From the IMG/VR virus record IMGVR_UViG_3300032321_000377, positions 1 to 61,325 of that record: a stretch of DNA of 61,325 nucleotides; one strand, 5' to 3'. This DNA is from a virus (taxonomy: Duplodnaviria; Caudoviricetes). Position 1 is the first letter of the stretch. The number at the start of each line of letters is the position of its first letter. The translations under genes were made by a program, and so were the position numbers. Below, in pieces: positions 1 through 61,325 of this stretch. The notes beneath the pieces were generated by a model, which was not told the DNA's origin, ran no database searches, and saw only the letters and a list, made by a program, of their open reading frames with translations.

Positions 1-120
1 GCTGATGCTGGTCGTCGTAAGTCTTTTTGCGCTAGGATGTCTGGTATGCCTGGTCCGATGAAAGATGAGAATGGTAAACCTACTCGTAAGGCTGCAAGTT
101 TAGCAAGGTGGAAATGCTGA
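1..120 (+). CDS. Partial (5'-truncated) small basic phage protein with RRKSFCARM motif
   Basis: Frame 1 reads ADAGRRKSFCARMSGMPGPMKDENGKPTRKAASLARWKC*. Its stop overlaps the next ATG (TGATG). Confidence 0.75.
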   Translation, partial: ADAGRRKSFCARMSGMPGPMKDENGKPTRKAASLARWKC

Positions 121-323
121 TGAAAGACCCATTTATTAACATGGACGAAGCAACAAAACATTTGATTGACTTTGCTTCTATTGCAACCGTACTAGGAACC
201 CTTGCAGATATGTTACCAGCTATTGCCGCTATTTTTACGATAGTCTGGACAGCTATCCGCATCTACGAGACCAAAACAGTACAAGGCTGGTTAGGAAGAA
301 ATAAAGATGCCATCAACAAGTAA
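120..323 (+). CDS. Small membrane protein (holin-like?)
   Basis: Hydrophobic stretch LPAIAAIFTIVWTAI. Start is coupled to the upstream stop. Confidence 0.65.
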   Translation: MKDPFINMDEATKHLIDFASIATVLGTLADMLPAIAAIFTIVWTAIRIYETKTVQGWLGRNKDAINK

Positions 324-654
324 AAAACAACACAACTTTATGGCAGCTATTGCGCACAGCCCAGCATTTGCAAAAAAAGTAGGAGTACCACAATCTGTGG
401 GTAAAGAGTTTAACCAAGCCGATAAAGGCAAAAAATTTAGTAAAGGTGGATCTATGAAACATGATGATATTAAACAAGACATGCCAATGATGAAGAAGGT
501 AGCTGGTATTGAAGCTACTAAAGTAGTTAATAAGCACGAAAAGAAAATGCACGGCATGGCTTCTGGTGGCAAAGTAAGCCAGCTAAATAAAGCTAACGGA
601 ATTGCTGTTAAAGGCAAGTCTAAGGGCACAATTATCAAAATGAAAGGCTGCTAA
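307..654 (+). CDS. Small Lys-rich GG-motif protein (putative internal virion protein)
   Basis: Contains FSKGGSM and MASGGKV. C-terminal tail NGIAVKGKSKG is shared with the next gene. Confidence 0.8.
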   Translation: MPSTSKKQHNFMAAIAHSPAFAKKVGVPQSVGKEFNQADKGKKFSKGGSMKHDDIKQDMPMMKKVAGIEATKVVNKHEKKMHGMASGGKVSQLNKANGIAVKGKSKGTIIKMKGC

Positions 655-656
655 TC

Positions 657-932
657 ATGATGGCCCCAAGCAAACGGGTAGCAAAAAAAGTTACCAAAGA
701 AATGGAATATGACTACAAGACTGGCAAAAAATCTTTTGCTGGGTCTACTGCTAAAAAAGACGCACATGCTGAAAAAGAAGGCAAGCGGGTAGCTAAAGAT
801 TTGGCTTACGATAAGTCAAAGAAAATGGCTAGTGGTGGCAAGGTTGCCCAGCTTAATAAGGCTAACGGTATTGCAGTAAAAGGTAAGTCTAAAGGTACTA
901 ACATTAAGATGAAGCATGGCGGAAAGTGCTAA
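657..932 (+). CDS. Small Lys-rich GG-motif protein
   Basis: MASGGKVAQLNKANGIAVKGKSKGT is nearly identical to the tail of 307..654. Confidence 0.8.
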   Translation: MMAPSKRVAKKVTKEMEYDYKTGKKSFAGSTAKKDAHAEKEGKRVAKDLAYDKSKKMASGGKVAQLNKANGIAVKGKSKGTNIKMKHGGKC

Positions 933-935
933 ATC

Positions 936-1175
936 ATGGCTAAAAACGGGTACGACCAAACTTACGAAGATGACCGCAAAGAAAACGAAGAGACTCGTGC
1001 TTTAGTTAAGAAAGCGGTTATGGCTCCTATTAATGCGGTTAAGCCGAAAGAAACTAAAGCTGACACGGGCGAAACTACTAATCCTATGGGCGATAAATAT
1101 GCTAAAGGCGGTTCAGTTAAATCCGCATCAGCACGTGCTGACGGTATTGCTATTCGTGGTAAGACAAGAGCGTAA
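936..1175 (+). CDS. Small GG-motif protein
   Basis: Ends YAKGGSVKSASARADGIAIRGKTRA. Confidence 0.8.
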   Translation: MAKNGYDQTYEDDRKENEETRALVKKAVMAPINAVKPKETKADTGETTNPMGDKYAKGGSVKSASARADGIAIRGKTRA

Positions 1176-1177
1176 GC

Positions 1178-1477
1178 ATGTTTGATTACTTAGACCCCGC
1201 CGGCTCTATTGCCAACAAGTCTGCAGGTGTTCCTAAGACGGGTGTAACTACGTCTGCGGATCCACAAAACGCTACTGATATGGTTGCTAGTCGTGTTCCT
1301 GGATCTAGTGGTGGTTCTATGTCCCAAGACTTTGCAAACATGAATACGGGTAAAGGCGAAACTGAAGATGAGCGGAAGAAAAGAATAGCCGAACGAGGAT
1401 ACAAAAAGGGTGGTAAGGTTAAATCCGCATCAGCCAGAGCCGATGGTTGCTGCATTAGAGGGAAGACAAGAGCATGA
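1178..1477 (+). CDS. Small GG-motif protein
   Basis: Ends YKKGGKVKSASARADGCCIRGKTRA. Confidence 0.8.
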   Translation: MFDYLDPAGSIANKSAGVPKTGVTTSADPQNATDMVASRVPGSSGGSMSQDFANMNTGKGETEDERKKRIAERGYKKGGKVKSASARADGCCIRGKTRA

Positions 1478-1725
1478 GACCAAGTCGTGGAATGGGCGCT
1501 ATTATGCCCTCTAAAATGGGTCGTGGCGTCGTAAAAGAACGTCGTGACAATACCGATTTTACCCAGTATGCTGAAGGTGGTAAAATTGGGCTATATGAAA
1601 ACATTCATAAAAAGCAAGCACGTATTAAAGCTGGCTCTGGTGAAAAGATGCGTAAGCCTGGGTCTAAAGGTGCGCCTAGCAAAGCGGACTTTATTAAATC
1701 TGCTAAAACAGTGAAGAAAAAATAA
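1474..1725 (+). CDS. Small basic GG-motif protein
   Basis: Contains YAEGGKIGLYENIH. ATGA overlap with the upstream gene. Confidence 0.8.
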   Translation: MRPSRGMGAIMPSKMGRGVVKERRDNTDFTQYAEGGKIGLYENIHKKQARIKAGSGEKMRKPGSKGAPSKADFIKSAKTVKKK

Positions 1726-2675
1726 TGAGTACTACAGGTTTAACAACCTTCAATCTCGATATGAACGACCTCGTAGAAGAGGCGTTTGAGCGTTGTGGCA
1801 AAGAGTTGCGTTCTGGATATGACTTCCGTACTGCTCGTCGCTCCGTCAATATTATGACGATTGAGTGGGCAAACCGTGGTATTAACTTGTGGACAATAGA
1901 GCAAGGTCAGATTTTGATGAATACTGGGCAAGCTATTTACCCCATACCTGTAGACACTATTGACCTGTTAGATACCACAGTGCGTACTAATAACGGTCAA
2001 GGCAACAACCAGATTGACATTAATATTAGCCGTATTAGTGAGTCTACTTACATCACTATCCCCAATAAGAACGCTAATGGTCGTCCTATCCAAGTATGGG
2101 TTAACCGTCAATCAGGCAATTTAGCTAAGATTCCACAAACCACAATAGCTGCTGGGTATCCTATTTCTGATACGGATACTACGATTACCCTGACCAACGT
2201 AACTAATTTACCTACTCAGGGCTTTGTAAACATTACTACAGGTGGTGTAGTTGAAACCATTGGGTATCAAAATATTGTTGGAAATCAAATACTTAACGCT
2301 TGGCGTGGGCAAAATGGCACAACTGCTATTGCTCATGACGCTCTAGATGAAGTATATGTCAACAACTTACCATGTATAAACGTTTGGCCTACCCCTAATT
2401 CGCCTGGTAATCAGTACACCTTTGTTTACTATCGTATGCGCCGTATGCAAGATGCTGGCAATGGTACAGCTACTGAAGACGTCCCGTTCCGTTTTATACC
2501 TTGTATGGCGGCTGGATTAGCCTACCATATTGGGTGCAAGCTACCAGATGTAGATATGAATAGGGTTATGGCTTTAAAACAGATTTATGATGAACAGTTC
2601 CAACTTGCCGCAGATGAAGATAGGGAGAAGGCTCCAGTACGGTTTGTGCCTCGTAACTCGTTCTATTACCGATGA
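1725..2675 (+). CDS. Putative head-tail adaptor protein with inserted beta-rich domain
   Basis: Helical N-terminus (DLVEEAFERCG..ARRSVN..EWANRG) and helical C-terminus (AGLAY..LKQIYDEQFQLA) typical of adaptors. Position after the capsid genes. Confidence 0.6.
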   Translation: MSTTGLTTFNLDMNDLVEEAFERCGKELRSGYDFRTARRSVNIMTIEWANRGINLWTIEQGQILMNTGQAIYPIPVDTIDLLDTTVRTNNGQGNNQIDINISRISESTYITIPNKNANGRPIQVWVNRQSGNLAKIPQTTIAAGYPISDTDTTITLTNVTNLPTQGFVNITTGGVVETIGYQNIVGNQILNAWRGQNGTTAIAHDALDEVYVNNLPCINVWPTPNSPGNQYTFVYYRMRRMQDAGNGTATEDVPFRFIPCMAAGLAYHIGCKLPDVDMNRVMALKQIYDEQFQLAADEDREKAPVRFVPRNSFYYR

Positions 2676-2681
2676 TATGTC

Positions 2682-3113
2682 ATGCCAAGTAAATTTGCTT
2701 CTGGAAAAAATTCAATTGCTGAGTGCGATAGATGCGCACAGCGATACATGCTTAAGGAATTAAGGATACAGATATTAAAGACTAAGCCGTATAGAATTAA
2801 AGTTTGTCCTACTTGTTGGGATCCAGATCAGCCACAGTTATCGTTAGGTTTATACCCTGTGAATGACCCCCAAGCAGTGCGGGAACCAAGGCCTGATGTG
2901 TCTTATTTGCAGTCTGGTAATAACGGGTTACAAACATCTATAACAGGTGGCAATACACCAGAAGGTTTTGGTAATCCTGATATGGGTAGTAGAGTATTTC
3001 AGTGGGGCTGGAATCCTGTGGGTGGTGGGTCAAATTGGCCTCAAACGCCAAATGACTTGGTTTCTGGTGCAGTTTTAGGTACAGTAACGGTAGAAATAAC
3101 AAACAATACTTAG
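2682..3113 (+). CDS. Zn-finger (CDRC...CPTC) virion-region protein
   Basis: Two CxxC pairs; lies in the structural operon. Confidence 0.7.
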   Translation: MPSKFASGKNSIAECDRCAQRYMLKELRIQILKTKPYRIKVCPTCWDPDQPQLSLGLYPVNDPQAVREPRPDVSYLQSGNNGLQTSITGGNTPEGFGNPDMGSRVFQWGWNPVGGGSNWPQTPNDLVSGAVLGTVTVEITNNT

Positions 3114-3122
3114 GAGTAAATT

Positions 3123-3308
3123 ATGGGATTTAGAAAAACAGCTGACGGCATTACAAAAACGGGTAAAACCAAAGGTCGCAACCTTGGCGATTCAGGCCCA
3201 GTATTAGGCATTGAAAATGGCCCTAAGAAAAGCACTAGCAAATTAAACAAAGACATGAAGCTAATGGGTCGTGGATTAGCTAAAATTGCAAACCAGAAAA
3301 GAGGCTAA
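3123..3308 (+). CDS. Small basic protein with ADGxxxxGKTKG motif
   Basis: SD AGGAG. N-terminal ADGITKTGKTKG resembles the tails of the 307-1477 proteins. Confidence 0.75.
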   Translation: MGFRKTADGITKTGKTKGRNLGDSGPVLGIENGPKKSTSKLNKDMKLMGRGLAKIANQKRG

Positions 3309-3310
3309 TC

Positions 3311-3646
3311 ATGGCTAAGAACGATTTTCCAAAAGTTATGCCAGCTGAGAAGTATCCTCTAGGTCACGCTAAAGAGAACAAATCTGCTGATGCTTATACA
3401 GGCTTTGTATATCCTACTGGTGGTGGTAATGATATTGGTGTATATAAGCAACCAATGCCGAACCCTAATGGCGACGAAAAAGCTGCTATTGTTAAACCTG
3501 GTAAAAATGGCGTTAATGACGTTAATATGTCTGTTGCTGGTATTAGTAAAGGCAACTACACACCAGATAATAAGTATGGTGAGAAGACTATGCGTGGTTA
3601 TGGCGCTGCTACTAAGGGCATTAAAACCCGTGGACCAATGGCATAA
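3311..3646 (+). CDS. Small protein ending RGYGAATKGIKTRG
   Basis: SD GAGG. Basic Gly-rich tail related to the small-protein cluster. Confidence 0.75.
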   Translation: MAKNDFPKVMPAEKYPLGHAKENKSADAYTGFVYPTGGGNDIGVYKQPMPNPNGDEKAAIVKPGKNGVNDVNMSVAGISKGNYTPDNKYGEKTMRGYGAATKGIKTRGPMA

Positions 3647-3649
3647 GCT

Positions 3650-4558
3650 ATGAATTACCAGCAGCTATCCCAAGCAATACAAGATTACACTGAGTCTACA
3701 GAGCAGTTATTTGTATACAACATACCTAATTTTGTGCAACTTTGTGAGGAGCGTGTTTATAACGCTGTTCAGATACCTGCTATTCGTAAAAACGTTATTG
3801 GCACCTTTACAGATGGGGATCATTATTTAGCCCTTCCTTCTGACTATTTAGCCTCATTCTCCCTTGCAGTTATTGATGCAGACGGAAATTATGAGTACTT
3901 AATTGACAAAGACGTTAACTTTATTCGCCAGGCTTACCCCAACGCTACTACTGATACAGGTATTCCTAGGTATTACGCTCAATTTAAACCGTATACATAC
4001 CTTATTGGGCCGACCCCAGACGATAGTTATCAAACTGAACTTCATTACTATTACTATCCTACTACCATTGTTCAAGGCGGTATTGCTGGCTTTGGCGCAA
4101 TTACAGGCGGCTCTGGATATACCGATGGTATATATGAAAACGTAGCGTTAACAGGCGGCAATGGGCTTAATGCAACTGCAACTATCACCGTATCTGGTGG
4201 ATCTGTAACTGCGCTAACTATAGTTAGTCCTGGAAGTTTATACCTTTTAAATAACATACTAAGCGCCACTACCGCTACAATAGGTGGTACTGGAAGTGGA
4301 TTTTCTGTACTTATAAATAATATTCAAAATGCGGCTGGTACTTCTTGGCTTGGCGATAATTTTGAAACTGTTTTGTTATACGGTTCGTTACGTGAGGCTG
4401 TAATCTTCCAAAAGGGAGAGCAGGATATGGTTACGTATTACGAACAGAAATACCAAGAATCATTAGCGTTGCTCAAAGAATTGGGTGATGGTAAAGATAG
4501 ACGCAGTGCCTACCGTGATGGACAACTTAGACTGCCCGTACCTGGGCCTGTTAGATAA
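3650..4558 (+). CDS. Putative second adaptor/tail tubular protein with Gly/Thr-rich insertion
   Basis: MNYQQL..IQDY N-terminus, G-x-P-x-YYA and PTPD..Y motifs, WL..LLYGSL.EA C-terminus. Insert GGSGYT... Confidence 0.6.
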   Translation: MNYQQLSQAIQDYTESTEQLFVYNIPNFVQLCEERVYNAVQIPAIRKNVIGTFTDGDHYLALPSDYLASFSLAVIDADGNYEYLIDKDVNFIRQAYPNATTDTGIPRYYAQFKPYTYLIGPTPDDSYQTELHYYYYPTTIVQGGIAGFGAITGGSGYTDGIYENVALTGGNGLNATATITVSGGSVTALTIVSPGSLYLLNNILSATTATIGGTGSGFSVLINNIQNAAGTSWLGDNFETVLLYGSLREAVIFQKGEQDMVTYYEQKYQESLALLKELGDGKDRRSAYRDGQLRLPVPGPVR

Positions 4559-4575
4559 TTTTTTAGGAGCAAAAA

Positions 4576-5007
4576 ATGGCAATTACCCAAGCAATGGCAA
4601 CATCATTCAAAGTCCAACTTTTGAATGGCGAGCAAAACTTTTCAGCAAACACTTTTAAATTAGCCCTGTATACCAGCTCAGCTACTTTAAATGAGAATAC
4701 AACTGCATATTCTGCAAGCAATGAAGTGCCTTCAACAGGTAACTACAGTGCTGGCGGCAATACTTTAGCGGTTAGCGTAACCCCAACAAATACTGGAAAC
4801 GTAGCCTTTATCTCGTTTACCAATACTACTTGGTCGAATGCAACTATTACCGCTAATGGCGCTTTGATCTATAACAGCACTAATGCTAATGCAGCCGTTG
4901 CTGTACTATCTTTTGGTGGTGATAAGACTTCAACCAACGGTACGTTCGCAGTGAACTTCCCGACAGCAGATGCAAGCAGCGCTATTATCCGTTTGACCGC
5001 TAGTTAA
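4576..5007 (+). CDS. Tail structural protein
   Basis: SD AGGAG. Beta-rich Asn/Thr/Ala protein (FKLALYT..GNYSAGG..ALIYN) immediately before the fibre gene. Confidence 0.65.
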   Translation: MAITQAMATSFKVQLLNGEQNFSANTFKLALYTSSATLNENTTAYSASNEVPSTGNYSAGGNTLAVSVTPTNTGNVAFISFTNTTWSNATITANGALIYNSTNANAAVAVLSFGGDKTSTNGTFAVNFPTADASSAIIRLTAS

Positions 5008-5020
5008 TTAGGGAGGCCGT

Positions 5021-7177
5021 ATGGCTTTAGTTCTAAAAGATAGGGTCAAAGAATCCAGCTCTAGCACTGGTACTGGGAGTATTACGCTTGGCGGAGCCAT
5101 TCCTGGCTATCAAACGTTTAATGCTGCTATAGCTAATGGTTCTACTGTTTACTACTGTATTCACAACTTAGCTGTTGGGTATGATACCGAGTGGGAAGTT
5201 GGTCTTGGTACGTTTACAGCTCCAGCTACATTAGCTAGAACTACAATTCTTTCCTCATCTAATGCAGGATCGGCAGTTAATTTTACTGCAGGCGCTAATG
5301 GGCTTGAGGTATTTGTTACTCAACCAGCAGAACAAGCACTGTATACCAATCAAGCTACAGGGTTAGTTGAATCATCTGGTAATGGAGCAAACAGCATTTC
5401 TTTCGTTGCTGTTACTTCTAATTTATTTACTGGTAATGCCTCAGCTTTAACTACTATTAATGCTTCTAATATCTCTAGTGGAACCATAGACAACGCTCGT
5501 ACTACAGCTGCTTCCGCTAACGGGGCTTCTACTATTGTCCTGCGAGATGCTAACGGGTCTTTTGCAGGGAATGTAATCACAGGAACAACAGGAACCTTTA
5601 CAAATATTTCTGGTAACGGCACTTCTTTAACCGCAATTAATGCCTCTAACATCTCAAGTGGCACAATTGGTAATGCTTACACCACAGCCAACGCTTCTAA
5701 TGGGGCTGCTACGATTGTCTTGCGTGGAGCATCTGGCGAGTTTGCTGCGGGTGCAATAACAGGGGCTTCTTTCTCTGGTAACGGGGTAGCTCTAACAGCT
5801 ATTAATGCCTCAAACATTAGTTCAGGAACTTTAGATAATGCTAGAACAACGGCAGCTACAGCTAATGGTGCTTCCACTATCGTGCTTCGTGATGCTAACG
5901 GCTCATTTGCTGGAAACGTAATAACAGGTACTACTGGAACCTTTACTTCTGTGTCTGGTAACGGGGTAGCTCTAACAGCTATTAACGCATCCAATATTAG
6001 TTCAGGAACCATAGACAACGCCAGAACAACAGCTTCTTCTTCCAACGGAGCTAGTACTATCGTTGCTAGAGACTCTAACGGCAGCTTCTCAGCTAATGTG
6101 GGTACGTTTACTTCTATTTCAGGTAATGCAACTTCCATTACAAACATTAACGCCTCTAACATTACTAGCGGCACAATCAATAACGCCTACACAACAGCCT
6201 CTTCTTCTAACGGAGCCTCTACGATTGTTCTTCGAGGTACTTCTGGTGAGTTTGCTGCAGGTGTAATTACCGCAGATGGTTCAGCTATTTCAGCTATTAA
6301 CGCCTCAAACATCTCTAGTGGAACTGTAAATACAGCCCGCCTTGGTTCTGGTACAGCAAACTCTACTACTTATTTAGCAGGTGATTCAACTTGGCAAGCT
6401 ATATCAGTACCAGCATCTCCAATTCCAGCGGGTTCCGTAATGCTGTTTTATCAAGCTGCAGCACCTTCTGGATGGACACAAGTCACTACGGTTGGTTTAA
6501 ATGATTCTGCATTAAGAATTGTTACTGGCACTGGTGGAACAACTGGCGGTACAAGTGCATTTAGCGCAGTATTTACTAACCAAACCCCAACAGGGACTGT
6601 AAGCACAACTACTGCTAACACAACTGCAACAATGGTGTCTTACACTCCAGCAGGTACATTATCAGTTACTGTGGGTGCAGGAACTTTGGCGGCTGGTAAT
6701 GGTACTTTGGCAGCTAGTAATGGTACTTTAGCAGCTACAGCTGGTTCGTTGGCGGTAGGTGCTGGAACATTTGCGGTTGGAGCAACTACACTTTCTACTA
6801 CACAAATACCAAGCCACACTCATCCACAACCCGTTTCAGATAATAATGATGGCGGTAACAACCCAAGTTCCTTCCCTGGTACTGGCGGTGCTAGAGGAAC
6901 AAATTACCCTAATAATACTGGTGGCGGTGGTTCACATACGCACGGCCTTACTGGCGCTCCAAGTATTTCTGGAACTCCAGGACTTTCTGGTTCTGTATCT
7001 CTTACTGGCTCTGTATCACTTTCTGGTAGCCCAAGCGTAACTGGTCAATCATTTACTGGTACTGCGGCAACTTTGACACAAAACGCCCACAACCATACTG
7101 CTTCAAGTTCATTTACTGGTAGTGCTTTAACTTTAAATGTTAAATATGTTGATATTATTATATGTTCTAAAAACTAA
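5021..7177 (+). CDS. Tail fibre protein with internal repeats and collar-like C-terminal domain
   Basis: LKDRVKE N-terminus, six INASNI(S/T)SGT repeats, PAGSVMLFYQAAAPSGW collar motif, HTH/HNH motifs in the tip. Confidence 0.85.
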   Translation: MALVLKDRVKESSSSTGTGSITLGGAIPGYQTFNAAIANGSTVYYCIHNLAVGYDTEWEVGLGTFTAPATLARTTILSSSNAGSAVNFTAGANGLEVFVTQPAEQALYTNQATGLVESSGNGANSISFVAVTSNLFTGNASALTTINASNISSGTIDNARTTAASANGASTIVLRDANGSFAGNVITGTTGTFTNISGNGTSLTAINASNISSGTIGNAYTTANASNGAATIVLRGASGEFAAGAITGASFSGNGVALTAINASNISSGTLDNARTTAATANGASTIVLRDANGSFAGNVITGTTGTFTSVSGNGVALTAINASNISSGTIDNARTTASSSNGASTIVARDSNGSFSANVGTFTSISGNATSITNINASNITSGTINNAYTTASSSNGASTIVLRGTSGEFAAGVITADGSAISAINASNISSGTVNTARLGSGTANSTTYLAGDSTWQAISVPASPIPAGSVMLFYQAAAPSGWTQVTTVGLNDSALRIVTGTGGTTGGTSAFSAVFTNQTPTGTVSTTTANTTATMVSYTPAGTLSVTVGAGTLAAGNGTLAASNGTLAATAGSLAVGAGTFAVGATTLSTTQIPSHTHPQPVSDNNDGGNNPSSFPGTGGARGTNYPNNTGGGGSHTHGLTGAPSISGTPGLSGSVSLTGSVSLSGSPSVTGQSFTGTAATLTQNAHNHTASSSFTGSALTLNVKYVDIIICSKN
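5456..6325 (+). repeat. Tandem 50-60 aa coding repeats in the tail fibre
   Basis: Units begin near 5456, 5636, 5801, 5981, 6146 and 6296. Identical DNA tctggtaacggggtagctctaacagctattaa occurs near 5774 and 5954. Confidence 0.85.
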
Positions 7178-7189
7178 CTAGAGGAAAAA

Positions 7190-7510
7190 GTGAAACTAGA
7201 ATCTAAATCAAACTGTCCATTAAATAATTTTGAACCTTGTAAACTTTGGGAATGTGCTTGGTTTATTGAAATTAAAGGAAAACATCCGCAAACTGGAACA
7301 GATATAAATGACTGGGGATGTTCAATAGCTTGGCTTCCTGTAATGATGATCGAAAACAGTTTACAACAACGTCACACAGGTGCGGCAATAGAAAGTTTTA
7401 GAAATGAAATGGTAAAAGCAAACGAAATGTCACAAAAAGTTTTGCTTGAAACAGCAAAAGCAACACATAGTAGTAACGATGAACTTAAGTACATTGAGAG
7501 CAGCAAATGA
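7190..7510 (+). CDS. Cys-rich fibre-associated hypothetical protein
   Basis: CPL..C...CAWF...CSIAWLP followed by a coiled coil. SD GAGG, GTG start. Confidence 0.75.
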   Translation: MKLESKSNCPLNNFEPCKLWECAWFIEIKGKHPQTGTDINDWGCSIAWLPVMMIENSLQQRHTGAAIESFRNEMVKANEMSQKVLLETAKATHSSNDELKYIESSK

Positions 7511-7827
7511 ATTTAACAATTATTAATGAAGATAATGCCGTTTATTTAGATGGCTGGGCTTTGGCTGGATTAAATTTATCTACTTGTGGTATACCTGAAA
7601 ATGTTCATGCTTTGCAATGGAAAGTTAATCTTGGATGGATTGAATATAAAAGTAATGCAGATTTTACAAAACCAGCAAATCAAGTAATTAATCAATTGCC
7701 TGATTGGGCTAATAACTGCGTAATTACTTTTAACAATCAAATTGCAGAAAATCAAGCGGTAGAAGCACAGGCAATAGAAATAGCATCAAGAAATCAACCA
7801 ACTTCCACTGGAACGCAAACATTATGA
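7507..7827 (+). CDS. Tail fibre assembly-like protein (paralog of 8143..8598 N-domain)
   Basis: LTII..D.AVY...VHALQW...GWIE...LP.WANN is shared with 8143..8598. Confidence 0.7.
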   Translation: MNLTIINEDNAVYLDGWALAGLNLSTCGIPENVHALQWKVNLGWIEYKSNADFTKPANQVINQLPDWANNCVITFNNQIAENQAVEAQAIEIASRNQPTSTGTQTL

Positions 7828-8129
7828 GCAATACCATGCCGCAAAGTAAAGTAATAAATGTGCCACCTGCGCATAGCCTTACTTATGATGGCGCTACTTT
7901 AAACATATTTCACGTAAATAAAGGTGAAGGTTTAGCTGCTCACGCCCATCTTTATGCTCATGCCACTATGTGTATGGCTGGTTCTTGCGCTGTTCGCAAA
8001 GAAGGCAAAGAAGTGATAATGAATAAAAATACTCAACCTATTAATTTGATTGCTATTGATTGGCATGAAATCGAAGCGTTGGAAGGTGGCACAGTATTTG
8101 CTAATTTGTTTGCAGAAGTCAAACGATAA
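7824..8129 (+). CDS. Cupin-fold protein
   Basis: GEGLAAHAHLYAH and WHEIEALEGGTVF match the two cupin His motifs. Confidence 0.7.
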   Translation: MSNTMPQSKVINVPPAHSLTYDGATLNIFHVNKGEGLAAHAHLYAHATMCMAGSCAVRKEGKEVIMNKNTQPINLIAIDWHEIEALEGGTVFANLFAEVKR

Positions 8130-8142
8130 AAAAGGAAATAAA

Positions 8143-8598
8143 ATGCGTTTAACTATTATTCCTATTGATGGCGCAGTTTATGAAAACGAAGTTTGTTATT
8201 CAGGTTTAACTTGGGATGGCACCCCAATTGATGTTCATGCACTTCAATGGCTTGATGTAAGTGGCTGGATTGAATTTAACGATGGCAAGTCAAACGAAAC
8301 CATTACAGAATTGCCACAATGGGCAAATAATGCAATGGATGCTTGGACCATAGCTAATACACCAGTACCACCTACACCCCCAACTGCTAATCAAAATAAA
8401 TTAAACGCATCACAAAAACTTTATGAAACCGATTGGACAACCATTCCTGATGTTTCTGATCTTACAAAAAGCAATCCATATTTAACTAATATTGATGAAT
8501 TTTTGACATACAGAAATGCAGTAAGACAATATGCAATTAATCCTATTGCTGGAAATATTGATTGGCCTACTGTTCCAACTGCAACTTGGTCCAAATAA
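8143..8598 (+). CDS. Tail fibre assembly chaperone
   Basis: SD AAGGA before ATG 8143. C-terminal TDWT..PD...YRNAVR...WP.VP resembles phage tail assembly chaperones. Confidence 0.75.
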   Translation: MRLTIIPIDGAVYENEVCYSGLTWDGTPIDVHALQWLDVSGWIEFNDGKSNETITELPQWANNAMDAWTIANTPVPPTPPTANQNKLNASQKLYETDWTTIPDVSDLTKSNPYLTNIDEFLTYRNAVRQYAINPIAGNIDWPTVPTATWSK

Positions 8599-8608
8599 AG
8601 GCTAGCTA

Positions 8609-9481
8609 ATGAGTTTTGCTGGCTTTCCCTTCTCTGGCGCTCCGTTTGCTGGAACTGGCGATGCTAGCCAAGGCATTACGGTTCAGCTTACTGGTGTCTA
8701 TGCGGTAGGGGTAGTTGGTGATGTAAATTTTAATACCGATCAAAATATTGATGTAACAGGTATAAATGCTGTAGGTGTGGTTGGTACTGTAATAGTTATT
8801 GCCGAAAGTAATGTCGACCTGACTGGCGTATATGCCATAGGTCAAGTTGGTAATACTTCAGAAACGGGTACTGCCGTTGTTGATTTGACTGGTGTATATG
8901 CTATTGGTCAAATTGGTGATGTAGATGTTGCTGCTAATGCGGATGTATTTGCAGATGGTGTTTCTACAATAGGTAGAATTGGCAATGTAGATATTAATAC
9001 TGACCAGATTTTAGATGTAACAGGCGTTACTGCAATAGGCGTTATTGGAGATTATGAGGTTAATGGTTCTGTAATTATTAATCTTGATGGCGTTTCTGCA
9101 ATTGGCGCCATAGGCAATGTAACTATAAATGCTGGTAGTGGTGTAAATGTAACTGGAGTTAAAGCCGTTGGCAAAGTTGGTAATGTAGGCATTATTGGCA
9201 ATGCAGTAGTTAATCTAACAGGTGTTTATGCAGTAGGTCAACTAGGTAATGTAACAGTCTCGGCTGGGGCAAACGTTAATTTAACGGGCGTTTTTGCAGT
9301 TGGAAACGTTGGTAATGTAACCGTTAATGCCGATGCAGTAGTTAACTTGACTGGAGTTAAAACGGTTGTTAGACTGAATAGGGTTAATGTTTGGGGCATT
9401 ATAAATACAGATCAAAATGCAAATTGGGGCGATATTAGTACATCGCAGACCCCAAATTGGACAGATGTAGTAGCAGCTTAA
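8609..9481 (+). CDS. Repetitive beta-structured tail protein
   Basis: About 11 copies of a 23-aa unit V.LTGV.A.G.VG.V. Confidence 0.8.
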   Translation: MSFAGFPFSGAPFAGTGDASQGITVQLTGVYAVGVVGDVNFNTDQNIDVTGINAVGVVGTVIVIAESNVDLTGVYAIGQVGNTSETGTAVVDLTGVYAIGQIGDVDVAANADVFADGVSTIGRIGNVDINTDQILDVTGVTAIGVIGDYEVNGSVIINLDGVSAIGAIGNVTINAGSGVNVTGVKAVGKVGNVGIIGNAVVNLTGVYAVGQLGNVTVSAGANVNLTGVFAVGNVGNVTVNADAVVNLTGVKTVVRLNRVNVWGIINTDQNANWGDISTSQTPNWTDVVAA

Positions 9482-9490
9482 GGATAAATT

Positions 9491-10237
9491 ATGTCAAGTA
9501 CGTATTCAACTAGTTTAAAACTTACTCTAATCGGGGATGGGGATCAGGCTGGTATTTGGGGTCAAACCACCAATACTAACTTAGGTACGCTTTTAGAACA
9601 GGCAATTACTGGTGTCCAGTCTATTACAATGTCCGATTCTAATTACACTCTTAGTAACTTTAATGGTGTGTCAGACGAAGCTAGAAATGCAGTTATAGTA
9701 GTTACAGGTGCAAATAATGCAGTGCGGGACTTAATCCCACCAGTAGTTAGAAAACTGTATACCATCGTAAATAATACTTCTGGCGGATACGATATTCGAG
9801 TAATAGGTATTTCTGGTACAGGCGTAAATATCCCTAATGGGGCAACGTGCCTTGTTTATTGCAATGGGACAAACTTCTATTCTGGGCTATCAGGTGTTTC
9901 TGGAGACTTTACTCTTAGTGGTACTTTATTTGCCACTAATGTAACTGCTACTTTGTTTAGTGGTTCTGGGGCAAATTTAACTAGCTTACCAGCTGCTAAT
10001 CTTACAGGTACAGTAGCTACAGCTCGCCTTGCTTCTGGCACTGCTAATAATACTACATATTTACGTGGCGACCAGACTTGGGTTACAGCACCAATCCCAA
10101 CATCTATAGTAACAGCTAATTTTGCAATGTTTCAAGATGGTACTACTTTAGTATTTCAATACAACGGGGCTAATGTTGCTACATTAGATTCTTCTGGTAC
10201 GTTTACAGCAATTGCAGTGGCTGGCGGTTCAGTTTAA
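9491..10237 (+). CDS. Tail fibre/adaptor protein
   Basis: STYST.L.L...G.WG.TTN.N N-terminus. ARLASGTANNTTYLRGD module is shared with the 5021 fibre. Confidence 0.75.
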   Translation: MSSTYSTSLKLTLIGDGDQAGIWGQTTNTNLGTLLEQAITGVQSITMSDSNYTLSNFNGVSDEARNAVIVVTGANNAVRDLIPPVVRKLYTIVNNTSGGYDIRVIGISGTGVNIPNGATCLVYCNGTNFYSGLSGVSGDFTLSGTLFATNVTATLFSGSGANLTSLPAANLTGTVATARLASGTANNTTYLRGDQTWVTAPIPTSIVTANFAMFQDGTTLVFQYNGANVATLDSSGTFTAIAVAGGSV

Positions 10238-10253
10238 TTTTTAGGAGTAATAA

Positions 10254-10856
10254 ATGACAATTACAGCTAATGCAACAGCAATAACTTTTCCAGATTCAAC
10301 AACACAGACCACTTCAGGTGCGCCTTTTATTAAAGGACAAGTATTTACTGCAAATGGAACTTTTACTATTCCATCTGGAGTTACTGCACTTAAAGTAACA
10401 GTTGTTGGTGGCGGTGCTGGTGGTCAAAATAATGGAGCATCAGGTAATGGTGGCGGTGGTGGCGGTACTGCCATTTCGTATTTAACTGGTTTAACTCCTG
10501 GAAGCACTTTAACTGTAACTAGAGGTGCTGGCGGTGCTGCTGCTGCTAATGGTGTTAGTTCAACTGTTTCCTCTGGAACCCAATCAATATCTACAATAAC
10601 TGGTGGGGGTGGTGTTACTAATGGTGCTGGTGGTACAGCTACAGGCGGATCAATTAATCTTTCAGGAATGTCAGGCACTATTAATAATAATGTTACTGGT
10701 TTTGGTGGTATGTCTAGTATGGGTTTTGGTTGGCAAAAATCAAATGGTGATTTAGTTTATTCTGGCGTAAATTATGGATCAGGTGGAATAGGTTGTTCAT
10801 TTACCGATTACAATGCTCAAGCTGGCTCTAATGGAATTATAATTTTTGAATGGTAA
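10254..10856 (+). CDS. Glycine-rich tail fibre tip protein
   Basis: FTANGTFTIPSGVT.LKVTVVGGG..., ending G.IIFEW. Confidence 0.75.
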   Translation: MTITANATAITFPDSTTQTTSGAPFIKGQVFTANGTFTIPSGVTALKVTVVGGGAGGQNNGASGNGGGGGGTAISYLTGLTPGSTLTVTRGAGGAAAANGVSSTVSSGTQSISTITGGGGVTNGAGGTATGGSINLSGMSGTINNNVTGFGGMSSMGFGWQKSNGDLVYSGVNYGSGGIGCSFTDYNAQAGSNGIIIFEW

Positions 10857-10872
10857 TTGGAGAAAAATATTA

Positions 10873-11082
10873 ATGATTAAAACTATCCAAGACACAATTG
10901 AAGCAGGTGAATTTAAACCTCGCCATACTATTGAAATCTATTGCCCTAAGTGCAGTCGTGACGTAGACGAAACCGAACTAGCTATGAAAGTATGTAGCGA
11001 TTGCGGTGAGCCATTACATGACCCAGAACAGCACGTAGCTATCGTAGTAGCTAATTTGTCCTCTGGCGGCAAAACCCTTTAA
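10873..11082 (+). CDS. Zn-ribbon protein
   Basis: CPKC and CSDC. SD GGAG. Confidence 0.7.
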   Translation: MIKTIQDTIEAGEFKPRHTIEIYCPKCSRDVDETELAMKVCSDCGEPLHDPEQHVAIVVANLSSGGKTL

Positions 11083-11091
11083 GGAGTAGGC

Positions 11092-11295
11092 ATGTTCATT
11101 ATTCATTGGGTATTTGATAAGCTCGGCTATATACCAAAGATTGATATGCAGGTCGGCAAGGTTAATATTGAAACAGCTTGGCCTTTCCCAGCAGAAATAG
11201 ACAAGCCTAAAGCGCAGGTAAAAAAGAAAGCCGTTGTCAAAAAGGCTGTTGCTAAAAAAACAATTAAAAAGCCAGCTAAGATTAAATTAAAATGA
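11092..11295 (+). CDS. Hypothetical protein with Lys/Ala-rich tail
   Basis: SD AAGGAG. KKAV repeats. Confidence 0.7.
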   Translation: MFIIHWVFDKLGYIPKIDMQVGKVNIETAWPFPAEIDKPKAQVKKKAVVKKAVAKKTIKKPAKIKLK

Positions 11296-11477
11296 AATGC
11301 TACCAATCTAAAACTATGTGGTTTTCGGTTGCGCTGGTTATATTTGGTGCTTTGCTTGAATATCTACCCTATCTTCAGTCAGTCATTGACCCTAAATACT
11401 ATGGCGTTATTTTTGCTGTAGTAGGCATTATTGTGGCTGTTCTTAGGTATGTTACTAAAGAGCCTATTAACCCATGA
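11292..11477 (+). CDS. Putative holin (2 TM)
   Basis: Two hydrophobic helices; lies in the lysis cassette; coupled overlaps with neighbours. Confidence 0.6.
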   Translation: MKCYQSKTMWFSVALVIFGALLEYLPYLQSVIDPKYYGVIFAVVGIIVAVLRYVTKEPINP

Positions 11478-11848
11478 ATATCTATGCAATCTACGCATTG
11501 GTAGCCGTAACTTTGTTTTGCGGAGGGTTCGTCAATGGATGCTCGTACCAGCAAAGTAAAGCCGAAAAAACTATTCGGGATAAAGAACACCAATACCAAT
11601 CGGATGCAGATCAGATAAGGATACAAAAAGATGCTCAAATTAAAGTTATTAATAATCAGTTGGTCGATGCTGTTAGTGAGTTGCGTAAGCGTCCCAGTCG
11701 TACCACAGAAACCAGCAATGGAAAAGGTTGCAACGGAACCAGCCTTTATGCCGAGGATTCAGAATTTCTTATTAGGGAAGCTGCCAGAGCAGACGAAATA
11801 AGAGTGGCGCTTGACGCTTGCTACAAACAATATGAGGCAATCAAATGA
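11474..11848 (+). CDS. Rz: Inner-membrane spanin (Rz-like)
   Basis: N-terminal TM helix plus coiled coil. Contains an embedded lipoprotein ORF. Confidence 0.8.
   Translation: MNIYAIYALVAVTLFCGGFVNGCSYQQSKAEKTIRDKEHQYQSDADQIRIQKDAQIKVINNQLVDAVSELRKRPSRTTETSNGKGCNGTSLYAEDSEFLIREAARADEIRVALDACYKQYEAIK
11631..11801 (+). CDS. Rz1: Outer-membrane spanin lipoprotein (Rz1-like), embedded in +1 frame
   Basis: Hand translation MLKLKLLIISWSMLLVSCVSVPVVPQKP...EQTK* (56 aa): lipobox LVSC, Pro-rich, SD AAGGA. Not in the ORF track. Confidence 0.8.
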   Translation: MLKLKLLIISWSMLLVSCVSVPVVPQKPAMEKVATEPAFMPRIQNFLLGKLPEQTK

Positions 11849-12072
11849 ATAAACATGTGCAGCTAGGAACATGGGTAACTTTGGCAGTTACCATGACTTT
11901 ATGTATTGTTGTTATGGGTATGGTAGGGGCTATGTTAGTAGGTATGTTTGATGACAATGTTAACAACGATAAAATATTTGAGGCTATTACCCCAGCATTT
12001 CAAACCATTATTGGCGGATTTATTGGGTTAATTACAGGTATTAAATTAGGGCATGATGATAATGACGAATGA
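11845..12072 (+). CDS. Two-TM membrane protein (holin/antiholin candidate)
   Basis: Two hydrophobic segments; directly before the endolysin. Confidence 0.65.
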   Translation: MNKHVQLGTWVTLAVTMTLCIVVMGMVGAMLVGMFDDNVNNDKIFEAITPAFQTIIGGFIGLITGIKLGHDDNDE

Positions 12073-12649
12073 GCAATTACAAGCTCTTGGCATTGATGAA
12101 AAATGGTTTGAGCCACTAAACGAAACTTTTGCTAAGTACGATATTTCCACCCCTGTTCGTCAAGCATACTTTATTGGGCAGTGCGCTCATGAGTCTAATA
12201 ATTTTAAAATTCTTCAAGAAAACTTAAACTACAGCGCAGAAGGTCTAATGAAGACCTGGCCTAGCCGCTTTCCCACCAAAGAGATTGCTGACCAATATGC
12301 TCGTCAGCCAGCTAAAATAGCTGGTAAAGTTTACAACGGGCGCTTAGGTAATACTAGCGAAGAAGAGGCTTCTAAGTACTTAGGCAGAGGTCTTATCCAG
12401 TTAACTGGTAAGGAGAACTATGAACACTGCGGATCTAGTTTGGGTGTGGATCTTGTTGGGAATCCTGATTGGCTACTTGATCCTAAATATGCGGCTCTAA
12501 GTGCTGGCTGGTTTTGGAATAAGAAAGGGCTAAATGCCTTGGCAGATGCCCAAGATCTAGATACAATGACTAAACGTATTAATGGCGGGTTAATCGGACT
12601 GGATGACCGCAAAGCTAAAATTGCAAAAGCACTGTCTGTACTAGGGTAA
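12062..12649 (+). CDS. Endolysin, glycoside hydrolase family 19
   Basis: QCAHES, GRGLIQLTGKENY, SAGWFW and INGG..GL.DR motifs. Confidence 0.92.
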   Translation: MTNEQLQALGIDEKWFEPLNETFAKYDISTPVRQAYFIGQCAHESNNFKILQENLNYSAEGLMKTWPSRFPTKEIADQYARQPAKIAGKVYNGRLGNTSEEEASKYLGRGLIQLTGKENYEHCGSSLGVDLVGNPDWLLDPKYAALSAGWFWNKKGLNALADAQDLDTMTKRINGGLIGLDDRKAKIAKALSVLG

Positions 12650-12655
12650 ACCCGT

Positions 12656-14833
12656 ATGCCATTACAAAAACTACAATTTAGACCTGGACTTAACCGTGAA
12701 GGTACTGACTATTCTAACGAGGGTGGTTGGTACGACGGGGATAAAATTCGTTTTCGTTCTGGCTTTCCTGAAAAAATTGGTGGCTGGACACGTATGGCTA
12801 CTGCCCAGTTCTTAGGCGTTGCAAGGTCTTTGTGGAATTGGATTGCACTTAACGGTTCAAACTATCTTGGAGTCGGTACCAACCTTAAATACTATATTGA
12901 GTATGGGGGTGCTTACAACGACATTACTCCAGTAGTCTATACCTCTAGCCCACCCCTAGATAATTGTTTTGTTGTTACAAGTGGATCAAATTCTGTAGCA
13001 GTAATAGATGGGCAATATACCCCTAATATTGGCGACTACGTAACTTTTTCTGGCGCTAATACAGTAACGGGAACTAATATAACAGGCACTATCCTTAACC
13101 AAGAATATGCAGTAACTTCTTATGTTAATTCGGTAGCTTATACAATAGTTGTATCTGTCACTGCTAATGCAAGCAATACTGGAGGTGGAAATACTGTAGT
13201 AGCAGCTTACCAACAACCTATCGGTTTAAATACATATACTATAGGTACTGGGTGGGGTACTGGACCTTGGCCTGATAATGGTATAACTACTGTTTTAAAC
13301 GACCCATTTACAACTTCAAATGGAAGTAATGTAGTTACTGTAACCCACACTGCGCACAACTTATCTAATGGTAATGCGGTTATTTTTGCTAATGCAACAG
13401 CTACTGGGGGTATTTCAGCACCCCTTCTAAATACTTTATTTTACGTGACTGCAGTTAATGCTAATGCCTATACTGTAACTGTCCAAGTTAACGCTAATGC
13501 CTCAACTAGTGGTGGAGGTACTGTAACTGAATATGCGCAAACTGGAACTCGTGGCTGGGGAACTTCTTATAGTTCAGGTATTGGACAACAGCTTCGCCTT
13601 TGGTCTAATGATAACTATGGTCAAGATCTTGTAATTGCCCCTCGTGGTGGTAGTATTTTTTATTGGGAAGCAGCGTCTGGACTAGGCACTCGTGCCCAAC
13701 CTTTAAGCATACTAGCTACTGATAAAGGGTTTGATGGGGGCTATGTTCCAACTACTACCCTAGCAATAAGCGCTTCTTCTATTCAGCGTTTTATAGTTGC
13801 TTTTGGGGCTAATTCGTATGACCCAAATACTACAGCCACTACATTTGACCCAATGTTAGTACGTTGGTCAGATCAAGAAAACCCGTATCAATGGGTACCA
13901 GAAGTAACAAACCAAGCGGGTGAGTTCCGTTTATCTCATGGCTCCTACATTATGACTTATATTAATACCCGCCAAGAGGTCTTAGTATGGTCTGATTCTG
14001 CTATTTATTCAATGCAGTACCTAGGGCCTCCTTATGTTTGGGGTTTCCAAGTCCTCATGGACAACATTTCTATAATGTCCCCTAATTCTGTTATTACTGT
14101 TAATAACGTAACGTATTGGATGGGTACAGATAAGTTCTATATGTATTCTGGTCGGGTTGAAACTTTGCCTTGCGCCTTACGCCAGTATATTTTTAACGAC
14201 ATTAATAAAGACCAATCGTTCCAAATTTTTGCTGGTGGCAACGAAGGCTACAACGAAGTTTGGTGGTTCTATTGTTCTGGCACTTCAAATACGGTAGATA
14301 AATATGTTATATATAACTATCTTGACCGAGTCTGGTATTACGGCTCTATGGCAAGAACTGCTTGGCTTGATTCTGGTATTCGCCCATACCCTATGTCAGC
14401 AGATTACAACTCTCGCATTTTGTTTCAGGAATCAGCAGTTGATGATGTGTCTGGCGTAGAGCCTGTACCTATTAATGCTTATGTCCAGTCTTCTGACTTT
14501 GATATTGGCGATGGGCATAACTTTGGTTTTGTCTGGCGCATATTGCCTGACGTGAACTTTAACGGCTCTAATGTGAACAACCCAGAAGTAACTATGACGG
14601 TTAAACCTCGTAGGAACTCAGGCGCTCCATACGGACAGGCAAATAATCCCACTGTAGTCAGTGCCGATAACTATGGCGATTCTTCTGTGTATAACATCCA
14701 AGAGTTTACTGGTCAGGTTTATACCCGTCTGCGTGGTCGCCAACTAGCTTTCCGTATTGAATCTAGTGGATTAGGTACTGCTTGGCAGTTAGGTAGCCCT
14801 CGTATTGATATTAGAAATGATGGTAGGCGTTAA
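12656..14833 (+). CDS. Tail nozzle / DNA-stabilisation protein (P22 gp10 / T7 gp12-like position)
   Basis: 725-aa beta-propeller-like composition (VRWSDQE, EVWWFY, YNY...W). Located just before the ejection genes. Confidence 0.7.
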   Translation: MPLQKLQFRPGLNREGTDYSNEGGWYDGDKIRFRSGFPEKIGGWTRMATAQFLGVARSLWNWIALNGSNYLGVGTNLKYYIEYGGAYNDITPVVYTSSPPLDNCFVVTSGSNSVAVIDGQYTPNIGDYVTFSGANTVTGTNITGTILNQEYAVTSYVNSVAYTIVVSVTANASNTGGGNTVVAAYQQPIGLNTYTIGTGWGTGPWPDNGITTVLNDPFTTSNGSNVVTVTHTAHNLSNGNAVIFANATATGGISAPLLNTLFYVTAVNANAYTVTVQVNANASTSGGGTVTEYAQTGTRGWGTSYSSGIGQQLRLWSNDNYGQDLVIAPRGGSIFYWEAASGLGTRAQPLSILATDKGFDGGYVPTTTLAISASSIQRFIVAFGANSYDPNTTATTFDPMLVRWSDQENPYQWVPEVTNQAGEFRLSHGSYIMTYINTRQEVLVWSDSAIYSMQYLGPPYVWGFQVLMDNISIMSPNSVITVNNVTYWMGTDKFYMYSGRVETLPCALRQYIFNDINKDQSFQIFAGGNEGYNEVWWFYCSGTSNTVDKYVIYNYLDRVWYYGSMARTAWLDSGIRPYPMSADYNSRILFQESAVDDVSGVEPVPINAYVQSSDFDIGDGHNFGFVWRILPDVNFNGSNVNNPEVTMTVKPRRNSGAPYGQANNPTVVSADNYGDSSVYNIQEFTGQVYTRLRGRQLAFRIESSGLGTAWQLGSPRIDIRNDGRR

Positions 14834-15183
14834 TGGCTGTTAGCTTACGTCCTTCTAAAGCGCCCAATCTATTAGTTGCTCCAGTAGATTATGACCAGCG
14901 CTATCAAGACCAGCTTAATAATGCCTTGCGCCTTTACTTTAACCAGGTAGATACCTTTACAGGATTTATAGCCCAACCAATAGCTGGCACTGCATTAGAG
15001 CGTCCTGGGGTAAACCTTCATATTGGGCAAATGTATTTTGATACTACTGCTGGGATCCCTATTTGGTGGAATGGTACAAATTGGGTAGATGCAAGTGGCG
15101 TGGTAAATATACCAGCTATTTTCTCAGTAACAGGAGTAAGAGCCAGAGGAAGAATTGGAACTGTAACGGTTACAACTGTATAA
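14833..15183 (+). CDS. Small tail protein
   Basis: LRLYFNQ helix and G.MYFDTT..P.WWNGT.W motif. C-terminal TGV.A.G.IG.V unit. Confidence 0.7.
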   Translation: MAVSLRPSKAPNLLVAPVDYDQRYQDQLNNALRLYFNQVDTFTGFIAQPIAGTALERPGVNLHIGQMYFDTTAGIPIWWNGTNWVDASGVVNIPAIFSVTGVRARGRIGTVTVTTV

Positions 15184-15225
15184 CAACATGATAAACTTCA
15201 GTAAATACGTATTTAAGGAGGCCAT

Positions 15226-16884
15226 ATGGCTGGTGGTGGCGTAGGCGAGGCAATGTTAATCGGGGCCGCAGTGGGTGCTACTGCTGGTGGAGCTGGTGCA
15301 GCTATTCAAGGCGGAGACCCTCTTAAAGGCGCCCTAATGGGCGGTGCTATGGGTGCCGTTGGTGGTGGACTAGGTGGCGCTATGGGTGGCGGAGCCGCTG
15401 CTGGAGCCGAGGCTGGTACTGTAGGTGCTACTACAGGTAGTACAACGGGAGCCGCTGCTGGAACTACGGCTGGAACTACGGCTGCTGCCCCAACTAGCGT
15501 GGGCCTTGGAGCTACTGGAGCTACAAATACAGGTATTGGTTCTATTTATGCGGGTGCTCCGCAAGGTATTGCTGGTGCTACAAATATTGGCGCTGGTATT
15601 AGCGGTGCTGGTACAGGTGGTGGTATGGGTGTAACTGCTGGTGGCGGTGCTCCTGTATTAGGTGGTATTGCTGCTCCTACTACGGCTGGTTCTATTGGCG
15701 GTGCTGGAGCTGGTTCTATTGGTGGCGCTGGTGCTGGTGTAACGGGCGGCGGAGCGGGAGCAGGCACTAACATTTTTGGTCAAACACTTGGACAACCTGG
15801 AGTACTTACTAATACTCAACTAGGTATGACCGCAGGAACCGCTGGTTTATCTGGTGCTATGCAAGCTGAACGCAGCAAATATGGTACGCCTACTGTTGCT
15901 CCGTATGAAGGACCTCTAAGCAAACTTAAATACGACCCAAACAAATTCACAGCTTCCGCCCCAACGTATGCTCCAGCTAGCGTTTATCGCCCTACTTATG
16001 CGGCTGAAGGCGGCATTATGAAACTAGCTCAAGGCGGTATGCCTGGTCCAGTTCAGCAAATGAGCCAAAATATGCTAGGTGGTCAAGGTAATATGTACCC
16101 ACAAAGCCAGCAAGAACATACCAATTTTGCTACTCCAACTCAGATGCCAGCAAGCGCTGAAGTAATCCAATCTGATTATGATGCTAAAACTAACCCATAT
16201 ACTGGCGTAATGATGGCTTCCGGGGGTATTGCTCATTATGATGAGGGTGGTCGTGCTTCAGAACTTTTCCCTACAGGTATTGCTAATGTATTAAAAGCAA
16301 TTAAAAAAGGGAAAAAAATTGATCCAGGCCAAGTCGAATCTGCTCAATTACAAGGGTTAACCCCAAGCGCCTATAACGATATTTATGGGCAAGGTATTCA
16401 GGCTCAGCAACAAATGCAAAGTCAAGGCATGGCTAAAGGTGGTTCTGCGGGTAATAAAAACATGATTGCTATTGATGATTATGTAGCTGCAGTAAAAGGT
16501 GGAGATGAGGCCTCTGTTATGGCTAAAGCTCAAGCTGGTGACTATAACGCTATGATTGCGCTTAATAAAGTACAAAATACCCCTAATCAAAATTATGCAA
16601 TGGGCGGGCATTTAGGTGGCTATTCTGATGGTGGTCGTATGTTAAAAGGTCCTGGCGATGGTATGTCTGACAATATCCCAGCTACGATTGCTGGTAAGCA
16701 AGCTGCCCGTTTGGCTGATGGCGAGTTTGTCGTACCTGCTGATGTTGTTAGTCATCTTGGTAACGGCTCTACTGATGCAGGGGCAAAGCAACTCTACGCA
16801 ATGATGAACCGAGTACGAAAAGCCCGCACAGGTAATCCAAAACAGGGTAAACAGATTAAACCAGCTAAATACATGGCTGCTTAA
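15226..16884 (+). CDS. Ejection (pilot/internal virion) protein 1
   Basis: SD AAGGAGG. Gly/Ala-rich hydrophobic N-terminus, multiple xxGG motifs, C-terminal GPGDGMSD..GEFV domain. Confidence 0.7.
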   Translation: MAGGGVGEAMLIGAAVGATAGGAGAAIQGGDPLKGALMGGAMGAVGGGLGGAMGGGAAAGAEAGTVGATTGSTTGAAAGTTAGTTAAAPTSVGLGATGATNTGIGSIYAGAPQGIAGATNIGAGISGAGTGGGMGVTAGGGAPVLGGIAAPTTAGSIGGAGAGSIGGAGAGVTGGGAGAGTNIFGQTLGQPGVLTNTQLGMTAGTAGLSGAMQAERSKYGTPTVAPYEGPLSKLKYDPNKFTASAPTYAPASVYRPTYAAEGGIMKLAQGGMPGPVQQMSQNMLGGQGNMYPQSQQEHTNFATPTQMPASAEVIQSDYDAKTNPYTGVMMASGGIAHYDEGGRASELFPTGIANVLKAIKKGKKIDPGQVESAQLQGLTPSAYNDIYGQGIQAQQQMQSQGMAKGGSAGNKNMIAIDDYVAAVKGGDEASVMAKAQAGDYNAMIALNKVQNTPNQNYAMGGHLGGYSDGGRMLKGPGDGMSDNIPATIAGKQAARLADGEFVVPADVVSHLGNGSTDAGAKQLYAMMNRVRKARTGNPKQGKQIKPAKYMAA

Positions 16885-17297
16885 TGGAATTAAAGGTTCA
16901 ACCAGTAGGTGCGCAATATGTTCACCAGACATGGCCTTTAGTAGAAGACTTGTTTGTAAAAGCAAATAAGTATGATTCTGGAGACTATACGTTAGACCAG
17001 ATAAAGGGTTTACTGGCTAATGGTTCATGGGTATTATTAGTAGCAACGGATGAAGAAAATAAAGTTCATGGTGTGGCATCAGTAAGTTTTTACAATATGC
17101 CTAACTATCGTGTTGGATTTATTACTGCAATGGCTGGAAAAGCAATTGTGAATGAAGATGTATATGGACAGGTTTGTAGCTTCATAAAGGCGAATGGGGC
17201 TACACGAGTTCAGTGCGCTGCTAGGCATTCTGCAGCCAGACTATATAAGCAAGTTGGTATGGAAGAACGCCACATTATTATGGAAACTAAGCTATGA
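16884..17297 (+). CDS. GNAT-like protein in the ejection operon
   Basis: Alpha/beta pattern ending A.RLY...G. Position resembles T7 gp13-type genes. Confidence 0.5.
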   Translation: MELKVQPVGAQYVHQTWPLVEDLFVKANKYDSGDYTLDQIKGLLANGSWVLLVATDEENKVHGVASVSFYNMPNYRVGFITAMAGKAIVNEDVYGQVCSFIKANGATRVQCAARHSAARLYKQVGMEERHIIMETKL

Positions 17298-19738
17298 GTA
17301 TCTTAAGATATAAACAAAAACTGTTTGCCGATGGCGGCGTTCTTAGAGCAGGTGGTGGTTCTAGTGGTGGGGGTGGTTCTAGCCAACCTCAACAAAACAC
17401 TACAGTTAATACTAATATTCCTGAGTACGCACGTCCCTATGTAGAGACAATGTTGGGTACTGCCCAGCAACAGATTTATAACTACGACTCTAGCGGTAAC
17501 GTAACTGGATTTAAACCCTACGTTCCTTATGGCGCTACTGTTGATGCAAACGGTAATATTACTAATACTGCCCAAGAACAAGCTGCTGCATCGGTTGCTC
17601 CATTTAGCCCATTACAACAAACATCTTTTTACAATGCTGGTAATTTAGGGCTTCCTGGTCAATACAACACAGGTACGGGTTATGCTGCTATGGGTGGTAT
17701 GGGCGCAGCTAACGTTGCAAATCGTGCGGCTAATGCTGGTAATCAATACAACATGATGGCAACAAACCCATACGCTACACAAGCATTCATGTCGCCTTAT
17801 ATTCAATCCGCATTACAACCACAATTACAAGAAATGAATCGTCAGTATGATATTACTGGTGGTCAAATGCAGGCTAAGGCAGTTGGTCAAGGCGCTTTCG
17901 GCGGTAATCGTGCTGCATTAGAACAAGCTGAAAACCAACGTAATAAAAATATTGCTATGAACCAAGCGATTGGTACTGGTTATCAAAATGCTTTCCAAGC
18001 TGCTCAACAAGCTCAGCAATATGGTGCTAACTTAGGTATGCAAGGTTATGGCACAGCACTTCAAGGTACAGGTCAACTAACTAGCGCTGGTACAGCTTTA
18101 GCTAATATCGGTAGTGCTCAGCTGCAAGGTCAGCAAGGCATTATTGGTTTACAGAACCAAATGGGCGGTCAGCAACAGACTCAGCAGCAGAATATGGTTA
18201 ACCAAGCGATGCAGAACTACGCTATGCAGCAGCAATATCCGCAGCAACAGCTTTCGTTTATGTCTGGTCTGACCCGTGGTTTGCCTATGCAAACTGCCAC
18301 TACACAGTCTTATCAAGCCGCTCCTTCCGCTATCTCTCAAATTTCTGGTCTCGGCTTAACAGGTGCTGCGGCTTATGGCTTGATGAAGAAAGAAGGCGGT
18401 GTTATTAAGTCTTATGCGCAAGGTGGCAATGTAGACATGGATCCTGATGGAGCCGATTTAGACAATCCACAAGGTTTTGTAAGCGGCGGTATTGCACAAG
18501 CTATTACTAATAGGGTTCGTATGAACCCTGATGGCTACTCTAAACCAATGATTGATAAAGGTACTAAGAGTGGTCTTGTTGATGACATCGTAGGTCTTGC
18601 TGCTATTCAAGAGAAGAATAAGAACGAGAAAGAGCGTCAGGCTCAAGCTGCTATGATGCAGCCGAAACCACCGACTGTTAAAGATCAGATTCTAGCCGAG
18701 CGTGCTGCGCTAGACCAGCAACGTGGTATTGAGATGGCTCAAAGCAACCTACCTACAGAATATGCAGGTGGCGGCATTATTGCTTTTGACGAAGGTGGTG
18801 ATGTAAGTGGTGGGTATAGCGAACTAGGTATCCCTATGGTTACTCCTTCTAACATGGGGAATTTAGCTACTATTACTCCAGGTAGTCCAGAAGCGTTGCT
18901 AGCTAACAAACAGATTACCCAAGAACAATTTGTTAAAATGAAAAGTAATGAAGCTGGTCCTACCGCCGCTGCCCCCGCTGCTAAACCTGAAACAGGTATT
19001 AAGATTCTTGGACCAAGTACACCAGCTACTAAACCCGCTACTGGTTTAGAAAAACTTACTGGCGCTCCCGACCAAAAAATTGATGCAAGCGGTTATGAGG
19101 GTATCGATTCTCTTATCAAACAACTTACTGGCGATCTAAAAGCTGGTGAAAAAGAAAGTAAAGATGCTCGTAAAGAAGCTAAGCTGATGGCTATGTTGGG
19201 TGCGGGTCTTGGTATTATGGGCGGCACTTCTCCATATGCTGGAGTTAACTTTAAAGGTGCTATGCCAGCACTCCAAGGCTACCAAGAAGAAATGCGTGGT
19301 ATCCGTTCCGACGAAGCTAAGCGTATTGGTCAAGTTGCTGCACTCAACCTTAAGGGTGTTGAACTCAAACAAGAACTTAAGAAATTGGGTATCAGCGAGA
19401 AACACTACAACGACTGGCGTGATGTTTACTTGGCTAAGGCTAACCGTCCAAGCGGTACTGCAGGTATGGGTTCTGTATCTAGTTCCGTTGTTCAAGCCGA
19501 ACTTAATAATTTGGAAGGTTATAAAGCTAATCCTGCTAGTGCCCCATTCTTTAAGCAGTTACCCCAAGATGCTCAGATTGCTTTAACTAAGACTAAGCCT
19601 GGTACAGAGTCTTATAATAGAAGCATGGAACTGTTCAATCAGTATGGTAATCAATACGTTCAAGGTAGACTAAATACGATGCGATCTTACGGTGCTAAAC
19701 AGTACCCAGGCGTTGCATCAGCTATGATTGAACCTTAA
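17294..19738 (+). CDS. Ejection protein 2
   Basis: Gln/Ala/Gly-rich helical protein, GAFGG.R motif, two hydrophobic segments, several xxGG motifs. Confidence 0.7.
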   Translation: MSILRYKQKLFADGGVLRAGGGSSGGGGSSQPQQNTTVNTNIPEYARPYVETMLGTAQQQIYNYDSSGNVTGFKPYVPYGATVDANGNITNTAQEQAAASVAPFSPLQQTSFYNAGNLGLPGQYNTGTGYAAMGGMGAANVANRAANAGNQYNMMATNPYATQAFMSPYIQSALQPQLQEMNRQYDITGGQMQAKAVGQGAFGGNRAALEQAENQRNKNIAMNQAIGTGYQNAFQAAQQAQQYGANLGMQGYGTALQGTGQLTSAGTALANIGSAQLQGQQGIIGLQNQMGGQQQTQQQNMVNQAMQNYAMQQQYPQQQLSFMSGLTRGLPMQTATTQSYQAAPSAISQISGLGLTGAAAYGLMKKEGGVIKSYAQGGNVDMDPDGADLDNPQGFVSGGIAQAITNRVRMNPDGYSKPMIDKGTKSGLVDDIVGLAAIQEKNKNEKERQAQAAMMQPKPPTVKDQILAERAALDQQRGIEMAQSNLPTEYAGGGIIAFDEGGDVSGGYSELGIPMVTPSNMGNLATITPGSPEALLANKQITQEQFVKMKSNEAGPTAAAPAAKPETGIKILGPSTPATKPATGLEKLTGAPDQKIDASGYEGIDSLIKQLTGDLKAGEKESKDARKEAKLMAMLGAGLGIMGGTSPYAGVNFKGAMPALQGYQEEMRGIRSDEAKRIGQVAALNLKGVELKQELKKLGISEKHYNDWRDVYLAKANRPSGTAGMGSVSSSVVQAELNNLEGYKANPASAPFFKQLPQDAQIALTKTKPGTESYNRSMELFNQYGNQYVQGRLNTMRSYGAKQYPGVASAMIEP

Positions 19739-19747
19739 GGAGCGTTT

Positions 19748-22700
19748 ATGCCACGGGTAGAAATTCCGGGAGTAGGGATTGTTAATTTCCCTGACAATAT
19801 GCCGCAAGATGAGATCATGACTCGTGCAGAGTCAATGCAAGCTCAGGCAAAAACACCACTTCTTAATCCTAAAGATTTACCTGCTTCTGAATTACTTAAA
19901 GGTGGTTTTTCTCGTGGTTTAGAAGGTCTTAAAGGTACAGCCTTTGATTTAATCCCTGCATTGGGTGGTTCTTTATTAGGTAAAGATGCTTACGCCAAAG
20001 AGCAACTACAAGAATATCAACAACGTATGGCTGCAGTTGAAGCAGAAAGTCCAACTGCATACAAGTCTTATAAAGATATTGGTGGGATTGGTGATGCTAT
20101 TGGATTTGGTGCAGAAACTCTTGGCGAGCTTGGTCCTGACCTTTTGTCATTTATTGGTGGCGCCGGACTTGGCGCACAGATAGGAAAACGAGTTGCTAAA
20201 AAAGGTGTAGAAGAAGCACTTCAAGCAGGTGCCGCTAAACAAGGCGCTAAACTAGGCTCTACAATCGGCTTAACTAGTGCATCAATGGCAACTAACGTGC
20301 CAGACGTATTCCAAAGTATCTACCAAGACACAGGCACACTACAACCTGGTATTGCTTTAACTATTGGTCCAATCGTAGGTATGCTAGATACGTACTTACC
20401 TGGTCGTATTCTTAAGCAATTAGGTCCTGAAGGCAAACAAATTCTTGCTGGTCAACTTTTAGATAAGTCCACGGTTGTACCTACCACTTGGAAAAAAGCC
20501 TTTACAGGGGAAATTCTTAAAACTACTGGCGGCGAAGCGCTAACTGAAGGCACGCAACAAGCCTTGCAAATAGCTGCGTCCCAAATTGCTGGTGATAAAA
20601 AAGGTTTTTTTGACCCGCAAAATATTGATAGCATTATTACCGCTTCACTAAAAGGCGCTATCGGCGGTGGCACACTTGGTGCTCCTACAGCCGCAATAGA
20701 AGCAGGCCGTAAAAAACAAGAATTTGCACAACTTCAAGTATTGCAGCAGCAAGAAGCTGAAAAGCAACGTGAGGAACAAGAACAAAAAGATTTACAAGAA
20801 TTGACTCGTCAGCAAACAGCTACTGGTGATTTGTTTGGTCAAGAAGTACCACAAGGTCCTGGCATCCCATCTACCACCGTAGCTGAAAGAGAACGTGCTG
20901 CTGACCCTGTTGGCGCAGCTATTAGCGATTTGGCTACGCAATATGCAAGCACTAGATCCGATATAGAACGTGGGGCTATAGAAGAAAAATTAAAACGTAT
21001 TAGCGATTCTTTACCTGCTCAATCGCACGAGAAGCAGATGCTTTTAGATTTGCTTGGGCCTTTACTGGGATACACTCCTGGCAAAGCCTACCCTACACAG
21101 TCTATTGATACAGCGCCGATTTCAGTTGACCAGCAAGGTGTTGCTAGAACTGCACAACAAGCTGAGGCAGAACGTACTACACCACAACAAGTTGAAGGAT
21201 ACCAAGCTGACTTGTTCCCACAAGAACTAGATTTAGCAGAAGCTCAAGCTCAAGCACAGGGTTTACCAGCAAACGTAGACCAAGCACTAGCTGGTCCTGC
21301 GCAAGCGCCTGCGCAATTTAAAACAATTTTGGATGCTCCTTCTTTACAAGGAACTGGTCTCAAACCACAATCTGGTTTCTTTAAAAAACTTCTTAACAAA
21401 GATTTAACAAACCCAGAAGACCAAGCGGCAGTACGTAATATACTTGTACAAGTTAAACAAAATCCAAACATAGCCGATTCGACTAAACAAGCCATCGAGT
21501 CTCTTGCTATGCAAGCCTTTGCTACTTTAGGTCAGCAAGCTAACATGGTAGGCCCTCGTGGCGGCATAAGAAGGGATGTAAATTATGGAAGAGTTCAGCC
21601 TAGACCTGCCGATCAAGCAAGTGGAGCAGGCGTTTCAGTTCCTGTGCAGCAAGTACCAGACGTTACCGAAGGAGCTGGAGCACTTGAGCGACCAGGATTG
21701 GTACCAGCTGGAGACATTACTAACGATGTTGGAAACAGAGAAGAAGTACAGCCAAATACATTAGCCGAGGAACAAAATGCGATACAACCTGAATTGGCTG
21801 CGCCGCAAGTGGAAGGAGAGCCTGCAACTACGGAAGGCCCTGCTGCTGGAATTACTGAAGGAGTTGGTGAAGTGGCTCCTGTGGCACTCGCTGAGCCTGC
21901 TGTACAAGCTGCCCCTGCCGAAGAAGTGGCGCCAGAGGTTGTTCCTGAAGTTGCTAAAGAGAAGCTAAGCAGAGCACAAAAAAGGTTAATAGAAGAGAAT
22001 TTACTAGAACTTAAAGCGGAAAGACGGTTAACAAAAGACGCTGAACTTATAAAAATACTTGACGAAGAGATTGCTAATACTGAAGCAGACCTTAAAGCGA
22101 GTAAATACCAAGTTGGTGAAGGCGCAGGTAACTTCACAGGTGACGTAACTAATCTAGCAAAAGACTTACGTGCCGCCCTAAATAAAATGGGGTTAAACAA
22201 AGTAGCTTTAAACTTAGAGAAAGTACTGTTTGATAAAGACGGAAACCCTGTTCAAGGTTTTTACAATAATCGACTAATCCAAGTTGCTTTAAATGCAACT
22301 AAGCTAGGGTATACCCTTGACCATGAAGCACTCCACGCTATGCGTGAACTTGGTTTCTTCTCCCCTAGCGATTGGGGGATGTTAAGTAATATGGCTAGAA
22401 ACACTTGGATGAAGCAGTATGGTATTGCAGCTAAATATCCAGAGCTAACCAAAGAAGAACAAATCGAAGAAGCTGTTGCCGAAGCCTTTGCAAACTTCCA
22501 ACAACAAGCGCCACAAACCCAGTCATTGATGACGAAAGTAATAAACTCCTTGCGTAGGCTCGGTAATTTCCTACGGGGTTATGGTTTCCAAGTTGCTGAG
22601 GATATTCTTGGTAAAGCTGCTAGTGGGCAGTTAGCTAAAGATCGTGCCGAAGTTATTGCTCGTTTTGATGACTATTTAGATACGCACCCTAGCTCCGAAG

Positions 22701-25522
22701 TTAAATATCAAGTAGCTGAGCAACGTTCTGTATTTACAGGCATGGATCGGGTTATTCGTGACATCCCTAACCTAAACGATTCTCAGAAAGCCGCAATCAG
22801 TGAAGGTGTTAAACGTGCTGGCGGCGCAGCAAAATCGGCTATCTTATCTTTATTACCTATGCACGCTTTGGGCGAAATAGCTAATGAGGTATTCCCTGGT
22901 CTTGGTTCTAGATTTAATCAGCTTATCAATGAGCGTAGTGGTTACCAAGATAACTTGAACCGTGGCACTGATGGTGTTATTGAAGAAGCTAAGAAAGCTA
23001 TTAAAGCTCGTCCTGAACAACGTGAGGCTTACAACAGAGTTGTTAATGAGAGCACTGTTAACGAAGTCGATCCTTCAGCTAAAGAAAACCGTAAGAAGTA
23101 TGAAAACGACCCCGACAAACTTAAGGCTTTTGATAAACTCCATGCCGAATACAACAAACTAGATAAAGTTTGGAAAGACTTGTATGTCACTATGCGTGGT
23201 GGCTACAAGCAGATGTATGAAGAAGTTAAAAAAGCCATTACTACTCGTATTGATGAAACTGATCTAGATGCAGCCACAAAGAAAAGCGTTAAGGATAGCG
23301 TTTTAGCTAAGCTGGCTGATAAAGGCATGATTGAGCCATACTTTGGCTTAGGTCGTGAAGGTCAATACTGGTTAGCCGCAGACTATAAAGATAAATCTGG
23401 TCAACAGCAATATACCGTAGAGGCATTTAAGTCTGACTATGAGCGCAAGACTCGTATGGAACAGTTGCAAAAGATGGGCGCTACTCGTATTGAACCATAC
23501 GCTAACGTAGCCGAAGTTAACTATCGTCGTGCCCCTACAGGCTCATTTGTTAATAGCGTACTAAACATTTTAGAGACAAACAAACCAAAAGATGGCCCTG
23601 CGGCTGAACGGTTTGAAAAAGCTATTGATGAGATGATGCGTCTATTCTTGACTACATTACCTGAGACTGCCTTTGCACAGTCATTCCAAAAACGTAAAGG
23701 TACTGCTGGTTTTATGGAAGATACAATTGGTGTGTTTGAGCGTAAGATGCGTAATACCGCTCATCAAGTGGCTAACATGGTCTACAACCCTAAATTGACT
23801 GGGGTAGTAGATACGATGCGTGAGCAAACAGTTACGGCAGGCAAGCTCGGAAAAGGAAACGCTTTAGAGAAAGAATACTTAGGCGAGTTTGAAAAGCATT
23901 TAGGTTATGTACTCAGCCCAACTAAGAATGACATCGGAAGCATCCTAACTTCCGCAGCGTTTACCTATACTCTTGGTTTTAACTTATCTTCTGCGTTAGT
24001 TAACATGGCTAACATACCAATGATTGTGGCTCCATATCTTAAGGGTAAGTATGCCGAAGCAGGTGTGGCCCGTGCTATTGGTGATGCTACTAAGTTATTT
24101 ACTGGTAGTGGATTAAAGACCAACATGCCTGTAATCGGTGCTGATGGTAGAACTACTGGTATGCGTGTAATGCCGTCCATTACTAACTATGCACCTGATT
24201 CTGAAATGGGTAAGCGTTATGCTACTTTAATTAGAATCGGCAACGAACAAGGGCAGTTCAATCGTTCCCAGCTGTATGAAATTATTAACGGCGACACCCG
24301 TACAGGTGTAATGGCTAAGTTTAATGCTCTGTCTGGCTGGATGTTCCACCATGGCGAGCGTATGAACCGTGAAGTTACTATGGTTGCAACTTACAACCTT
24401 GAGCTAGACCGTCTGATGAAAGATAAACCAAAAGGTTTAAACGAAACGGATTCTAAAGCATTTGATACACAAGCAGAAACTCAAGCAGCTAACACCGCTA
24501 TCTATACAACTGAGTTAACAAACGGTGGTATCTCCGCAGCTGCGGCCCCACGTATTGCGCAGAACTCAATTGGTAAGATGTTCTTCATGTACAAACGCTA
24601 TGGTATTTCTATGTATTACATGATGTTCAAGACTGCTAAAGAAGCCCTTAAAGGCGAAACTAAAGAAGCTCGTCAAGCCGCATTTAGACAACTTGGCGGA
24701 ATTGTCGGTATGTCTGCATTGATGGCTGGTGCACAGGGCATCCCAATGTTTGGTGCTTTATCTTTAGTCTACAGCTTGTTTACAGATGATGACGAAGATG
24801 ATTTAGATGCGGTAACTCAGAAGGCTTTGGGTGACTTCCTCTATAAAGGTCCTGTTGAATACGCAACTAACCTAGCTATTGCTGGTCGTATTACTTTGAA
24901 TGACTTGATTATTCGTGATGCTCCTAAGGGTAGCGCATCAACTTTCTCTCAGCAGTTAGCCCAAGCTCTAGGTGGGCCTGTAGTGGGTGTAGCCGATAGG
25001 ATACAACGTGGTTATAGTAAGTTTAATGAGGGTAATATTGCACGTGCTATGGAAGATCTTCCACCTTCTGCGATTGCTAACGCATTCAAAGCATACCGCT
25101 ATGCCACCGAAGGTACTAAGACCTTGCGTGGTGATCCTATAACAGGTGAGGTAAGCCTGTATAACTCCGTAGCTCAAGCACTTGGCTTTGCCCCTGCCGA
25201 TTACACCCGCCAGCTTGAAATCAATGCCCGTGAAAAAGGTATTGACAAGACTGTTAATACCCAAGCTAGCAAACAAAAACAAAAGTATTACATTGCTAAG
25301 CGTGAGGGCGATCTTGACGGCATGAATAATGCTAAAGAGAAGTTACTTGAAATTGGTGCTAAGCATCCTGGCTTAGGAATTACTCAAGGCACTGTTGCAG
25401 ACGTACTTAATCGTTCTATAAAAGCGCAAGAACGTGCCACTAAAGAGATGATTAACGGTGTTCGATACAACAAGAAGCGCCTCAAAGAAGTCCAAGACAG
25501 TATGGCTGAGTACGAAGACTAA
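19748..25522 (+). CDS. Giant ejection / polyvalent protein (1924 aa) with HExxH metallopeptidase-like domain
   Basis: Last gene of the structural arm. DHEALH...EEAVAE zincin-like motif; YFGLGREGQY resembles the PLxRFG motif. Confidence 0.75.
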   Translation: MPRVEIPGVGIVNFPDNMPQDEIMTRAESMQAQAKTPLLNPKDLPASELLKGGFSRGLEGLKGTAFDLIPALGGSLLGKDAYAKEQLQEYQQRMAAVEAESPTAYKSYKDIGGIGDAIGFGAETLGELGPDLLSFIGGAGLGAQIGKRVAKKGVEEALQAGAAKQGAKLGSTIGLTSASMATNVPDVFQSIYQDTGTLQPGIALTIGPIVGMLDTYLPGRILKQLGPEGKQILAGQLLDKSTVVPTTWKKAFTGEILKTTGGEALTEGTQQALQIAASQIAGDKKGFFDPQNIDSIITASLKGAIGGGTLGAPTAAIEAGRKKQEFAQLQVLQQQEAEKQREEQEQKDLQELTRQQTATGDLFGQEVPQGPGIPSTTVAERERAADPVGAAISDLATQYASTRSDIERGAIEEKLKRISDSLPAQSHEKQMLLDLLGPLLGYTPGKAYPTQSIDTAPISVDQQGVARTAQQAEAERTTPQQVEGYQADLFPQELDLAEAQAQAQGLPANVDQALAGPAQAPAQFKTILDAPSLQGTGLKPQSGFFKKLLNKDLTNPEDQAAVRNILVQVKQNPNIADSTKQAIESLAMQAFATLGQQANMVGPRGGIRRDVNYGRVQPRPADQASGAGVSVPVQQVPDVTEGAGALERPGLVPAGDITNDVGNREEVQPNTLAEEQNAIQPELAAPQVEGEPATTEGPAAGITEGVGEVAPVALAEPAVQAAPAEEVAPEVVPEVAKEKLSRAQKRLIEENLLELKAERRLTKDAELIKILDEEIANTEADLKASKYQVGEGAGNFTGDVTNLAKDLRAALNKMGLNKVALNLEKVLFDKDGNPVQGFYNNRLIQVALNATKLGYTLDHEALHAMRELGFFSPSDWGMLSNMARNTWMKQYGIAAKYPELTKEEQIEEAVAEAFANFQQQAPQTQSLMTKVINSLRRLGNFLRGYGFQVAEDILGKAASGQLAKDRAEVIARFDDYLDTHPSSEVKYQVAEQRSVFTGMDRVIRDIPNLNDSQKAAISEGVKRAGGAAKSAILSLLPMHALGEIANEVFPGLGSRFNQLINERSGYQDNLNRGTDGVIEEAKKAIKARPEQREAYNRVVNESTVNEVDPSAKENRKKYENDPDKLKAFDKLHAEYNKLDKVWKDLYVTMRGGYKQMYEEVKKAITTRIDETDLDAATKKSVKDSVLAKLADKGMIEPYFGLGREGQYWLAADYKDKSGQQQYTVEAFKSDYERKTRMEQLQKMGATRIEPYANVAEVNYRRAPTGSFVNSVLNILETNKPKDGPAAERFEKAIDEMMRLFLTTLPETAFAQSFQKRKGTAGFMEDTIGVFERKMRNTAHQVANMVYNPKLTGVVDTMREQTVTAGKLGKGNALEKEYLGEFEKHLGYVLSPTKNDIGSILTSAAFTYTLGFNLSSALVNMANIPMIVAPYLKGKYAEAGVARAIGDATKLFTGSGLKTNMPVIGADGRTTGMRVMPSITNYAPDSEMGKRYATLIRIGNEQGQFNRSQLYEIINGDTRTGVMAKFNALSGWMFHHGERMNREVTMVATYNLELDRLMKDKPKGLNETDSKAFDTQAETQAANTAIYTTELTNGGISAAAAPRIAQNSIGKMFFMYKRYGISMYYMMFKTAKEALKGETKEARQAAFRQLGGIVGMSALMAGAQGIPMFGALSLVYSLFTDDDEDDLDAVTQKALGDFLYKGPVEYATNLAIAGRITLNDLIIRDAPKGSASTFSQQLAQALGGPVVGVADRIQRGYSKFNEGNIARAMEDLPPSAIANAFKAYRYATEGTKTLRGDPITGEVSLYNSVAQALGFAPADYTRQLEINAREKGIDKTVNTQASKQKQKYYIAKREGDLDGMNNAKEKLLEIGAKHPGLGITQGTVADVLNRSIKAQERATKEMINGVRYNKKRLKEVQDSMAEYED
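21585..21764 (+). CDS. Overprinted 59-aa helical protein in the +1 frame of the giant ejection gene
   Basis: MEEFSLDLPIKQVEQAFQFLCSKYQTLPKELEHLSDQDWYQLETLLTMLETEKKYSQIH*. AAGGGA upstream. The host frame here is a low-complexity linker. Confidence 0.6.
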   Translation: MEEFSLDLPIKQVEQAFQFLCSKYQTLPKELEHLSDQDWYQLETLLTMLETEKKYSQIH

Positions 25523-25549
25523 AAAAATCCCCGTTTTTAGGCGGGGATT
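25521..25549 (-). terminator. Intrinsic terminator at the convergence of the two arms
   Basis: Stem AATCCCCG/CGGGGATT followed by a T-run on the minus strand. Confidence 0.75.
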
Positions 25550-25606
25550 CAAGGGGTTCCTCACGTTTGAGAACTAGCAACAGGAGAATGTTGCCTAGAA
25601 AGTATA

Positions 25607-25819
25607 TTACAGAATCCGCCAAAAGCGCATACCTAATTTTCCAGATTCGATTCTGTCAAATCCTCTTATCTGCATTTGCTTACGCTTTGCAAGTATTTGC
25701 ATCTGTTTCTTTAACATTGCTAAGTTAACAGCAGGTATAAAAACTGAAGTGCCTATCTCAAAAGCACCCCAGTTTATGTCAATAACCACACCATCAGGAC
25801 AGACTTGGCCCTCCCTCAT
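25607..25819 (-). CDS. Small hypothetical protein after the primase-helicase
   Basis: W..F..G.SVFIP...G.RFWR pattern. Likely start ATG 25819, overlapping the primase end. Confidence 0.65.
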   Translation of the reverse strand: MREGQVCPDGVVIDINWGAFEIGTSVFIPAVNLAMLKKQMQILAKRKQMQIRGFDRIESGKLGMRFWRIL

Positions 25820-28670
25820 CACCTTCAAGAGCGGCTTTATGTTGCGCTGCGGCTGCAATTTCTTCTTCTCTGTCGTCATCTAGGAATCCTTCGCAATTAA
25901 CCCATAGTACATCTGCAGATGGCAGACTCATACGAGTACCCTTACCCATACGTTTCTTATCAATCTTGGCTTTAGTCCTGCCACGTTTTAAAGAGTCAAC
26001 AAACCCTTCATAGTTAGTTTGTTGCTTGCTACACCATTCTTTTAATGGCTTCATATATAAATACAGCATCTTTATGTCGTACTCGTATCTAGCTACTAAA
26101 GAAATTCGTGGTGTTGCATCGGGGATAATTAAATGGTCTAAGTCATTCTTGCTAGCAGTACGGGCATCTTCAGTACTTTTAATACGTAGTACGTTATTGT
26201 AGTTCTCGGCAAGGTAGTTAGTCAGGGTAGTTTCGGCATCGACATCCATAGACTTTACTTGGTTCTGTAAAGTATTTACTGCTTCTTTGAGCCACTTAAC
26301 TACTGCGCCGATGTCGTAATCAATCAAACCAACTTGCTTAGCAACCATCAAACCCATGATTCCATCAGCTACAAGTACAGAGTGAAACCGATCTGCGGGA
26401 GTGAAACCACATGCCTTGTCTAGTTTTTGCTGCGTGGTTTTATATAAGGCTTTAATACCCTCTATGTCGTTCATTACATACTGTAAGAACGGTAGAGCCG
26501 CATGCCCATAGTTGTTTAAAATCTTTTCGCTAAGTTCATCGGTTTCGGTTTTCTCAAGTCCCAGCACAGGCTTAGCACGTACTTCGAGGATACGCATCGC
26601 TTCTCCTTTTGGGAGAGCTTTATATGTGCCGATCTTCTCCATAATGCTTGTGTTGCCTGTACTAACACCTGTCTGTTTCCATGGTTCTTCACCACGATTG
26701 CGTTCTTGATTAGACGAACCCGACATACGGTTTCTTTGAGAACCTGACGTGTATTGATACACGAAGTCGCTCAAGTCTTTAGCCGTAGAGTTTGTAACCT
26801 CGTCCATTGGTAGGAAAATGTTATTGTATAACTCGGCACGATTCATTTTAGATGCAGCAGTATCGGCTTCTTTTAAAACAATCTTGCTAGGATTACCCCA
26901 AACACTAGCCCCTGCATACAGCGCAGTAGTTTTACCAATACCTGAGTCGGGACTGAAGACGTGCAGTAACGCACCATTAACTGAAGTAAACTTGCTAAAT
27001 ATCGTACCAAAAGCTAGCCCAAGTACAAACTGATGAACTTCCATTCCTGGTTGTTTGTAAAAAGCCATAGCTTCTTTCCACTTATCCAAGCTACCTTTAG
27101 ATTCAAAAGCCGAAAATAGCTGGGCAGTAGCCGCAGATGGGGGGTTGTGGTCTACACGGTCTGCACGGATCTCTTTGTCGCCTAGAACGAAGGCTTCGCA
27201 TTTATCGTCAGTCCAGCCGAATTGTCTTCTAGCAGTATCTGCTTTAGCGTTATGTTGCATGTGGTTTACCCAAGTTGTTACATAGGACATAATCTCGTCT
27301 GTCTTTACTACCGCTACGCCATGTGATGACATGTATTTGCGTATTTCGTCTTTAGATGTAACCGCTGATAGCGGTATCGTAAATTCTTTAACACCATCTT
27401 TTGGAAGGTGCAATCTAACTACTACGGCTTCTCCGACATCGGAGTCCAATAAACGACGTGTCACATACAGGTCGTTGTGATAAATCATTACCTCAACAGC
27501 ATCGTCTTCTTTAATAATGCGTTTAAAAATACCGCCATTCTTGCCACGGAAATACGGCTCAGGGTATTTAGGAATAATATAAGTCTGTGTGTGCCCTTGG
27601 TCTACATCTGCAGGGCTACCTTCTACTATATTGTCTTCGTCTGATGCTTCTTGTACTTCACGACCTAGCACAATAGGGGATTTAAGAACGCCTTTATTGG
27701 GGCATCCATCGCATCCGCTTGGGTTAAATTCTTCAAACTTCAAGCATGTATAAGGTCCACCTTTGATGTTGCGTACCTTTTTATCAGCAAATTCTGGGCT
27801 GTATTCTGGGTGTCCTGAGGATATTTTCTCAATCGCCTTTTCCGCATCTACGCAAAATTTGGCTATAGATAGGCCTGCTCTCCACATCGGTTCTGACATG
27901 GTTGCTTGATTCTCATAAATATACTTCAACTGTTGGCATCCGTCACCATCTTTAGTTCTCATCATGATGGTTCTAAACCGATTCGTGTAGTTACCTAGGA
28001 TAGCTTTGGTAACTTCGTCCATTTCTCCTCGTGGGATATAGGACGGTCTTGTAAGAACGGGATCACCGATAACATCTTTTAGTGTGTCTAGCTCATAGGC
28101 TGGCCCCTGGGAACCAATTAAATTTACGTCCCTAGCCACATCATTTTTAAAATTTAAAGTACCTGGGACTCGTAGGATTCGTACCGAATCTGCCGTAACA
28201 ACGGGGTCAGCAAACAAGTCATTGTCATCGCACATCTTCTTTAGCTTTTCGGCTAAAGGCAACCATTCTTCACGGGAAATAGGTTCGGCTAAAGGCCAAT
28301 ATGCGTGTATACCCCCACCAGAGTTAACTAGTGTAGGTCTTGGCATCTTAGTTTCTTTACAGAAAACCTTAAGCCCTGTAAGAGCTTCTACCTGTGTTTT
28401 ATATGGCTTACCTGGGCCACAGTCAAGATCAACAAACAACGACCTAAGTTGTTGTACGTTTGCTGTCTTCCTTGACTTTCCATCTTTGAACGTGGCTAAT
28501 GCGTAGTACGCATTGTATCCTTCGTTCTTTAAGTTCTCAGCAACTTTTGCTGCATCTTCAAGCCGTTGGAAAAACTTTTGGACAGCCTTGTCCGAGTCTT
28601 CCTTTAACCCAACTATGCAGTAGTATCCTTCGTCGCCAAGGACTTGCTGTAAAAATTCTAAATTGTTCAT
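25794..28670 (-). CDS. Primase-helicase (RepB-like primase + DUF927-type helicase)
   Basis: FVDLD, VNSGGGIHAYW and RILRVPGT primase motifs; Cys cluster; SGIGKTT Walker A; MDE Walker B. Confidence 0.85.
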   Translation of the reverse strand: MNNLEFLQQVLGDEGYYCIVGLKEDSDKAVQKFFQRLEDAAKVAENLKNEGYNAYYALATFKDGKSRKTANVQQLRSLFVDLDCGPGKPYKTQVEALTGLKVFCKETKMPRPTLVNSGGGIHAYWPLAEPISREEWLPLAEKLKKMCDDNDLFADPVVTADSVRILRVPGTLNFKNDVARDVNLIGSQGPAYELDTLKDVIGDPVLTRPSYIPRGEMDEVTKAILGNYTNRFRTIMMRTKDGDGCQQLKYIYENQATMSEPMWRAGLSIAKFCVDAEKAIEKISSGHPEYSPEFADKKVRNIKGGPYTCLKFEEFNPSGCDGCPNKGVLKSPIVLGREVQEASDEDNIVEGSPADVDQGHTQTYIIPKYPEPYFRGKNGGIFKRIIKEDDAVEVMIYHNDLYVTRRLLDSDVGEAVVVRLHLPKDGVKEFTIPLSAVTSKDEIRKYMSSHGVAVVKTDEIMSYVTTWVNHMQHNAKADTARRQFGWTDDKCEAFVLGDKEIRADRVDHNPPSAATAQLFSAFESKGSLDKWKEAMAFYKQPGMEVHQFVLGLAFGTIFSKFTSVNGALLHVFSPDSGIGKTTALYAGASVWGNPSKIVLKEADTAASKMNRAELYNNIFLPMDEVTNSTAKDLSDFVYQYTSGSQRNRMSGSSNQERNRGEEPWKQTGVSTGNTSIMEKIGTYKALPKGEAMRILEVRAKPVLGLEKTETDELSEKILNNYGHAALPFLQYVMNDIEGIKALYKTTQQKLDKACGFTPADRFHSVLVADGIMGLMVAKQVGLIDYDIGAVVKWLKEAVNTLQNQVKSMDVDAETTLTNYLAENYNNVLRIKSTEDARTASKNDLDHLIIPDATPRISLVARYEYDIKMLYLYMKPLKEWCSKQQTNYEGFVDSLKRGRTKAKIDKKRMGKGTRMSLPSADVLWVNCEGFLDDDREEEIAAAAQHKAALEGDEGGPSLS

Positions 28671-28744
28671 AGCCACCTTTGAAGGTGGGGCGGCTCGCTC
28701 CGTGATGCAAGCCTTTAAGTATTAAACACCCCGTAACCGTTTAT

Positions 28745-29638
28745 TTAAGCATCATCCCATTCGCCAACTAGGTCTTCTAGTTTAGGCTCGTTCGCCACAG
28801 GGGCTTTCTTAGGGGGAGCTTTCTTTGGTTCTTCAATAGCTTCTACTTCTACCGCTTCAACTTTTTCAGCTGCTGGTGCTAACAATGCGTTCTTTAAAGA
28901 AGGCTTATCTTTAACACCATCCGTTTGAGCAACCGTTAGCGTAATCGCTTGGATTGCTTCTTTAGAATCTTTCAACTCTTGGATTTTGTTAAATTCGTCT
29001 TCAGTTACAGGACGCACAGGTTTAAATACCAGCTTCGGTGTGGGACTTGCTGTGTCAAACCGCATCTCGGTAACAACCCCAGTAATAGGAGTACCGTGAT
29101 TTTTCAGATGACGAGCGTATGCCTGTAAGGGTAGCTTACCTTTCTCACCATCACCGAATACAGAAGTAGGCGGCAATACGAGTTGATACACTTCACCTTT
29201 GTCGACTTCGCCATCAACAACTACTGCTAAACGTTGTTGGTAACGGCAGGCACGGCTATCACCTTGACCAGAACCCTTGATGTTTTGTGGGCAAGCTAAG
29301 CAGGTGGCTGCTTGCTTATCTTTGACCTTTTCATCAGGACGTTGGCTGTCGGATGACCAGCAAGTGGGGGATACGGCTTCACCTTCGGTATAGCTTCCAG
29401 CGTAATAAATACGGGATACTTTCGATGCAGCTTTGACAATCACTACGTTCATAGAACGTTCTTCAGATACACGGAACTCTTTACCACCAATAAACTCACG
29501 GAATACACCGCCTTTGATGGAAATGCGACGAGAACCTAAACCACCACCGTCACTTGTACCAGCTAGGGCATTGGTTGCATCATCTGTACCTTGTAAATAG
29601 GCAGGTAAACCACCTTTAAATAGAGCTAAATCACTCAT
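28745..29638 (-). CDS. Putative ssDNA-binding protein
   Basis: RISIKGG.F, CWS..C..CP.N..GS...C motif, acidic C-terminal tail ending WDDA. Confidence 0.6.
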   Translation of the reverse strand: MSDLALFKGGLPAYLQGTDDATNALAGTSDGGGLGSRRISIKGGVFREFIGGKEFRVSEERSMNVVIVKAASKVSRIYYAGSYTEGEAVSPTCWSSDSQRPDEKVKDKQAATCLACPQNIKGSGQGDSRACRYQQRLAVVVDGEVDKGEVYQLVLPPTSVFGDGEKGKLPLQAYARHLKNHGTPITGVVTEMRFDTASPTPKLVFKPVRPVTEDEFNKIQELKDSKEAIQAITLTVAQTDGVKDKPSLKNALLAPAAEKVEAVEVEAIEEPKKAPPKKAPVANEPKLEDLVGEWDDA

Positions 29639-29649
29639 GCTAATTCTCC

Positions 29650-29925
29650 TTAAATATCTTCATCAGGGTTAAAATTAAGAGCCATTTGGGCTGATCCTGC
29701 AGGTGCTTGCACCGTTAGGCTACCGTTGGCTTCTTCTCGTACTAGTTCTCCGCCGCTCAGTTTTCGTATGGCTTCTTCCACCTCACTAATTTTGAAACGG
29801 TATACACCGCCAATCTTCAATGCGGGGACTAAGTCTTGTCGAATCCATGCACGGACGGTCGATACAGACACGGCAAAATGCTTAGCCACATCTTCTATCG
29901 GGACAAACGTTTCATCCACCATCAC
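29650..29925 (-). CDS. Excisionase-like HTH DNA-binding protein
   Basis: EDVAKHFAVSVSTVRAWIR...PALKIGGVYRF. Confidence 0.85.
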   Translation of the reverse strand: MMVDETFVPIEDVAKHFAVSVSTVRAWIRQDLVPALKIGGVYRFKISEVEEAIRKLSGGELVREEANGSLTVQAPAGSAQMALNFNPDEDI

Positions 29926-30338
29926 TTACTCCTTTTTATAGTTACCGAATATTCGCTATTCGCATTCAATCCTGGCGGAAGCATGTCAGGATGCTCTTCC
30001 AAAAAAGCCCTCATATTGGTTTGTTGAAGCCGCTTCTCCAATAAGTCAGGCACACCATGTTCAAGAATAAACTTGTGCATGGATTCCCAATCTGACGTTG
30101 CATACGTAGTCCTTACGGTACGGTACACAATGCCAGCTTCAGTTCGTAAACTTTCAGCGCCTATCTCTTTCATGTGGGCGAGGATGGCTGTTTTTACAGT
30201 CTTCATATCCTGCTCAATCTTGGAGACTTTCTCCTCAAGTTCGTGAGCTACTTCAGCCTTTTTATCCCGCATCTTGATGTAGATACGAGTCAGCTTTTCT
30301 AAAGGCACTTCTGCCTGTACTGCTACTTCGTCTGTCAT
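29922..30338 (-). CDS. Conserved phage replication-region protein
   Basis: Coiled coil plus T..G.V and PPG motifs. SD AGGAG. Confidence 0.75.
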   Translation of the reverse strand: MTDEVAVQAEVPLEKLTRIYIKMRDKKAEVAHELEEKVSKIEQDMKTVKTAILAHMKEIGAESLRTEAGIVYRTVRTTYATSDWESMHKFILEHGVPDLLEKRLQQTNMRAFLEEHPDMLPPGLNANSEYSVTIKRSK

Positions 30339-30395
30339 AACATTCTCCTGTTAAAACAATAGCGGCTTTGTATTATTCTCGCTATTGGTACAAAC

Positions 30396-30424
30396 ACTAT
30401 ACTATCAAACTATTACTTATTCAA
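30396..30424 (-). promoter_or_regulatory. Sigma70-like promoter
   Basis: Minus strand TTGAAT-17 bp-TATAGT. Confidence 0.55.
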
Positions 30425-31955
30425 GTAAATTCTTGTAAAGCTCAACTAACTTTACGTGATCTTCAATGCGGTTGTCAAGCATTTTATATAGGTGTTTCTC
30501 CGCATTTGAACCTTGTAATCTCACTACCGTAACTGGATGCCGCTGCCCCGCTCTATGCGCCCGTGCATTGGCTTGGGCATATATTTCTAGGCTTGGGGTA
30601 GGCCCCCACCAAATAACCGTGTCAGCAGCCGTTAAAGTGACTCCATGAGCTGCCGCTTGTGGTTGAATAAGTAAAATACGTGGATTAGGGGTTTCTTGAA
30701 AATTCTTGAAAATCTCGGTGCGCTGGTTGTGGGGTACATCGCCGTTAATAATCTCGGTGGTAAATCCATCGGCTCTTAGCCTTTCCGCCAAAACCTTGAT
30801 GGTATTTTTAAAGGGTACAAAAATAAGAATCTTCTGCTTGGTTTCGTCAATAACTTCGTGCATAACTTTGTAACGGTTCTTGATGTCAAATTCTAGGGTC
30901 TCACCCGAATCCGAATACACTGCGCCACAGGATATTTGTAGGAGTTTGCTCATTCCGACTGCAGCATTTACTGCGGTAACTTGTTCGCCCACTGCGGACA
31001 TAACCAACTGCTTGCGTAGTAACTCATAGTATTTCTTCTGTTGTGGAGTGAGTTCGACTTCACGGGTTACATAAGTTAGTTCGGGTAAGTCTAGACATTC
31101 TTTTTTGGTAAATCGGATTGCAGGTTGTAAGGCTTCATGCACAATAGTTTCAGCATTAGGTCTGTTAATCCAACGGAACTGCGATACCTTATACATCACC
31201 ATGTCTTTGAAAGCCGAAAAGAACTTAGGTACATTGTGGGGGCTAACCAGTTTAGCTAATCCATAGGCATCGGTAGGGGACTGAGCGGCTGGTGTACCAG
31301 TAAGCATCCACAGCCAAGTGTCATGCTTTAGTATCTTATTGAGTGTCTTCCAACGAGTCGTCTGGGCATTCTTGTATGCGTTTGCTTCGTCAATAACTAC
31401 TAAGTCAAATCCACCATTAGCTATCTCGTCTTGGACAATCTCAACTCCGTCGTAGTTAATGATGACGAACTCAGCTTCAGAGTTAATTATTCGTGTTCGT
31501 TTTTCCCTGCTGCCATACGCAATATCTACATGGCGGTGCATGGCAAACTTAAATAGGTCTGCTCTCCAAGCCGAATCCATAATAGATAGGGGGCAGATAA
31601 CCAGCACACGCTTGATTCGACCGAGTTTCATTAGATAGTCAGCCGCCCATATTACTGAGCCTGTCTTGCCAGTACCTTGCTCATTAAGGCAGAAGGCACG
31701 GGGATGTAGGGTTAGGAAAGAAGCGGTAGTCTTTTGGTGCTCAAATGGTCTGTGTAATCCAGGCCAGTTGTAGTGTCCCATGATTGGTGATGGGATGTTT
31801 TTTATTTGTAGGTTTTTTAAAATTCGTGCTTCATCCAAGCCCCAGTTCACGGCAACTTGGTTTCCTTCAAGCTGTTTGCTTTTTGGAATTACTGTCGTAA
31901 CTTTGTTTGGGTTACGCAAATTTAATAGCAGAATTTTATTATTTATTATTTGCAA
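30417..31955 (-). CDS. SNF2-family helicase
   Basis: QGTGKT, IDEA, LTGTP and QANARAHRAGQ motifs. Confidence 0.92.
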   Translation of the reverse strand: MQIINNKILLLNLRNPNKVTTVIPKSKQLEGNQVAVNWGLDEARILKNLQIKNIPSPIMGHYNWPGLHRPFEHQKTTASFLTLHPRAFCLNEQGTGKTGSVIWAADYLMKLGRIKRVLVICPLSIMDSAWRADLFKFAMHRHVDIAYGSREKRTRIINSEAEFVIINYDGVEIVQDEIANGGFDLVVIDEANAYKNAQTTRWKTLNKILKHDTWLWMLTGTPAAQSPTDAYGLAKLVSPHNVPKFFSAFKDMVMYKVSQFRWINRPNAETIVHEALQPAIRFTKKECLDLPELTYVTREVELTPQQKKYYELLRKQLVMSAVGEQVTAVNAAVGMSKLLQISCGAVYSDSGETLEFDIKNRYKVMHEVIDETKQKILIFVPFKNTIKVLAERLRADGFTTEIINGDVPHNQRTEIFKNFQETPNPRILLIQPQAAAHGVTLTAADTVIWWGPTPSLEIYAQANARAHRAGQRHPVTVVRLQGSNAEKHLYKMLDNRIEDHVKLVELYKNLLE

Positions 31956-31970
31956 CTACATTCTCCAGTG

Positions 31971-32108
31971 AAGCGTTAATAGAGCATAAGTGGTGTCCAC
32001 TATGCTCTATCGAGTTTGTCAGTTCCCCACAGGAAATGAGTATGGTGCTGACTGGTATGGTTTAAACGGAAATGTCACCGTGATGTTCGCCACTCATACC
32101 TAACGCTT
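31971..32108 (-). ncRNA. Candidate structured leader RNA upstream of the helicase
   Basis: Closing helix 31971-78/32101-08, long hairpin 31979-32010, further helices. Confidence 0.4.
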
Positions 32109-32154
32109 ACATCTTGTAAAACGAATCTTTATCTTACATCAAATTTAAAAAAGT

Positions 32155-32478
32155 TCAAGCCTTTTTCTTACGTTCTCTTTTACTAGTTTCGCCAACTAAA
32201 TTGCTGTTGCCATCACGTTTAAAACTACGATTCTTTGCCTTGCTCTGCACAGTAAATCCGTCTTTATTACTACCACCTTTGTCAAGTGCTTTCTTGTGGG
32301 CAAGGTCTTTACCTTCTCTACTTTCGGCAGTCTTGTCTTTATCTGTTGGACTATCGGCATGCTTCTTGTCATACTCACGACGTAGACGTTGACGTTCCAT
32401 GCGACGTTCTAACTCGCCACGAGCCTTTTGTTGCTCGTATTCTTTCTTGTAGGGTCTTGGCTTATTTACATAAGGCAT
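32155..32478 (-). CDS. Small basic HNH-like protein
   Basis: DLAHKKAL.KGGSN...NR resembles a degenerate HNH. Confidence 0.6.
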   Translation of the reverse strand: MPYVNKPRPYKKEYEQQKARGELERRMERQRLRREYDKKHADSPTDKDKTAESREGKDLAHKKALDKGGSNKDGFTVQSKAKNRSFKRDGNSNLVGETSKRERKKKA

Positions 32479-32479
32479 T

Positions 32480-33148
32480 TTAGTTCCTTCCGTTGTGCGG
32501 ACATTCCATAACAAGGCAGTGTTTTTTGCACAATCCTGAGGGTCTAGGGTTCCATACGTTTCGTTCGTAGGCTACCTTCATCCTGTTGTACTCTGCCAAC
32601 CACTTAGCCCACATCTTATCCTGTTTTTCGGCATCATACGAGTCTTTTATAAAGTTCTTTGAGATCACAAAAAACAAGGCGGCTTTGACCTTTTTAAGCT
32701 GGGGGAAGTGCTTAAACATAGCCAATGCCATCAGTTCTAGCTGGTCAGTATCGGCATACTTAGCGGACTTGCCTGTCTTATAGTCTAGGCATCTACCTTC
32801 TTCTCCGTTAATAATGGCTAAGTCAGCTACCCCCCGCCACCAAACATTGGGGTCTTTGAATCCGCATGGCTCTAGATTCTCAGTCAAACCCATCTCTAGT
32901 TCACAATGCTTATCGCCATCCAACTGCTTGAGGTTATCTAACGCACTTTTAGCAAATGCAAATTGCGGTGGAATCGGCTTACCATCTCTGATATATAACT
33001 CAGCCGCTTCATGAAACTCTTTGCCGTAGGTAATCGCCTCGGTTGGTGGCTCTTTAACGTCTTTGAGAACCCGTAGGTGGTAGTACTTCTTGGGGCATTG
33101 GTCAAATAACTTAATGCTGGAGTACGACCACGATATAGGTTTAGTCAA
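32480..33148 (-). CDS. PD-(D/E)XK exonuclease (RecB/Cas4-like)
   Basis: SYSS...CP, G..FH, G..D, DYKTGK, QL, C-terminal C..C...C. Confidence 0.9.
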   Translation of the reverse strand: MTKPISWSYSSIKLFDQCPKKYYHLRVLKDVKEPPTEAITYGKEFHEAAELYIRDGKPIPPQFAFAKSALDNLKQLDGDKHCELEMGLTENLEPCGFKDPNVWWRGVADLAIINGEEGRCLDYKTGKSAKYADTDQLELMALAMFKHFPQLKKVKAALFFVISKNFIKDSYDAEKQDKMWAKWLAEYNRMKVAYERNVWNPRPSGLCKKHCLVMECPHNGRN

Positions 33149-33314
33149 AATTCACCTCAATTTCCCAATCAGGTTTATTGGCGAACACAGGCATACGAGG
33201 ATCGTTGGTATAACTACCATACATGGTTTTTGGTATAGCGCCTGTAATAATCCCTGCATTTACTAACGCTCTTACGTGTAAGTCTGTGTGTATTTTTATA
33301 TCGTCATTACTCAT
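33141..33314 (-). CDS. Hypothetical protein
   Basis: ORF tiled between neighbours. Confidence 0.55.
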   Translation of the reverse strand: MSNDDIKIHTDLHVRALVNAGIITGAIPKTMYGSYTNDPRMPVFANKPDWEIEVNFD

Positions 33315-33597
33315 CGCATCTCTCAATCAAAGCGGCATATCCGCAGATGTCTACTAAGTTATCTCTATGGGTTGGGTCATTAGCGAAGCGGGCCACTTTA
33401 ACGAGCATCATCATAGCAGCAACATCTTTAGCGTTAACTTCCTCTATGTCTTTATTTAACCCTTTAAGATAAGCCTTCCACATTACAGCTATGGTGTTTA
33501 GATTTTTAGCTGGGTGTCCGTAAGCCTTCTCTCTATCGCCGTAGATAATTGCATGGGCTTCTTTTAATACTGATAATTTTACTGTTTCTTCAGTCAC
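33307..33597 (-). CDS. DUF6378-like phage protein
   Basis: I.GDR...YG.P..N...IA..W...K.AR...D...D..GYAA. Confidence 0.75.
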   Translation of the reverse strand: MTEETVKLSVLKEAHAIIYGDREKAYGHPAKNLNTIAVMWKAYLKGLNKDIEEVNAKDVAAMMMLVKVARFANDPTHRDNLVDICGYAALIERCDE

Positions 33598-33766
33598 TGA
33601 GTTCTCCTGATATATGAGTTAAAAGTCGTACGTCTACAAAAGCGTTCATCATGTATTCGTGCGCTTCCCCAAAATGCCTATGGTTCATGGCTATTTCAAA
33701 CTCTTTTAAGTTCTTTCTTGCCCTGAGTAATAAGTCTGCGTAATCAAATACTTCTTGCGTGTTCAT
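33590..33766 (-). CDS. Hypothetical protein (58 aa)
   Basis: Hand translation MNTQEVFDYADLLLRARKNLK...ELSD*. Fills the gap with overlapping starts and stops. Confidence 0.6.
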   Translation of the reverse strand: MNTQEVFDYADLLLRARKNLKEFEIAMNHRHFGEAHEYMMNAFVDVRLLTHISGELSD

Positions 33767-33912
33767 TCTTCCTTCACCTTTCCATAAACCTGTAAAGTAA
33801 CCTTCAAAACATATTGAATGTCACTGAGGCTTAACTGCCCCATTAGTTGCAGTATTTTCATAACTGCAACGTCGTTATCTAAAGGTTGTGGGTCAACTAG
33901 TTTTTCAATCAT
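33763..33912 (-). CDS. Hypothetical protein (49 aa)
   Basis: MIEKLVDPQPLDNDVAVMKILQLMGQL...; coupled to the polA stop. Confidence 0.55.
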   Translation of the reverse strand: MIEKLVDPQPLDNDVAVMKILQLMGQLSLSDIQYVLKVTLQVYGKVKEE

Positions 33913-35744
33913 TAACAATCTCCATAAGATTTACCATATCCTGATTCACAATTTACTGGTAGCCCTTCCGCCCACTCAGGTATCCACTTCATGCACTCCT
34001 CAATGTAGGCTTGGGCTTCTAGCACTTCTTCGTCTTTAACTACACAAGCAATCGCATCGTGTACTGTCAGCACAACATCGTAACGCTTGGCAATCTTCAC
34101 CATCTGCTCACCAATGATGCAACGAGCAATAGCTTGGCAGACGTTCTCAATTACTTTACCGCCGTAGATTTTGTTCCATCCATAGCGAGTCTTGTATTGA
34201 TACTGCATACCTTTCTCGTCCCTAGTGGCAATTAGCTGGTCATACCGCATCAGTAAACCGCTAGGTAATCTGATACCACGTTCATTTGGAACTAAAGTCA
34301 ATACACCCTTTTTACCTAAAGATGTTGTATAGCCCTTACTTAATGCTTCCAGTGCCATTTGTGCTTCTCGCCACAAGCTAGTAATGAAAGGATAAGTTTC
34401 TCGGTATACGGATATGATATGCCTCGCATCATCTTCCGATACTTCTGCGCCGAAAGTCTTGAGTTGAGTCTTAAATTTCTGCGCCCCCATACCGTACCCA
34501 GCACCGAGAATTGTGGTTTTCCCAACGAACCTTTCTTCGCTCGTAATTTCTTCCGTGCTCTTACTATAAATAGCCGATGCCATGATTTTGTATACATCTT
34601 CATGCCTTTCAAAAGCAGTTACTAAATCGTCCTGTCCAGCCAGCCACGCTAAAACTCGTGCTTCAATTTGAGCCGAATCGGCATCAATGATTGAGTAGCC
34701 TTCAGGGGCAATAATTGCTTTCTTCAGCTTTCCGCCATTAGTTCCTCGGCTGGGAAGGTTCTGCAAGTTTAGGGAATCACTACCACCCCACCTTCCCGTG
34801 TGAGCCGCATAGTATTTTAGGGGAACTGGCATCAATCCTCTTTTGGCAATACCGATGAATCTTTCTGTTCGGGTTTCCTCAAGGGTTGACTTCGTCCCCA
34901 ATCTAGCGGCAACGAGAGTTTGAACTCTAATATCAGGGTGTTCAGCCAATGCTTTAAATTCTTCATCATTTTTCGCCAATGCAAAAGTTTCTTTACCTGT
35001 GGTTAGGCTAGTCTTCATAGGCGGTTCAACACCTAAGCCTTTAAGTAACTCAGCAAACTTCGGGTTACTAGCCAATTCACCCTTGTCTTCAATACCAGCT
35101 TCTTCTAGTAACTTCTCTTTCTTTTCCTTAACATCGCTAAGGTGCATCTCTAGTAACGTCAAATCCAAATCTAGAATCGGTCTTGTAAACATCCGAGTAG
35201 TCAAGTCAATCAACTTCATCTCGTTCTTCGGAAAGCCCTTCTTAATCATGGCACTGAATAACTTATAGGTTAGTTCTACGTCATTAACACAGTAGTCACC
35301 ATATCTATTAAGGTCTTCTTCTGTAAAGTCCACTCGGTTTTTACCTGAAGCAGCAATAACCTCATCACCCTTAACACCTAGTTTGTATCTTTCGGCTAAC
35401 GCTCCTAGGCTGCCGCCAACTTCCACACCATGTAGCGCACGTCCCATAGATAAAGTATCGGCATAAACTTTAGGGAATATGCCAAAGCGTTCGGAAAGGA
35501 TGAACCCGTCAAACATCATGTTATGCGCAATCGCCATAGAATCTTCCCATGGGAAAGACTTAAGCCAACCCTTAATCTGTTCATGCGTACCACTTGCCCA
35601 TTCGGTTTCGCCACCATTAACTTTAACGGCTACACCAATTACCTCAAAGCGATCACTGCGTATATATTCCTCAGTCGTCATCTTCGACAAACTAAAGGTA
35701 GACTTTTCATAGAAAGTCTCAAAGTCAATCGTTATTAGGTTCAT
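33912..35744 (-). CDS. polA: DNA polymerase family A with 3'-5' exonuclease
   Basis: IDFET exo I, TGRW, NLQNLP, motif A DSAQIEAR, motif B RFVGKTTILGAGYG, motif C TVHD. Confidence 0.95.
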   Translation of the reverse strand: MNLITIDFETFYEKSTFSLSKMTTEEYIRSDRFEVIGVAVKVNGGETEWASGTHEQIKGWLKSFPWEDSMAIAHNMMFDGFILSERFGIFPKVYADTLSMGRALHGVEVGGSLGALAERYKLGVKGDEVIAASGKNRVDFTEEDLNRYGDYCVNDVELTYKLFSAMIKKGFPKNEMKLIDLTTRMFTRPILDLDLTLLEMHLSDVKEKKEKLLEEAGIEDKGELASNPKFAELLKGLGVEPPMKTSLTTGKETFALAKNDEEFKALAEHPDIRVQTLVAARLGTKSTLEETRTERFIGIAKRGLMPVPLKYYAAHTGRWGGSDSLNLQNLPSRGTNGGKLKKAIIAPEGYSIIDADSAQIEARVLAWLAGQDDLVTAFERHEDVYKIMASAIYSKSTEEITSEERFVGKTTILGAGYGMGAQKFKTQLKTFGAEVSEDDARHIISVYRETYPFITSLWREAQMALEALSKGYTTSLGKKGVLTLVPNERGIRLPSGLLMRYDQLIATRDEKGMQYQYKTRYGWNKIYGGKVIENVCQAIARCIIGEQMVKIAKRYDVVLTVHDAIACVVKDEEVLEAQAYIEECMKWIPEWAEGLPVNCESGYGKSYGDC

Positions 35745-35901
35745 TCGCTTTTCTTTCGTCTAGTTCTACTTTGCCTTTTTCTATAATGTAGTCGTTTAGA
35801 TTTAACCCAAGTTTCTCCGCAAGGGTTATTTCTGCATCGTGAACATAGAACTGATGGATTACTTTTTTAGTGTCTGTGTTTCGTATTTTAATTAGCTTCA
35901 T
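35725..35901 (-). CDS. 58-aa protein resembling the scaffold C-terminal motif
   Basis: MKLIKIRNTDTKKVIHQFYVHDAEITLAEKLGLNLNDYIIEKGKVELDERKANEPNND*. ATGA-coupled to the upstream gene. Confidence 0.65.
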   Translation of the reverse strand: MKLIKIRNTDTKKVIHQFYVHDAEITLAEKLGLNLNDYIIEKGKVELDERKANEPNND

Positions 35902-36131
35902 TTCTTTTTCTTCTTAGGCACTTGTTCTTCTAGCGCATTTAGGCGCATCAAGTCTTCTACTTGGGACTCTAGCTTATTGCTAAGGTCTTCTAAAATATCT
36001 CGGCAAGCCCACACTGCACCGCTATAAGGGTCTCCTACATCTTCGGCTACTAACTCCAAAATGTCTTTTACGTTACTAATCCGATAAGCTAGACTGGATA
36101 TATCGTTTACCTTCTCCCAAATCCCGTTCAT
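35898..36131 (-). CDS. Hypothetical protein
   Basis: Helical ORF, ATGA coupling. Confidence 0.7.
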   Translation of the reverse strand: MNGIWEKVNDISSLAYRISNVKDILELVAEDVGDPYSGAVWACRDILEDLSNKLESQVEDLMRLNALEEQVPKKKKK

Positions 36132-36340
36132 TTTTTCACCACCTTCTTCGCTGGTTTTTTATCTAGCTTCTTGCGTAGCTTCATACCCTCTTGGGCATTT
36201 TTGTTTTCGGCTATAAATTGTTTGAGTATTGACAACATCCCCTCTTGAACTAGGAACTCTAGCCCTTCTTTGTCAAAGTGCACCAACGCATCTGCTGATC
36301 CATCTTTGTTTTCTTTAACAATTTCTATCTTTACGTCCAT
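36128..36340 (-). CDS. Hypothetical protein (ENxDGSA motif)
   Basis: SD AGGAG; KENKDGSAD motif. Confidence 0.7.
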   Translation of the reverse strand: MDVKIEIVKENKDGSADALVHFDKEGLEFLVQEGMLSILKQFIAENKNAQEGMKLRKKLDKKPAKKVVKK

Positions 36341-36341
36341 T

Positions 36342-36770
36342 TCATTCTCCTAAATATACAAAGCCAAACTCGCTCGTGGGCACATCGTAAAACATCTCGC
36401 CCCTAGGTACTTTGTAGTTACTGATCTCTCGTATAGGGTAATCCCTGATCTTGTTGGTTTCAATCCAATAAGCGTGTCGCATATCTTTTGTCAAAGCAAA
36501 AAACAATACCCGAGCACCAAAGAACTTTGTCTTCCTCTCGGGCACATGGATTGTGGGGTATGGGCAGTTCGGACTCCATTGGCGGACTTCTACCTCTGCA
36601 TAACCGATAACTTTATTACCCCTAGACAATACTAAATCAACCCCATACTGATCTTTATTAGGGTAAATCCTTACGTCACAAGTTCTTTCCATGTAGTTAC
36701 GCACCGCAAGTTTAGCGGGCATATCATACTTGTCGTGTAGTTCTTGCTCGAACGGCTTTCTCACTAGCAA
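36342..36770 (-). CDS. Putative PD-(D/E)XK-fold nuclease-like protein
   Basis: YGVDL...YAEVEVR spacing. Confidence 0.5.
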   Translation of the reverse strand: MLVRKPFEQELHDKYDMPAKLAVRNYMERTCDVRIYPNKDQYGVDLVLSRGNKVIGYAEVEVRQWSPNCPYPTIHVPERKTKFFGARVLFFALTKDMRHAYWIETNKIRDYPIREISNYKVPRGEMFYDVPTSEFGFVYLGE

Positions 36771-36964
36771 CGACCATCCATATCGAAATTGTCGCCATTT
36801 CTTAAGCGATCATTTTCTTCTGCCAACTGACTCATATAGCTAGCAATAACATCAATCATCATATGTAAACGCTTGGCTTCGTCTGTCGGCAATCGTGCCA
36901 TCAGTCTTCCCACATTTATAAACGCTTCGTTAACATCTGCTCTTGTAAATTCTAAATCAGTCAT
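36764..36964 (-). CDS. Hypothetical protein
   Basis: Likely start MTDLEF, with SD GAGGAG. Confidence 0.6.
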   Translation of the reverse strand: MTDLEFTRADVNEAFINVGRLMARLPTDEAKRLHMMIDVIASYMSQLAEENDRLRNGDNFDMDGRC

Positions 36965-37127
36965 TCTTTTTCTCCTCACGGGGGTCGTGTAATACTGCCG
37001 CTTTCTTTTCTTCGTACTGTTGCTTGGGAGTTTTCTTCCCAAATATCTTTTCCCATTGGCTATCAAACTGCTCCATTGGTACACCTAAAGGTCTTGGTGT
37101 ATCACCCTTGCCACCATCTCTAGTCAT
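36957..37127 (-). CDS. Small phage protein with GGKGD.PRP...W..IF motif (56 aa)
   Basis: Hand translation MTRDGGKGDTPRPLGVPMEQFDSQWEKIFGKK... Confidence 0.7.
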   Translation of the reverse strand: MTRDGGKGDTPRPLGVPMEQFDSQWEKIFGKKTPKQQYEEKKAAVLHDPREEKKND

Positions 37128-37308
37128 GTATTCCATGCTCCATTAGTTTCTTTTTTAATCGTTGGCACTCCGCTTGGGCTATGCGAATTTGATCTCGGAG
37201 CATCTGCTCTGTATCTTCCTTGTCTTGCAACTGCACCATTCCAAAAAATGGAATCGGCTCAACTGTTACTTCTGCATCAATGCGGTCTTGGGTAGTAAAG
37301 GTAGTCAT
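37120..37308 (-). CDS. Hypothetical protein
   Basis: Starts MTTFTTQDR; C-terminal coiled coil. Confidence 0.65.
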   Translation of the reverse strand: MTTFTTQDRIDAEVTVEPIPFFGMVQLQDKEDTEQMLRDQIRIAQAECQRLKKKLMEHGIHD

Positions 37309-37611
37309 TTAAAAGCCTTTCAATGTTGGTAAGTCAGGTAAAGATGGCAAGCTAACAGCGCCAGGAAGCGATGGGCTAACCATAGGAAAAACAAGTGATG
37401 GTGTGTTAATCGGATTCATATGCGGGCCAGATACAACTGGAGCACTCATGTACGCAACGGGTTTACCATTAGCATCCATGTAAACAATCTGACCCCCACT
37501 ATTAACGGAATACATAAACGGCTTACCATTCCCATCCAAATAGGTAGCCATCTGAGCACTACAAACTCCAACTGTAAATGTAGCTATTAAGCCACTTAAT
37601 ATCTTATTCAT
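37309..37611 (-). CDS. Secreted protein with signal peptide
   Basis: MNKILSGLIATFTVGVCSA-Q; duplicated Y.D.NGKP motif; Pro-rich tail. Confidence 0.65.
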   Translation of the reverse strand: MNKILSGLIATFTVGVCSAQMATYLDGNGKPFMYSVNSGGQIVYMDANGKPVAYMSAPVVSGPHMNPINTPSLVFPMVSPSLPGAVSLPSLPDLPTLKGF

Positions 37612-37783
37612 TACTTTTTCTTTTCTCCTTAGCATATCGTGGGCTACTTCTTTTCTCTGAACAAGCCGTACACTGCCACCTATTAATTTTTCCTATTAGC
37701 ATCTTGCCGTACTCTGCTGGTTTCATTAGCTGACAACTTGTACAAAAGCGTTTATTTGTACTGCCATCAATTTTTTCTAACAT
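37604..37783 (-). CDS. Zn-finger protein (59 aa)
   Basis: Hand translation shows RFCTSC...RWQCTAC. Confidence 0.65.
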   Translation of the reverse strand: MLEKIDGSTNKRFCTSCQLMKPAEYGKMLIGKINRWQCTACSEKRSSPRYAKEKRKSNE

Positions 37784-37955
37784 ACTTCCTCTTTTTAATT
37801 GTTGCTATGCCTTCATCAGTTTCGTCTTTGGTTCGTGTTGCTACCATCATGTCTGCTATCTCCCAAATTTCTTCGGCACTTCTAGGCTCACCACTCATCA
37901 TCGAGCCAGCTAAAGCAAATCCAGCAAACATATCCCTCAGGTCTTGTTCATTCAT
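37767..37955 (-). CDS. Conserved small phage protein
   Basis: LRDMFAGFAL.G....IAD.M motif. Confidence 0.75.
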   Translation of the reverse strand: MNEQDLRDMFAGFALAGSMMSGEPRSAEEIWEIADMMVATRTKDETDEGIATIKKRKYVRKN

Positions 37956-38691
37956 GATTACTAATCTCCTGATGGTCGGGGTGTCGTGCTATGTTGTTTT
38001 GGTCTAACTCTATGATGTTGTACCCAAGATCATGTAGATAATCAAATAGCTTCTTACGTTTTTCCTGATACCAAGGCTTCCATGTCCACGCTTCAAAGAT
38101 AATTGGGGGGTAATTGCTTTCTTCTATGGTTAGTTTTGCACCATGCAATACTTCAAGTTCATGCCCCTCAACGTCTATCTTGATTAGCTTCACGTCGGTA
38201 AAGATAAAGTCATCTAGTGGAAAGGTACGTATTTCCTGTATCTTCCCCTTAGAACTGCACTCATAGTCGTGCTTACGAACTTCCTCATTGATACTAAATG
38301 CGCCGATATTTCCTTCGACTGCATAGTCGGGCATGATAGGATTAAGTACGTCATACTTATCAGATAGTGCGTTAGTATTTATAAAGACATTCTCTAAGCC
38401 GTTAATGATTATGTTTGCGCCTAGCTGGTAACTGATAATACGTTGAGGTTCAAAAGCATAGAACTCTATGTTCGGGTGCTTCTTTGCTAATGGGATACAG
38501 TAGCTACCCAAGTTAGCCCCGATGTCCAACACTTTGCCATACCCCGTATGTTTGCTTAGGATGTTTGTAGATAGTGCGTGAAGATCATTTTCGTATCCAC
38601 CATTACGCAAGGCATTAGATACTAAGTCAGTCCCTTTAAATACAAGGAACTGCGCATCCATTGAGTCAATTAGTTCACAGTTTGGAATCAT
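37948..38691 (-). CDS. FkbM-family SAM-dependent methyltransferase
   Basis: VLDIGANLG, AFEP and IKIDVEGHE..VL.GA. Confidence 0.92.
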   Translation of the reverse strand: MIPNCELIDSMDAQFLVFKGTDLVSNALRNGGYENDLHALSTNILSKHTGYGKVLDIGANLGSYCIPLAKKHPNIEFYAFEPQRIISYQLGANIIINGLENVFINTNALSDKYDVLNPIMPDYAVEGNIGAFSINEEVRKHDYECSSKGKIQEIRTFPLDDFIFTDVKLIKIDVEGHELEVLHGAKLTIEESNYPPIIFEAWTWKPWYQEKRKKLFDYLHDLGYNIIELDQNNIARHPDHQEISNHE

Positions 38692-38707
38692 TTCTCTTGT
38701 GCCTTTC
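38688..38707 (-). repeat. 20-bp gene-junction direct repeat, copy 1
   Basis: Minus strand GAAAGGCACAAGAGAAATGA, identical to 38966..38985. Confidence 0.85.
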
Positions 38708-38969
38708 TTTCGTAAACAATTTCAAATTCGTGAGGTATTTTCATAAGTTCAATTTTCTTTTCTAAAAACGATTGAGCTTCTTCTAAAGTATCAAACCCAG
38801 CCCCTCTGCCGTTATTAAGAACTGTTGTCCAAACATAACTTGATGGCTTCTTTGCCCAAGGATTCCAACCACGCCACACCAACACCTTTTGCTCGCATAG
38901 AAAAAGTGAGCTACTTCTAAACGTGCTTTTGGTTATTCGATATTCGTCTGTATCTTCAAATTTGCTCAT
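38688..38969 (-). CDS. Hypothetical protein ending KAQEK
   Basis: ORF bounded by the two 20-bp repeats. Confidence 0.7.
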   Translation of the reverse strand: MSKFEDTDEYRITKSTFRSSSLFLCEQKVLVWRGWNPWAKKPSSYVWTTVLNNGRGAGFDTLEEAQSFLEKKIELMKIPHEFEIVYERKAQEK

Positions 38970-38985
38970 TTCTCTTGTGCCTTTC
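38966..38985 (-). repeat. 20-bp gene-junction direct repeat, copy 2
   Basis: Identical to 38688..38707. Confidence 0.85.
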
Positions 38986-39253
38986 CATCATAAGTTCGTA
39001 AATCTCTGTTGGTTAGCGTTGTGTGTAATTGAAGTTTTAACGCATCTACTTCAGCTTGTGCTTCTTGCCAGTATTTTTCCATTACTTTTGCGCTTTGGTT
39101 TGCGTATGTTCTTTTAAATATTTCATCTAGGCATGACTTTTTTAATGCCTCAATTTCCTCTTGTTGCTGGCGTAGCATGGTGGCACATTGCCTTGAAATC
39201 CATAATTCACCAGTAACTTCAATCAATTCATCAGCTAATTCATTTGCGGTCAT
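38966..39253 (-). CDS. Coiled-coil protein ending KAQEK
   Basis: MTANELADEL...ATMLRQQQEEIEALK. Start uncertain. Confidence 0.65.
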   Translation of the reverse strand: MTANELADELIEVTGELWISRQCATMLRQQQEEIEALKKSCLDEIFKRTYANQSAKVMEKYWQEAQAEVDALKLQLHTTLTNRDLRTYDGKAQEK

Positions 39254-39310
39254 AACAAATACCATTCCCTTTCTTGGCGGTTTATCCACGCTACTGGTTC
39301 ATTGTTCACA

Positions 39311-40081
39311 TTAACCTCTTGGTAAAGTACCGCTAAAGTTATAAGTACCGCTATGCGTTAGTTTCGCCCAAGGTGCGGCATAAACTTTAAAGCCAGCTTT
39401 ACGGGCAATCTTGCAGAAGTGGTAGTCCTCAGATAGCAGTCGGTTTGTGTCTTCGTCAATGCTGGTATCAAAGAACTCGCTAATAACTTTCTTAGTAGGG
39501 TTCTTATCCACAATAAGAATCATGTCATTGGTGTAAGTTGGTACTAAAGGTTTTAGAACGTCAAAGACATTACGCTTAATCAACATAAAGCCTGTACCGC
39601 CGTTATCAATCTCCATCGGCTCATTAACATTTCCTGTGGACTCTAACGCACCACCTACTAGATTAACCACAAAAGAGCCTGTGTAGTTAGGCAAGTCTTT
39701 GTAGTCAACACCTTTGTTAACCGCATTGTGAATTAACTGCCAGTTAATTTCTTTCTTCGGGTATAAACCGCAGATGATGTCTTTGTCCGCTTGAATCATA
39801 CGCACAATATCATTAGGGTCAAAACTAATATCGGCATCAATAAACATTAAGTGAGTAGCCTCTGACTGCATAAAGTCATAAGCCATGCCATTACGAGCAC
39901 GGGTGATTAGGGACTCGTTCATCATGTAAGAGTAATACATCTGAATGTTGTTCTGCATAAATGTCTGTACGCAGTTCAAAATACCCATGGTGTAACCACC
40001 TACGCACATACCACCATACATCGGTGTGGCTATGAATAGTTTAGTTTTTGTTTGTTGCTTTGGTTCAGTTATTTCTAACAT
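39311..40081 (-). CDS. Glycosyltransferase-like protein (GT-A fold)
   Basis: FIATP, ARN, FIDAD (DxD), GTGFMLIKR and SEDY.FC. Confidence 0.8.
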   Translation of the reverse strand: MLEITEPKQQTKTKLFIATPMYGGMCVGGYTMGILNCVQTFMQNNIQMYYSYMMNESLITRARNGMAYDFMQSEATHLMFIDADISFDPNDIVRMIQADKDIICGLYPKKEINWQLIHNAVNKGVDYKDLPNYTGSFVVNLVGGALESTGNVNEPMEIDNGGTGFMLIKRNVFDVLKPLVPTYTNDMILIVDKNPTKKVISEFFDTSIDEDTNRLLSEDYHFCKIARKAGFKVYAAPWAKLTHSGTYNFSGTLPRG

Positions 40082-40083
40082 TG

Positions 40084-40515
40084 TTAACCTCTAATAAGTT
40101 GTGCTACTTTTTCTTCCAAGTATGCTACTACTGCTTGGGAATTGAGGAACATAGTTTTAGCTTGGGTATAGTCTCGCTCTAGCACGTCGTACTTACGCTT
40201 CCACATGTGTGTCCACTCAGTAAGTTCATTAATATCTTTCTCAAGGGTCTGTACATACTTAAGTGTTATCTTGGAGTCGATTGTATTATCTTTGTTAGTA
40301 GGTTTACTAACGGGTATCGTACTCGTCTGAGTCTGCGAGATGTATACACCATCTTCTTCCTTAGCGATCTTCTTCTCTTTGTGTAGTCTGTTCAATGCGT
40401 TATACACATTACCAGCTTTAGCTTTTGTAATAGCAATAAGTTCCTTCGGCTTCTTACCACCTTGGGTATTTAATACATTAAGAATTTGTTGCACTACTGA
40501 TATTTTCTTTTTCAT
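40084..40515 (-). CDS. Winged-HTH protein with C-terminal coiled coil
   Basis: ILNVL...PKELI......VYNALNRL...I...G.Y wHTH pattern. Confidence 0.7.
   Translation of the reverse strand: MKKKISVVQQILNVLNTQGGKKPKELIAITKAKAGNVYNALNRLHKEKKIAKEEDGVYISQTQTSTIPVSKPTNKDNTIDSKITLKYVQTLEKDINELTEWTHMWKRKYDVLERDYTQAKTMFLNSQAVVAYLEEKVAQLIRG
40293..40312. promoter_or_regulatory. Palindrome GTTAGTA-N4-TACTAAC copy 1 (intragenic)
   Basis: tGTTAGTAggttTACTAACg. Confidence 0.75.
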
Positions 40516-40813
40516 AATTACTTTCTCCTGTTGTTAATAAAGAGGGTAGGTACTTAACGTCACCTTCCCGTACTACTAGGGCTACTCCACCAGCATCGAT
40601 GATCTTTTTAAGATTCATTTCTTGCAAGAGGGTTAGCTTCCCTTTCCCAGCTTTAGTTTCAATGCCGAAAAACTTACCTTCGAGGCAAACTAAAAAATCG
40701 GGTGCGCCTTGCCTACCATATCCGCCTGTAACTGGCATCACATAGTAAGCACCAAGCCCATCAAGGACTTGGCGCACAGATTTCTTGACTTTACCCTCGG
40801 GTGTAGTCGCCAC
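40478..40813 (-). CDS. VRR-NUC domain nuclease
   Basis: PE..VK, GAPDF, IETK, Q..GG motifs. Confidence 0.88.
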   Translation of the reverse strand: MATTPEGKVKKSVRQVLDGLGAYYVMPVTGGYGRQGAPDFLVCLEGKFFGIETKAGKGKLTLLQEMNLKKIIDAGGVALVVREGDVKYLPSLLTTGESNYEKENISSATNS

Positions 40814-41005
40814 TTATTTCTCCAAGAATGGAATTTTTGTGGTCTGTTTTGTGTGCGCATAGTAATCTAATTGCACCTTCGCCGAGTTAATCATCTTACC
40901 AGCAATGTTTGCTAACTCACTCGCATCAGTATGTTTGAGCGCACCGCCCCGCAAGTCAGCAAATACTTGTGATAGTTGATCTCTTAGTTCACTTACATTT
41001 TTCAT
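40814..41005 (-). CDS. Hypothetical protein
   Basis: ANIAGKMINSAKVQ; ATGA coupling. Confidence 0.7.
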   Translation of the reverse strand: MKNVSELRDQLSQVFADLRGGALKHTDASELANIAGKMINSAKVQLDYYAHTKQTTKIPFLEK

Positions 41006-41631
41006 TTCTCTAACTCCCTTTTAATCATTAGTTGTAAACGTTTTGCTTCGAGTAACTCCTTTGGTACTTCATTGGCTAGTAGTCTATACCCGCTACTTTT
41101 AGCCAACAGATGTGCAACATAACCATCTGTAATTTCTGCTACTAACTTCTTACTTGATTTGCGTATTACGGCTCTACGCATTTCAATAAACCTTTCAGGA
41201 TCTTTAGCCATCTGCCTAGCCTTCAATGCCTTACGTGCTTCCCCCACCTTCTCAGGGTTTTCTGCATACCTACGATCTCTAGCAATCTTTGCTACTTGCC
41301 GTATATGTTCTTTGTTATTAGCCCTGTATCGCTGAGTTAATTCTTTGAACCGCTCAGGATTTTTTTTCTGCCAATCCCTAGTAAGTTCTTTTACTCGATC
41401 TTTATTATTCTCAGCCCACTTCTTAGTAAGTTCTTTACACTTCTCCTTGTTAGCTTCACGATACGCACGTTGGTACGCACGTTTCTCCTCTAAGGTCTTT
41501 GTCGGTTTCTTAGGTTTGGGTGGGTGTGCTTGTGCATACTTCTCCCTAGCCTTAGCCCTTAAAGCCTCTGCATTTTTCTCACGATATGCTTTTTTACAAA
41601 CACGTCGCTTCTCCATATCTTTATATGGCAT
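41002..41631 (-). CDS. Basic helical-repeat protein
   Basis: Repeated (Y/W)xxxN(K/P)E units. Confidence 0.65.
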   Translation of the reverse strand: MPYKDMEKRRVCKKAYREKNAEALRAKAREKYAQAHPPKPKKPTKTLEEKRAYQRAYREANKEKCKELTKKWAENNKDRVKELTRDWQKKNPERFKELTQRYRANNKEHIRQVAKIARDRRYAENPEKVGEARKALKARQMAKDPERFIEMRRAVIRKSSKKLVAEITDGYVAHLLAKSSGYRLLANEVPKELLEAKRLQLMIKRELEK

Positions 41632-42028
41632 TGCTTTCTCCGTTAAAAACCCAATATACATTTCTACTTATTCTTCTACCTACACCCTTGACTTCTTCGT
41701 TTACTTTCGTATGGTCAAGTAGCATTAGTACAGAGATTTTATCTTGCACCCATTTTGGCAAGTCGTCAAGTGTTTCGTAATAATTTTTTAACTCGGGGTT
41801 AAAGGCATCCAACATCTCATAACATGTTGTTTGGACAGTATTATCCTCGTTAATTTCTATCCTATAAATGGGTTCTTCTTTGACCTTTTCAACATACATC
41901 AACAGCATTTCTTCGGGCGCACTAATGTTATGTTTAGTCCTATCCATATACACCCACGATAAATCGGTAAAGAAAGCTATATATAACTCCCTCTCCCGTT
42001 TCGCTTGCGGACTCATAAATCCACGCAT
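41621..42028 (-). CDS. Hypothetical protein; C-terminus resembles that of 42030..43025
   Basis: DLP.....ISVL.LL......GVG.R...YWV versus ELP.....IAVL.IL......NVG.K...FWV. Confidence 0.7.
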   Translation of the reverse strand: MRGFMSPQAKRERELYIAFFTDLSWVYMDRTKHNISAPEEMLLMYVEKVKEEPIYRIEINEDNTVQTTCYEMLDAFNPELKNYYETLDDLPKWVQDKISVLMLLDHTKVNEEVKGVGRRISRNVYWVFNGESNAI

Positions 42029-42029
42029 A

Positions 42030-43025
42030 TTAACCTCTCTCTACCCAAAAGGTAGAATCGTCTAACTTCATGCCAACATTGGCTACATACCCATCATTCT
42101 CTAGGATGTTTAATACCGCAATCTGCCCAGCTATGTCTTGTGGTAATTCGTTTACTAGATAACTTACTGCCTGTGCGTTCGTTGTATTCATCTTGACGTC
42201 CCACCGAATATCACGCACATCGAATACCTCTTGCAAATCGGCATAGGTAGAATCCCCTACTTGACGGAATCGTACAAATAATGCTGATACTTGACGCTTC
42301 TCTTGTTCCTCGTAGTCTTCGACAAGCTGGTCTACCTTATTGGCTAACTCCCTAAACTCGGGGGTAGTGAACTCCACACCTTGCTTCTTCAAGAACCGCA
42401 CCTCTTGTAGGATAGACATATGAGAAGTACCTACTTCTCTAGCCCCGTTATACATCTTGCCCTTGACTTGTTCCAATACCTTACTGACGTTGTGGTGGAT
42501 TGGTTCGTAGAAAGCCTGAGCTAACTCACGGGTGGTATACGGCACAAGATATTTAGATGCGTTCTTAACCGCCTTACCCATATCCTTAGTCATAATCATA
42601 TGGTGCTGGTCTCGGTGCGTAGCATACTTAGCGTTACTAATCTTACGGCTATACACTGCGTAGCTATTCTCCCCGCTCTTGACTGTGTTATCACCCCAGC
42701 CTACCCGACCTAGATCGAACGGAAAGTCATCCATATACGCAAACAGTTCATCACATACACGCATACTCCGAGTAGTCTGATACACCCCGTTCTCGTCATT
42801 CACGCTAACATTTCTAAGCACAAAAGTATTTGGGTAAAACTTTATTTTCGGCATCGCCTTTTGTACCCCCGTTGCGAACTCCAACAACTCCTTCTCCACA
42901 GGTATCCCCGCAAAGAAGTGCTGATGCCCCAAACTTTTAGCGTCTTCAACAATACCTTCTAACTTATCTTTATGCCCCACATCGGACATTACCTTACTGA
43001 TTCTTGCTAATTTTGGCATTTCCAT
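42030..43025 (-). CDS. Hypothetical early protein
   Basis: 331-aa ORF with SD AGGAG. Confidence 0.8.
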   Translation of the reverse strand: MEMPKLARISKVMSDVGHKDKLEGIVEDAKSLGHQHFFAGIPVEKELLEFATGVQKAMPKIKFYPNTFVLRNVSVNDENGVYQTTRSMRVCDELFAYMDDFPFDLGRVGWGDNTVKSGENSYAVYSRKISNAKYATHRDQHHMIMTKDMGKAVKNASKYLVPYTTRELAQAFYEPIHHNVSKVLEQVKGKMYNGAREVGTSHMSILQEVRFLKKQGVEFTTPEFRELANKVDQLVEDYEEQEKRQVSALFVRFRQVGDSTYADLQEVFDVRDIRWDVKMNTTNAQAVSYLVNELPQDIAGQIAVLNILENDGYVANVGMKLDDSTFWVERG

Positions 43026-43038
43026 TCTCCTGTTAATT

Positions 43039-43058
43039 TGTTAGTAACATTACTACCG
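43039..43058. promoter_or_regulatory. Palindrome copy 2 (1 mismatch)
   Basis: tGTTAGTAacatTACTAcC. Confidence 0.7.
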
Positions 43059-43952
43059 CATATCTACTGCTAACATACCGCCTGTCTTACGGATGGTCGC
43101 TCTGAACTTCGCCCATGAATCTTTGTTAGGGCTGAACCTACCATTCTCAATCGCATCTGCGCTGTACGCAAGCAAACCAGCTAGTGCCATACGCTTATCG
43201 TGCTCGGGGTTATCTAGGATTTCACGCACTAAGTTCTTATCAATGTAGCGTTCCCAATACCAATAGCTTGACTGACTATTTGTCAAGTCCATAGAGTATT
43301 GATTTTTAGCATCGCTTAAACTATCACCCATCACAGGCAACACGACTTGCATCCACTCCCACATCTCTTTCATCTTGGGCTTGTATTGTTGATCTACTGT
43401 CTTGTCAATGCGTCTTGTCTGCATTGGTACGAGATCACCCACACGAACGAACCCATCACCTTCGGCTTTAAACACTAGCTTGTTGTCCTGTGTCATCTTG
43501 AATGTCTTGGCTTGCCAGTTCATATCACCTTTGAACTTCGGTAAGTAATAGTCCTTGCCCTGATACTTGACAAAGTGTTTACCCGTAGTGGTGTACCAAT
43601 CGAACCGCATACCCATCGGCAAGAACGAATCCAAGAATGTATATCGAGATACTGAAATACCATCATTCATATGGCTACGCACAGTGATATAGTCACCATC
43701 ATCCTTACGCTCCCATACAATCGGCGCAGTTGTTTCTAGGATGTCCTGATGATTACCAAGTCCACTCCATGCCCAATGCCCATCACATAAGATGTATTTT
43801 GTGTCTGATACTTTGTGTACACGATTCCACCAGTACCTACGCTGGGCTAATGGTCTGATGTCCTCGTTCGCTCTCGCTCCACGAATAGGTACGATCTCGT
43901 TGTATGCTTTTGCTACTTGGTCAAAACTACTTAGTCTGTAATATCCGCTCAT
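43053..43952 (-). CDS. Hypothetical early protein
   Basis: Long ORF with SD GGAG. Confidence 0.8.
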   Translation of the reverse strand: MSGYYRLSSFDQVAKAYNEIVPIRGARANEDIRPLAQRRYWWNRVHKVSDTKYILCDGHWAWSGLGNHQDILETTAPIVWERKDDGDYITVRSHMNDGISVSRYTFLDSFLPMGMRFDWYTTTGKHFVKYQGKDYYLPKFKGDMNWQAKTFKMTQDNKLVFKAEGDGFVRVGDLVPMQTRRIDKTVDQQYKPKMKEMWEWMQVVLPVMGDSLSDAKNQYSMDLTNSQSSYWYWERYIDKNLVREILDNPEHDKRMALAGLLAYSADAIENGRFSPNKDSWAKFRATIRKTGGMLAVDMR

Positions 43953-43953
43953 T

Positions 43954-44115
43954 TTAATTCTCCACAAGTTGATTGATTAGGTTAGTGATACTGTTCCATG
44001 TTTTATCTGCTTCTTTGTTTAGTTTTTCAGTCATATGTTCCTCTACTGTCAGTTCTGTATAGTATTCAATCAATGAACGCAAGTCAGAACCTATTGCTTT
44101 TTTATCTATTGTCAT
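43954..44115 (-). CDS. Hypothetical protein
   Basis: Starts MTIDKKAIG, with SD AGGAG. Confidence 0.55.
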   Translation of the reverse strand: MTIDKKAIGSDLRSLIEYYTELTVEEHMTEKLNKEADKTWNSITNLINQLVEN

Positions 44116-44117
44116 CT

Positions 44118-44234
44118 TCACTCTCCTATAAAAAGTTCTATTACTTTGTTGGCAACATAAACCAATGAAGCCACTAGTCCCATAGCTACTGCACATACCA
44201 CCAGCCCTACTAGATAATTAGTGATCTCGTCCAT
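44118..44234 (-). CDS. Small single-TM protein (38 aa)
   Basis: MDEITNYLVGLVVCAVAMGLVASLVYVANK...; SD AGGAG. Confidence 0.55.
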   Translation of the reverse strand: MDEITNYLVGLVVCAVAMGLVASLVYVANKVIELFIGE

Positions 44235-44243
44235 ATCAATCTC

Positions 44244-44606
44244 CTAACACTTGTTCAATAAATCTTTTATGGTTTCTGAATAACTAGGTAGATAGGTCAT
44301 TCCCCAATCCATACGCAACCGCTCCCTAGCTTTATCAAGTGAATCCATAGCCTTGTCGTCTATACCTATTTGATACCGCTTCTTAGTTAAAGTTCCGTCA
44401 GGGTTCTTACGATAGTCGTGCATACTACCCAATGCCCTTAAACCTAACTTGCTTACTGTTGATTCAGTTATGCTCGGATAAGTCTTTTGCAATTCCTTTG
44501 CTATCTTTCCATAAGTAAGTCCCTTCAGCTTAAGTTCTTTTACGATTGGTTCACACGCTTCACGCATTAACCTTTCTTCTTTCCATAGTTTTGCCCAATC
44601 TGTCAT
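44244..44606 (-). CDS. HTH-containing protein
   Basis: GLTYGKIAKEL......TESTVSK. Confidence 0.6.
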   Translation of the reverse strand: MTDWAKLWKEERLMREACEPIVKELKLKGLTYGKIAKELQKTYPSITESTVSKLGLRALGSMHDYRKNPDGTLTKKRYQIGIDDKAMDSLDKARERLRMDWGMTYLPSYSETIKDLLNKC

Positions 44607-44607
44607 A

Positions 44608-45786
44608 TCAGTCCTCTATATGTATAGTTGTTCCTACGTCTGCACATGCCGATGGATTGCCCTGAATACACCACAACACAGGCACACTCCATTGACCCCA
44701 TGACCCACCCAAGTAGCCATCTGTTAGTACTATTACTAACTCGGGCTTGATACCATGCTCATTCATATACATAGGCACACACTCAACATCCGTACCACCA
44801 CCGCCCATAGGCTTAGTTGATCTCACAATGTCATCACGAGTTTGTTCGTCATAGACTTCATGACCACACACCCCTGTGTCCCAATACACGATACGAACCT
44901 TGCTCGGCTTAACTTGGTCGCAGATACCCTTGATCTCGGTTAAGAACTTGGTTAATTCGTTTTGGCCGATTGACCCCGAGGTATCTATCGCTATAAGAAG
45001 TTCGCCCATTGTTTCGCTTATCGAACTCGGCATAAGAATATCCATGCCAATGAATCTTCGATTCGGCTTTTTCCACGTTGAGTAATCCTTACCAGCGCAA
45101 GTGGTGGACACATAGTCACGCAGTAACTCTCGCCAATCTTTCTTGGTTTGTAGTAACTCGTTAATGTCTCTGTTGCCACCCGACCCAGTTTTACCAGCCA
45201 GCATTGAACCTTGACGCACTGCTTCGTCAATTTCCTTAGCCAGTTGCTCGGCTTCTTCGGCGGACAGTTGTTGCGCCCCTTCCCAATCGTGCTCGTCAAA
45301 AGAAGATGCCAGTGACCCCCCTTCTCCATCTTCGTCTTCATCATCTTCTAGTAAGTCAAAGACTTGTTTAGCGTTCATGTCCCGATACTTAATATCTAAG
45401 CACCCACCATCAGGCATCTTGATAAACCCCTTCAAGTCCATGTCCTCTAACTTTAAGTTGATAACGTAATCACACGCACGATTAGCACGACCAGCGTTCA
45501 GCTTATGCAAGTCGCCCCATGTAGTCAGATGCCTATACATCTTGTGGTAGCACTCATGCAACATCAAGAACCTAAACTCGGCATCAGTCAAACTATCCAC
45601 AAACTCCCTACCATATAACTCGTCACGACCATTGGTACACGCCGTGGGTAGACCATCTATGATCTTCTTGCTACCGATCATGAGCACACCAGCGAGGGCT
45701 ACGAACTCGTCACGACCTAGTATGTCTGTCGTTGCTTTCCATAACCTCTGCTCGGCGGTCAATGTTTTACCTATTGCTAGACTCAT
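44608..45786 (-). CDS. Metallopeptidase-like + VWA domain protein (DUF2201-like)
   Basis: HECYH, N.A.D..IN, IDTSGS (MIDAS), GGGTD and LTDG. Confidence 0.88.
   Translation of the reverse strand: MSLAIGKTLTAEQRLWKATTDILGRDEFVALAGVLMIGSKKIIDGLPTACTNGRDELYGREFVDSLTDAEFRFLMLHECYHKMYRHLTTWGDLHKLNAGRANRACDYVINLKLEDMDLKGFIKMPDGGCLDIKYRDMNAKQVFDLLEDDEDEDGEGGSLASSFDEHDWEGAQQLSAEEAEQLAKEIDEAVRQGSMLAGKTGSGGNRDINELLQTKKDWRELLRDYVSTTCAGKDYSTWKKPNRRFIGMDILMPSSISETMGELLIAIDTSGSIGQNELTKFLTEIKGICDQVKPSKVRIVYWDTGVCGHEVYDEQTRDDIVRSTKPMGGGGTDVECVPMYMNEHGIKPELVIVLTDGYLGGSWGQWSVPVLWCIQGNPSACADVGTTIHIED
44722..44741. promoter_or_regulatory. Palindrome copy 3 (intragenic)
   Basis: tGTTAGTActatTACTAACt; encodes LVIVLT on the minus strand. 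Confidence 0.75.
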
Positions 45787-45796
45787 ATCATTCTCC

Positions 45797-45816
45797 TGTT
45801 AGTAATGTTACTAACC
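45797..45816. promoter_or_regulatory. Palindrome copy 4
   Basis: tGTTAGTAatgtTACTAACc; abuts the SD of the VWA gene. Confidence 0.85.
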
Positions 45817-45818
45817 GA

Positions 45819-46943
45819 TTACTTCTTATCGGCAGTGAACATAAAGTTGTTAGCCATGCACCATGCGGTGAACTTCTTATTAGTCATGACCAGCCCTTGT
45901 CTCTGATACTTCGGGTTACGCACTTGCATAGCGAACAATGACTGCGCTTCCATATCTAATCTACCGAGGTAGTCCATCCATGGATCAATCCATTCCTTAT
46001 TGATAGTTGCCAATGCTCGGTACACCACCATCACTACTGCTGATGACGTGCTAGGAACTTTAGCGTTCATAGGGTCTGTCTTAATATCTTCGACACGAGG
46101 TAAGTCATCCACCAAGCGGATATACGCACCGAGGTCTGAGCCAGCCCGATCACCGATAGTGCCGATGAGGTTAGACTTCAATGAGTTGTCGCTTAGTTTG
46201 TCCTTAGCCCATAGCCAATGACTAGCAAGTTCTAATGAGCGAGGGGTTACAAAAGCGGGTCGCTGAGTCTGAGGATGATAGATATAGGGGTTTCCACCTA
46301 CTTCGTCGTCAGGTTTCTCGATGTCCTCGAATGACTGGAATAACTGCTCGCCATTCTCCTTGACCCATAGAATCATAGACGGGTGAATACCAGCGTTAAA
46401 TGCGAACCCTTCTATCCACTCGTTAGCGGTTGGTTTCTTCATACGGATAGTTGTTATACGATTGCGGTGATGAGGCATAAGTAAGTCGCCCACTCCCTCT
46501 GTCCCGAGGTTAGTTGTCGCAAAGATTATCGAACCATCAGGTAACTTATCAGTACCAAAGGTACGCTCTAACATCACACGCATCATGCCGTTCTTGACCA
46601 TCGGATTGGCTTTACCGAACTCGTCAATCATGAGAATGATCGGTTTGCCATGATGTAAGCCCATCTCCTCGTTAGGTACAAAGCGTACAAAGTCTTGGGT
46701 ACTGTCGTCACGCAGTATTTTCGGCAACATCAAATCGCCGAGGTCTTTCGTGGTGCAGTCAAAGTAGCAAGGTACATGGTTGGGTAACTTCTGTGCCAAC
46801 ATCTTGAGGATTGAGGATTTCCCTGTTCCCATATGACCTTGAACCAAGGTCGTGATTCTATCCCCTGTTGCCATGATGGATTCCACGCACTCGTCAAGTG
46901 ACTGTGCATAGATGCGGTCTGCGGTTTGGATTGCTTTTGCCAT
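45819..46943 (-). CDS. AAA+ ATPase (MoxR-like)
   Basis: GHMGTGKS Walker A, MIDE Walker B, ATTN sensor, TPRS. Confidence 0.88.
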   Translation of the reverse strand: MAKAIQTADRIYAQSLDECVESIMATGDRITTLVQGHMGTGKSSILKMLAQKLPNHVPCYFDCTTKDLGDLMLPKILRDDSTQDFVRFVPNEEMGLHHGKPIILMIDEFGKANPMVKNGMMRVMLERTFGTDKLPDGSIIFATTNLGTEGVGDLLMPHHRNRITTIRMKKPTANEWIEGFAFNAGIHPSMILWVKENGEQLFQSFEDIEKPDDEVGGNPYIYHPQTQRPAFVTPRSLELASHWLWAKDKLSDNSLKSNLIGTIGDRAGSDLGAYIRLVDDLPRVEDIKTDPMNAKVPSTSSAVVMVVYRALATINKEWIDPWMDYLGRLDMEAQSLFAMQVRNPKYQRQGLVMTNKKFTAWCMANNFMFTADKK

Positions 46944-46957
46944 TTTAATTTCCTTTT

Positions 46958-46977
46958 TGTTAGTAAAGTTACTACGG
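46958..46977. promoter_or_regulatory. Palindrome copy 5 (2 mismatches)
   Basis: tGTTAGTAaagtTACTAcg; just upstream of the ATPase SD. Confidence 0.7.
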
Positions 46978-47060
46978 GTTAGTGGTACTAGAGATACCTT
47001 TTCTTAAAACTCTAATCGTTACAGCGCCAGATACAGGGTGGAATACCACCCCATAACGTC

Positions 47061-47960
47061 TTACCACGAAAGTTCTTTGATTAAAGAATCTACCTTGCTC
47101 TTAACATCTAAGCGTAGGTAGTCGTCCTCACGCAGTGCATCGGGGGTAATCCCTAGCATTACGGATTCGAGTTTGTGCTTGGCGGTGCGCATTTTTGGGT
47201 CGCCCGTCACGTTGAACTTCTCCAATAGGTCTACCATATCCATGACATTACTCACGAGGGTATCCCTGAATATCTGCTTCTTATCACCTGATAACTTCTC
47301 TGACATACGGGTTAGTGCTTCGTGGGTACGCTCCCATACATCGGCATATGCTGACTCTAAGTTGCTCTGATAGTAGTTGGCATAGCTTTCCTTTAGGATT
47401 GCTTCGGCTTCCTGTCCTACATTGACTCGCCAATCACCCACTTCGGGTACGGGTGCAAACTTGACCGAGAACTTAAACTTATCCCTCACCATTTCAACGG
47501 GTGGGTAGTCATCTTGATTGAATAGTGTTCCTAGCTTCATCTGTGACTGCAATACCAGCTTGTCATAAGAACTTAAGAAGGTCTCTACTAATTGGTCGAA
47601 CTCCTGCTCCATGGCAGTTATCTCCCGTTGGTAGTCAAAGAACATGCTCGTTGTTAGTAGTCGCAAACCTGAGTCACTCCATGGCATAGTCGCATGGTAG
47701 TGGTAGGTTCGGCTATTGCCAGCGAACTTCTGAATCGCATCGAATACGGGTTCGTCTGCGAACAATCGCTTACTGTAATTACCCGCCCTTGTGGTGGTTT
47801 GTTTTTGGGTGTCAATCTCTTGGCTTACCCCTTTGTCGAACTTGCGACCTGTCCATACGCTAATGTTTAACTCGACCAGCATCGCTGAACTACTGATACT
47901 TGGGATTGATACTGTTGGTGCGTTGTTAGTAATGTTACTAACTTGGTTACTCGTTTCCAT
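47061..47960 (-). CDS. DUF3150-like early protein
   Basis: LVELNISVWTGRK.D, T.PW...G.RLL and DYP motifs; adjacent to the AAA/VWA pair. Confidence 0.65.
   Translation of the reverse strand: METSNQVSNITNNAPTVSIPSISSSAMLVELNISVWTGRKFDKGVSQEIDTQKQTTTRAGNYSKRLFADEPVFDAIQKFAGNSRTYHYHATMPWSDSGLRLLTTSMFFDYQREITAMEQEFDQLVETFLSSYDKLVLQSQMKLGTLFNQDDYPPVEMVRDKFKFSVKFAPVPEVGDWRVNVGQEAEAILKESYANYYQSNLESAYADVWERTHEALTRMSEKLSGDKKQIFRDTLVSNVMDMVDLLEKFNVTGDPKMRTAKHKLESVMLGITPDALREDDYLRLDVKSKVDSLIKELSW
47924..47943. promoter_or_regulatory. Palindrome copy 6 (intragenic, 5' end)
   Basis: tGTTAGTAatgtTACTAACt. Confidence 0.85.
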
Positions 47961-48017
47961 TTGGATTTCCTTTTATTAAGATACTACTGTTTAACATCTT
48001 TTACCACTATACTATAT

Positions 48018-48046
48018 AGTTTACCACTTTATGCTTCTACTGTCCA
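48018..48046 (-). promoter_or_regulatory. Sigma70-like promoter
   Basis: Minus strand TGGACA-17 bp-TAAACT, with extended -10 TG. Confidence 0.55.
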
Positions 48047-48189
48047 GTTTTCAAGCCACCGATAATCCTTCTAGGTAGGTATAAGGTGATGCGTTCCTCG
48101 TCCATACTCTGCAAGGTAACCTCGGTTTCCGTCCAAGCCAATACGACATAGGTTCTTTTCCCTATGCGTTTAATATCGCCCGTTCTCAT
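48037..48189 (-). CDS. Hypothetical protein (50 aa)
   Basis: MRTGDIKRIGKRTYVVLAW...; ATGA coupling. Confidence 0.5.
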   Translation of the reverse strand: MRTGDIKRIGKRTYVVLAWTETEVTLQSMDEERITLYLPRRIIGGLKTGQ

Positions 48190-48425
48190 AATGACACCCA
48201 CTTTTCAAAGCCTACGGCAAAGGTATACAGAATAAATAGGGTAAATACCCATATCACTATCCAGCCAAGATATTCCTTGGTTCTATCCCACTCGCTCTCG
48301 CATCGCCATAAGGCGCAAGCGTAATCGGCATCTTTAAATGCCTCACTTACTGTGCGGTGAGTTCGGCTACTGTGGATAAACTTCGCTGGGTCATCGCCCA
48401 CGTATTGCTTTTTAGGTGTTCTCAT
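48186..48425 (-). CDS. Small membrane protein
   Basis: RTVSEAFKDADYA followed by a C-terminal TM helix. Confidence 0.7.
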   Translation of the reverse strand: MRTPKKQYVGDDPAKFIHSSRTHRTVSEAFKDADYACALWRCESEWDRTKEYLGWIVIWVFTLFILYTFAVGFEKWVSL

Positions 48426-48606
48426 TTGTCATTACCTCTTTCAGTTTAGTTAACTCCGCATCGAACTTATCACGACCTAACTTGTTGCGGATTTCCAAGA
48501 TTCGGTCAATCTTTCGCTTGTTGCCTAAAAATCTAGCCATGCTATTGCCACCAGCCACGACTGATAAAACTACTTCCATCAGGAAGATTCTGTCCTCTCC
48601 GTTCAT
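48412..48606 (-). CDS. Hypothetical protein
   Basis: Tiled ORF. Confidence 0.6.
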   Translation of the reverse strand: MNGEDRIFLMEVVLSVVAGGNSMARFLGNKRKIDRILEIRNKLGRDKFDAELTKLKEVMTNENT

Positions 48607-48788
48607 TCTGACCTTCCTAGTTCCATATACTGTTCTACTAAAATCAGCTTGTCCCTCATGCTTGTTAGGCAGTCGGTTCGGTTATCGTACCCAAGGCTCG
48701 TATAGCTACATCCGTTCAACAAATCACAGATGTCAAAGTAGACTTCTTGTACGCTTGTTAATGCTTGGTTATCTGATATAGCCATCAC
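48603..48788 (-). CDS. Hypothetical protein
   Basis: Tiled ORF. Confidence 0.6.
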   Translation of the reverse strand: MMAISDNQALTSVQEVYFDICDLLNGCSYTSLGYDNRTDCLTSMRDKLILVEQYMELGRSE

Positions 48789-49021
48789 TCGTTTATCCTT
48801 TTCGGGTTAAGTTGTTTAAGGTCTGTTGCGTTCGTCACGGATACATAGTTGGACTTGTGCATCGGCACGACTGTGAACTTGCGAGATTTAGCGATTTCGT
48901 CTCCACAAGGTAAGCAGAAGGCATAACCCAAGTGCATACGTTCTAGTGGGTAAGACTCATCACATATTTTGCAGTGCGGTTGATATTGCCTAAGTTGATC
49001 TGTACGGCGAACTTTGTTCAT
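48785..49021 (-). CDS. Zn-finger protein (CKIC...CLPC)
   Basis: C..C......R...G...C..C. SD AGGAG; first gene after the promoter. Confidence 0.75.
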   Translation of the reverse strand: MNKVRRTDQLRQYQPHCKICDESYPLERMHLGYAFCLPCGDEIAKSRKFTVVPMHKSNYVSVTNATDLKQLNPKRINE

Positions 49022-49053
49022 TCAGTGTATCTCCTGTTAAGTTGTTTATCCTG

Positions 49054-49073
49054 TGTTAGTAACATTACTAACA
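49054..49073. promoter_or_regulatory. Palindrome copy 7
   Basis: TGTTAGTAacatTACTAACA, between the promoter and the first gene. Confidence 0.85.
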
Positions 49074-49118
49074 GCAGAACCCTGTGGACGAAATTGAATA
49101 TTTCCCGACCATATATAA

Positions 49119-49147
49119 ATTATAACCTATATAACTATCAAAGTCAA
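49119..49147 (-). promoter_or_regulatory. Near-consensus sigma70 early promoter
   Basis: Minus strand TTGACT-17 bp-TATAAT. Confidence 0.8.
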
Positions 49148-49200
49148 GTAAATGATAGTAAAGAGTATTTGAACCTATTGAACTTTATTTGTAGTTGTTG

Positions 49201-49409
49201 TAAGTTATTGATTATATTGTTTTGTTCGGAATGTTCGTATTGTTCTGCCATTTTTAGGGTACTTGACTTTAAAAAAGAAGAGAGAGGAATCTCTGCATTT
49301 TCGTTTTTGTTTTTCGTTTGCCACCCTTCCTCGAAAATCGGGGTTCAAAGCGAACATTACGAACAATACTTATAAATCAAGGACTTAGCAAAGAACAATA
49401 CCCCGAACA
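49201..49409. other. Candidate replication origin: inverted IHF-consensus sites and 9-bp-phased TGTTC/GAACA repeats
   Basis: WATCAANNNNTTR at 49201-49213 (-) and 49375-49387 (+). TGTTC at 49223/49232/49241; GAACA at 49352/49361/49393/49405. Confidence 0.5.
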
Positions 49410-49461
49410 TTACCAACTAAAAAAACTACAATAGCAGGGTTAACCCTAAGGTTAGCCAGCA

Positions 49462-49581
49462 ACCCTGTGTGGCTCGCTTCTTCTAGTCACTGGCATCACT
49501 GTTAGTAACATTACTAACAACGCTTAACTTCGCATCACGCAACGACCCTGTGCGACTCGCTACTCCAAGTCACTGGCATCA
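49462..49581. repeat. Imperfect 37-bp direct repeat (49462-49498 and 49545-49581)
   Basis: ACCCTGTG..ctcgct......AGTCACTGGCATCA occurs twice, 83 bp apart. Confidence 0.8.
49500..49519. promoter_or_regulatory. Palindrome copy 8
   Basis: TGTTAGTAacatTACTAACA. Confidence 0.85.
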
Positions 49582-49594
49582 TAGGGTAAACCCT

Positions 49595-49614
49595 TGTTAG
49601 TAAAAATACTAACG
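49595..49614. promoter_or_regulatory. Palindrome copy 9
   Basis: tGTTAGTAaaaaTACTAACg. Confidence 0.8.
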
Positions 49615-49659
49615 GGATGGGAAAAGATATTAAGCCGAAAGTAGTAAAAATTAGGGCGC

Positions 49660-49682
49660 AAAAAAGCCCGCCGAAGCGGGCT
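49660..49682 (-). terminator. Intrinsic terminator with UUCG tetraloop
   Basis: Minus strand AGCCCGC-TTCG-GCGGGCT-TTTTT. Confidence 0.9.
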
Positions 49683-49696
49683 AAGATATTAAGGGC

Positions 49697-49727
49697 AAAA
49701 AAAAACCCAGCTTGTCAGGCTGGGTTT
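49697..49727 (-). terminator. Intrinsic terminator
   Basis: Minus strand AAACCCAGC..GCTGGG followed by a 9-T run, just after the stop of 49734..50300. Confidence 0.85.
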
Positions 49728-49733
49728 AGGGTA

Positions 49734-50300
49734 CTACGCTCCGATGTCGCTTTCAATCAACTTCTTAATGCTTGCTTTATGCTCAGGGATATTGAATGAA
49801 GCCTTTTCCAACTTACCTAAGCGATCAAGGGCAGACATTAAATCCTTGAAATACATTCCTTCTGCACTTGTTTTCTCAGTAGATTTACCTTCGATAGCGA
49901 TACGCTCACGCTCTACCAAAGCCCTACGATAATAAGCGAACTCACTACCAATTTGTTGTTGCAAAGCCCGCTTAGTTGCCTTTTCCAAATCGCCTAGAGT
50001 TTTTGATTCCTTAGCTAGTAAAGCCTGAGCATCAAGATCAAAGCCCAAAACAATAGCCCGCTTAATTGAATCACACAATGGAGCCTTTTCCTTGTTGGAT
50101 AAATCAAGATCAAAGGATTTAAGCCCGCTTGTTTCCATCAAATCAACAGTTTGCTTTTTGGTTTTGCTAGCATCTAAGCTCTTTTTGGTGCCCTTTGTGA
50201 TCAGGGTAGCGATCTCAGTAGAGATTACCTGAGCCTTTACCAAAGCGCCTTTAGCAATTGCCATAGGGTTATTGAGAGCGGATGTGTTTACTTGTGTCAT
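49734..50300 (-). CDS. Stand-alone first early gene, unknown function
   Basis: SD AAGGA before ATG 50300; has its own promoter and a double terminator. Confidence 0.8.
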   Translation of the reverse strand: MTQVNTSALNNPMAIAKGALVKAQVISTEIATLITKGTKKSLDASKTKKQTVDLMETSGLKSFDLDLSNKEKAPLCDSIKRAIVLGFDLDAQALLAKESKTLGDLEKATKRALQQQIGSEFAYYRRALVERERIAIEGKSTEKTSAEGMYFKDLMSALDRLGKLEKASFNIPEHKASIKKLIESDIGA

Positions 50301-50478
50301 TTTTATTTCCTTTAAAAAGTGAATGGATAGATAGCGCAATACTCAACTCGGGCATAACTCAGGGCGCAAATATCCTGAGATCGAAGCCGTCCCTTTTTAC
50401 CCCTTGCGCTTAGCAGACAATTCAAGCCAGCGCCTAGATCAGGGTTCAAAGTAATCTGATTAAGTAATCATTGAAATC

Positions 50479-50507
50479 AGTATAAAGAATATCCTATAAG
50501 ATGTCAA
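50479..50507 (-). promoter_or_regulatory. Near-consensus sigma70 promoter
   Basis: Minus strand TTGACA-17 bp-TATACT. Confidence 0.85.
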
Positions 50508-50518
50508 TGTTTACTAGC

Positions 50519-50538
50519 TGTTAGTAATATTACTAACA
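50519..50538. promoter_or_regulatory. Palindrome copy 10 (perfect 20-bp palindrome)
   Basis: TGTTAGTAATATTACTAACA, 11 bp upstream of the -35 box. Confidence 0.85.
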
Positions 50539-50755
50539 AAATGATACCCAGCCAAAGCAACACCCCCATAGCCCGTTTTTGTCAGATGGGACTCCGTTGG
50601 CTACTGGTATGCTATTTCGCACGCTACATGATTAAAATTCCTGTTTCGGCCCCAAGTATAAAAAAGTACCTACCTAGGAACACCCCCCGTCACTAAATAA
50701 AAAGCCCACGTAAAAAAATTTTTGTGTAAAATTTTAGGAATATCAAGGAGGTACA

Positions 50756-50902
50756 ATGAGTTCTTGGCTAATTATTGTTACGGGGTTGATCTATGCCTAT
50801 ATTGCGATTGAGCAAGGATTCAAAGGTAACCTTGCTATGTGTATCTGCTACGCTTGTTATGCTGGCGCTAATGTGGGTCTGTATATGATGGCTACCAAAT
50901 GA
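50756..50902 (+). CDS. Small membrane protein (48 aa)
   Basis: SD AAGGAGG; MSSWLIIVTGLIYAYIAIEQ...ANVGLYMMATK*. Confidence 0.7.
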   Translation: MSSWLIIVTGLIYAYIAIEQGFKGNLAMCICYACYAGANVGLYMMATK

Positions 50903-51567
50903 ACACCATCGAAATCAATCTCAAAGCGTTGCCGAAAGATGTGCGCAAGTGGGTTGAGTACGAGATTTTGGTGAGTAACAGTCACGACATTCCTGTCAAG
51001 CTCTTATCTAAAAAGCATGTGATGATGGATGGCACACGGTGTGCTGGGTATTTTTGTAGTGAGAAACCTGAACTAACTGTGGCTTGCTACAAAGATCCGA
51101 GCGAGTGGATACCAATTATGGTTCATGAATCTTGCCATCGAGATCAGTACACAGAAAACGCACCTATCTGGAACAAAAAAATTCTAATTGACGGTGTGAA
51201 ACATGATCCAGTAACTTTGTTATGGGGTTGGCTGGCTAAGGATGTTGAGCTAAAGCCCAGGCAGCTAACAGCTGTAACCCGTGCAGTTATGTACTTAGAG
51301 CTTGATTGCGAGATCCGCTCCGCTAAGAAGATTGACGAGTTTTATCTACCGATTAACACCAAGGAATATATTCAGAAGGCGAACGCCTATGCGTATATGT
51401 ACTTGACTCTGCAATACACCCGACTTTGGTACCCTAAGGGTAAAGCCCCATTTTATTTAGCCGATGTCTGGACTAAGATGCCAACAGACTTTGATCGGGA
51501 ATATGACTGTATACCCACAAAGATAAAAAACTTGATACTGAGCAAATGCTATAACAAGAGAATCTAG
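50899..51567 (+). CDS. Putative zinc metallopeptidase
   Basis: G.F...VHESCH..Q...ELDCE zincin pattern. Confidence 0.65.
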   Translation: MNTIEINLKALPKDVRKWVEYEILVSNSHDIPVKLLSKKHVMMDGTRCAGYFCSEKPELTVACYKDPSEWIPIMVHESCHRDQYTENAPIWNKKILIDGVKHDPVTLLWGWLAKDVELKPRQLTAVTRAVMYLELDCEIRSAKKIDEFYLPINTKEYIQKANAYAYMYLTLQYTRLWYPKGKAPFYLADVWTKMPTDFDREYDCIPTKIKNLILSKCYNKRI

Positions 51568-51921
51568 ATGCCCTATAAGGATCCTAAAGTTAAAAAAGTG
51601 AAGCACGCTGAATACAGCCGAGAGCACTATTTGAGGAACCAGGCAGAAACAAAAGCAAAAACAAAAGAAACTAAATCTAAGCTAAAGGCAGAATGGTATG
51701 CGTTTAAAAGCACACTTAAATGCGCACATTGTGAGTTCTTCCACATCGCAGCCCTAGACTTTCACCACGAGGATCCGAGCACAAAAGAAGGTAATATCCA
51801 CGATTTCATATCCAACGGGCAGTTTGCCAAGGCATACGAGGAAATCAAGAAATGTATCGTACTGTGTGCGAATTGCCACAGAATCCACCACCACGAGCAA
51901 AAGAAAAAACCTGAGTTATAA
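51568..51921 (+). CDS. HNH endonuclease
   Basis: CAHC, LDFHH and LCANCHRIHH; close to the terminase genes. Confidence 0.85.
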   Translation: MPYKDPKVKKVKHAEYSREHYLRNQAETKAKTKETKSKLKAEWYAFKSTLKCAHCEFFHIAALDFHHEDPSTKEGNIHDFISNGQFAKAYEEIKKCIVLCANCHRIHHHEQKKKPEL

Positions 51922-51922
51922 T

Positions 51923-51953
51923 TGTTGCAGCGCAACATAATGTGTAATATACT
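51923..51953 (+). promoter_or_regulatory. Sigma70 promoter overlapped by a PhaR-box-like palindrome
   Basis: TGTTGC-AGC-GCAACA (51923-37) covers TTGCAG-17 bp-TATACT. Confidence 0.6.
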
Positions 51954-52013
51954 ACACATAACAGCTTATAAATGAGCTATTAATGAGTCCGTAACCTACT
52001 TAAGGAGTTATAT

Positions 52014-52160
52014 ATGATCTATACAGAATTTGAAAAACAGTACAAAGAAGCCACTAAGCAATACGAAGAAATCACAGAGCGCACCAAGCAAGCCTACGAG
52101 TTTTGGCTAAATGCTATGACATCTACTTGGGAAGATTTGTTCAAGACAAAAAAGAAGTAA
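52014..52160 (+). CDS. 48-aa amphipathic helical (phasin-like) protein
   Basis: SD TAAGGAG; MIYTEFEKQYKEATKQYEEITERTKQAYEFWLNAMTSTWEDLFKTKKK*. Confidence 0.7.
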   Translation: MIYTEFEKQYKEATKQYEEITERTKQAYEFWLNAMTSTWEDLFKTKKK

Positions 52161-52339
52161 AATACGGTCGGGGGTAAGGTCAGAGGATTCTCAGGCTTTT
52201 GGTTGCGCAACACCCCCACCAAACAATTTTGTGTATAAAATTTTCGGTTTTTTATACATGTGAGGAAGTACTTGTATAGTATTTTCGTTTTCCTATATAC
52301 TGCACGCATTAACATCTTTTAGTCTGGACAGTAGGCAAG

Positions 52340-52987
52340 ATGCAATTACACGTAGAACCTGATCTATCAATTCCTTTTCCGGAAGACAATCCAGTTCTGG
52401 CGAATTTCATAGAGAAGGCAAAAGCTGCATGCAATACTGCAGAACTGCTCGAATTGGACGTGGATCCGACCGAGGAGGACAAGCTCGCTGCTGAGAAAGC
52501 CGTTTACGCTGTAGCCGAAAACGAAGAAAAAGCGAATAAACAGCTAGTTAAAAAGACCCAGACCCCCGCTGTCTATAAAGAAGTTAAGGGGATACTCGAC
52601 GAATACTCTCTTCGTGTAGTGGATAACGCTATGCAGATTAGACTTCTTGTCACAAACAAGCTCATTCTGGACTCCGATAGCCCAGATGACCGCACCAGAC
52701 TACGTGCCCTAGAGATGCTAGGTAAGATTACCGACGTTGGGCTGTTCACAGAGAAGTCGGAAGTAACGATTAACCACCGTTCTACGGCAGATTTAGTGAC
52801 ATCTATCCGCTCTAAACTCCATAAACTCATGCACCCAGACGATGTGACCGACGTAAAGGCGGTCGAAGTGAATGGCACAAGCATTGACGTAGATGCAGAA
52901 CTAGGTCTAGAAGAAGAAAAAGAAGTCCAAAAAGTCCAAAATACCCCGGGCCAGACAGAGAATGACGGAAACAATCAGCCCACTTGA
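52340..52987 (+). CDS. Putative terminase small subunit
   Basis: Overlaps the TerL start; RLRALEMLGK...GLF motif. Confidence 0.6.
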   Translation: MQLHVEPDLSIPFPEDNPVLANFIEKAKAACNTAELLELDVDPTEEDKLAAEKAVYAVAENEEKANKQLVKKTQTPAVYKEVKGILDEYSLRVVDNAMQIRLLVTNKLILDSDSPDDRTRLRALEMLGKITDVGLFTEKSEVTINHRSTADLVTSIRSKLHKLMHPDDVTDVKAVEVNGTSIDVDAELGLEEEKEVQKVQNTPGQTENDGNNQPT

Positions 52988-54509
52988 TTCCTTAACGGAC
53001 TCAGAGCTAGATTTTTTAGCTAATAATCTGGATAAGTTCTCGGAAGAAGAAGCCATGGAGCTGGAAATGGTGGCGGACGAGCTAGATAAACGCAAGTGGT
53101 CTAAGGCTTGTAGGGACGATTTAATAGCGTTTTGCCAGAAAATGCAGCCAGACTACAAGGTTGGCAAGCATCACCGCATCTTGGGAAACTTGCTCATGGA
53201 GATTGCCGAGGGTAACAAAGACCGTGTGTGCGTGAACATCCCGCCACGTCATGGTAAGTCCCAATTGGTTTCTATCTACTTCCCTGCTTGGTTTTTAGGC
53301 AAGCACCCTGATAAAAAAGTACTGATGGTCTCCCACACGACCGACTTAGCTGTGGACTTTGGACGGAAAGTGAGGAACTTAATTGACACGCCTGCATATA
53401 AACAAATTTTCCCAACAGTCACTTTGGCGGCAGATAATAAATCTGCTGGTCGCTGGAACACTAATGTTGGTGGTGAGTATTACGCTTGCGGTGTCGGTTC
53501 CGCTCTTGCTGGTCGTGGAGCGGACTTACTCTTGGTTGACGATCCACATAACGAACAGGACATCATCAACGGGAATTTTGACGTTTTCGAAAAGGCTTAT
53601 GAGTGGTTTACTTACGGCGCTCGTACTCGTCTTATGCCTGGCGGGCGTGTGGCAATTATTCAAACTCGTTGGCACCAGGATGATTTAACAGGTCGAGTAG
53701 TACGGGATATGATACAGAATGAGGAAGCGGACCAGTATGAACGGGTAGAATTTCCTGCTATTTTCAATGATGGAACCCCAGAAGAAGCGGCACTCTGGCC
53801 TGAACAGTACACTCTTGAAGCACTGCGTAGAACTAAGGCATCTATGCCTGTTTTCCAGTGGAACGCACAGTATCAGCAGAACCCAACAGCAGAAGAAGCC
53901 TCTGTAATCAAGCGAGAATGGTGGAAATGGTGGAAACAAGAGAGTCCACCGCAGTGTGAATACCTCATAATGTCACTTGACGCTGCTGCAGAGACACATA
54001 ATCGTGCTGACTTTACTGCAATAACGACGTGGGGCGTGTTTTTTAATGACGAAACGAACGCACATGCAATTATTTTATTAAATTCCATCAAAAAACGATT
54101 AGAATTTCCAGAGTTAAAGACATTAGCATGGGAACAGTGGGAAGAATGGCAGCCTGATGCATTTATTGTTGAGAAAAAGTCTGCTGGAACCGCTCTTTAC
54201 CAAGAATTACGACGCACAGGAATGCCTGTACAAGAATATACACCGCATAGGGGTAGTGGAGATAAGCTAGCTCGGTTAAACTCTGTAGCAGACATCATCA
54301 GATCGGGACTTGTATGGGTCCCTGAAACCCGTTGGGCTGAAGAAGTCGTAGAAGAGATTGCAGGATTCCCGTTTATGAGTCATGATGACCTTGTAGACTC
54401 GACGGTTATGGCGTTAATGCGGTTCAGACAAGGCGGATTCATTAGATTACCGAACGATGAACCCGAAGAAATTGGATTATTTAGATCTAAAAAAAGATCT
54501 TATTACTAA
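52962..54509 (+). CDS. terL: Terminase large subunit
   Basis: PPRHGKS Walker A, LLVDDP Walker B, QTRWH, nuclease residues SLD and HDDLVDS. Confidence 0.96.
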   Translation: MTETISPLDSLTDSELDFLANNLDKFSEEEAMELEMVADELDKRKWSKACRDDLIAFCQKMQPDYKVGKHHRILGNLLMEIAEGNKDRVCVNIPPRHGKSQLVSIYFPAWFLGKHPDKKVLMVSHTTDLAVDFGRKVRNLIDTPAYKQIFPTVTLAADNKSAGRWNTNVGGEYYACGVGSALAGRGADLLLVDDPHNEQDIINGNFDVFEKAYEWFTYGARTRLMPGGRVAIIQTRWHQDDLTGRVVRDMIQNEEADQYERVEFPAIFNDGTPEEAALWPEQYTLEALRRTKASMPVFQWNAQYQQNPTAEEASVIKREWWKWWKQESPPQCEYLIMSLDAAAETHNRADFTAITTWGVFFNDETNAHAIILLNSIKKRLEFPELKTLAWEQWEEWQPDAFIVEKKSAGTALYQELRRTGMPVQEYTPHRGSGDKLARLNSVADIIRSGLVWVPETRWAEEVVEEIAGFPFMSHDDLVDSTVMALMRFRQGGFIRLPNDEPEEIGLFRSKKRSYY

Positions 54510-54518
54510 GGATACATT

Positions 54519-57020
54519 ATGGCAATAGATAAGGCACTCTACCAAGCTCCTGTAGGCATCGACGAAGCCTCAGCAATGGAAGCACCGATTGAGATTGAAA
54601 TCGAAGACCCAGAATCAGTAACTATTGATATGGGCGGACTTGAAGTAGTGCTTGAGCCTGGTGAAGAAGGTGACGAAGAAGGGTTTAACGATAACCTTGC
54701 CGAATACATCACAGATGGTGAACTTACAGAATTAGCTGGTGATTTGATTGGTGACTTTGATGCCGATATTGGTTCACGTAAAGACTGGATACAGACATAC
54801 GTCGATGGTCTTGAACTTCTTGGTTTAAAAATTGAAGAACGTACTGAGCCATGGGAAGGCGCATGTGGTGTTTATCACCCACTGCTCTCCGAAGCGTTAG
54901 TAAAGTTCCAAGCAGAAACAATGATGTCAATTTTCCCTGCGATGGGTCCTGTTAAGACTCTCATTATTGGCAAAGAGACTCCTGAGAAAAAAGCAGCTGC
55001 TGTTCGTGTTCAAGATGACATGAACTATCAGTTGACAGATGCAATGCCTGAATATCGCCCTGAGACAGAAAGAATGTTATGGGGTTTAGGTTTAGCTGGT
55101 AATGCGTTTAAGAAAGTTTATTACGATCCATCATTGGGTCGTCAAGTAGCAATGTTTATACCTGCAGAAGATATGGTTGTTCCTTACGGCGCATCTGACT
55201 TAGCTTCTTCTCCACGTGTAACACATGTAATGCGTAAGACAGAAAATGAGCTACGCAAACTACAAGTAAACGGTTTTTACCGTGATATTGATTTAGGCGA
55301 GCCTAACGCTTCACTAGATGAAGTAGAAAAGAAAATCGCTGAAAAGCTGGGCTTCCGTGCTACTACGGATGACCGTTATAAGATTTTAGAAATGCACGTT
55401 GATCTTGATCTTCCTGGTTTTGAAGATAAGGATGAAGATGGCGAGCCGACAGGCATTGCGCTTCCATACGTGGTAACTATTGAGAAAGGAACACAAAATG
55501 TTCTTTCGATTAGACGAAATTGGCAGCCGGATGATGAAACTCATCAAAAGCGCCAGCACTTTGTTCACTATGGCTATATTCCTGGCTTCGGCTTCTATTG
55601 TTTTGGTCTTATTCATCTTATCGGTGCTTACGCTAAATCTGGCACTTCCCTCATTAGGCAGTTGGTTGATGCAGGGACACTTAGCAACTTGCCAGGCGGC
55701 TTTAAGACCCGTGGACTGCGTCTCAAAGGAGATGACACACCGATAGCACCAGGTGAATGGCGTGACGTAGATGTACCTAGTGGAGCTATGCGTGACAACA
55801 TCATGCCTCTCCCATACAAAGAGCCAAGCCAAGTATTAGCTGGTTTGATGGACAAGATTATTGAAGAAGGTCGCAGATTTGCTAACACTGCCGATTTGAA
55901 CCTATCTGATATGTCTGCTAATGCTCCTGTAGGAACAACATTGGCAATCTTGGAGCGTACGCTCAAAGTAATGTCAGCAGTTCAAGCACGTGTTCACTAT
56001 AGCTTGAAACAAGAGTTAAAACTTTTGAAAGTAATCATTGCTGATTACACACCAGATGAATATGACTATGAGCCTGTTGAAGGTTCCCGCCTTGCGAAGA
56101 AGAGTGACTATGACAACGTCGATGTCATCCCAGTTAGCGACCCGAATGCGTCTACGATGGCGCAAAAGATTGTTCAGTACCAAGCAGTTTTACAATTGGC
56201 TCAAGGTGCACCTCAGCTTTATAACTTACCGCTCCTCCACCGCCAGATGCTCGATGTCCTTGGTATCAAGAATGCGAACAAACTCATTCCTCTTGAAGAA
56301 GATCAGAAACCGCTCGACCCAGTTTCGGAGAACCAGAACATATTAATGATGAAGCCTGTTAAGGCATTCCAGTATCAAGATCATCAAGCACACATCACGG
56401 TGCATATGTCAGCGATGCAAGATCCAAAGATCATGGCTCTGTTGCAAAACAATCCTATGGCTCAGGCTTTGCAGTCAGCAATGATGGCGCATATCAATGA
56501 GCACTTAGGATTCCAGTACCGTGTTGAAATTGAGAAGCAGTTAGGTATGACTCTGCCTCCAATGCACGATGAGTCTGGTGAAGAAAACAATATGGATCCA
56601 GCAGTAGAAGCTAAGTTAGCACCAATGCTTGCTCAAGCCGCTACACAACTCTTGCAGATGAACAAGTCTCAAGCTGCGCAGCAACAAGCCCAGCAACAAG
56701 CGCAAGATCCGCTTCTTCAGTTGCAACAACAAGAAGTTCAGATCAAGCAAGCGGACCAGCAACGTAAAGCCGCTAAAGATATGGCTGATGTTGAACTTGA
56801 GAAACAAAGATTGGCTCTCGAAGAACAGCGCATTCAGATTGACAAAGGTAAAGCACTTGCTGGTGTTGAGCAAGGCGCACAAAAACAACGTTACGACGCT
56901 CTAAAGTCAGCAGCAACAATGAAAAATGACAAAGAGAAAATGATGTTGCAAGCAGGGGTAGATGCTCTAACAGAGCATTACAAACCACAACGGGAGCAAA
57001 AGCCCAAAAAAGGAGAGTAA
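54519..57020 (+). CDS. Portal protein
   Basis: 833 aa directly after TerL; G.AFKKVYYD; Gln-rich C-terminal coiled coil (P22-like barrel). Confidence 0.88.
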   Translation: MAIDKALYQAPVGIDEASAMEAPIEIEIEDPESVTIDMGGLEVVLEPGEEGDEEGFNDNLAEYITDGELTELAGDLIGDFDADIGSRKDWIQTYVDGLELLGLKIEERTEPWEGACGVYHPLLSEALVKFQAETMMSIFPAMGPVKTLIIGKETPEKKAAAVRVQDDMNYQLTDAMPEYRPETERMLWGLGLAGNAFKKVYYDPSLGRQVAMFIPAEDMVVPYGASDLASSPRVTHVMRKTENELRKLQVNGFYRDIDLGEPNASLDEVEKKIAEKLGFRATTDDRYKILEMHVDLDLPGFEDKDEDGEPTGIALPYVVTIEKGTQNVLSIRRNWQPDDETHQKRQHFVHYGYIPGFGFYCFGLIHLIGAYAKSGTSLIRQLVDAGTLSNLPGGFKTRGLRLKGDDTPIAPGEWRDVDVPSGAMRDNIMPLPYKEPSQVLAGLMDKIIEEGRRFANTADLNLSDMSANAPVGTTLAILERTLKVMSAVQARVHYSLKQELKLLKVIIADYTPDEYDYEPVEGSRLAKKSDYDNVDVIPVSDPNASTMAQKIVQYQAVLQLAQGAPQLYNLPLLHRQMLDVLGIKNANKLIPLEEDQKPLDPVSENQNILMMKPVKAFQYQDHQAHITVHMSAMQDPKIMALLQNNPMAQALQSAMMAHINEHLGFQYRVEIEKQLGMTLPPMHDESGEENNMDPAVEAKLAPMLAQAATQLLQMNKSQAAQQQAQQQAQDPLLQLQQQEVQIKQADQQRKAAKDMADVELEKQRLALEEQRIQIDKGKALAGVEQGAQKQRYDALKSAATMKNDKEKMMLQAGVDALTEHYKPQREQKPKKGE

Positions 57021-57212
57021 TTGGACTATTTAGAATATTTGTTAAAGGAATACATCGACAGAATGGATTTCCTAAAGGGAGGACTATCCCAAGGCAATAT
57101 ACCAACAATAGAAGAGTACAGATACGTATGTGGTCAGATTCGAGGTCTCGAGGCTGCATGCGGAACAATTCAAGACCTCAAACAACGACTGGAGAACTCG
57201 GACAATGAGTGA
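57021..57212 (+). CDS. Small helical head-region protein
   Basis: SD AGGAG, TTG start; EYRY.CGQIRGL. Confidence 0.75.
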   Translation: MDYLEYLLKEYIDRMDFLKGGLSQGNIPTIEEYRYVCGQIRGLEAACGTIQDLKQRLENSDNE

Positions 57213-57612
57213 ACTAAATCTTAGCCAAGCAGTGGACTTATCTGCTGTGCTAAACAAAGAAGCAGAGGAAAGAGCTAAGCAACTCCCAATCCCGCAGGGG
57301 TATCGGATTTTATGTGCAATTCCTGAAGCAGAAGAAGCGTTTGACAGCGGCATTATTAAGTCAGACGAGACTCGTAGATATGATGAACTTTTATCAACCG
57401 TGTTGTTTGTGGTGGATATGGGATCAGATTGTTACTCGGACCCAGAAAGGTTCCCAAATGGACCTTGGTGTAAAAAGGGCGATTTTATTCTAGTTAGACC
57501 GAATGCTGGTACCCGAATCGTTATTCACGACCGTGAGTTCCGAATTATCAACGATGACTCTGTGGAAGCTGTAGTTCAAGACCCACGTGGCATTAAACGT
57601 AAATTTATTTAA
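57205..57612 (+). CDS. groES: GroES-like co-chaperonin
   Basis: P.GYRIL, SGII mobile loop, VV.MG, KGD.IL, RIINDDSV.AVV. Confidence 0.8.
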   Translation: MSELNLSQAVDLSAVLNKEAEERAKQLPIPQGYRILCAIPEAEEAFDSGIIKSDETRRYDELLSTVLFVVDMGSDCYSDPERFPNGPWCKKGDFILVRPNAGTRIVIHDREFRIINDDSVEAVVQDPRGIKRKFI

Positions 57613-57624
57613 GGAGGCCGGACA

Positions 57625-58626
57625 ATGGCTGAAATTGAAAAAGAAGAATTTGTATTTCCAGATGAAACAGAAACTAAGGGTAAACCCTTAGATGAAGCTA
57701 GTGGAAAAGAAACTGAGGGCTCAAATTTTGAGATTGAGATTGAAGATGATACCCCTGAAGCTGATAGGGGTAAAACATTACCTGACCCAGAGAAAGTTAA
57801 ACAGCTCGAAGTTGAGGTAGACGATTTAGATAAATATAGCAAAGAGGCTAAAGACAAGTTAATCCGCATGAAACGTGTGTGGAATGACGAGCGTCGTGCT
57901 AAAGAATCTGCTGATAGAGAGCGTTCTGCTGCAGTTGATGCTGCTCAACGATTGCTAGAAGAGAATCGCCGAATCAAGCAAATGCTAGAAAATGGTCAAG
58001 AAGAATATAAAGCTGCAATGACTTCTACCACCGAGATGCGTCTTGAAAAAGCGAAGCGAGATTACCGTGAAGCCTATGATTCTGGCGATGCAGACAAGGT
58101 TATCGAAGCTCAGCAAGCTCTGACAGAAGCTCAGATGATGTTAGAAAGGGCAAAGAATTTTAAGCTACCCCCTTTACAAGAAGATAAGTTTGATGTACAA
58201 ACGAGTCAGCAGTACCAAAACGCACCGCAAGCGACGGACCAGAAGCTAGCGGATTGGCAAAGTCATAACTCTTGGTTTGGACAAGACGAAGAAATGACAG
58301 CAGCAGCTCTGGGACTTCATGAGAAGCTAAAGCGCCAAGGAATGCAGATTGGATCTGACCAGTATTACGCAACGTTGGACAATACAATGCGGAAGAGGTT
58401 TCCTGAGAATTTTGATGATGACCAGGAACCACCAGATGTAGAAGAAGTTAAGGCGCCGCCTAAAGGGGACAATCCCAAAGCGAAACCTGCCACGGTCGTA
58501 GCCCCGGCAACTCGGTCAACAGCACCGAAAAGAGTCAGGTTAAGTCAGTCGCAAGTTGCGATTGCAAAAAAACTTGGTTTGTCACCTGAGCAGTACGTTC
58601 GTGAACTTTTGAAAATGGAGGCCTAA
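57625..58626 (+). CDS. Capsid scaffolding protein
   Basis: Acidic N-terminus, long coiled coil, C-terminal LSQSQVAIAKKLGL...Y helix pair; upstream of the capsid gene. Confidence 0.75.
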   Translation: MAEIEKEEFVFPDETETKGKPLDEASGKETEGSNFEIEIEDDTPEADRGKTLPDPEKVKQLEVEVDDLDKYSKEAKDKLIRMKRVWNDERRAKESADRERSAAVDAAQRLLEENRRIKQMLENGQEEYKAAMTSTTEMRLEKAKRDYREAYDSGDADKVIEAQQALTEAQMMLERAKNFKLPPLQEDKFDVQTSQQYQNAPQATDQKLADWQSHNSWFGQDEEMTAAALGLHEKLKRQGMQIGSDQYYATLDNTMRKRFPENFDDDQEPPDVEEVKAPPKGDNPKAKPATVVAPATRSTAPKRVRLSQSQVAIAKKLGLSPEQYVRELLKMEA

Positions 58627-58627
58627 A

Positions 58628-59077
58628 ATGGCTCAAAACAGACTTAGCCGTGAAGTAGATAACCGTGAATTTGATGAGCGTCCTAAACAGTGGATGCCCG
58701 CCGAACTTCTCCCAGAGCCTGACAAGATGGCTGGTTATGCTTATCGTTGGATTCGTGTCTCAAATTTGAATGCTGCAGACCCACGCAACCTTTCAGCAAA
58801 ACTGAGAGAAGGCTGGGAGCCAGTAACAATTGAGGAACAACCAAAATTCAGACTGTTAGCCGATCCAGCTAGTCGATACAAAGACAACGTTGAAATCGGT
58901 GGTTTGTTACTCTGCAAGACTCCAGTTGAGTTCGTTCAACAGCGTAATGCTTATTACACTAGACAAAGCGATCTTCAAACGGAAGCTGTAGATAACACTC
59001 TTATGCGCCAAAGCGACCCACGGATGCCACTCTTTAATGAGCGTAAATCCTCGACTAGCTTTGGTAAAGGTAGTTAA
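58628..59077 (+). CDS. Conserved head-region protein
   Basis: YRWIR...REGWEPV...GGLLLCK. Confidence 0.75.
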   Translation: MAQNRLSREVDNREFDERPKQWMPAELLPEPDKMAGYAYRWIRVSNLNAADPRNLSAKLREGWEPVTIEEQPKFRLLADPASRYKDNVEIGGLLLCKTPVEFVQQRNAYYTRQSDLQTEAVDNTLMRQSDPRMPLFNERKSSTSFGKGS

Positions 59078-59100
59078 ATTTAATTTTTAGGAGTTTCATA

Positions 59101-59727
59101 ATGGCATATCCAACCGTTAATGCTCCCTACGGCTTACGCCCAATCAACAGCGTGGATGGCAAACCCTACGCTGGTGCAACCCGTCAGTTGCCAATTGCGA
59201 GTACTTACAATACTCCAATCTACTACGGTGATATTGTGGCTTTAGTCGATGGTGGCACCATCGCAGTATCAGGCGTTACAAACGACTCTACAACTTCAGC
59301 TGCTAACTACACTTATGGTGTATTTATGGGCTGTCAGTATGTAAACGGTCAAAGTCAAACTGTTCAAGCTCAGTATTACCCAGGTAATGCTTCAGCTACT
59401 TCAGCTATTGCTTATGTTGTTGACGATCCTATGGCTGCTTTTAAAGTAGCTGTGGTATATGCAAACAGCGTTGTTACTACTGTTAACCAAAGCATTGTTG
59501 GCGTAAACATGGCAGTTGACCAAGGTACTGGTGATGCAACTACTGGTAATTCTGGTCTTGGTGTTCTTGTTGCTACCAACAACGTAGGTAACGCAGCAAC
59601 ATTACCTGTTCGTGTAGTTGAAGTAGTTCCAGCAACTGCTGCTAACGCAACGGCCTTCACTGAAGTTGTAGTGAAGTTAAACAACCCGCAAATTCTCCGA
59701 GCTACTGGCTTGGATTATGCAGCTTAA
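59101..59727 (+). CDS. Putative capsid decoration protein
   Basis: PYGLRP, I..GD.V, GVFMGC and V.DDP; beta-rich; directly before the capsid gene. Confidence 0.6.
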   Translation: MAYPTVNAPYGLRPINSVDGKPYAGATRQLPIASTYNTPIYYGDIVALVDGGTIAVSGVTNDSTTSAANYTYGVFMGCQYVNGQSQTVQAQYYPGNASATSAIAYVVDDPMAAFKVAVVYANSVVTTVNQSIVGVNMAVDQGTGDATTGNSGLGVLVATNNVGNAATLPVRVVEVVPATAANATAFTEVVVKLNNPQILRATGLDYAA

Positions 59728-59739
59728 GGAGCTACTTAA

Positions 59740-60648
59740 ATGGCTATTTCACGTGCACAACTATTAAAAGAGTTGCTCCCAGGACTGAACGCTTTGTTCG
59801 GACTTGAGTATGCAAAATACGGCGAAGAACACAAAGAGATTTACGAAACTGAATCTTCTGAACGTTCTTTTGAAGAAGAAACCAAACTGTCTGGCTTTAC
59901 TGCAGCACCTGTTAAAAACGAAGGCTCAGCCATCGCTTATGACAATGCGCAAGAAGCATGGACTGCTCGGTACAACCATGAAACAATCGCTCAGGGTTTC
60001 TCTCTGACCGAAGAAGCAATTGAAGATAACTTGTATGACTCATTGTCTGCTCGTTATACTAAAGCGCTTGCTCGTTCCATGGCTTATACCAAGCAAGTTA
60101 AGGCAGCTGCAGTATTGAACAATGGCTTTACCGCTGGTTACACTGGTGGTGATGGCGTAACATTGTTCTCTGATGCACACCCATTGGTTTCTGGTGGCAC
60201 CAACAGTAACGTTCCATCTACCCCAGCCGACTTGAATGAGACTTCTTTGGAAGCCGCCGTAATTCAAATCTCCCTGTGGACAGATGAGCGCTCACTTTTG
60301 ATCGCTGCAAAACCACGTAAGTTAATTGTTCCACCATCATTACAGTTCGTTGCAACTCGTTTGCTTGAAACTGAATTGCGTGTTGGCACAGCTGACAATG
60401 ACATCAACGCATTGAAGAACAATGGTTCGATTCCAGAAGGTTACGCAATTAACCACTTCTTGACCGACACAAACGCATGGTTCCTCACAACTGATGTTCC
60501 AAACGGTATGAAGCATTTCGAACGTGTACCTCTCCAGAACTCTATGGACGGCGACTTTGATACTGGTAACGTACGTTACAAGTCTCGTGAGCGTTATTCA
60601 TTCGGCTGGTCAGATCCACTAGGAATGTACGGTTCAGCAGGCGCCTAA
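59740..60648 (+). CDS. Major capsid protein
   Basis: 302 aa; EG..I.YD, GDGV.LFS..HP, P..LIVP, RERYSFG. Strong codon bias; followed by a terminator. Confidence 0.9.
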   Translation: MAISRAQLLKELLPGLNALFGLEYAKYGEEHKEIYETESSERSFEEETKLSGFTAAPVKNEGSAIAYDNAQEAWTARYNHETIAQGFSLTEEAIEDNLYDSLSARYTKALARSMAYTKQVKAAAVLNNGFTAGYTGGDGVTLFSDAHPLVSGGTNSNVPSTPADLNETSLEAAVIQISLWTDERSLLIAAKPRKLIVPPSLQFVATRLLETELRVGTADNDINALKNNGSIPEGYAINHFLTDTNAWFLTTDVPNGMKHFERVPLQNSMDGDFDTGNVRYKSRERYSFGWSDPLGMYGSAGA

Positions 60649-60672
60649 ACAAGGCTCTTGTTTCCGTTGACG

Positions 60673-60699
60673 AACCCCACCTTACCAGGTGGGGTTTTT
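60673..60699 (+). terminator. Intrinsic terminator after the capsid gene
   Basis: AACCCCACCT-TACC-AGGTGGGG-TTTTT. Confidence 0.85.
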
Positions 60700-61170
60700 C
60701 ATTTGGTGGTACAGAGTGTCAAAAGATAGTTGGTCTTTGTCTTCCAAAAACTCTATGGTAAATAGGTATCTTGGTTCTTCAAAGTTAAGGACAGAGTGCC
60801 TTTTTTGAGTGTTAAAAAGGTAGTATCTATTCGGGGTATATACCAGCTCGTTGAACTTAAATTGAACACCCTCATCTTGTGCAAACAAACAATGGCTTCG
60901 ACCTTCAAAGTTTAAAAGCATATTTAACCCTACCCCCCTACGGGTATCCGTGTGCCAGTCGTAGCAAACATTAGGATCTAGTTTGACGATTCCAGCCACA
61001 AACGGATGAATACGTCGTAAGCGTAATAAAAGGGGGTCTTTTGCAACTATATCGTCTGGTACTTGCACAGCTTTAAAGTTGTAATAGCTCTGCCAAAGAT
61101 CGTTGCATAAAGCAAACTCTAAAACCTCTTTTGCAATCTCAGACTTGTTTGGGATCTTGTAATAGTCCAT
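60682..61170 (-). CDS. Cupin / 2OG-Fe(II) oxygenase-like protein, antisense insertion
   Basis: WHTD (HxD)...FNT...HSV.N...R. Confidence 0.7.
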   Translation of the reverse strand: MDYYKIPNKSEIAKEVLEFALCNDLWQSYYNFKAVQVPDDIVAKDPLLLRLRRIHPFVAGIVKLDPNVCYDWHTDTRRGVGLNMLLNFEGRSHCLFAQDEGVQFKFNELVYTPNRYYLFNTQKRHSVLNFEEPRYLFTIEFLEDKDQLSFDTLYHQMKNPTW

Positions 61171-61228
61171 TTGAATATTTTACCTAAAATACTTGCACAA
61201 ACCCAAAAATGTAGTAATATCTATTTAA

Positions 61229-61302
61229 CCGGGTGTTACCCGCCTATTTGACTGCCCCGGCAGACGCATACAAGACAAATAGGCTGAACTTTGTATGAAG
61301 GA
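61229..61302 (+). ncRNA. Candidate pseudoknotted cis-regulatory leader RNA
   Basis: 9-bp helix 61242-50/61276-84 crossed by a 7-bp helix 61267-73/61291-97 that abuts the SD. Confidence 0.55.
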
Positions 61303-61311
61303 CAATTTATC

Positions 61312-61325
61312 ATGGCATATACCAC
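61312..61325 (+). CDS. Partial CDS (3'-truncated), begins MAYT
   Basis: SD AAGGA at 61298-61302, ATG at 61312. Confidence 0.55.

Follow-up and report, generated by a model that had tools for sequence, protein, structure and literature searches.

What do short motifs ending in a glycine pair do in the DNA-ejection proteins of a short-tailed phage? The window, that is, the whole stretch of DNA analysed (61,325 nucleotides; IMG/VR record IMGVR_UViG_3300032321_000377), comes from an uncultured short-tailed phage, and the motif is common to two of its DNA-ejection proteins, p1 and p2, and to five small basic proteins. The first-pass annotation had proposed a cleavage or sorting code that makes these proteins polyproteins. 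Our analysis confirmed the PhixxGG motifs as short linear elements under selection, of the form Phi-[A/S/K/D]-x-G-G, Phi being Y, F or M. We tentatively favour a role as glycine-hinged docking strands at module joints, whose docking function and partner we infer; cleavage sites constitute the main rival.

The motifs, their excess and their conservation

The ejection-type protein p1 (15226..16884, +; 552 aa) consists of a Gly/Ala/Thr-rich stretch (residues 1-200; G 34%, A 23%), a motif-bearing region (residues 240-470) and a C-terminal "GEFV" module (residues 466-552), and carries five strict [FYM]xxGG motifs (MASGG 330, YDEGG 338, MAKGG 402, YAMGG 457 and YSDGG 466). The 814-aa p2 (17294..19738, +), which matches phrog_4287 "DNA ejection protein" (E 3.6e-5), is a fusion of p2N (residues ~1-362) and p2C (~401-814) and also carries five (FADGG 11, YAQGG 374, FVSGG 395, YAGGG 490 and FDEGG 498). 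All 13 strings that the first-pass annotation listed for p1 and p2 are present, 10 of them strict and three being near-fits: AAEGGI (YAAEGG, Y at -4), KKEGGV (MKKEGG, M at -4) and LAQGGM, which has L. The seven more that it counted are spread over five small basic ORFs (307..1725, +; 115, 91, 79, 99 and 83 aa) as FSKGG, MASGG (twice), MKHGG, YAKGG, YKKGG and YAEGG, and its total of about 20 amounts to 17 strict motifs and three near-fits.

Glycine-rich composition fails as an explanation for these numbers. In per-protein shuffles of 62 ORFs, 24 strict motifs were observed against 13.7 expected; the excess is clear in p2 (5 vs 1.4, P 0.007) and in the five small ORFs (7 vs ~0.5), while p1 gave 5 vs 2.2 (P 0.07, a value raised by the N-terminal half with its 34% Gly). 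Also, F, Y or M stands at -3 of 16 of the 36 isolated GG pairs in these seven proteins (background 0.096, binomial 6e-8), compared with 5 of 80 in the other 55 ORFs (Fisher 3e-6), the set of seven being a post hoc choice of the earlier reader. At the DNA level the motif instances have no long repeats in common, and even the paralogous tails of the small ORFs (MASGGKVxQLNKANGIAVKGKSKG and Y[AK]KGGxVKSASARADG..IRGKTRA, each found twice) are only 71-79% identical in DNA, a divergence that we count in favour of selection at the protein level. Of 229 small ORFs found ahead of the adaptor gene in 56 related loci, 134 contain a motif.

Hundreds of relatives from metagenomes keep the motifs but not the stretches between them, which vary, in agreement with the earlier claim that they separate dissimilar segments. 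For p1, all 8000 scored candidates had E<=1e-3. The excess over shuffles is 3.4-fold for the p1 family (263 proteins) and 4.1-fold for the p2 family (120 proteins), which reflects conservation and not independent events because family members are related. In the alignments of both families the motif glycines and aromatics are invariant and the linkers carry indels. In the p1 pair YAAEGGIMKLAQGG (15997..16038, +; residues 258-271), Y258, G262 and G263 do not vary among the 20 sequences aligned, those of the window and 19 homologues, and in the double motif MASGGIAHYDEGG (16213..16251, +; residues 330-342; family consensus MAxGGIARYAxGG) G333 is invariant and G334, G341 and G342 reach 90% or more.

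Pairing itself was recognised correctly by the annotation, but not the spacing of 7-8 aa: window pairs lie 8-9 residues apart, and the spacings that peak across families are 8, 9 and 11. Often two motifs 8-9 residues apart enclose a few hydrophobic residues (MAxGG-I-[AV]-x-[YF]-xxGG), and the hydrophobic residues between the two GG pairs (GGIVAF, GGIARY) are conserved in 99 of 120 p2-family proteins, a pattern that fits a strand better than a bare cleavage site.

Module junctions and the cleavage question

The motifs sit at joints between protein modules. In p1, MAKGG (16429..16443, +; residues 402-406) directly precedes a small helical bundle (residues 412-450, AlphaFold2 pLDDT 87-97), the pair YAMGGHLGGYSDGG (16594..16635, +; residues 457-470) opens the C-terminal module, and the six extensions found beyond p1-type GEFV modules all begin with a motif. 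The two halves of p2 are separate genes in many relatives: among 25 related loci they are split in 15, fused in 8 and unclassified in 2, with the break at the first motif cluster. At the position of the p2 junction linker (MKKEGGVIKSYAQGG...FVSGG; 18383..18490, +; residues 364-399), either a stop codon or a Peptidase_S74 domain is found in relatives; G368, G369, Y374, G377, G378, G398 and G399 of the linker are the same in all 63 sequences. Further on, the double motif YAGGGIIAFDEGG (18761..18799, +; residues 490-502), preceded by a conserved QSNLPTE, has A491, G493, G494, I495 and A497 invariant in p2-family alignments and is found in 11 of 11 listed p2C units of split relatives, L012 retaining the first GG only.

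At the p2 N-terminus, FADGG (17324..17338, +; residue 11) was rejected as a conserved motif, being present in only 2 of 17 aligned sequences (window p2 and P0313); it belongs to one of several alternative leaders, shared with L008 and L013. Between p1 and p2 stands a 137-aa ORF (16884..17297, +) in all 22 related loci with both neighbours in view; it has no Pfam hit and is acetyltransferase-like by language-model features only.

The polyprotein reading is supported insofar as motifs mark module junctions, as it predicts. According to it, a cut at or after PhixxGG would split fused ejection and tape-measure proteins into modules, and we consider this rather unlikely, although junction position, the GG pair and the cleavage of lambda gpH fit it equally well. 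Fused p2 differs from its split relatives by a motif-laden linker, and a self-cleaving Peptidase_S74 domain occupies the same junction in nine related loci (by Pfam in L014, 5e-8, and L018, 2.5e-7; in the other seven by near-identical C-termini or ORFs of equal length). Split p2N of L008 ends one residue past GG (...MNKGGT*), but others run 16-20+ residues past it and L013 has lost the motif. Also, a cut in the small ORFs would free basic tails of 20-60 residues of no evident use.

The annotation recognised no canonical prohead protease, and neither Pfam nor PHROGs revealed one; a Pfam search of all 62 listed ORFs of the window likewise turned up no peptidase of the JAB, papain-like or prohead type, which counts against cleavage. 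The peptidase candidates of the window are putative metallopeptidase leads only, namely the HExxH region of p3 and a DUF2201_N protein (44608-45786); either of these, or a host enzyme, could serve a cleavage code. p3 (19748..25522, +; 1924 aa; LPD39 E 2.3e-15, phrog_10089 E 1.2e-69) is a polyvalent ejection protein whose putative zincin-like HEALH (22322-22336, +; residues 859-863) is kept in L005 and L006, but Pfam has no peptidase match for this region. Zincin-like peptidases have been proposed as processors of polyvalent proteins (PMC5512222).

For lambda, PMC12617516 describes gpH as cleaved in its glycine-rich C-terminal region during tail assembly, with site and protease unknown, which bears out the C-terminal processing named in the annotation; residues ~690-817 are described there and in PMC10721106 as unresolved by cryo-EM. 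A computed cut after FATGG-737 gives 80.1 + 12.2 kDa, vs the reported ~78 + 14 kDa; the estimated mass of gpH* would place the cut near residue 710 instead of 737. In lambdoid phages the peptidase could be gpK, which has an NlpC/P60 domain (3.4e-13) and a partial Prok-JAB match (6e-5) that falls short of the Pfam cutoff; for lambda gpI, cleavage by JAB peptidases at a C-terminal glycine has been predicted (PMC1779556).

The GEFV module and its tape-measure relatives

The GEFV module of p1 (16621..16881, +) runs from YSDGG through GPGDGMSDNIPA and ARLADGEFVVPADVVSHLGNGS to a C-terminal helix and basic tail; YSDGG (16621-16635), GPGDGMSDNIPA (16648-16683) and LADGEFVVPA (16711-16740) lie where the annotation had placed them. 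It spans ~85 residues in the order PhixxGG, GxGxGxSDxI, [AS][DN]GE[FY]V, helix. With 10,196 cluster representatives at E<=1e-3 (1,291 at <=1e-30) and no match in Pfam or NCBIfam, it is an uncharacterised, very abundant module without a description in either. The motif is its fixed first element: 262 of 263 family proteins have [FY]xxGG no more than 14 residues ahead of the GxGxGxSDxI core, a place more like that of a fold part than of a cleavage site. The small-ORF tails have no profile similarity to it (hhalign probability 0.8%); therefore, these proteins may share only five residues.

The module is shared with tape-measure proteins, as had been suggested for the p1 C-terminal domain: PHROG tape-measure families match it, and of the 69 records matched by tblastn, 26 of Mycobacterium phages, 18 of Pseudomonas phages and 6 of Rhodococcus phages have the match in a tape-measure gene. 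The tape-measure protein of Rhodococcus phage CoffeeBean matches at 39% identity over 61 residues (pairwise E 5e-9) and has a second motif, FANGG, after the module; in MiniMac the module has motifs on either side and an NlpC/P60 domain as its neighbour. Homology of the p1 domain to lambda gpH itself is not significant (BLASTP 0.84; in the profile comparison, 113 of 2000 shuffles scored as high as the real sequence). The only links of gpH to the module are short stretches that match that of CoffeeBean (E 4e-4 and 0.055) and, at the same positions of phrog_3547, a weak hit (0.14).

The boxes in disordered colicin translocation domains are a model for motifs directed at the host, and after ejection the motifs and module might attach to some part of the envelope that is conserved widely, for example peptidoglycan, a membrane interface or a periplasmic protein. 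The module adjoins a peptidoglycan hydrolase domain in MiniMac, an SLT domain follows the double motif in both p2C units tested (L008 and L014, Pfam), and Gly/Ala-rich hydrophobic stretches precede the module in p1, MP22 and lambda. Nevertheless, we regard this as very unlikely: hosts span mycobacteria to cyanobacteria and Caulobacter, therefore a shared protein partner is unlikely, and domain searches including Pfam and NCBIfam showed no similarity to a known binding domain.

Proposed docking strands and known systems

The motif-bearing proteins would all have to leave the virion through the tail channel, as ejection proteins here and as tape-measure proteins in siphoviruses. As docking strands, the motifs would be short hydrophobic strands between glycine hinges, unstructured in the free monomer, each pairing with a strand of another copy, of another ejection protein or of the channel wall, both while the proteins lie stacked in the head and later, on reassembly as a trans-envelope conduit; their place at joints would let folded modules thread one by one. 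The "molecular tape" of T7 gp16-N may serve as a model, as disordered ejection-protein regions are stitched together by gp16-N tape residues according to a review (PMC8954989). AlphaFold2 models of p1 residues 240-552 and whole p2 show motif regions and GEFV core as coil (pLDDT below 50) between neighbouring helices at 83-97, which weakly fits folding on binding; with alignments as shallow and near-identical as these (67 and 63 rows), low pLDDT may stem from them and not from disorder. The absence of motifs from p3 (0 vs 1.4 expected in shuffles) counts against docking.

Coil would also be expected if the motifs were simply preferred flexible hinges between modules threading a narrow channel, with neither partner nor cleavage, the aromatic or Met limiting protease sensitivity or aggregation. 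Copy number turns over among p2 homologues (extra copies such as HFEGGGS and MSYADGGEIDSDGIARFQEGG), and motifs lie between any kinds of modules, including SLT, NlpC/P60 and helical units. Yet glycines, aromatics and inter-motif hydrophobics are invariant down to 40-50% overall identity, and the GEFV module is 80% identical between proteins of different 50% clusters, far more constraint than such hinges need, which makes this reading unlikely.

Viral polyprotein and ubiquitin-type cleavage sites end in xxGG, and the window resembles them in having a short GG-ending motif at every module junction; unlike them, it has no papain-like or JAB peptidase detected by Pfam. Lambda gpHC (~residues 690-853) has a Gly-rich hydrophobic stretch, FATGG, GEFVF...RIGVGNLYRLM and YATGG, in line with the [FY]AxGG...GEFV that the annotation had named, but lacks the GxGxGxSDxI core of p1; its likeness to the module is weak and at motif level. 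Siphovirus tape-measure C-termini (CoffeeBean, MiniMac, MP22) carry the module, with PhiAxGG and then GPGxGxSDSIxARLSxGE[FY]V in the same order as p1: the Mycobacterium phage MiniMac module reads GYAAGGLLRGPGNGTSDSILARLSDGEFV, and Pseudomonas phage MP22 (Pfam TMP_3, 2e-64) reads FASGGHVRGPGTSTSDSIPARLSDWEYV after a Gly/Ala-rich stretch. There the module is internal (~140-290 residues from the end), whereas in p1 it is terminal, and p1, unlike those proteins, has no tape-measure domain by Pfam search and is encoded amid ejection-type genes in a genome with SU10-type adaptor genes.

The ejection proteins of T7 and P22 differ from those of the window in lacking detectable sequence similarity beyond phrog_4287, and our literature search found no published description of a PhixxGG motif or GEFV module in either phage. 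The organisation is nevertheless alike: as with T7 gp14/gp15/gp16 and P22 gp7/gp20/gp16, consecutive genes ending the structural block encode large, partly disordered proteins, with a lytic transglycosylase in the relatives that carry SLT in p2C. In T7, extended "tape" segments stitch the subunits together (PMC8954989).

The p1–p3 block and its genome

The window spans an entire IMG/VR record, 61,325 bases from an uncultured phage, with an estimated completeness of 97%. Its genes specify a large terminase, a portal, an HK97/Mu-type capsid protein, a lysis block and two separate SU10-adaptor-like genes (1725-2675 and 3650-4558), with partial Pfam SU10_adaptor matches at profile positions 41-192 and 1-130, respectively. 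No close deposited phage was found for the window. Yet the phage group is very common among metagenomic sequences: 8000 of 8000 candidates scored there matched p1 (E<=1e-3), 1858 of 8000 matched p2, and the adaptor gene gave at least 599 pattern matches in IMG/VR, 581 of those listed being confirmed. A weak GroES-like ORF lies between portal and head genes (57130-57612; phrog_3188, 8e-10; Pfam Cpn10, 0.016, below the cutoff).

The structural genes end with p1 (15226-16884, 552 aa), a 137-aa ORF (16884-17297), p2 (17294-19738, 814 aa) and p3 (19748-25522, 1924 aa), the last being a polyvalent protein (LPD39, 2.3e-15) whose C-terminal 700 residues are DarB-like (phrog_10089, 1.2e-69). This order, with p2 either whole or as separate genes for its N- and C-terminal units (p2N and p2C), is found in all 25 related loci as far as the fragments reach, p1 or both upstream genes being off the fragment in three of them and p3 in seven. 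As known from the genes alone, the block would belong to the ejection or internal virion class, as consecutive large genes that end the structural module, and p2 has a weak match to phrog_4287 'DNA ejection protein' (E 3.6e-5). Modules of p3 are swapped in relatives, as with ART-PolyVal and LPD38 in the related locus L022. The 137-aa ORF has 135-138 aa in relatives and lies between p1 and p2 wherever both are in view; it has no Pfam match, and its language-model features are, with high confidence, GNAT acetyltransferase-like. Since p1 homologues frequently start with M[AS]GGG, an ejection protein may conceivably be acylated at its N-terminus.

A glycine motif at the joints of p1 and p2

All the PhixxGG strings (Phi being Y, F or M) listed in the first-pass annotation are present in the window proteins. 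Ten of the 13 strings of p1 and p2 fit strict [FYM]xxGG and the other three are near-fits, in which Y or M is displaced to -4 or L takes the place of Phi; seven more motifs come, as claimed, from the five small basic ORFs at 307-1725. Composition alone does not explain the count. In per-ORF shuffles of 62 ORFs, 24 motifs were observed against 13.7 expected, the excess being located in p2 (5 vs 1.4) and the small ORFs (7 vs about 0.5). Among isolated GG pairs, F, Y or M stands at -3 in 16 of 36 in seven proteins picked post hoc (p1, p2 and the five small ORFs), against 5 of 80 in the other 55 ORFs (background frequency 0.096; binomial 6e-8, Fisher 3e-6). No motif occurs in p3. The motif is 3.4 times commoner than in shuffles in 263 p1-family proteins and 4.1 times in 120 p2-family proteins. 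Over both families the motifs are most often 8, 9 or 11 residues apart, and Phi is followed by alanine more often than by any other residue. A DNA-level repeat or recombination junction was ruled out as the cause, as the motif sites share no long repeats, which argues for selection at the protein level.

Across 20 aligned sequences of the p1 family (41-72% identity to the window), no variation is seen at Y258, G262, G263 or G333 and hardly any in the C-terminal domain, and large insertions and deletions lie between the motifs. In the p2 family (17, then 63 aligned) G368, G369, Y374, G377, G378, G398, G399, A491, G493, G494, I495 and A497 are invariant, and relatives carry extra motif copies. 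One listed string, FADGG at the p2 N-terminus, is unconserved: of 17 aligned sequences two have it, that of the window and that of the homologue P0313; alternative N-terminal leaders occur in the gene cluster, and the window FADGG is part of one. The p1 homologues P0069, P0100 and P0115 have an alternative extension at the N-terminus, some 60 residues long (...G.DTELVHM...E.KGLQ...GGSLT.NP.TGLVEAGF...).

The proposal that the motifs separate dissimilar segments holds. Homologues of p2 are one ORF in 8 of the 25 loci and two in 15, with two loci unassigned, and the break in split loci coincides with the window motif cluster at residues 364-399. In five loci p2N ends in a motif-bearing tail (...MNKGGT* in L008, FAKGG plus 16 residues in L025, MKKGG plus 20 in L029, and two near-fits), and in L013 the motif is lost. 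In nine others p2N ends in a self-cleaving Peptidase_S74 domain, found by Pfam in two (5e-8 and 2.5e-7) and assigned in the remaining seven by near-identical C-terminal ends or equal ORF length. From this domain, an intramolecular chaperone (L014:6866-8215, L018:4855-6108), a trimeric self-cleaving, fibre-like protein would be implied among the ejection genes of relatives. Every p2C has (M/Y)AxGGIVAF, with xxGG after it in each sequence read except that of L012; in L008 (3882-5933) and L014 (8218-10146) an SLT lytic transglycosylase comes next, which is absent from window p2. At the SLT position window p2 has a variable Pro/Ala-rich linker and no hydrolase domain. A motif also follows the C-terminal module of p1 within the next 25 residues in 6 of the 6 cases where that module is internal. 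The junction motif offers a practical rule for cutting these hard-to-annotate proteins into modules.

Together, 56 related loci have 229 small ORFs ahead of the adaptor gene, as called crudely from ATG starts only and at >=35 aa; the motif is present in 134 of them and typically starts the tail [YFM]KxGGKVxSASxRADG[CI]x[IV][RK]GKT[RK]. The tails of the small ORFs in the window are paralogous in pairs (556-644/825-913, 79% DNA identity; 1104-1176/1406-1478, 71%). The first small ORF opens with a conserved MPSxSKKQxxFMAA...AKKVG, which also starts longer PHROG 'virion structural proteins'. The idea that the tails are a shortened form of the p1 C-terminal module was rejected (hhalign probability negligible, E 0.067).

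The C-terminal module of p1 and tape-measure proteins

The last 85 or so residues of p1 (466-552) conform to an uncurated module defined in this analysis, which we call the GEFV module: PhixxGG, GxGxGxSDxI, 6-14 residues, [AS][DN]GE[FY]V, (L/I)GxG and a helix. The motif belongs to the module itself: in 262 of 263 p1-family proteins [FY]xxGG stands no more than 14 residues ahead of the GxGxGxSDxI core. Among 11 deposited instances examined, strict Phi-A-x-GG stands just upstream in seven, and the remaining four have KATGG, LRKGG, YYACGGG or none. Among representatives of 50%-identity clusters, 10,196 match p1 450-552 at E<=1e-3, and 1,291 do so at <=1e-30. The best 150 of the 10,196 share some 80% identity over these residues, though they fall in different clusters. 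In the window, p1 is the sole ORF that the GEFV profile matches. Two tandem GEFV-type cores occur in one protein of Siphoviridae sp. ctpbd312 (L117; ...HDGDYVMDADVVAALGDGS... and ...ADGEYVFPASFVTALGGGD...). No Pfam or NCBIfam model covers the p1 C-terminal module, no Pfam family matches it at E<=10, and a sequence search against the PDB gave chance-level matches only. No description of the module or of the junction motif was found in our literature search or in the Pfam, PHROG and NCBIfam libraries. Both appear to be undescribed so far, and the module with its opening motif constitutes an abundant, unnamed module. The MinM2 homologue is annotated 'calcium-binding protein'; RTX calcium-binding repeats, which are tandem GGxGxDxUx nonapeptides, were rejected for p1, which has no Pfam match and whose motifs, by reading, lack the GxD part and form no tandem nonamers.

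The first-pass annotation had called this domain tape-measure-like. In tblastn the module found 69 records of phages, most of them tape-measure genes by annotation (Mycobacterium 26, Pseudomonas 18, Rhodococcus 6), and among the PHROG families it is matched by three of tape-measure type (4e-4, 1.5e-3 and 9e-3). It occurs in true tape-measure proteins: in that of MiniMac as GYAAGGLLRGPGNGTSDSILARLSDGEFV, directly after an NlpC/P60 domain; in that of MP22 (Pfam TMP_3) as FASGGHVRGPGTSTSDSIPARLSDWEYV, after a Gly/Ala-rich stretch; and in that of CoffeeBean as GYATGGYVTGPGTGTSDSIMARLSNGEYV, with FANGG further on (E 5e-9 against p1). By sequence, the link between p1 and tape-measure proteins is real; p1 has this one module in common with them and is not a tape-measure protein itself, since neither its domains nor its gene context agree with that class. 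No Pfam family at all was found in p1 at E<=0.01, the tape-measure domains (TMP_2, TMP_3, PhageMin_Tail, Tape_meas_lam_C) included, with MP22 as positive control (TMP_3, 2e-64). Its neighbours, a 725-aa virion protein, the 137-aa ORF, p2 and the polyvalent p3, do not form a long-tail module, and no tail-tube match was found in the window, where SU10-adaptor-like genes are present. In the 62-kb phages GB2A (Caulobacter phage, L004) and DSL-LC04 (L031), a 'tail length tape measure protein' looks like a p1-type ejection protein, with a terminal GEFV module and large 'DNA transfer' or SLT proteins after it; that annotation probably derives from the common module.

The particular comparison with lambda gpH fared less well. 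The pattern given for it is correct (FATGG...GEFVF...RIGVGNLYRLM...YATGG), but direct homology to p1 was rejected: BLASTP gave E 0.84, and when a podovirus-family profile was used the real score was equalled by 113 of 2000 shuffles. A homologue search with gpH 690-853 returned near-identical lambda-type proteins only, with no bridge to p1. The likeness rests on short CoffeeBean matches (4e-4 and 0.055) and a weak match at the same positions to phrog_3547. The module ties by sequence the channel-forming proteins of long-tailed (tape-measure) and short-tailed (ejection) phages, which have hitherto been compared functionally only.

Possible roles of the motif: cleavage sites or docking strands

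A polyprotein would be expected to have a conserved short motif wherever two modules join, as is seen here, and the motifs may be cleavage sites of processed ejection and tape-measure proteins, a reading that we consider rather unlikely. Their position at junctions, the Peptidase_S74 domain at the same p2 joint in relatives, and the motif-laden linker that distinguishes fused from split p2 all speak for it. Lambda gpH is cut within this very region (PMC12617516); lambda gpK combines NlpC/P60 with a partial JAB domain, and for gpI a JAB cut at a glycine that forms the terminus has been predicted (PMC1779556). Against it stand the missing enzymes: as first claimed, no canonical prohead protease was found by Pfam and PHROGs in the 62 listed ORFs, and neither was a JAB or papain-like peptidase. 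There are three leads for a cognate peptidase: at 44608-45786 a putative metallopeptidase of the DUF2201_N family (3.2e-20), which has a VWA domain and neighbours an AAA ATPase; a DUF6782 match below the cutoff (50899-51567, E 0.004); and HEALH in p3 (22322-22336), whose HExxH is kept in two relatives (L005, L006). Zincin-like domains have been proposed as processors of polyvalent proteins (PMC5512222). The p3 region was rejected as a known peptidase, with no Pfam peptidase match and confident Atlas leads to LPD23 and LPD1 only. The first lead lies in a minus-strand cassette of the early or replication region (44608-47960), with the AAA ATPase and DUF3150.

In its fullest form, the cleavage reading would make PhiAxGG a signal common to tape-measure and ejection proteins, cut at GG by deubiquitinase-like or zincin peptidases that release functional modules from fused ejection proteins; gpH would become gpH* by a cut at FATGG-737 (or YATGG-782) through the JAB plus NlpC/P60 protein gpK. 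We regard this whole scheme as improbable. The connection between gpK and gpH is inferred here, no paper linking gpK to gpH cleavage having been found in our literature search. A cut after FATGG-737 gives calculated products of 80.1 and 12.2 kDa, near to but not matching the reported ~78 and ~14 kDa. For lambda, this offers a candidate site for the question of where and how gpH is cut.

Strands account better than bare cleavage sites for the hydrophobic residues conserved between GG pairs and for the constant position that the motif has in the GEFV module. AlphaFold2 gave p1 240-552 (67 alignment rows) a mean pLDDT of 60, with motifs and GEFV core below 50, a helical bundle at 412-450 of 87-97 and a last helix of about 85; whole p2 (63 rows) averaged 48.5, both motif clusters being low-confidence coil between helices. 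Such confidence is too low for a fold search, and disorder is weakly supported since the alignments are shallow and, in the module, near-invariant. A predicted complex of three copies of p1 452-552 scored close to zero, a result that bears on self-association in neither direction.

Our preferred, still tentative, explanation is that the motifs are glycine-hinged short strands at the joints of modules in proteins that travel through the tail channel, pairing with partner strands on assembly. The precedent for such docking is T7 gp16-N, described as a 'molecular tape' (PMC8954989); by analogy, this T7 feature may serve as a model for the strand pairing proposed for the motifs of the window proteins.

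Follow-up and report, generated by a model that had tools for sequence, protein, structure and literature searches.

The early arm and its palindromes

The window is an entire virus record (61,325 bp, with completeness rated at 97%). Its early arm lies on the minus strand and contains two predicted promoters, the first early gene followed by two terminator-like hairpins, a non-coding control region and a series of genes among which ten copies of a palindrome are distributed (Table 1). P1 and P2 were the only sequences in 61 kb that matched the sigma-70 promoter at 11 of 12 positions. The reading frame of the first early gene extends without a stop as far back as a TTG at 50339. On the sense strand downstream of P2, the terminator scan gave one weak terminator-like hairpin (48586..48573). 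The palindromes end at 40.3 kb and the arm continues to 25.8 kb; none of them overlaps the -35 or -10 region of P1 or P2, which distinguishes them from classical operators. Among the ORFs scanned we found neither a lysogeny module nor a phage RNA polymerase, and the DxDGD motif was absent from every frame. A 1924-aa virion protein weakly matched phrog_2206 at profile positions 352-655 of 3406, which we take not to be the polymerase part.

Table 1. Features of the early arm, in window coordinates and in order from P1 downstream
Feature	Position	Strand	Remarks
Palindrome copy 1, exact	50520..50537	.	12-13 nt upstream of P1 -35
P1, sigma-70-like promoter TTGACA-17-TATACT, 11/12	50479..50507	-	promoter scan
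First early gene, 188 aa from ATG at 50300	49734..50300	-	proposed palindrome reader
Intrinsic-terminator-like hairpin and T run	49703..49727	-	immediately 3' of first gene
Second intrinsic-terminator-like hairpin and T run	49665..49682	-
Palindrome copy 2, exact	49596..49613	.	non-coding control region
GATGCCAGTGACT element, first copy	49568..49580	-	15 nt downstream of palindrome copy 2 (minus-strand sense)
Palindrome copy 3, exact	49501..49518	.	control region
GATGCCAGTGACT element, second copy	49485..49497	-	3 nt downstream of palindrome copy 3 (minus-strand sense)
P2, sigma-70-like promoter TTGACT-17-TATAAT, 11/12	49119..49147	-	promoter scan
Palindrome copy 4, exact	49055..49072	.	P2 leader, start 47 nt past -10; 33 nt 5' of ATG of ORF 48785-49021
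Palindrome copy 5, exact	47925..47942	.	codons 7-12 (VSNITN) of DUF3150 gene 47061-47960
Palindrome copy 6, 2 mismatches in upstream arm	46959..46976	.	15 nt before ATPase ATG
AAA/MoxR-like ATPase gene	45819-46943
Palindrome copy 7, exact	45798..45815	.	between ATPase stop and SD of DUF2201/VWA-like gene
DUF2201/VWA-like gene	44608-45786
Palindrome copy 8, exact	44723..44740	.	within DUF2201/VWA-like gene, encodes LVIVLT
Palindrome copy 9, 1 mismatch	43040..43057	.	overlaps TAG stop of ORF 43053-43967; 20 nt 5' of ATG of ORF 42030-43025
Palindrome copy 10, exact	40294..40311	.	inside ORF 40084-40515, encodes VSKPTN

Among the repeats of this genome, the palindrome GTTAGTA-N4-TACTAAC dominates. 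The whole-genome scan found the eight exact copies of Table 1, as compared with none in 100 dinucleotide-preserving shuffles, and when up to two mismatches were allowed there were 11 matches where 0.35 were expected. All ten tabulated copies fell within 40.3-50.5 kb, the remaining match being a single outlier at 14090 (GTTATTA-CTGT-TAATAAC) within a late gene. The ten sites listed in the first-pass annotation were thus recovered, each one base above the position given there, together with its eight perfect-arm copies and its judgement that chance was an unlikely source. The distribution was not even, and the claim that only the early arm is marked holds for the exact copies and the ten sites, apart from the two-mismatch outlier; as the record covers the whole virus and is nearly complete, absence elsewhere is valid for the genome. 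Isolated half-sites showed no enrichment, with 14 observed beyond the ten sites where about 10.4 were expected; it is the paired form alone that stands out.

The placements proposed from first inspection also hold: copies 5, 8 and 10 are intragenic, copy 8 within the LVIVLT of the VWA-like gene, copies 4, 6, 7 and 9 lie 0-19 nt 5' of a Shine-Dalgarno sequence (SD), and copy 1 is beside a -35 box. The variable centre indeed occurs in both orientations (ACAT three times, ATGT three times). Stems are identical within one genome, even in coding regions, loops vary, and no T run follows the sites. The analysis supports a selected, sequence-specific recognition site rather than a plain hairpin.

Lineage-specific palindromes and the first early gene

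At least three exact copies of one own palindrome were present in this genome and in 33 of 39 related loci (viral contigs designated L plus a number, with a compared stretch of about 20 kb), and of 64 further loci 59 had at least four copies and 62 at least three. The relatives' palindromes measure 15-19 bp, form about 30 classes and occupy matching gene junctions; in this genome and the first set of loci, 249 sites with up to two mismatches were found, versus three with reversed patterns. A like confinement was seen in three near-complete relatives of 60,188, 58,245 and 66,194 bp, which had 8 sites within 6.7 kb, 11 within 13.3 kb and 5 within 4.4 kb (the last with one two-mismatch outlier), the reversed-pattern control giving 0 in each. 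Several relatives have their own palindrome at the position of copy 5 in DUF3150, and others were found at the junction of the ATPase and DUF2201/VWA-like genes. An exact copy in L124 lies about as far past the ATPase gene as copy 8 does (by offset only, not by residue-level alignment), and L130 has none between its two junction sites. L124 bears two palindrome classes with a single first gene, and its assembly may be chimeric. After the control-region palindromes, GA(T/A)ACCAGT is conserved in relatives with other palindromes. At syntenic sites, such as the two ATPase-gene junctions, both arms were altered in concert between lineages.

The change of palindrome was accompanied by a change of the first early gene. 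L145 and L152 are 97-98% identical across most of about 19 kb (91-92% in two blocks), yet every palindrome differs, and of the genes at shared positions the first alone lacks DNA homology, its proteins having 23% identity over 47 aa. The same homology break at the first gene was seen between L148 and L150, which share 93% identity over the late-arm block and the ATPase gene and 67-79% between. Among pairs drawn from 62 loci with ATPases at least 95% identical, first-protein identity had a median of 86% (62-100) in the 17 pairs sharing a motif and of 30% (24-77) in the 11 pairs whose motifs differed at two or more positions. L141 has two first-gene paralogues and two site geometries. In a subgroup with first proteins 65-77% identical and three motif classes, 9 of the 17 class-discriminating residues lay within a single window of 16 residues, KRWxQQQxGSRLNxVI (binomial p = 8e-6).

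There were exceptions: first proteins 65-77% identical despite different palindromes, and same-motif pairs of only 23-35% identity. L174 and L175 have arrays and a first-position gene that is weakly family-like (hhalign E 0.002, probability 14%), and in 22 of the 64 further loci, many of them cut upstream, there was no HMM match for the first gene. A binder encoded outside the compared loci is less probable. Judged from these comparisons, the co-variation is strong, not absolute, and the first-gene protein and the palindrome very probably form a cognate pair in which the one would bind the other.

Of the five binders proposed in the first-pass annotation, which had also asked whether the motif co-varies with one phage protein, the comparative data single out the first early gene product. 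The HTH ORF 44244-44606 had no tblastn match in 39 related loci, including those with the same palindrome, and the presence of the wHTH ORF 40084-40515 was patchy and did not track the motif (50-52% identity in both L162, with the same motif, and L125, with a different one; absent from L126 and L127). A private palindrome with a matching first protein is widespread among related phages, and a looser analogue exists in a cultured relative, the phage MinM2/Pag-Yong1, with 22 sites lying before most early genes.

The candidate reader and its probable target

The first early gene encodes a basic protein of about 21 kDa that is all-alpha (family pI median 9.45; at least 9.0 in 24 of 26 members). 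It had no match in Pfam, PHROGs, NCBIfam or the PDB sequence profile, Foldseek against PDB and BFVD gave none at E <= 0.001, and these family and fold searches revealed no recognisable DNA-binding domain; ParB, SMC, recombinase and nuclease signatures were absent in the profile searches. The single chain was modelled confidently (pLDDT 87.7, pTM 0.60) and a homodimer is predicted, with a score of 0.82 versus 0.13 for the best control, at least 75% contact agreement across three runs and partner pLDDT of at least 78. Of 30 solved homo-pairs 20 reached the tool's mark, as did 1 of 23 single chains; these counts serve only as a rough guide because our run used a custom alignment. The discriminating window lies mostly outside the predicted interface, and residues of about 105-120 (KRALQQQIGSEFAYYR) are the candidate recognition helix in the model. 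These properties resemble those of a symmetric nucleic-acid binder.

Whether DNA or RNA is recognised was approached through the sites themselves. In this genome, L130 and L136, copy 1 precedes the P1 -35 and is therefore not transcribed from P1; its distance to P1 varies among lineages from 13 to 58 nt. Central bases had no strand bias in the even-length classes (AC 23 vs GT 16), while in the odd-length classes they were biased on the sense strand (C 47 vs G 15, A 13 vs T 2). A hand count at inner positions of imperfect copies gave 6 G-U pairs on the sense strand, 5 on the antisense strand and 9 mismatches of other kinds. The arms that change together, the unbiased even-length classes, the lack of G-U rescue and the predicted homodimer all fit the two-fold symmetric reader envisaged at first inspection, and we consider it probable that a dimer reads the palindrome as double-stranded DNA.

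That early-transcript hairpins are instead bound by the first-gene protein, acting as a nut/boxB-like antitermination loader, a translational repressor at ribosome-binding sites or a guide for processing polycistronic RNA into stable units, seems unlikely, even though several placements suit it. In the site-bearing spans, 46 of 73 strong sense-strand promoters had a palindrome within 100 nt downstream, which in 28 of the 73 started 40-59 nt past the -10, a position that would by analogy also suit a nut-type leader RNA site; only 8 of 69 strong promoters had one within 100 nt upstream. Of 556 non-redundant sites, 274 lay a median of 19 nt 5' of an SD-led start codon, which is what an element acting on RNA or on translation would show. 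The DUF3150 site just within the coding region, the sense bias of the odd-length classes and the first site of L152, which is in the first-gene leader, point the same way, as does the layout of a first gene followed by terminators, which resembles lambda N. Against an RNA target, however, are the position of copy 1 ahead of the P1 -35, the 83 sites deep within ORFs and 199 near no start codon, the absence of a sense G-U excess, loop bases that vary freely and in both orientations, and a palindrome that in several classes continues through its centre, although a hairpin would form without this. Hairpin stability moreover ranged widely by lineage, from -0.9 to -11.2 kcal/mol, one or two sites suffice for processive antitermination as against the 8-22 present, and a single weak terminator-like hairpin lies past P2.

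Alternative roles and the proposed mechanism

It is quite improbable that a first-gene dimer or an extruded hairpin marks phage-specific promoters, each palindrome starting the next gene in a manner resembling T7-type private promoters or N4 hairpin promoters. The palindrome does stand directly 5' of many genes, with an SD spacing suited to a start at or just past it, as in the 22 sites of MinM2; each lineage has a code of its own, much as RNA polymerases are matched to their promoters; and in an arm of 25 kb just two sigma-70-like promoters can be recognised. But no phage polymerase was found in the ORFs scanned, the sites had no -10-like element at a constant distance downstream, and at many junctions the SD follows only 0-20 nt past the palindrome, leaving no space for an intervening promoter. 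Being symmetric, the sites would fire in both directions; the conserved DUF3150 site could not serve its own gene, the sites stop well short of the end of the arm, and they lie downstream, not upstream, of the sigma-70 promoters. A DNA-level role other than transcription, such as replication, condensation or partition of the early arm, somewhat like ParB/KorB, help with DNA entry, as in the loading track suggested at first inspection, or recombination linkers that shuffle cassettes, also appears quite unlikely. Roughly one site per gene at no set distance from promoters or start codons, and the iteron-like repeats and GA(T/A)ACCAGT adjoining control-region copies, would agree with such a role, and between L134 and L133 gene content switches exactly at a site-plus-SD junction, recalling the PeSL cassettes of T4-like phages (PMC4122927). 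Yet the first protein lacks the corresponding signatures and, being synthesised after entry, could not act on the first DNA unless packaged, 18 identical bp make a short substrate for homologous exchange, and transcription is what the sites just past strong promoters and the promoter, first-gene and terminator cassette indicate. Least probable, and in our estimate hardly credible, is that no dedicated reader exists and that self-spreading or structural repeats (weak terminators, REP-like) are homogenised by gene conversion, the first-gene link being mere linkage. Conversion between copies could account for exact site replacement in flanks of 95-98% identity, and most sites follow stop codons, a frequent place for terminator-like hairpins; this reading is nevertheless opposed by the missing T runs, the identical stems with variable loops, the clustering of class-discriminating residues in one helix, the paired paralogues and geometries of L141, the first gene as the sole non-homologous shared-position gene of L145 and L152, and the absence, by inspection of the sequence, of transposase-like or HUH genes.

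The explanation we prefer, that the first-gene product is a double-stranded DNA reader controlling early-arm transcription, is as a whole about evenly balanced in our assessment. Control of host-polymerase transcription from downstream is supported by P1 and P2 as the sole 11-of-12 sigma-70 matches, by the many palindromes shortly past strong promoters and the few ahead of them, and by junctions too tight for a promoter between palindrome and SD. After DNA entry, the host sigma-70 RNA polymerase would initiate at P1 and P2, and P1 would yield the first gene alone because two terminators follow. The protein would dimerise and place one subunit on each arm of the 18-bp palindrome, probably through the N-terminal portion of its long helix, where the candidate recognition residues lie. 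Dimers bound ahead of P1, within the control region, in the P2 leader (47 nt in) and at gene boundaries or interiors over the next 9 kb would most likely be roadblocks or operators. Repression or a roadblock as the net effect is a tentative choice, preferred over activation from the geometry and the evolutionary pattern. Early-arm transcription would then be a short pulse, ended by a Cro-like shut-off distributed over many sites. The stoperators of mycobacteriophage L5, invoked at first inspection, are a fair likeness for the layout and the many-site shut-off, but membership of the L5 family does not hold, since the defining features compared, an asymmetric oriented site, a monomeric HTH repressor and a temperate module, are not matched here.

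The dimers may also act in trans and silence the same arm of a later-arriving sibling genome, which would explain why the protein and all sites switch specificity jointly between near-identical phages. What is new here is a family-wide set of lineage-private palindromes at shared gene junctions that co-vary with the first early gene.

Palindromes and other elements of the early arm

The dominant repeat of this genome, whose record is rated 97% complete at 61,325 bp, was the palindrome GTTAGTA-N4-TACTAAC, present in eight exact copies versus none in 100 dinucleotide-preserving shuffles of the window. With up to two mismatches allowed there were 11 matches against 0.35 expected, whereas isolated half-sites were neither enriched nor depleted (14 outside the ten sites versus 10.4 expected). 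In the DUF3150 gene, one palindrome was retained within the beginning of the coding sequence. The positions of the palindromes in the first-pass annotation were all one base low, but its positional remarks were correct, and the genome scan agreed with its claim that the palindromes are limited to the early arm, the only exception being a two-mismatch outlier at 14090. This outlier is itself a perfect palindrome, carries the same change relative to the motif in both arms and sits within the late gene 12656-14833; it may be a chance match, given the 0.35 matches expected at this stringency.

At about 50.5 kb the genes part into two divergent arms. On the minus strand, the arm (50.4 to 25.8 kb) comprised small early genes, then the genes for DUF3150, an AAA/MoxR-like ATPase and a DUF2201 metallopeptidase/VWA-like protein, and then those for a methyltransferase, a DNA polymerase, an exonuclease, a helicase and a primase-helicase, while the plus-strand arm encoded the terminase, the portal, the virion proteins and a 1924-aa PLxRFG/LPD39 protein. 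The latter shared about 25% identity with proteins from Klebsiella phage LASTA, Serratia phage Parlo, Pseudomonas phage Skulduggery and Sinorhizobium phage PBC5. Among the approximately 40 ORFs scanned there was no integrase, ParAB, protelomerase or RNA polymerase, and the DxDGD motif was absent from every frame of the window.

Only two sequences in the genome matched the sigma-70 consensus at 11 of 12 positions, P1 and P2, both of them minus-strand promoters located where the early arm begins. Downstream of P1 there was one gene, the first early gene, followed by two terminator-like hairpins and by a 700-bp non-coding region that contained two palindromes, each of them followed by GATGCCAGTGACT, then AATGTTCG-type repeats and P2 (see the table). 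When one mismatch was allowed, GATGCCAGTGACT gave three matches versus 0.03 expected, and AGCGAG..CACAGGGT came after each copy of this element. In relatives with other palindromes, GA(T/A)ACCAGT was retained at the same place, and its reader, whether of host or phage origin, should therefore be conserved, because the element is kept where the palindromes differ. The exact AATGTTCG-type 8-mer occurred three times, which by itself is not significant, and similar AATGTTC repeats were found in the same region of four relatives (L157, L159, L191 and L192); these repeats could serve as an origin of replication or as a further set of operators. G-rich elements resembling GGGGTGGGGT occupied the same position in relatives of many lineages and could mark a packaging site, an origin or a genome end. 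A search of Rfam with the region 48800-50700 gave no match at E <= 1.

The 78-aa CxxC protein encoded directly behind P2 had counterparts of 40-76% identity in most relatives and no Pfam match; as a guess, it may be a zinc-finger modulator of the host RNA polymerase. The small hydrophobic ORF that opens the late arm may encode a holin-like membrane protein.

Features of the window and their positions
Feature	Position	Strand	Description
GTTAGTA-N4-TACTAAC, exact	40294, 44723, 45798, 47925, 49055, 49501, 49596, 50520		copy 1 at 50520
GTTAGTA-N4-TACTAAC, up to two mismatches	43040, 46959, 14090
GTTATTA-CTGT-TAATAAC	14090-14107		outlier
P1	50507..50479	minus	sigma-70-like promoter
P2	49147..49119	minus	sigma-70-like promoter
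First early gene	49734-50300	minus	proposed palindrome reader
GATGCCAGTGACT	49485-49497, 49568-49580	minus	two exact copies, each just after a control-region palindrome
(T)AATGTTCG / TATTGTTCG repeats	49220-49440		direct and inverted order, between first gene and P2
G-rich elements GGGGGTGTT	50559-50567, 50679-50687	minus	just outside the first palindrome, between the arms
First gene behind P2	48785-49021	minus	78 aa, CxxC-x17-CxxC
Late-arm opening ORF	50756-50902	plus	48 aa, hydrophobic, strong Shine-Dalgarno (SD) in front
Virion protein	19748-25522	plus	1924 aa, LPD39 domain and PLxRFG/DarB-like C-terminal part

Lineage-specific arrays and the first early gene in related viruses

Related viral contigs were collected through the linked ATPase gene (45819-46943): 39 contigs of 46-97% identity were recovered with the ATPase as query, and its profile identified at least 535 IMG/VR contigs, 80 of which were kept, 64 of these being new. 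Only some relatives shared the palindrome of the window, and de novo counting revealed that nearly every one contained many copies of a palindrome of its own, 15-19 bp long. At least three exact copies of one palindrome were present in the window and in 33 of the 39 loci, which together contained 249 sites at up to two mismatches versus 3 with reversed patterns; among the 64 new loci, 59 had at least four copies and 62 at least three. The scan of relatives that the first-pass annotation had called for thus found the arrays to be widespread and the palindrome to be specific to the lineage. Crude grouping gave 30 palindrome classes, such as GTTAGTC-N4-GACTAAC, GGTAGTCC-NN-GGACTACC, GTTAGGGAATTCCCTAAC, TTCGGGCA-NN-TGCCCGAA, TGTATACATATGTATACA, AGATGTAA-NN-TTACATCT, TGTTAGGCG-N-CGCCTAACA and GTTATCAC-NN-GTGATAAC. 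By comparison, a scan of viral contigs with the exact motif of the window returned mostly single chance matches and only one contig, that of L025/L130, with 6 sites, and no GenBank phage gave a megablast match to the 40-51 kb region.

The sites were syntenic: at both junctions of the ATPase gene, the lineage's own palindrome separated the stop codon from the SD that follows. The layout common to these loci was a G-rich element, a palindrome, P1, the first gene and one or more terminators, followed by palindromes with GA(T/A)ACCAGT, P2, a further palindrome and the genes. In three near-complete relatives (58-66 kb), every good match fell within 4.4-13.3 kb. Comparison of L134 with L133 and L136 showed a different gene behind the same palindrome-plus-SD linker 3' of the ATPase gene, with sequence identity extending as far as the ATG, and from such alignments gene gain and loss seem to happen at these linkers.

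The sole cultured relative found was a distant one, Synechococcus phage MinM2, which has the same 65,014-bp genome as the Planktothrix phages Pag-Yong1 and Pra-JY27 and whose DUF3150 protein was 28.7% identical. Its layout was the same as that of the window, and it contained 22 copies of GGTTCAG-N-CTGAACC versus 0 in the control, most of which immediately followed a stop codon and preceded an SD by 8-15 nt. The first-position gene of MinM2 was considered as a member of the reader family and was found not to be homologous.

The first-pass annotation had also suggested looking for one phage protein that co-varies with the motif, and the product of the first early gene (the first protein) did track the palindrome. 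In the tblastn table of relatives this gene was widespread but fast-evolving, the protein being 47% identical in a relative that had the same motif and an ATPase of 83% identity, and 28% identical in one that had another motif and an ATPase of 92% identity. An HMM of the first gene recognised 33 ORFs in the window and 30 of the 39 loci and gave matches in 42 of the 64 new loci. Over the 62 loci with both gene and motif, the median identity of the first protein was 46% when the motif was identical, 29% with one difference and about 24% with three or more. When only pairs with ATPases at least 95% identical were considered, first proteins were 62-100% identical (median 86, n=17) where the motif was shared versus 24-77% (median 30, n=11) where it differed by at least two positions.

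The clearest example came from two near-identical genomes. Along about 19 kb, L145 and L152 had 97-98% identity for the most part and 91-92% in two blocks, and all their palindromes differed; the first gene was the only gene at a shared place without DNA homology, the break points were at its start and at its stop codon, and the two proteins were 23% identical over 47 residues. Other DNA specific to L152 amounted to only about 150 bp, and L145 had two further insertions. The same break at the first gene, less clean, was observed between L148 and L150, and between L191 and L192 the sites were replaced exactly within flanks that were 95-97% identical. One locus, L141, had two paralogues of the gene and two site spacings.

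There were exceptions to this correspondence: a subgroup whose first proteins were 65-77% identical comprised three motif classes, some same-motif pairs had first-protein identities of 23-35%, L138 had neither gene nor array, and L174 and L175 had arrays together with a first-position gene of only weak family resemblance. The locus L124 (6878-13278) was a hybrid, with ATACGTAACGTTACGTAT at its first three sites, W-type palindromes (those of the window) at the downstream sites and a first protein of the AGATGTAA subfamily; this locus could be a recombinant caught in natural transition, the alternative being a chimeric assembly. Within the 65-77% subgroup, 9 of the 17 class-separating residues were clustered within 16 consecutive positions, KRWxQQQxGSRLNxVI (binomial p = 8e-6), a candidate recognition window corresponding to residues 87-102 of the L191 protein and to about residues 105-120 of the first protein of the window. 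In addition, two pairs with the same palindrome and practically the same ATPase, L144/L145 (100% identical, first proteins 66%) and L133/L134 (99.7% identical), had first proteins only 66-70% identical over both pairs, and on these alignments the reader appears to be under diversifying pressure beyond its DNA specificity.

Two of the candidate readers named in the first-pass annotation had to be discarded as the general reader: the HTH ORF 44244-44606 was absent from all 39 loci, and the wHTH ORF 40084-40515 was patchy and did not track the motif. The family that we propose consists of a 160-230 aa gene that comes immediately after the first strong promoter in the early arm and is followed by one or more terminators, together with at least three copies of one 15-19 bp palindrome starting beside the gene, all of which were found in the window.

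The first protein and its proposed reading of the palindrome

The first protein of the window is basic, has 188 aa and belongs to a family with a median pI of 9.45. AlphaFold2 with 26 sequences produced a confident all-alpha model (pLDDT 87.7, pTM 0.60), for which Foldseek found no structural match at E <= 0.001 in PDB or BFVD; sequence searches of Pfam, PHROGs, NCBIfam and PDB profiles returned nothing significant, and tblastn against GenBank phages gave no match. Two weak leads from a language-model atlas, PF25746 (0.79, with the caveat 'often chance') and DUF3102 (0.78), were not confirmed by Pfam. Judging from this model, the fold of the reader is new. A profile search of 1.84 billion representatives recovered 646 clusters, defined at 50% identity, with E <= 1e-3, among them 391 with E <= 1e-10; all of the 120 homologues listed were on contigs of at most 72 kb, two divergent members were not found in viral contigs, and the ATPase had no relative in 185,579 species genomes.

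A homodimer was predicted with a score of 0.82, the model's own confidence, versus 0.13 for the best control, with at least 75% contact agreement between runs and a partner pLDDT of at least 78. In the calibration of the method, 20 of 30 solved homo-pairs reached the mark, as did 1 of 23 single chains; these counts apply here only roughly, since a custom alignment was supplied for the first protein. The predicted interface involved residues 23-60, 74-88 and 146-181, leaving most of the candidate recognition window free.

Whether the palindrome acts as DNA or as RNA was weighed from the position and composition of the sites, and we consider that it is probably read as duplex DNA. Copy 1 was upstream of the -35 of P1 in the window, L130 and L136, the central bases of even-length classes had no strand bias (AC 23 versus GT 16), and in several classes the palindromic symmetry continued through the centre. 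A role at the RNA level would be in agreement with other features, namely that 28 of 73 strong sense-strand promoters had a site 40-59 nt past the -10, that 274 of 556 non-redundant sites preceded an SD-led start codon by a median of 19 nt (83 of the remaining ones were deep in ORFs and 199 near neither), and that the central base of odd-length classes was biased (C 47 versus G 15, A 13 versus T 2). On the side of duplex DNA, imperfect copies showed no sense excess of G-U wobbles in the outer seven pairs (17 sense, 13 antisense, 58 other), a hand count at inner positions gave 6 sense, 5 antisense and 9 other, and the stability of the hairpin ranged from -0.9 to -11.2 kcal/mol depending on the lineage.

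Regarding function, a site was found within 100 nt downstream of 46 of 73 promoters and within 100 nt upstream of 8 of 69, and at many junctions an SD directly followed the palindrome. No fixed -10-like element was found behind the sites. Phasing of copy 1 relative to P1 as for a Class I activator was checked by hand and rejected, as spacings of 13-58 nt fit no single phase. Such a geometry suits an activator less well than it does a block to the elongating host polymerase. With its own promoter and terminators, the first gene constitutes a separate cassette, and it is hypervariable at a constant motif, as between L144 and L145. Lambdoid immunity regions have the same pattern of specificity switching that we found between near-identical genomes. 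It is also the pattern of the immunity regions of Cluster A mycobacteriophages (PMC6550527). Because of the site geometry, the cassette, the hypervariability and this immunity-like switch, we favour the first protein as an early shut-off or roadblock regulator, which would act in trans on sibling genomes too. That the net effect is repression or a roadblock, a sign that we infer, is put forward tentatively, at slightly less than an even chance.

A broader reading, which we regard as rather improbable when taken as a whole, is that the first protein and the palindromes constitute a private 'address code' of virulent phages and a new phage-against-phage incompatibility system. A DNA-reading dimer of new fold would control the early arm only in genomes with its own palindrome, sibling phages in one cell would be transcriptionally isolated or excluded, and a change of the reader would entail the joint rewriting of all sites, perhaps through active conversion guided by the reader rather than through ordinary recombination; nature would then already contain about 30 protein-site pairs that are mutually distinct.

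Comparison with known systems and significance

The closest known system is the stoperator array. The stoperators of Cluster A mycobacteriophages (L5 gp71) are described as many short, phage-specific sites in transcribed regions, mostly in tiny intergenic gaps, whose motif diverges together with the repressor among relatives (PMC6550527); they are asymmetric, predominantly in one orientation with respect to transcription and spread over the genome (PMC6550527), and are read by a monomeric two-domain HTH immunity repressor in temperate phages with an integrase or parABS (PMC6550527; PMC9283540). The arrays described here are alike in having many copies in transcribed regions, mostly in small gaps (10 in the window and 249 in the window and 33 loci), a motif and reader that diverge together and a reader of similar size; the block to elongating host RNA polymerase and the immunity between relatives that we propose would be further likenesses. 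In contrast, the sites are palindromic (15-19 bp), are restricted to the early arm and have no orientation bias in the even-length classes, the first protein is a predicted homodimer without HTH match or known fold, its gene is the first early gene, and no lysogeny gene was seen in the ORFs scanned.

Repeated regulatory motifs are also found in the PeSL cassettes of T4-like phages, which flank variable early ORFs and mark gene gain and loss (PMC4122927; PMC2839356) and are composite terminator/promoter sequences for the host machinery (PMC4122927). Unlike PeSLs, the palindromes are private to each lineage and have a putative dedicated reader that appears to co-vary with them.

Cro is a 66-aa HTH dimer that recognises six two-fold symmetric operators of 17-18 bp overlapping promoters, with CI as partner; as the first early gene product it turns early transcription down, and its gene-plus-operator cassette is swapped between near-identical phages. 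The first protein shares the first position in the early operon (in the window), the predicted dimer, the two-fold symmetry of the sites and the exchange of gene and sites between near-identical phages, and it would likewise turn early transcription down. It differs in having 188 aa, no HTH or Cro family match and 8-22 sites mostly at gene junctions, which in the window are clear of the -35 and -10 (copy 1 precedes the -35 of P1 by 12-13 nt, and the next palindrome downstream of P2 starts 47 nt past its -10), and no partner repressor comparable to CI was seen. In the temperate Streptomyces phage phiC31, a 17-bp inverted repeat with many conserved intergenic copies in the early region is bound by repressor c, the size and domains of which are unlike those of the first protein. 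A Pfam search of 26 family members at E <= 1 returned no PF25746 match for member 1 nor any among the 25 of 52 families listed, so homology to the phiC31 repressor is not supported.

The nut/boxB sites of lambda N and the hairpin promoters of N4 number one to three per genome and are strand- and loop-specific; lambda N is a disordered arginine-rich peptide, and the N4 promoters need the virion RNA polymerase. Like both of them, our palindromes are small, phage-specific, hairpin-forming repeats near the start of the early transcript whose specificity co-varies with a phage protein, and the early protein gene followed by terminators is as in lambda N. Unlike nut, there are 8-22 sites per genome and the reader is a folded 188-aa protein; by eye, no boxA was conserved across the window, L130 and L127. 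As for N4, no virion RNA polymerase was found in the window: Pfam recognised only LPD39 in the 1924-aa protein, and its residues 251-594 weakly matched (E 1.8e-6) positions 352-655, in the N-terminal part, of the 3406-position N4 polymerase profile. Finally, KorB of plasmid RK2 is a dimeric regulator that silences at a distance from about a dozen OB palindromes located at varied distances from promoters, and it is a ParB-family CTPase clamp. The arrays here share with KorB the layout of about a dozen copies of one palindrome, at varied distances from promoters, with a single, predicted dimeric regulator as their proposed reader. In Pfam and NCBIfam the 26 members had no match to a ParB/Srx N-terminal domain plus HTH.

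Together, we regard this as a real, widespread and undescribed reader-plus-palindrome system, a 'distributed operator array with a co-evolving regulator' whose reader, according to the model, has a new fold; no paper on the reader family was found in the searchable literature. Its scale goes beyond one genome, with at least 535 IMG/VR contigs carrying the linked ATPase and 646 reader clusters, and an analogous 22-site array is available in the cultured cyanophage known as MinM2, Pag-Yong1 and Pra-JY27. About 30 candidate orthogonal protein-operator pairs with a mapped candidate recognition helix would be of practical use, and the sigma-70-like appearance of the promoters makes a reporter test in E. 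coli feasible. The near-identical genomes with different codes are natural experiments on the concerted change of specificity in a regulator and a dozen targets, a subject of relevance to immunity systems.
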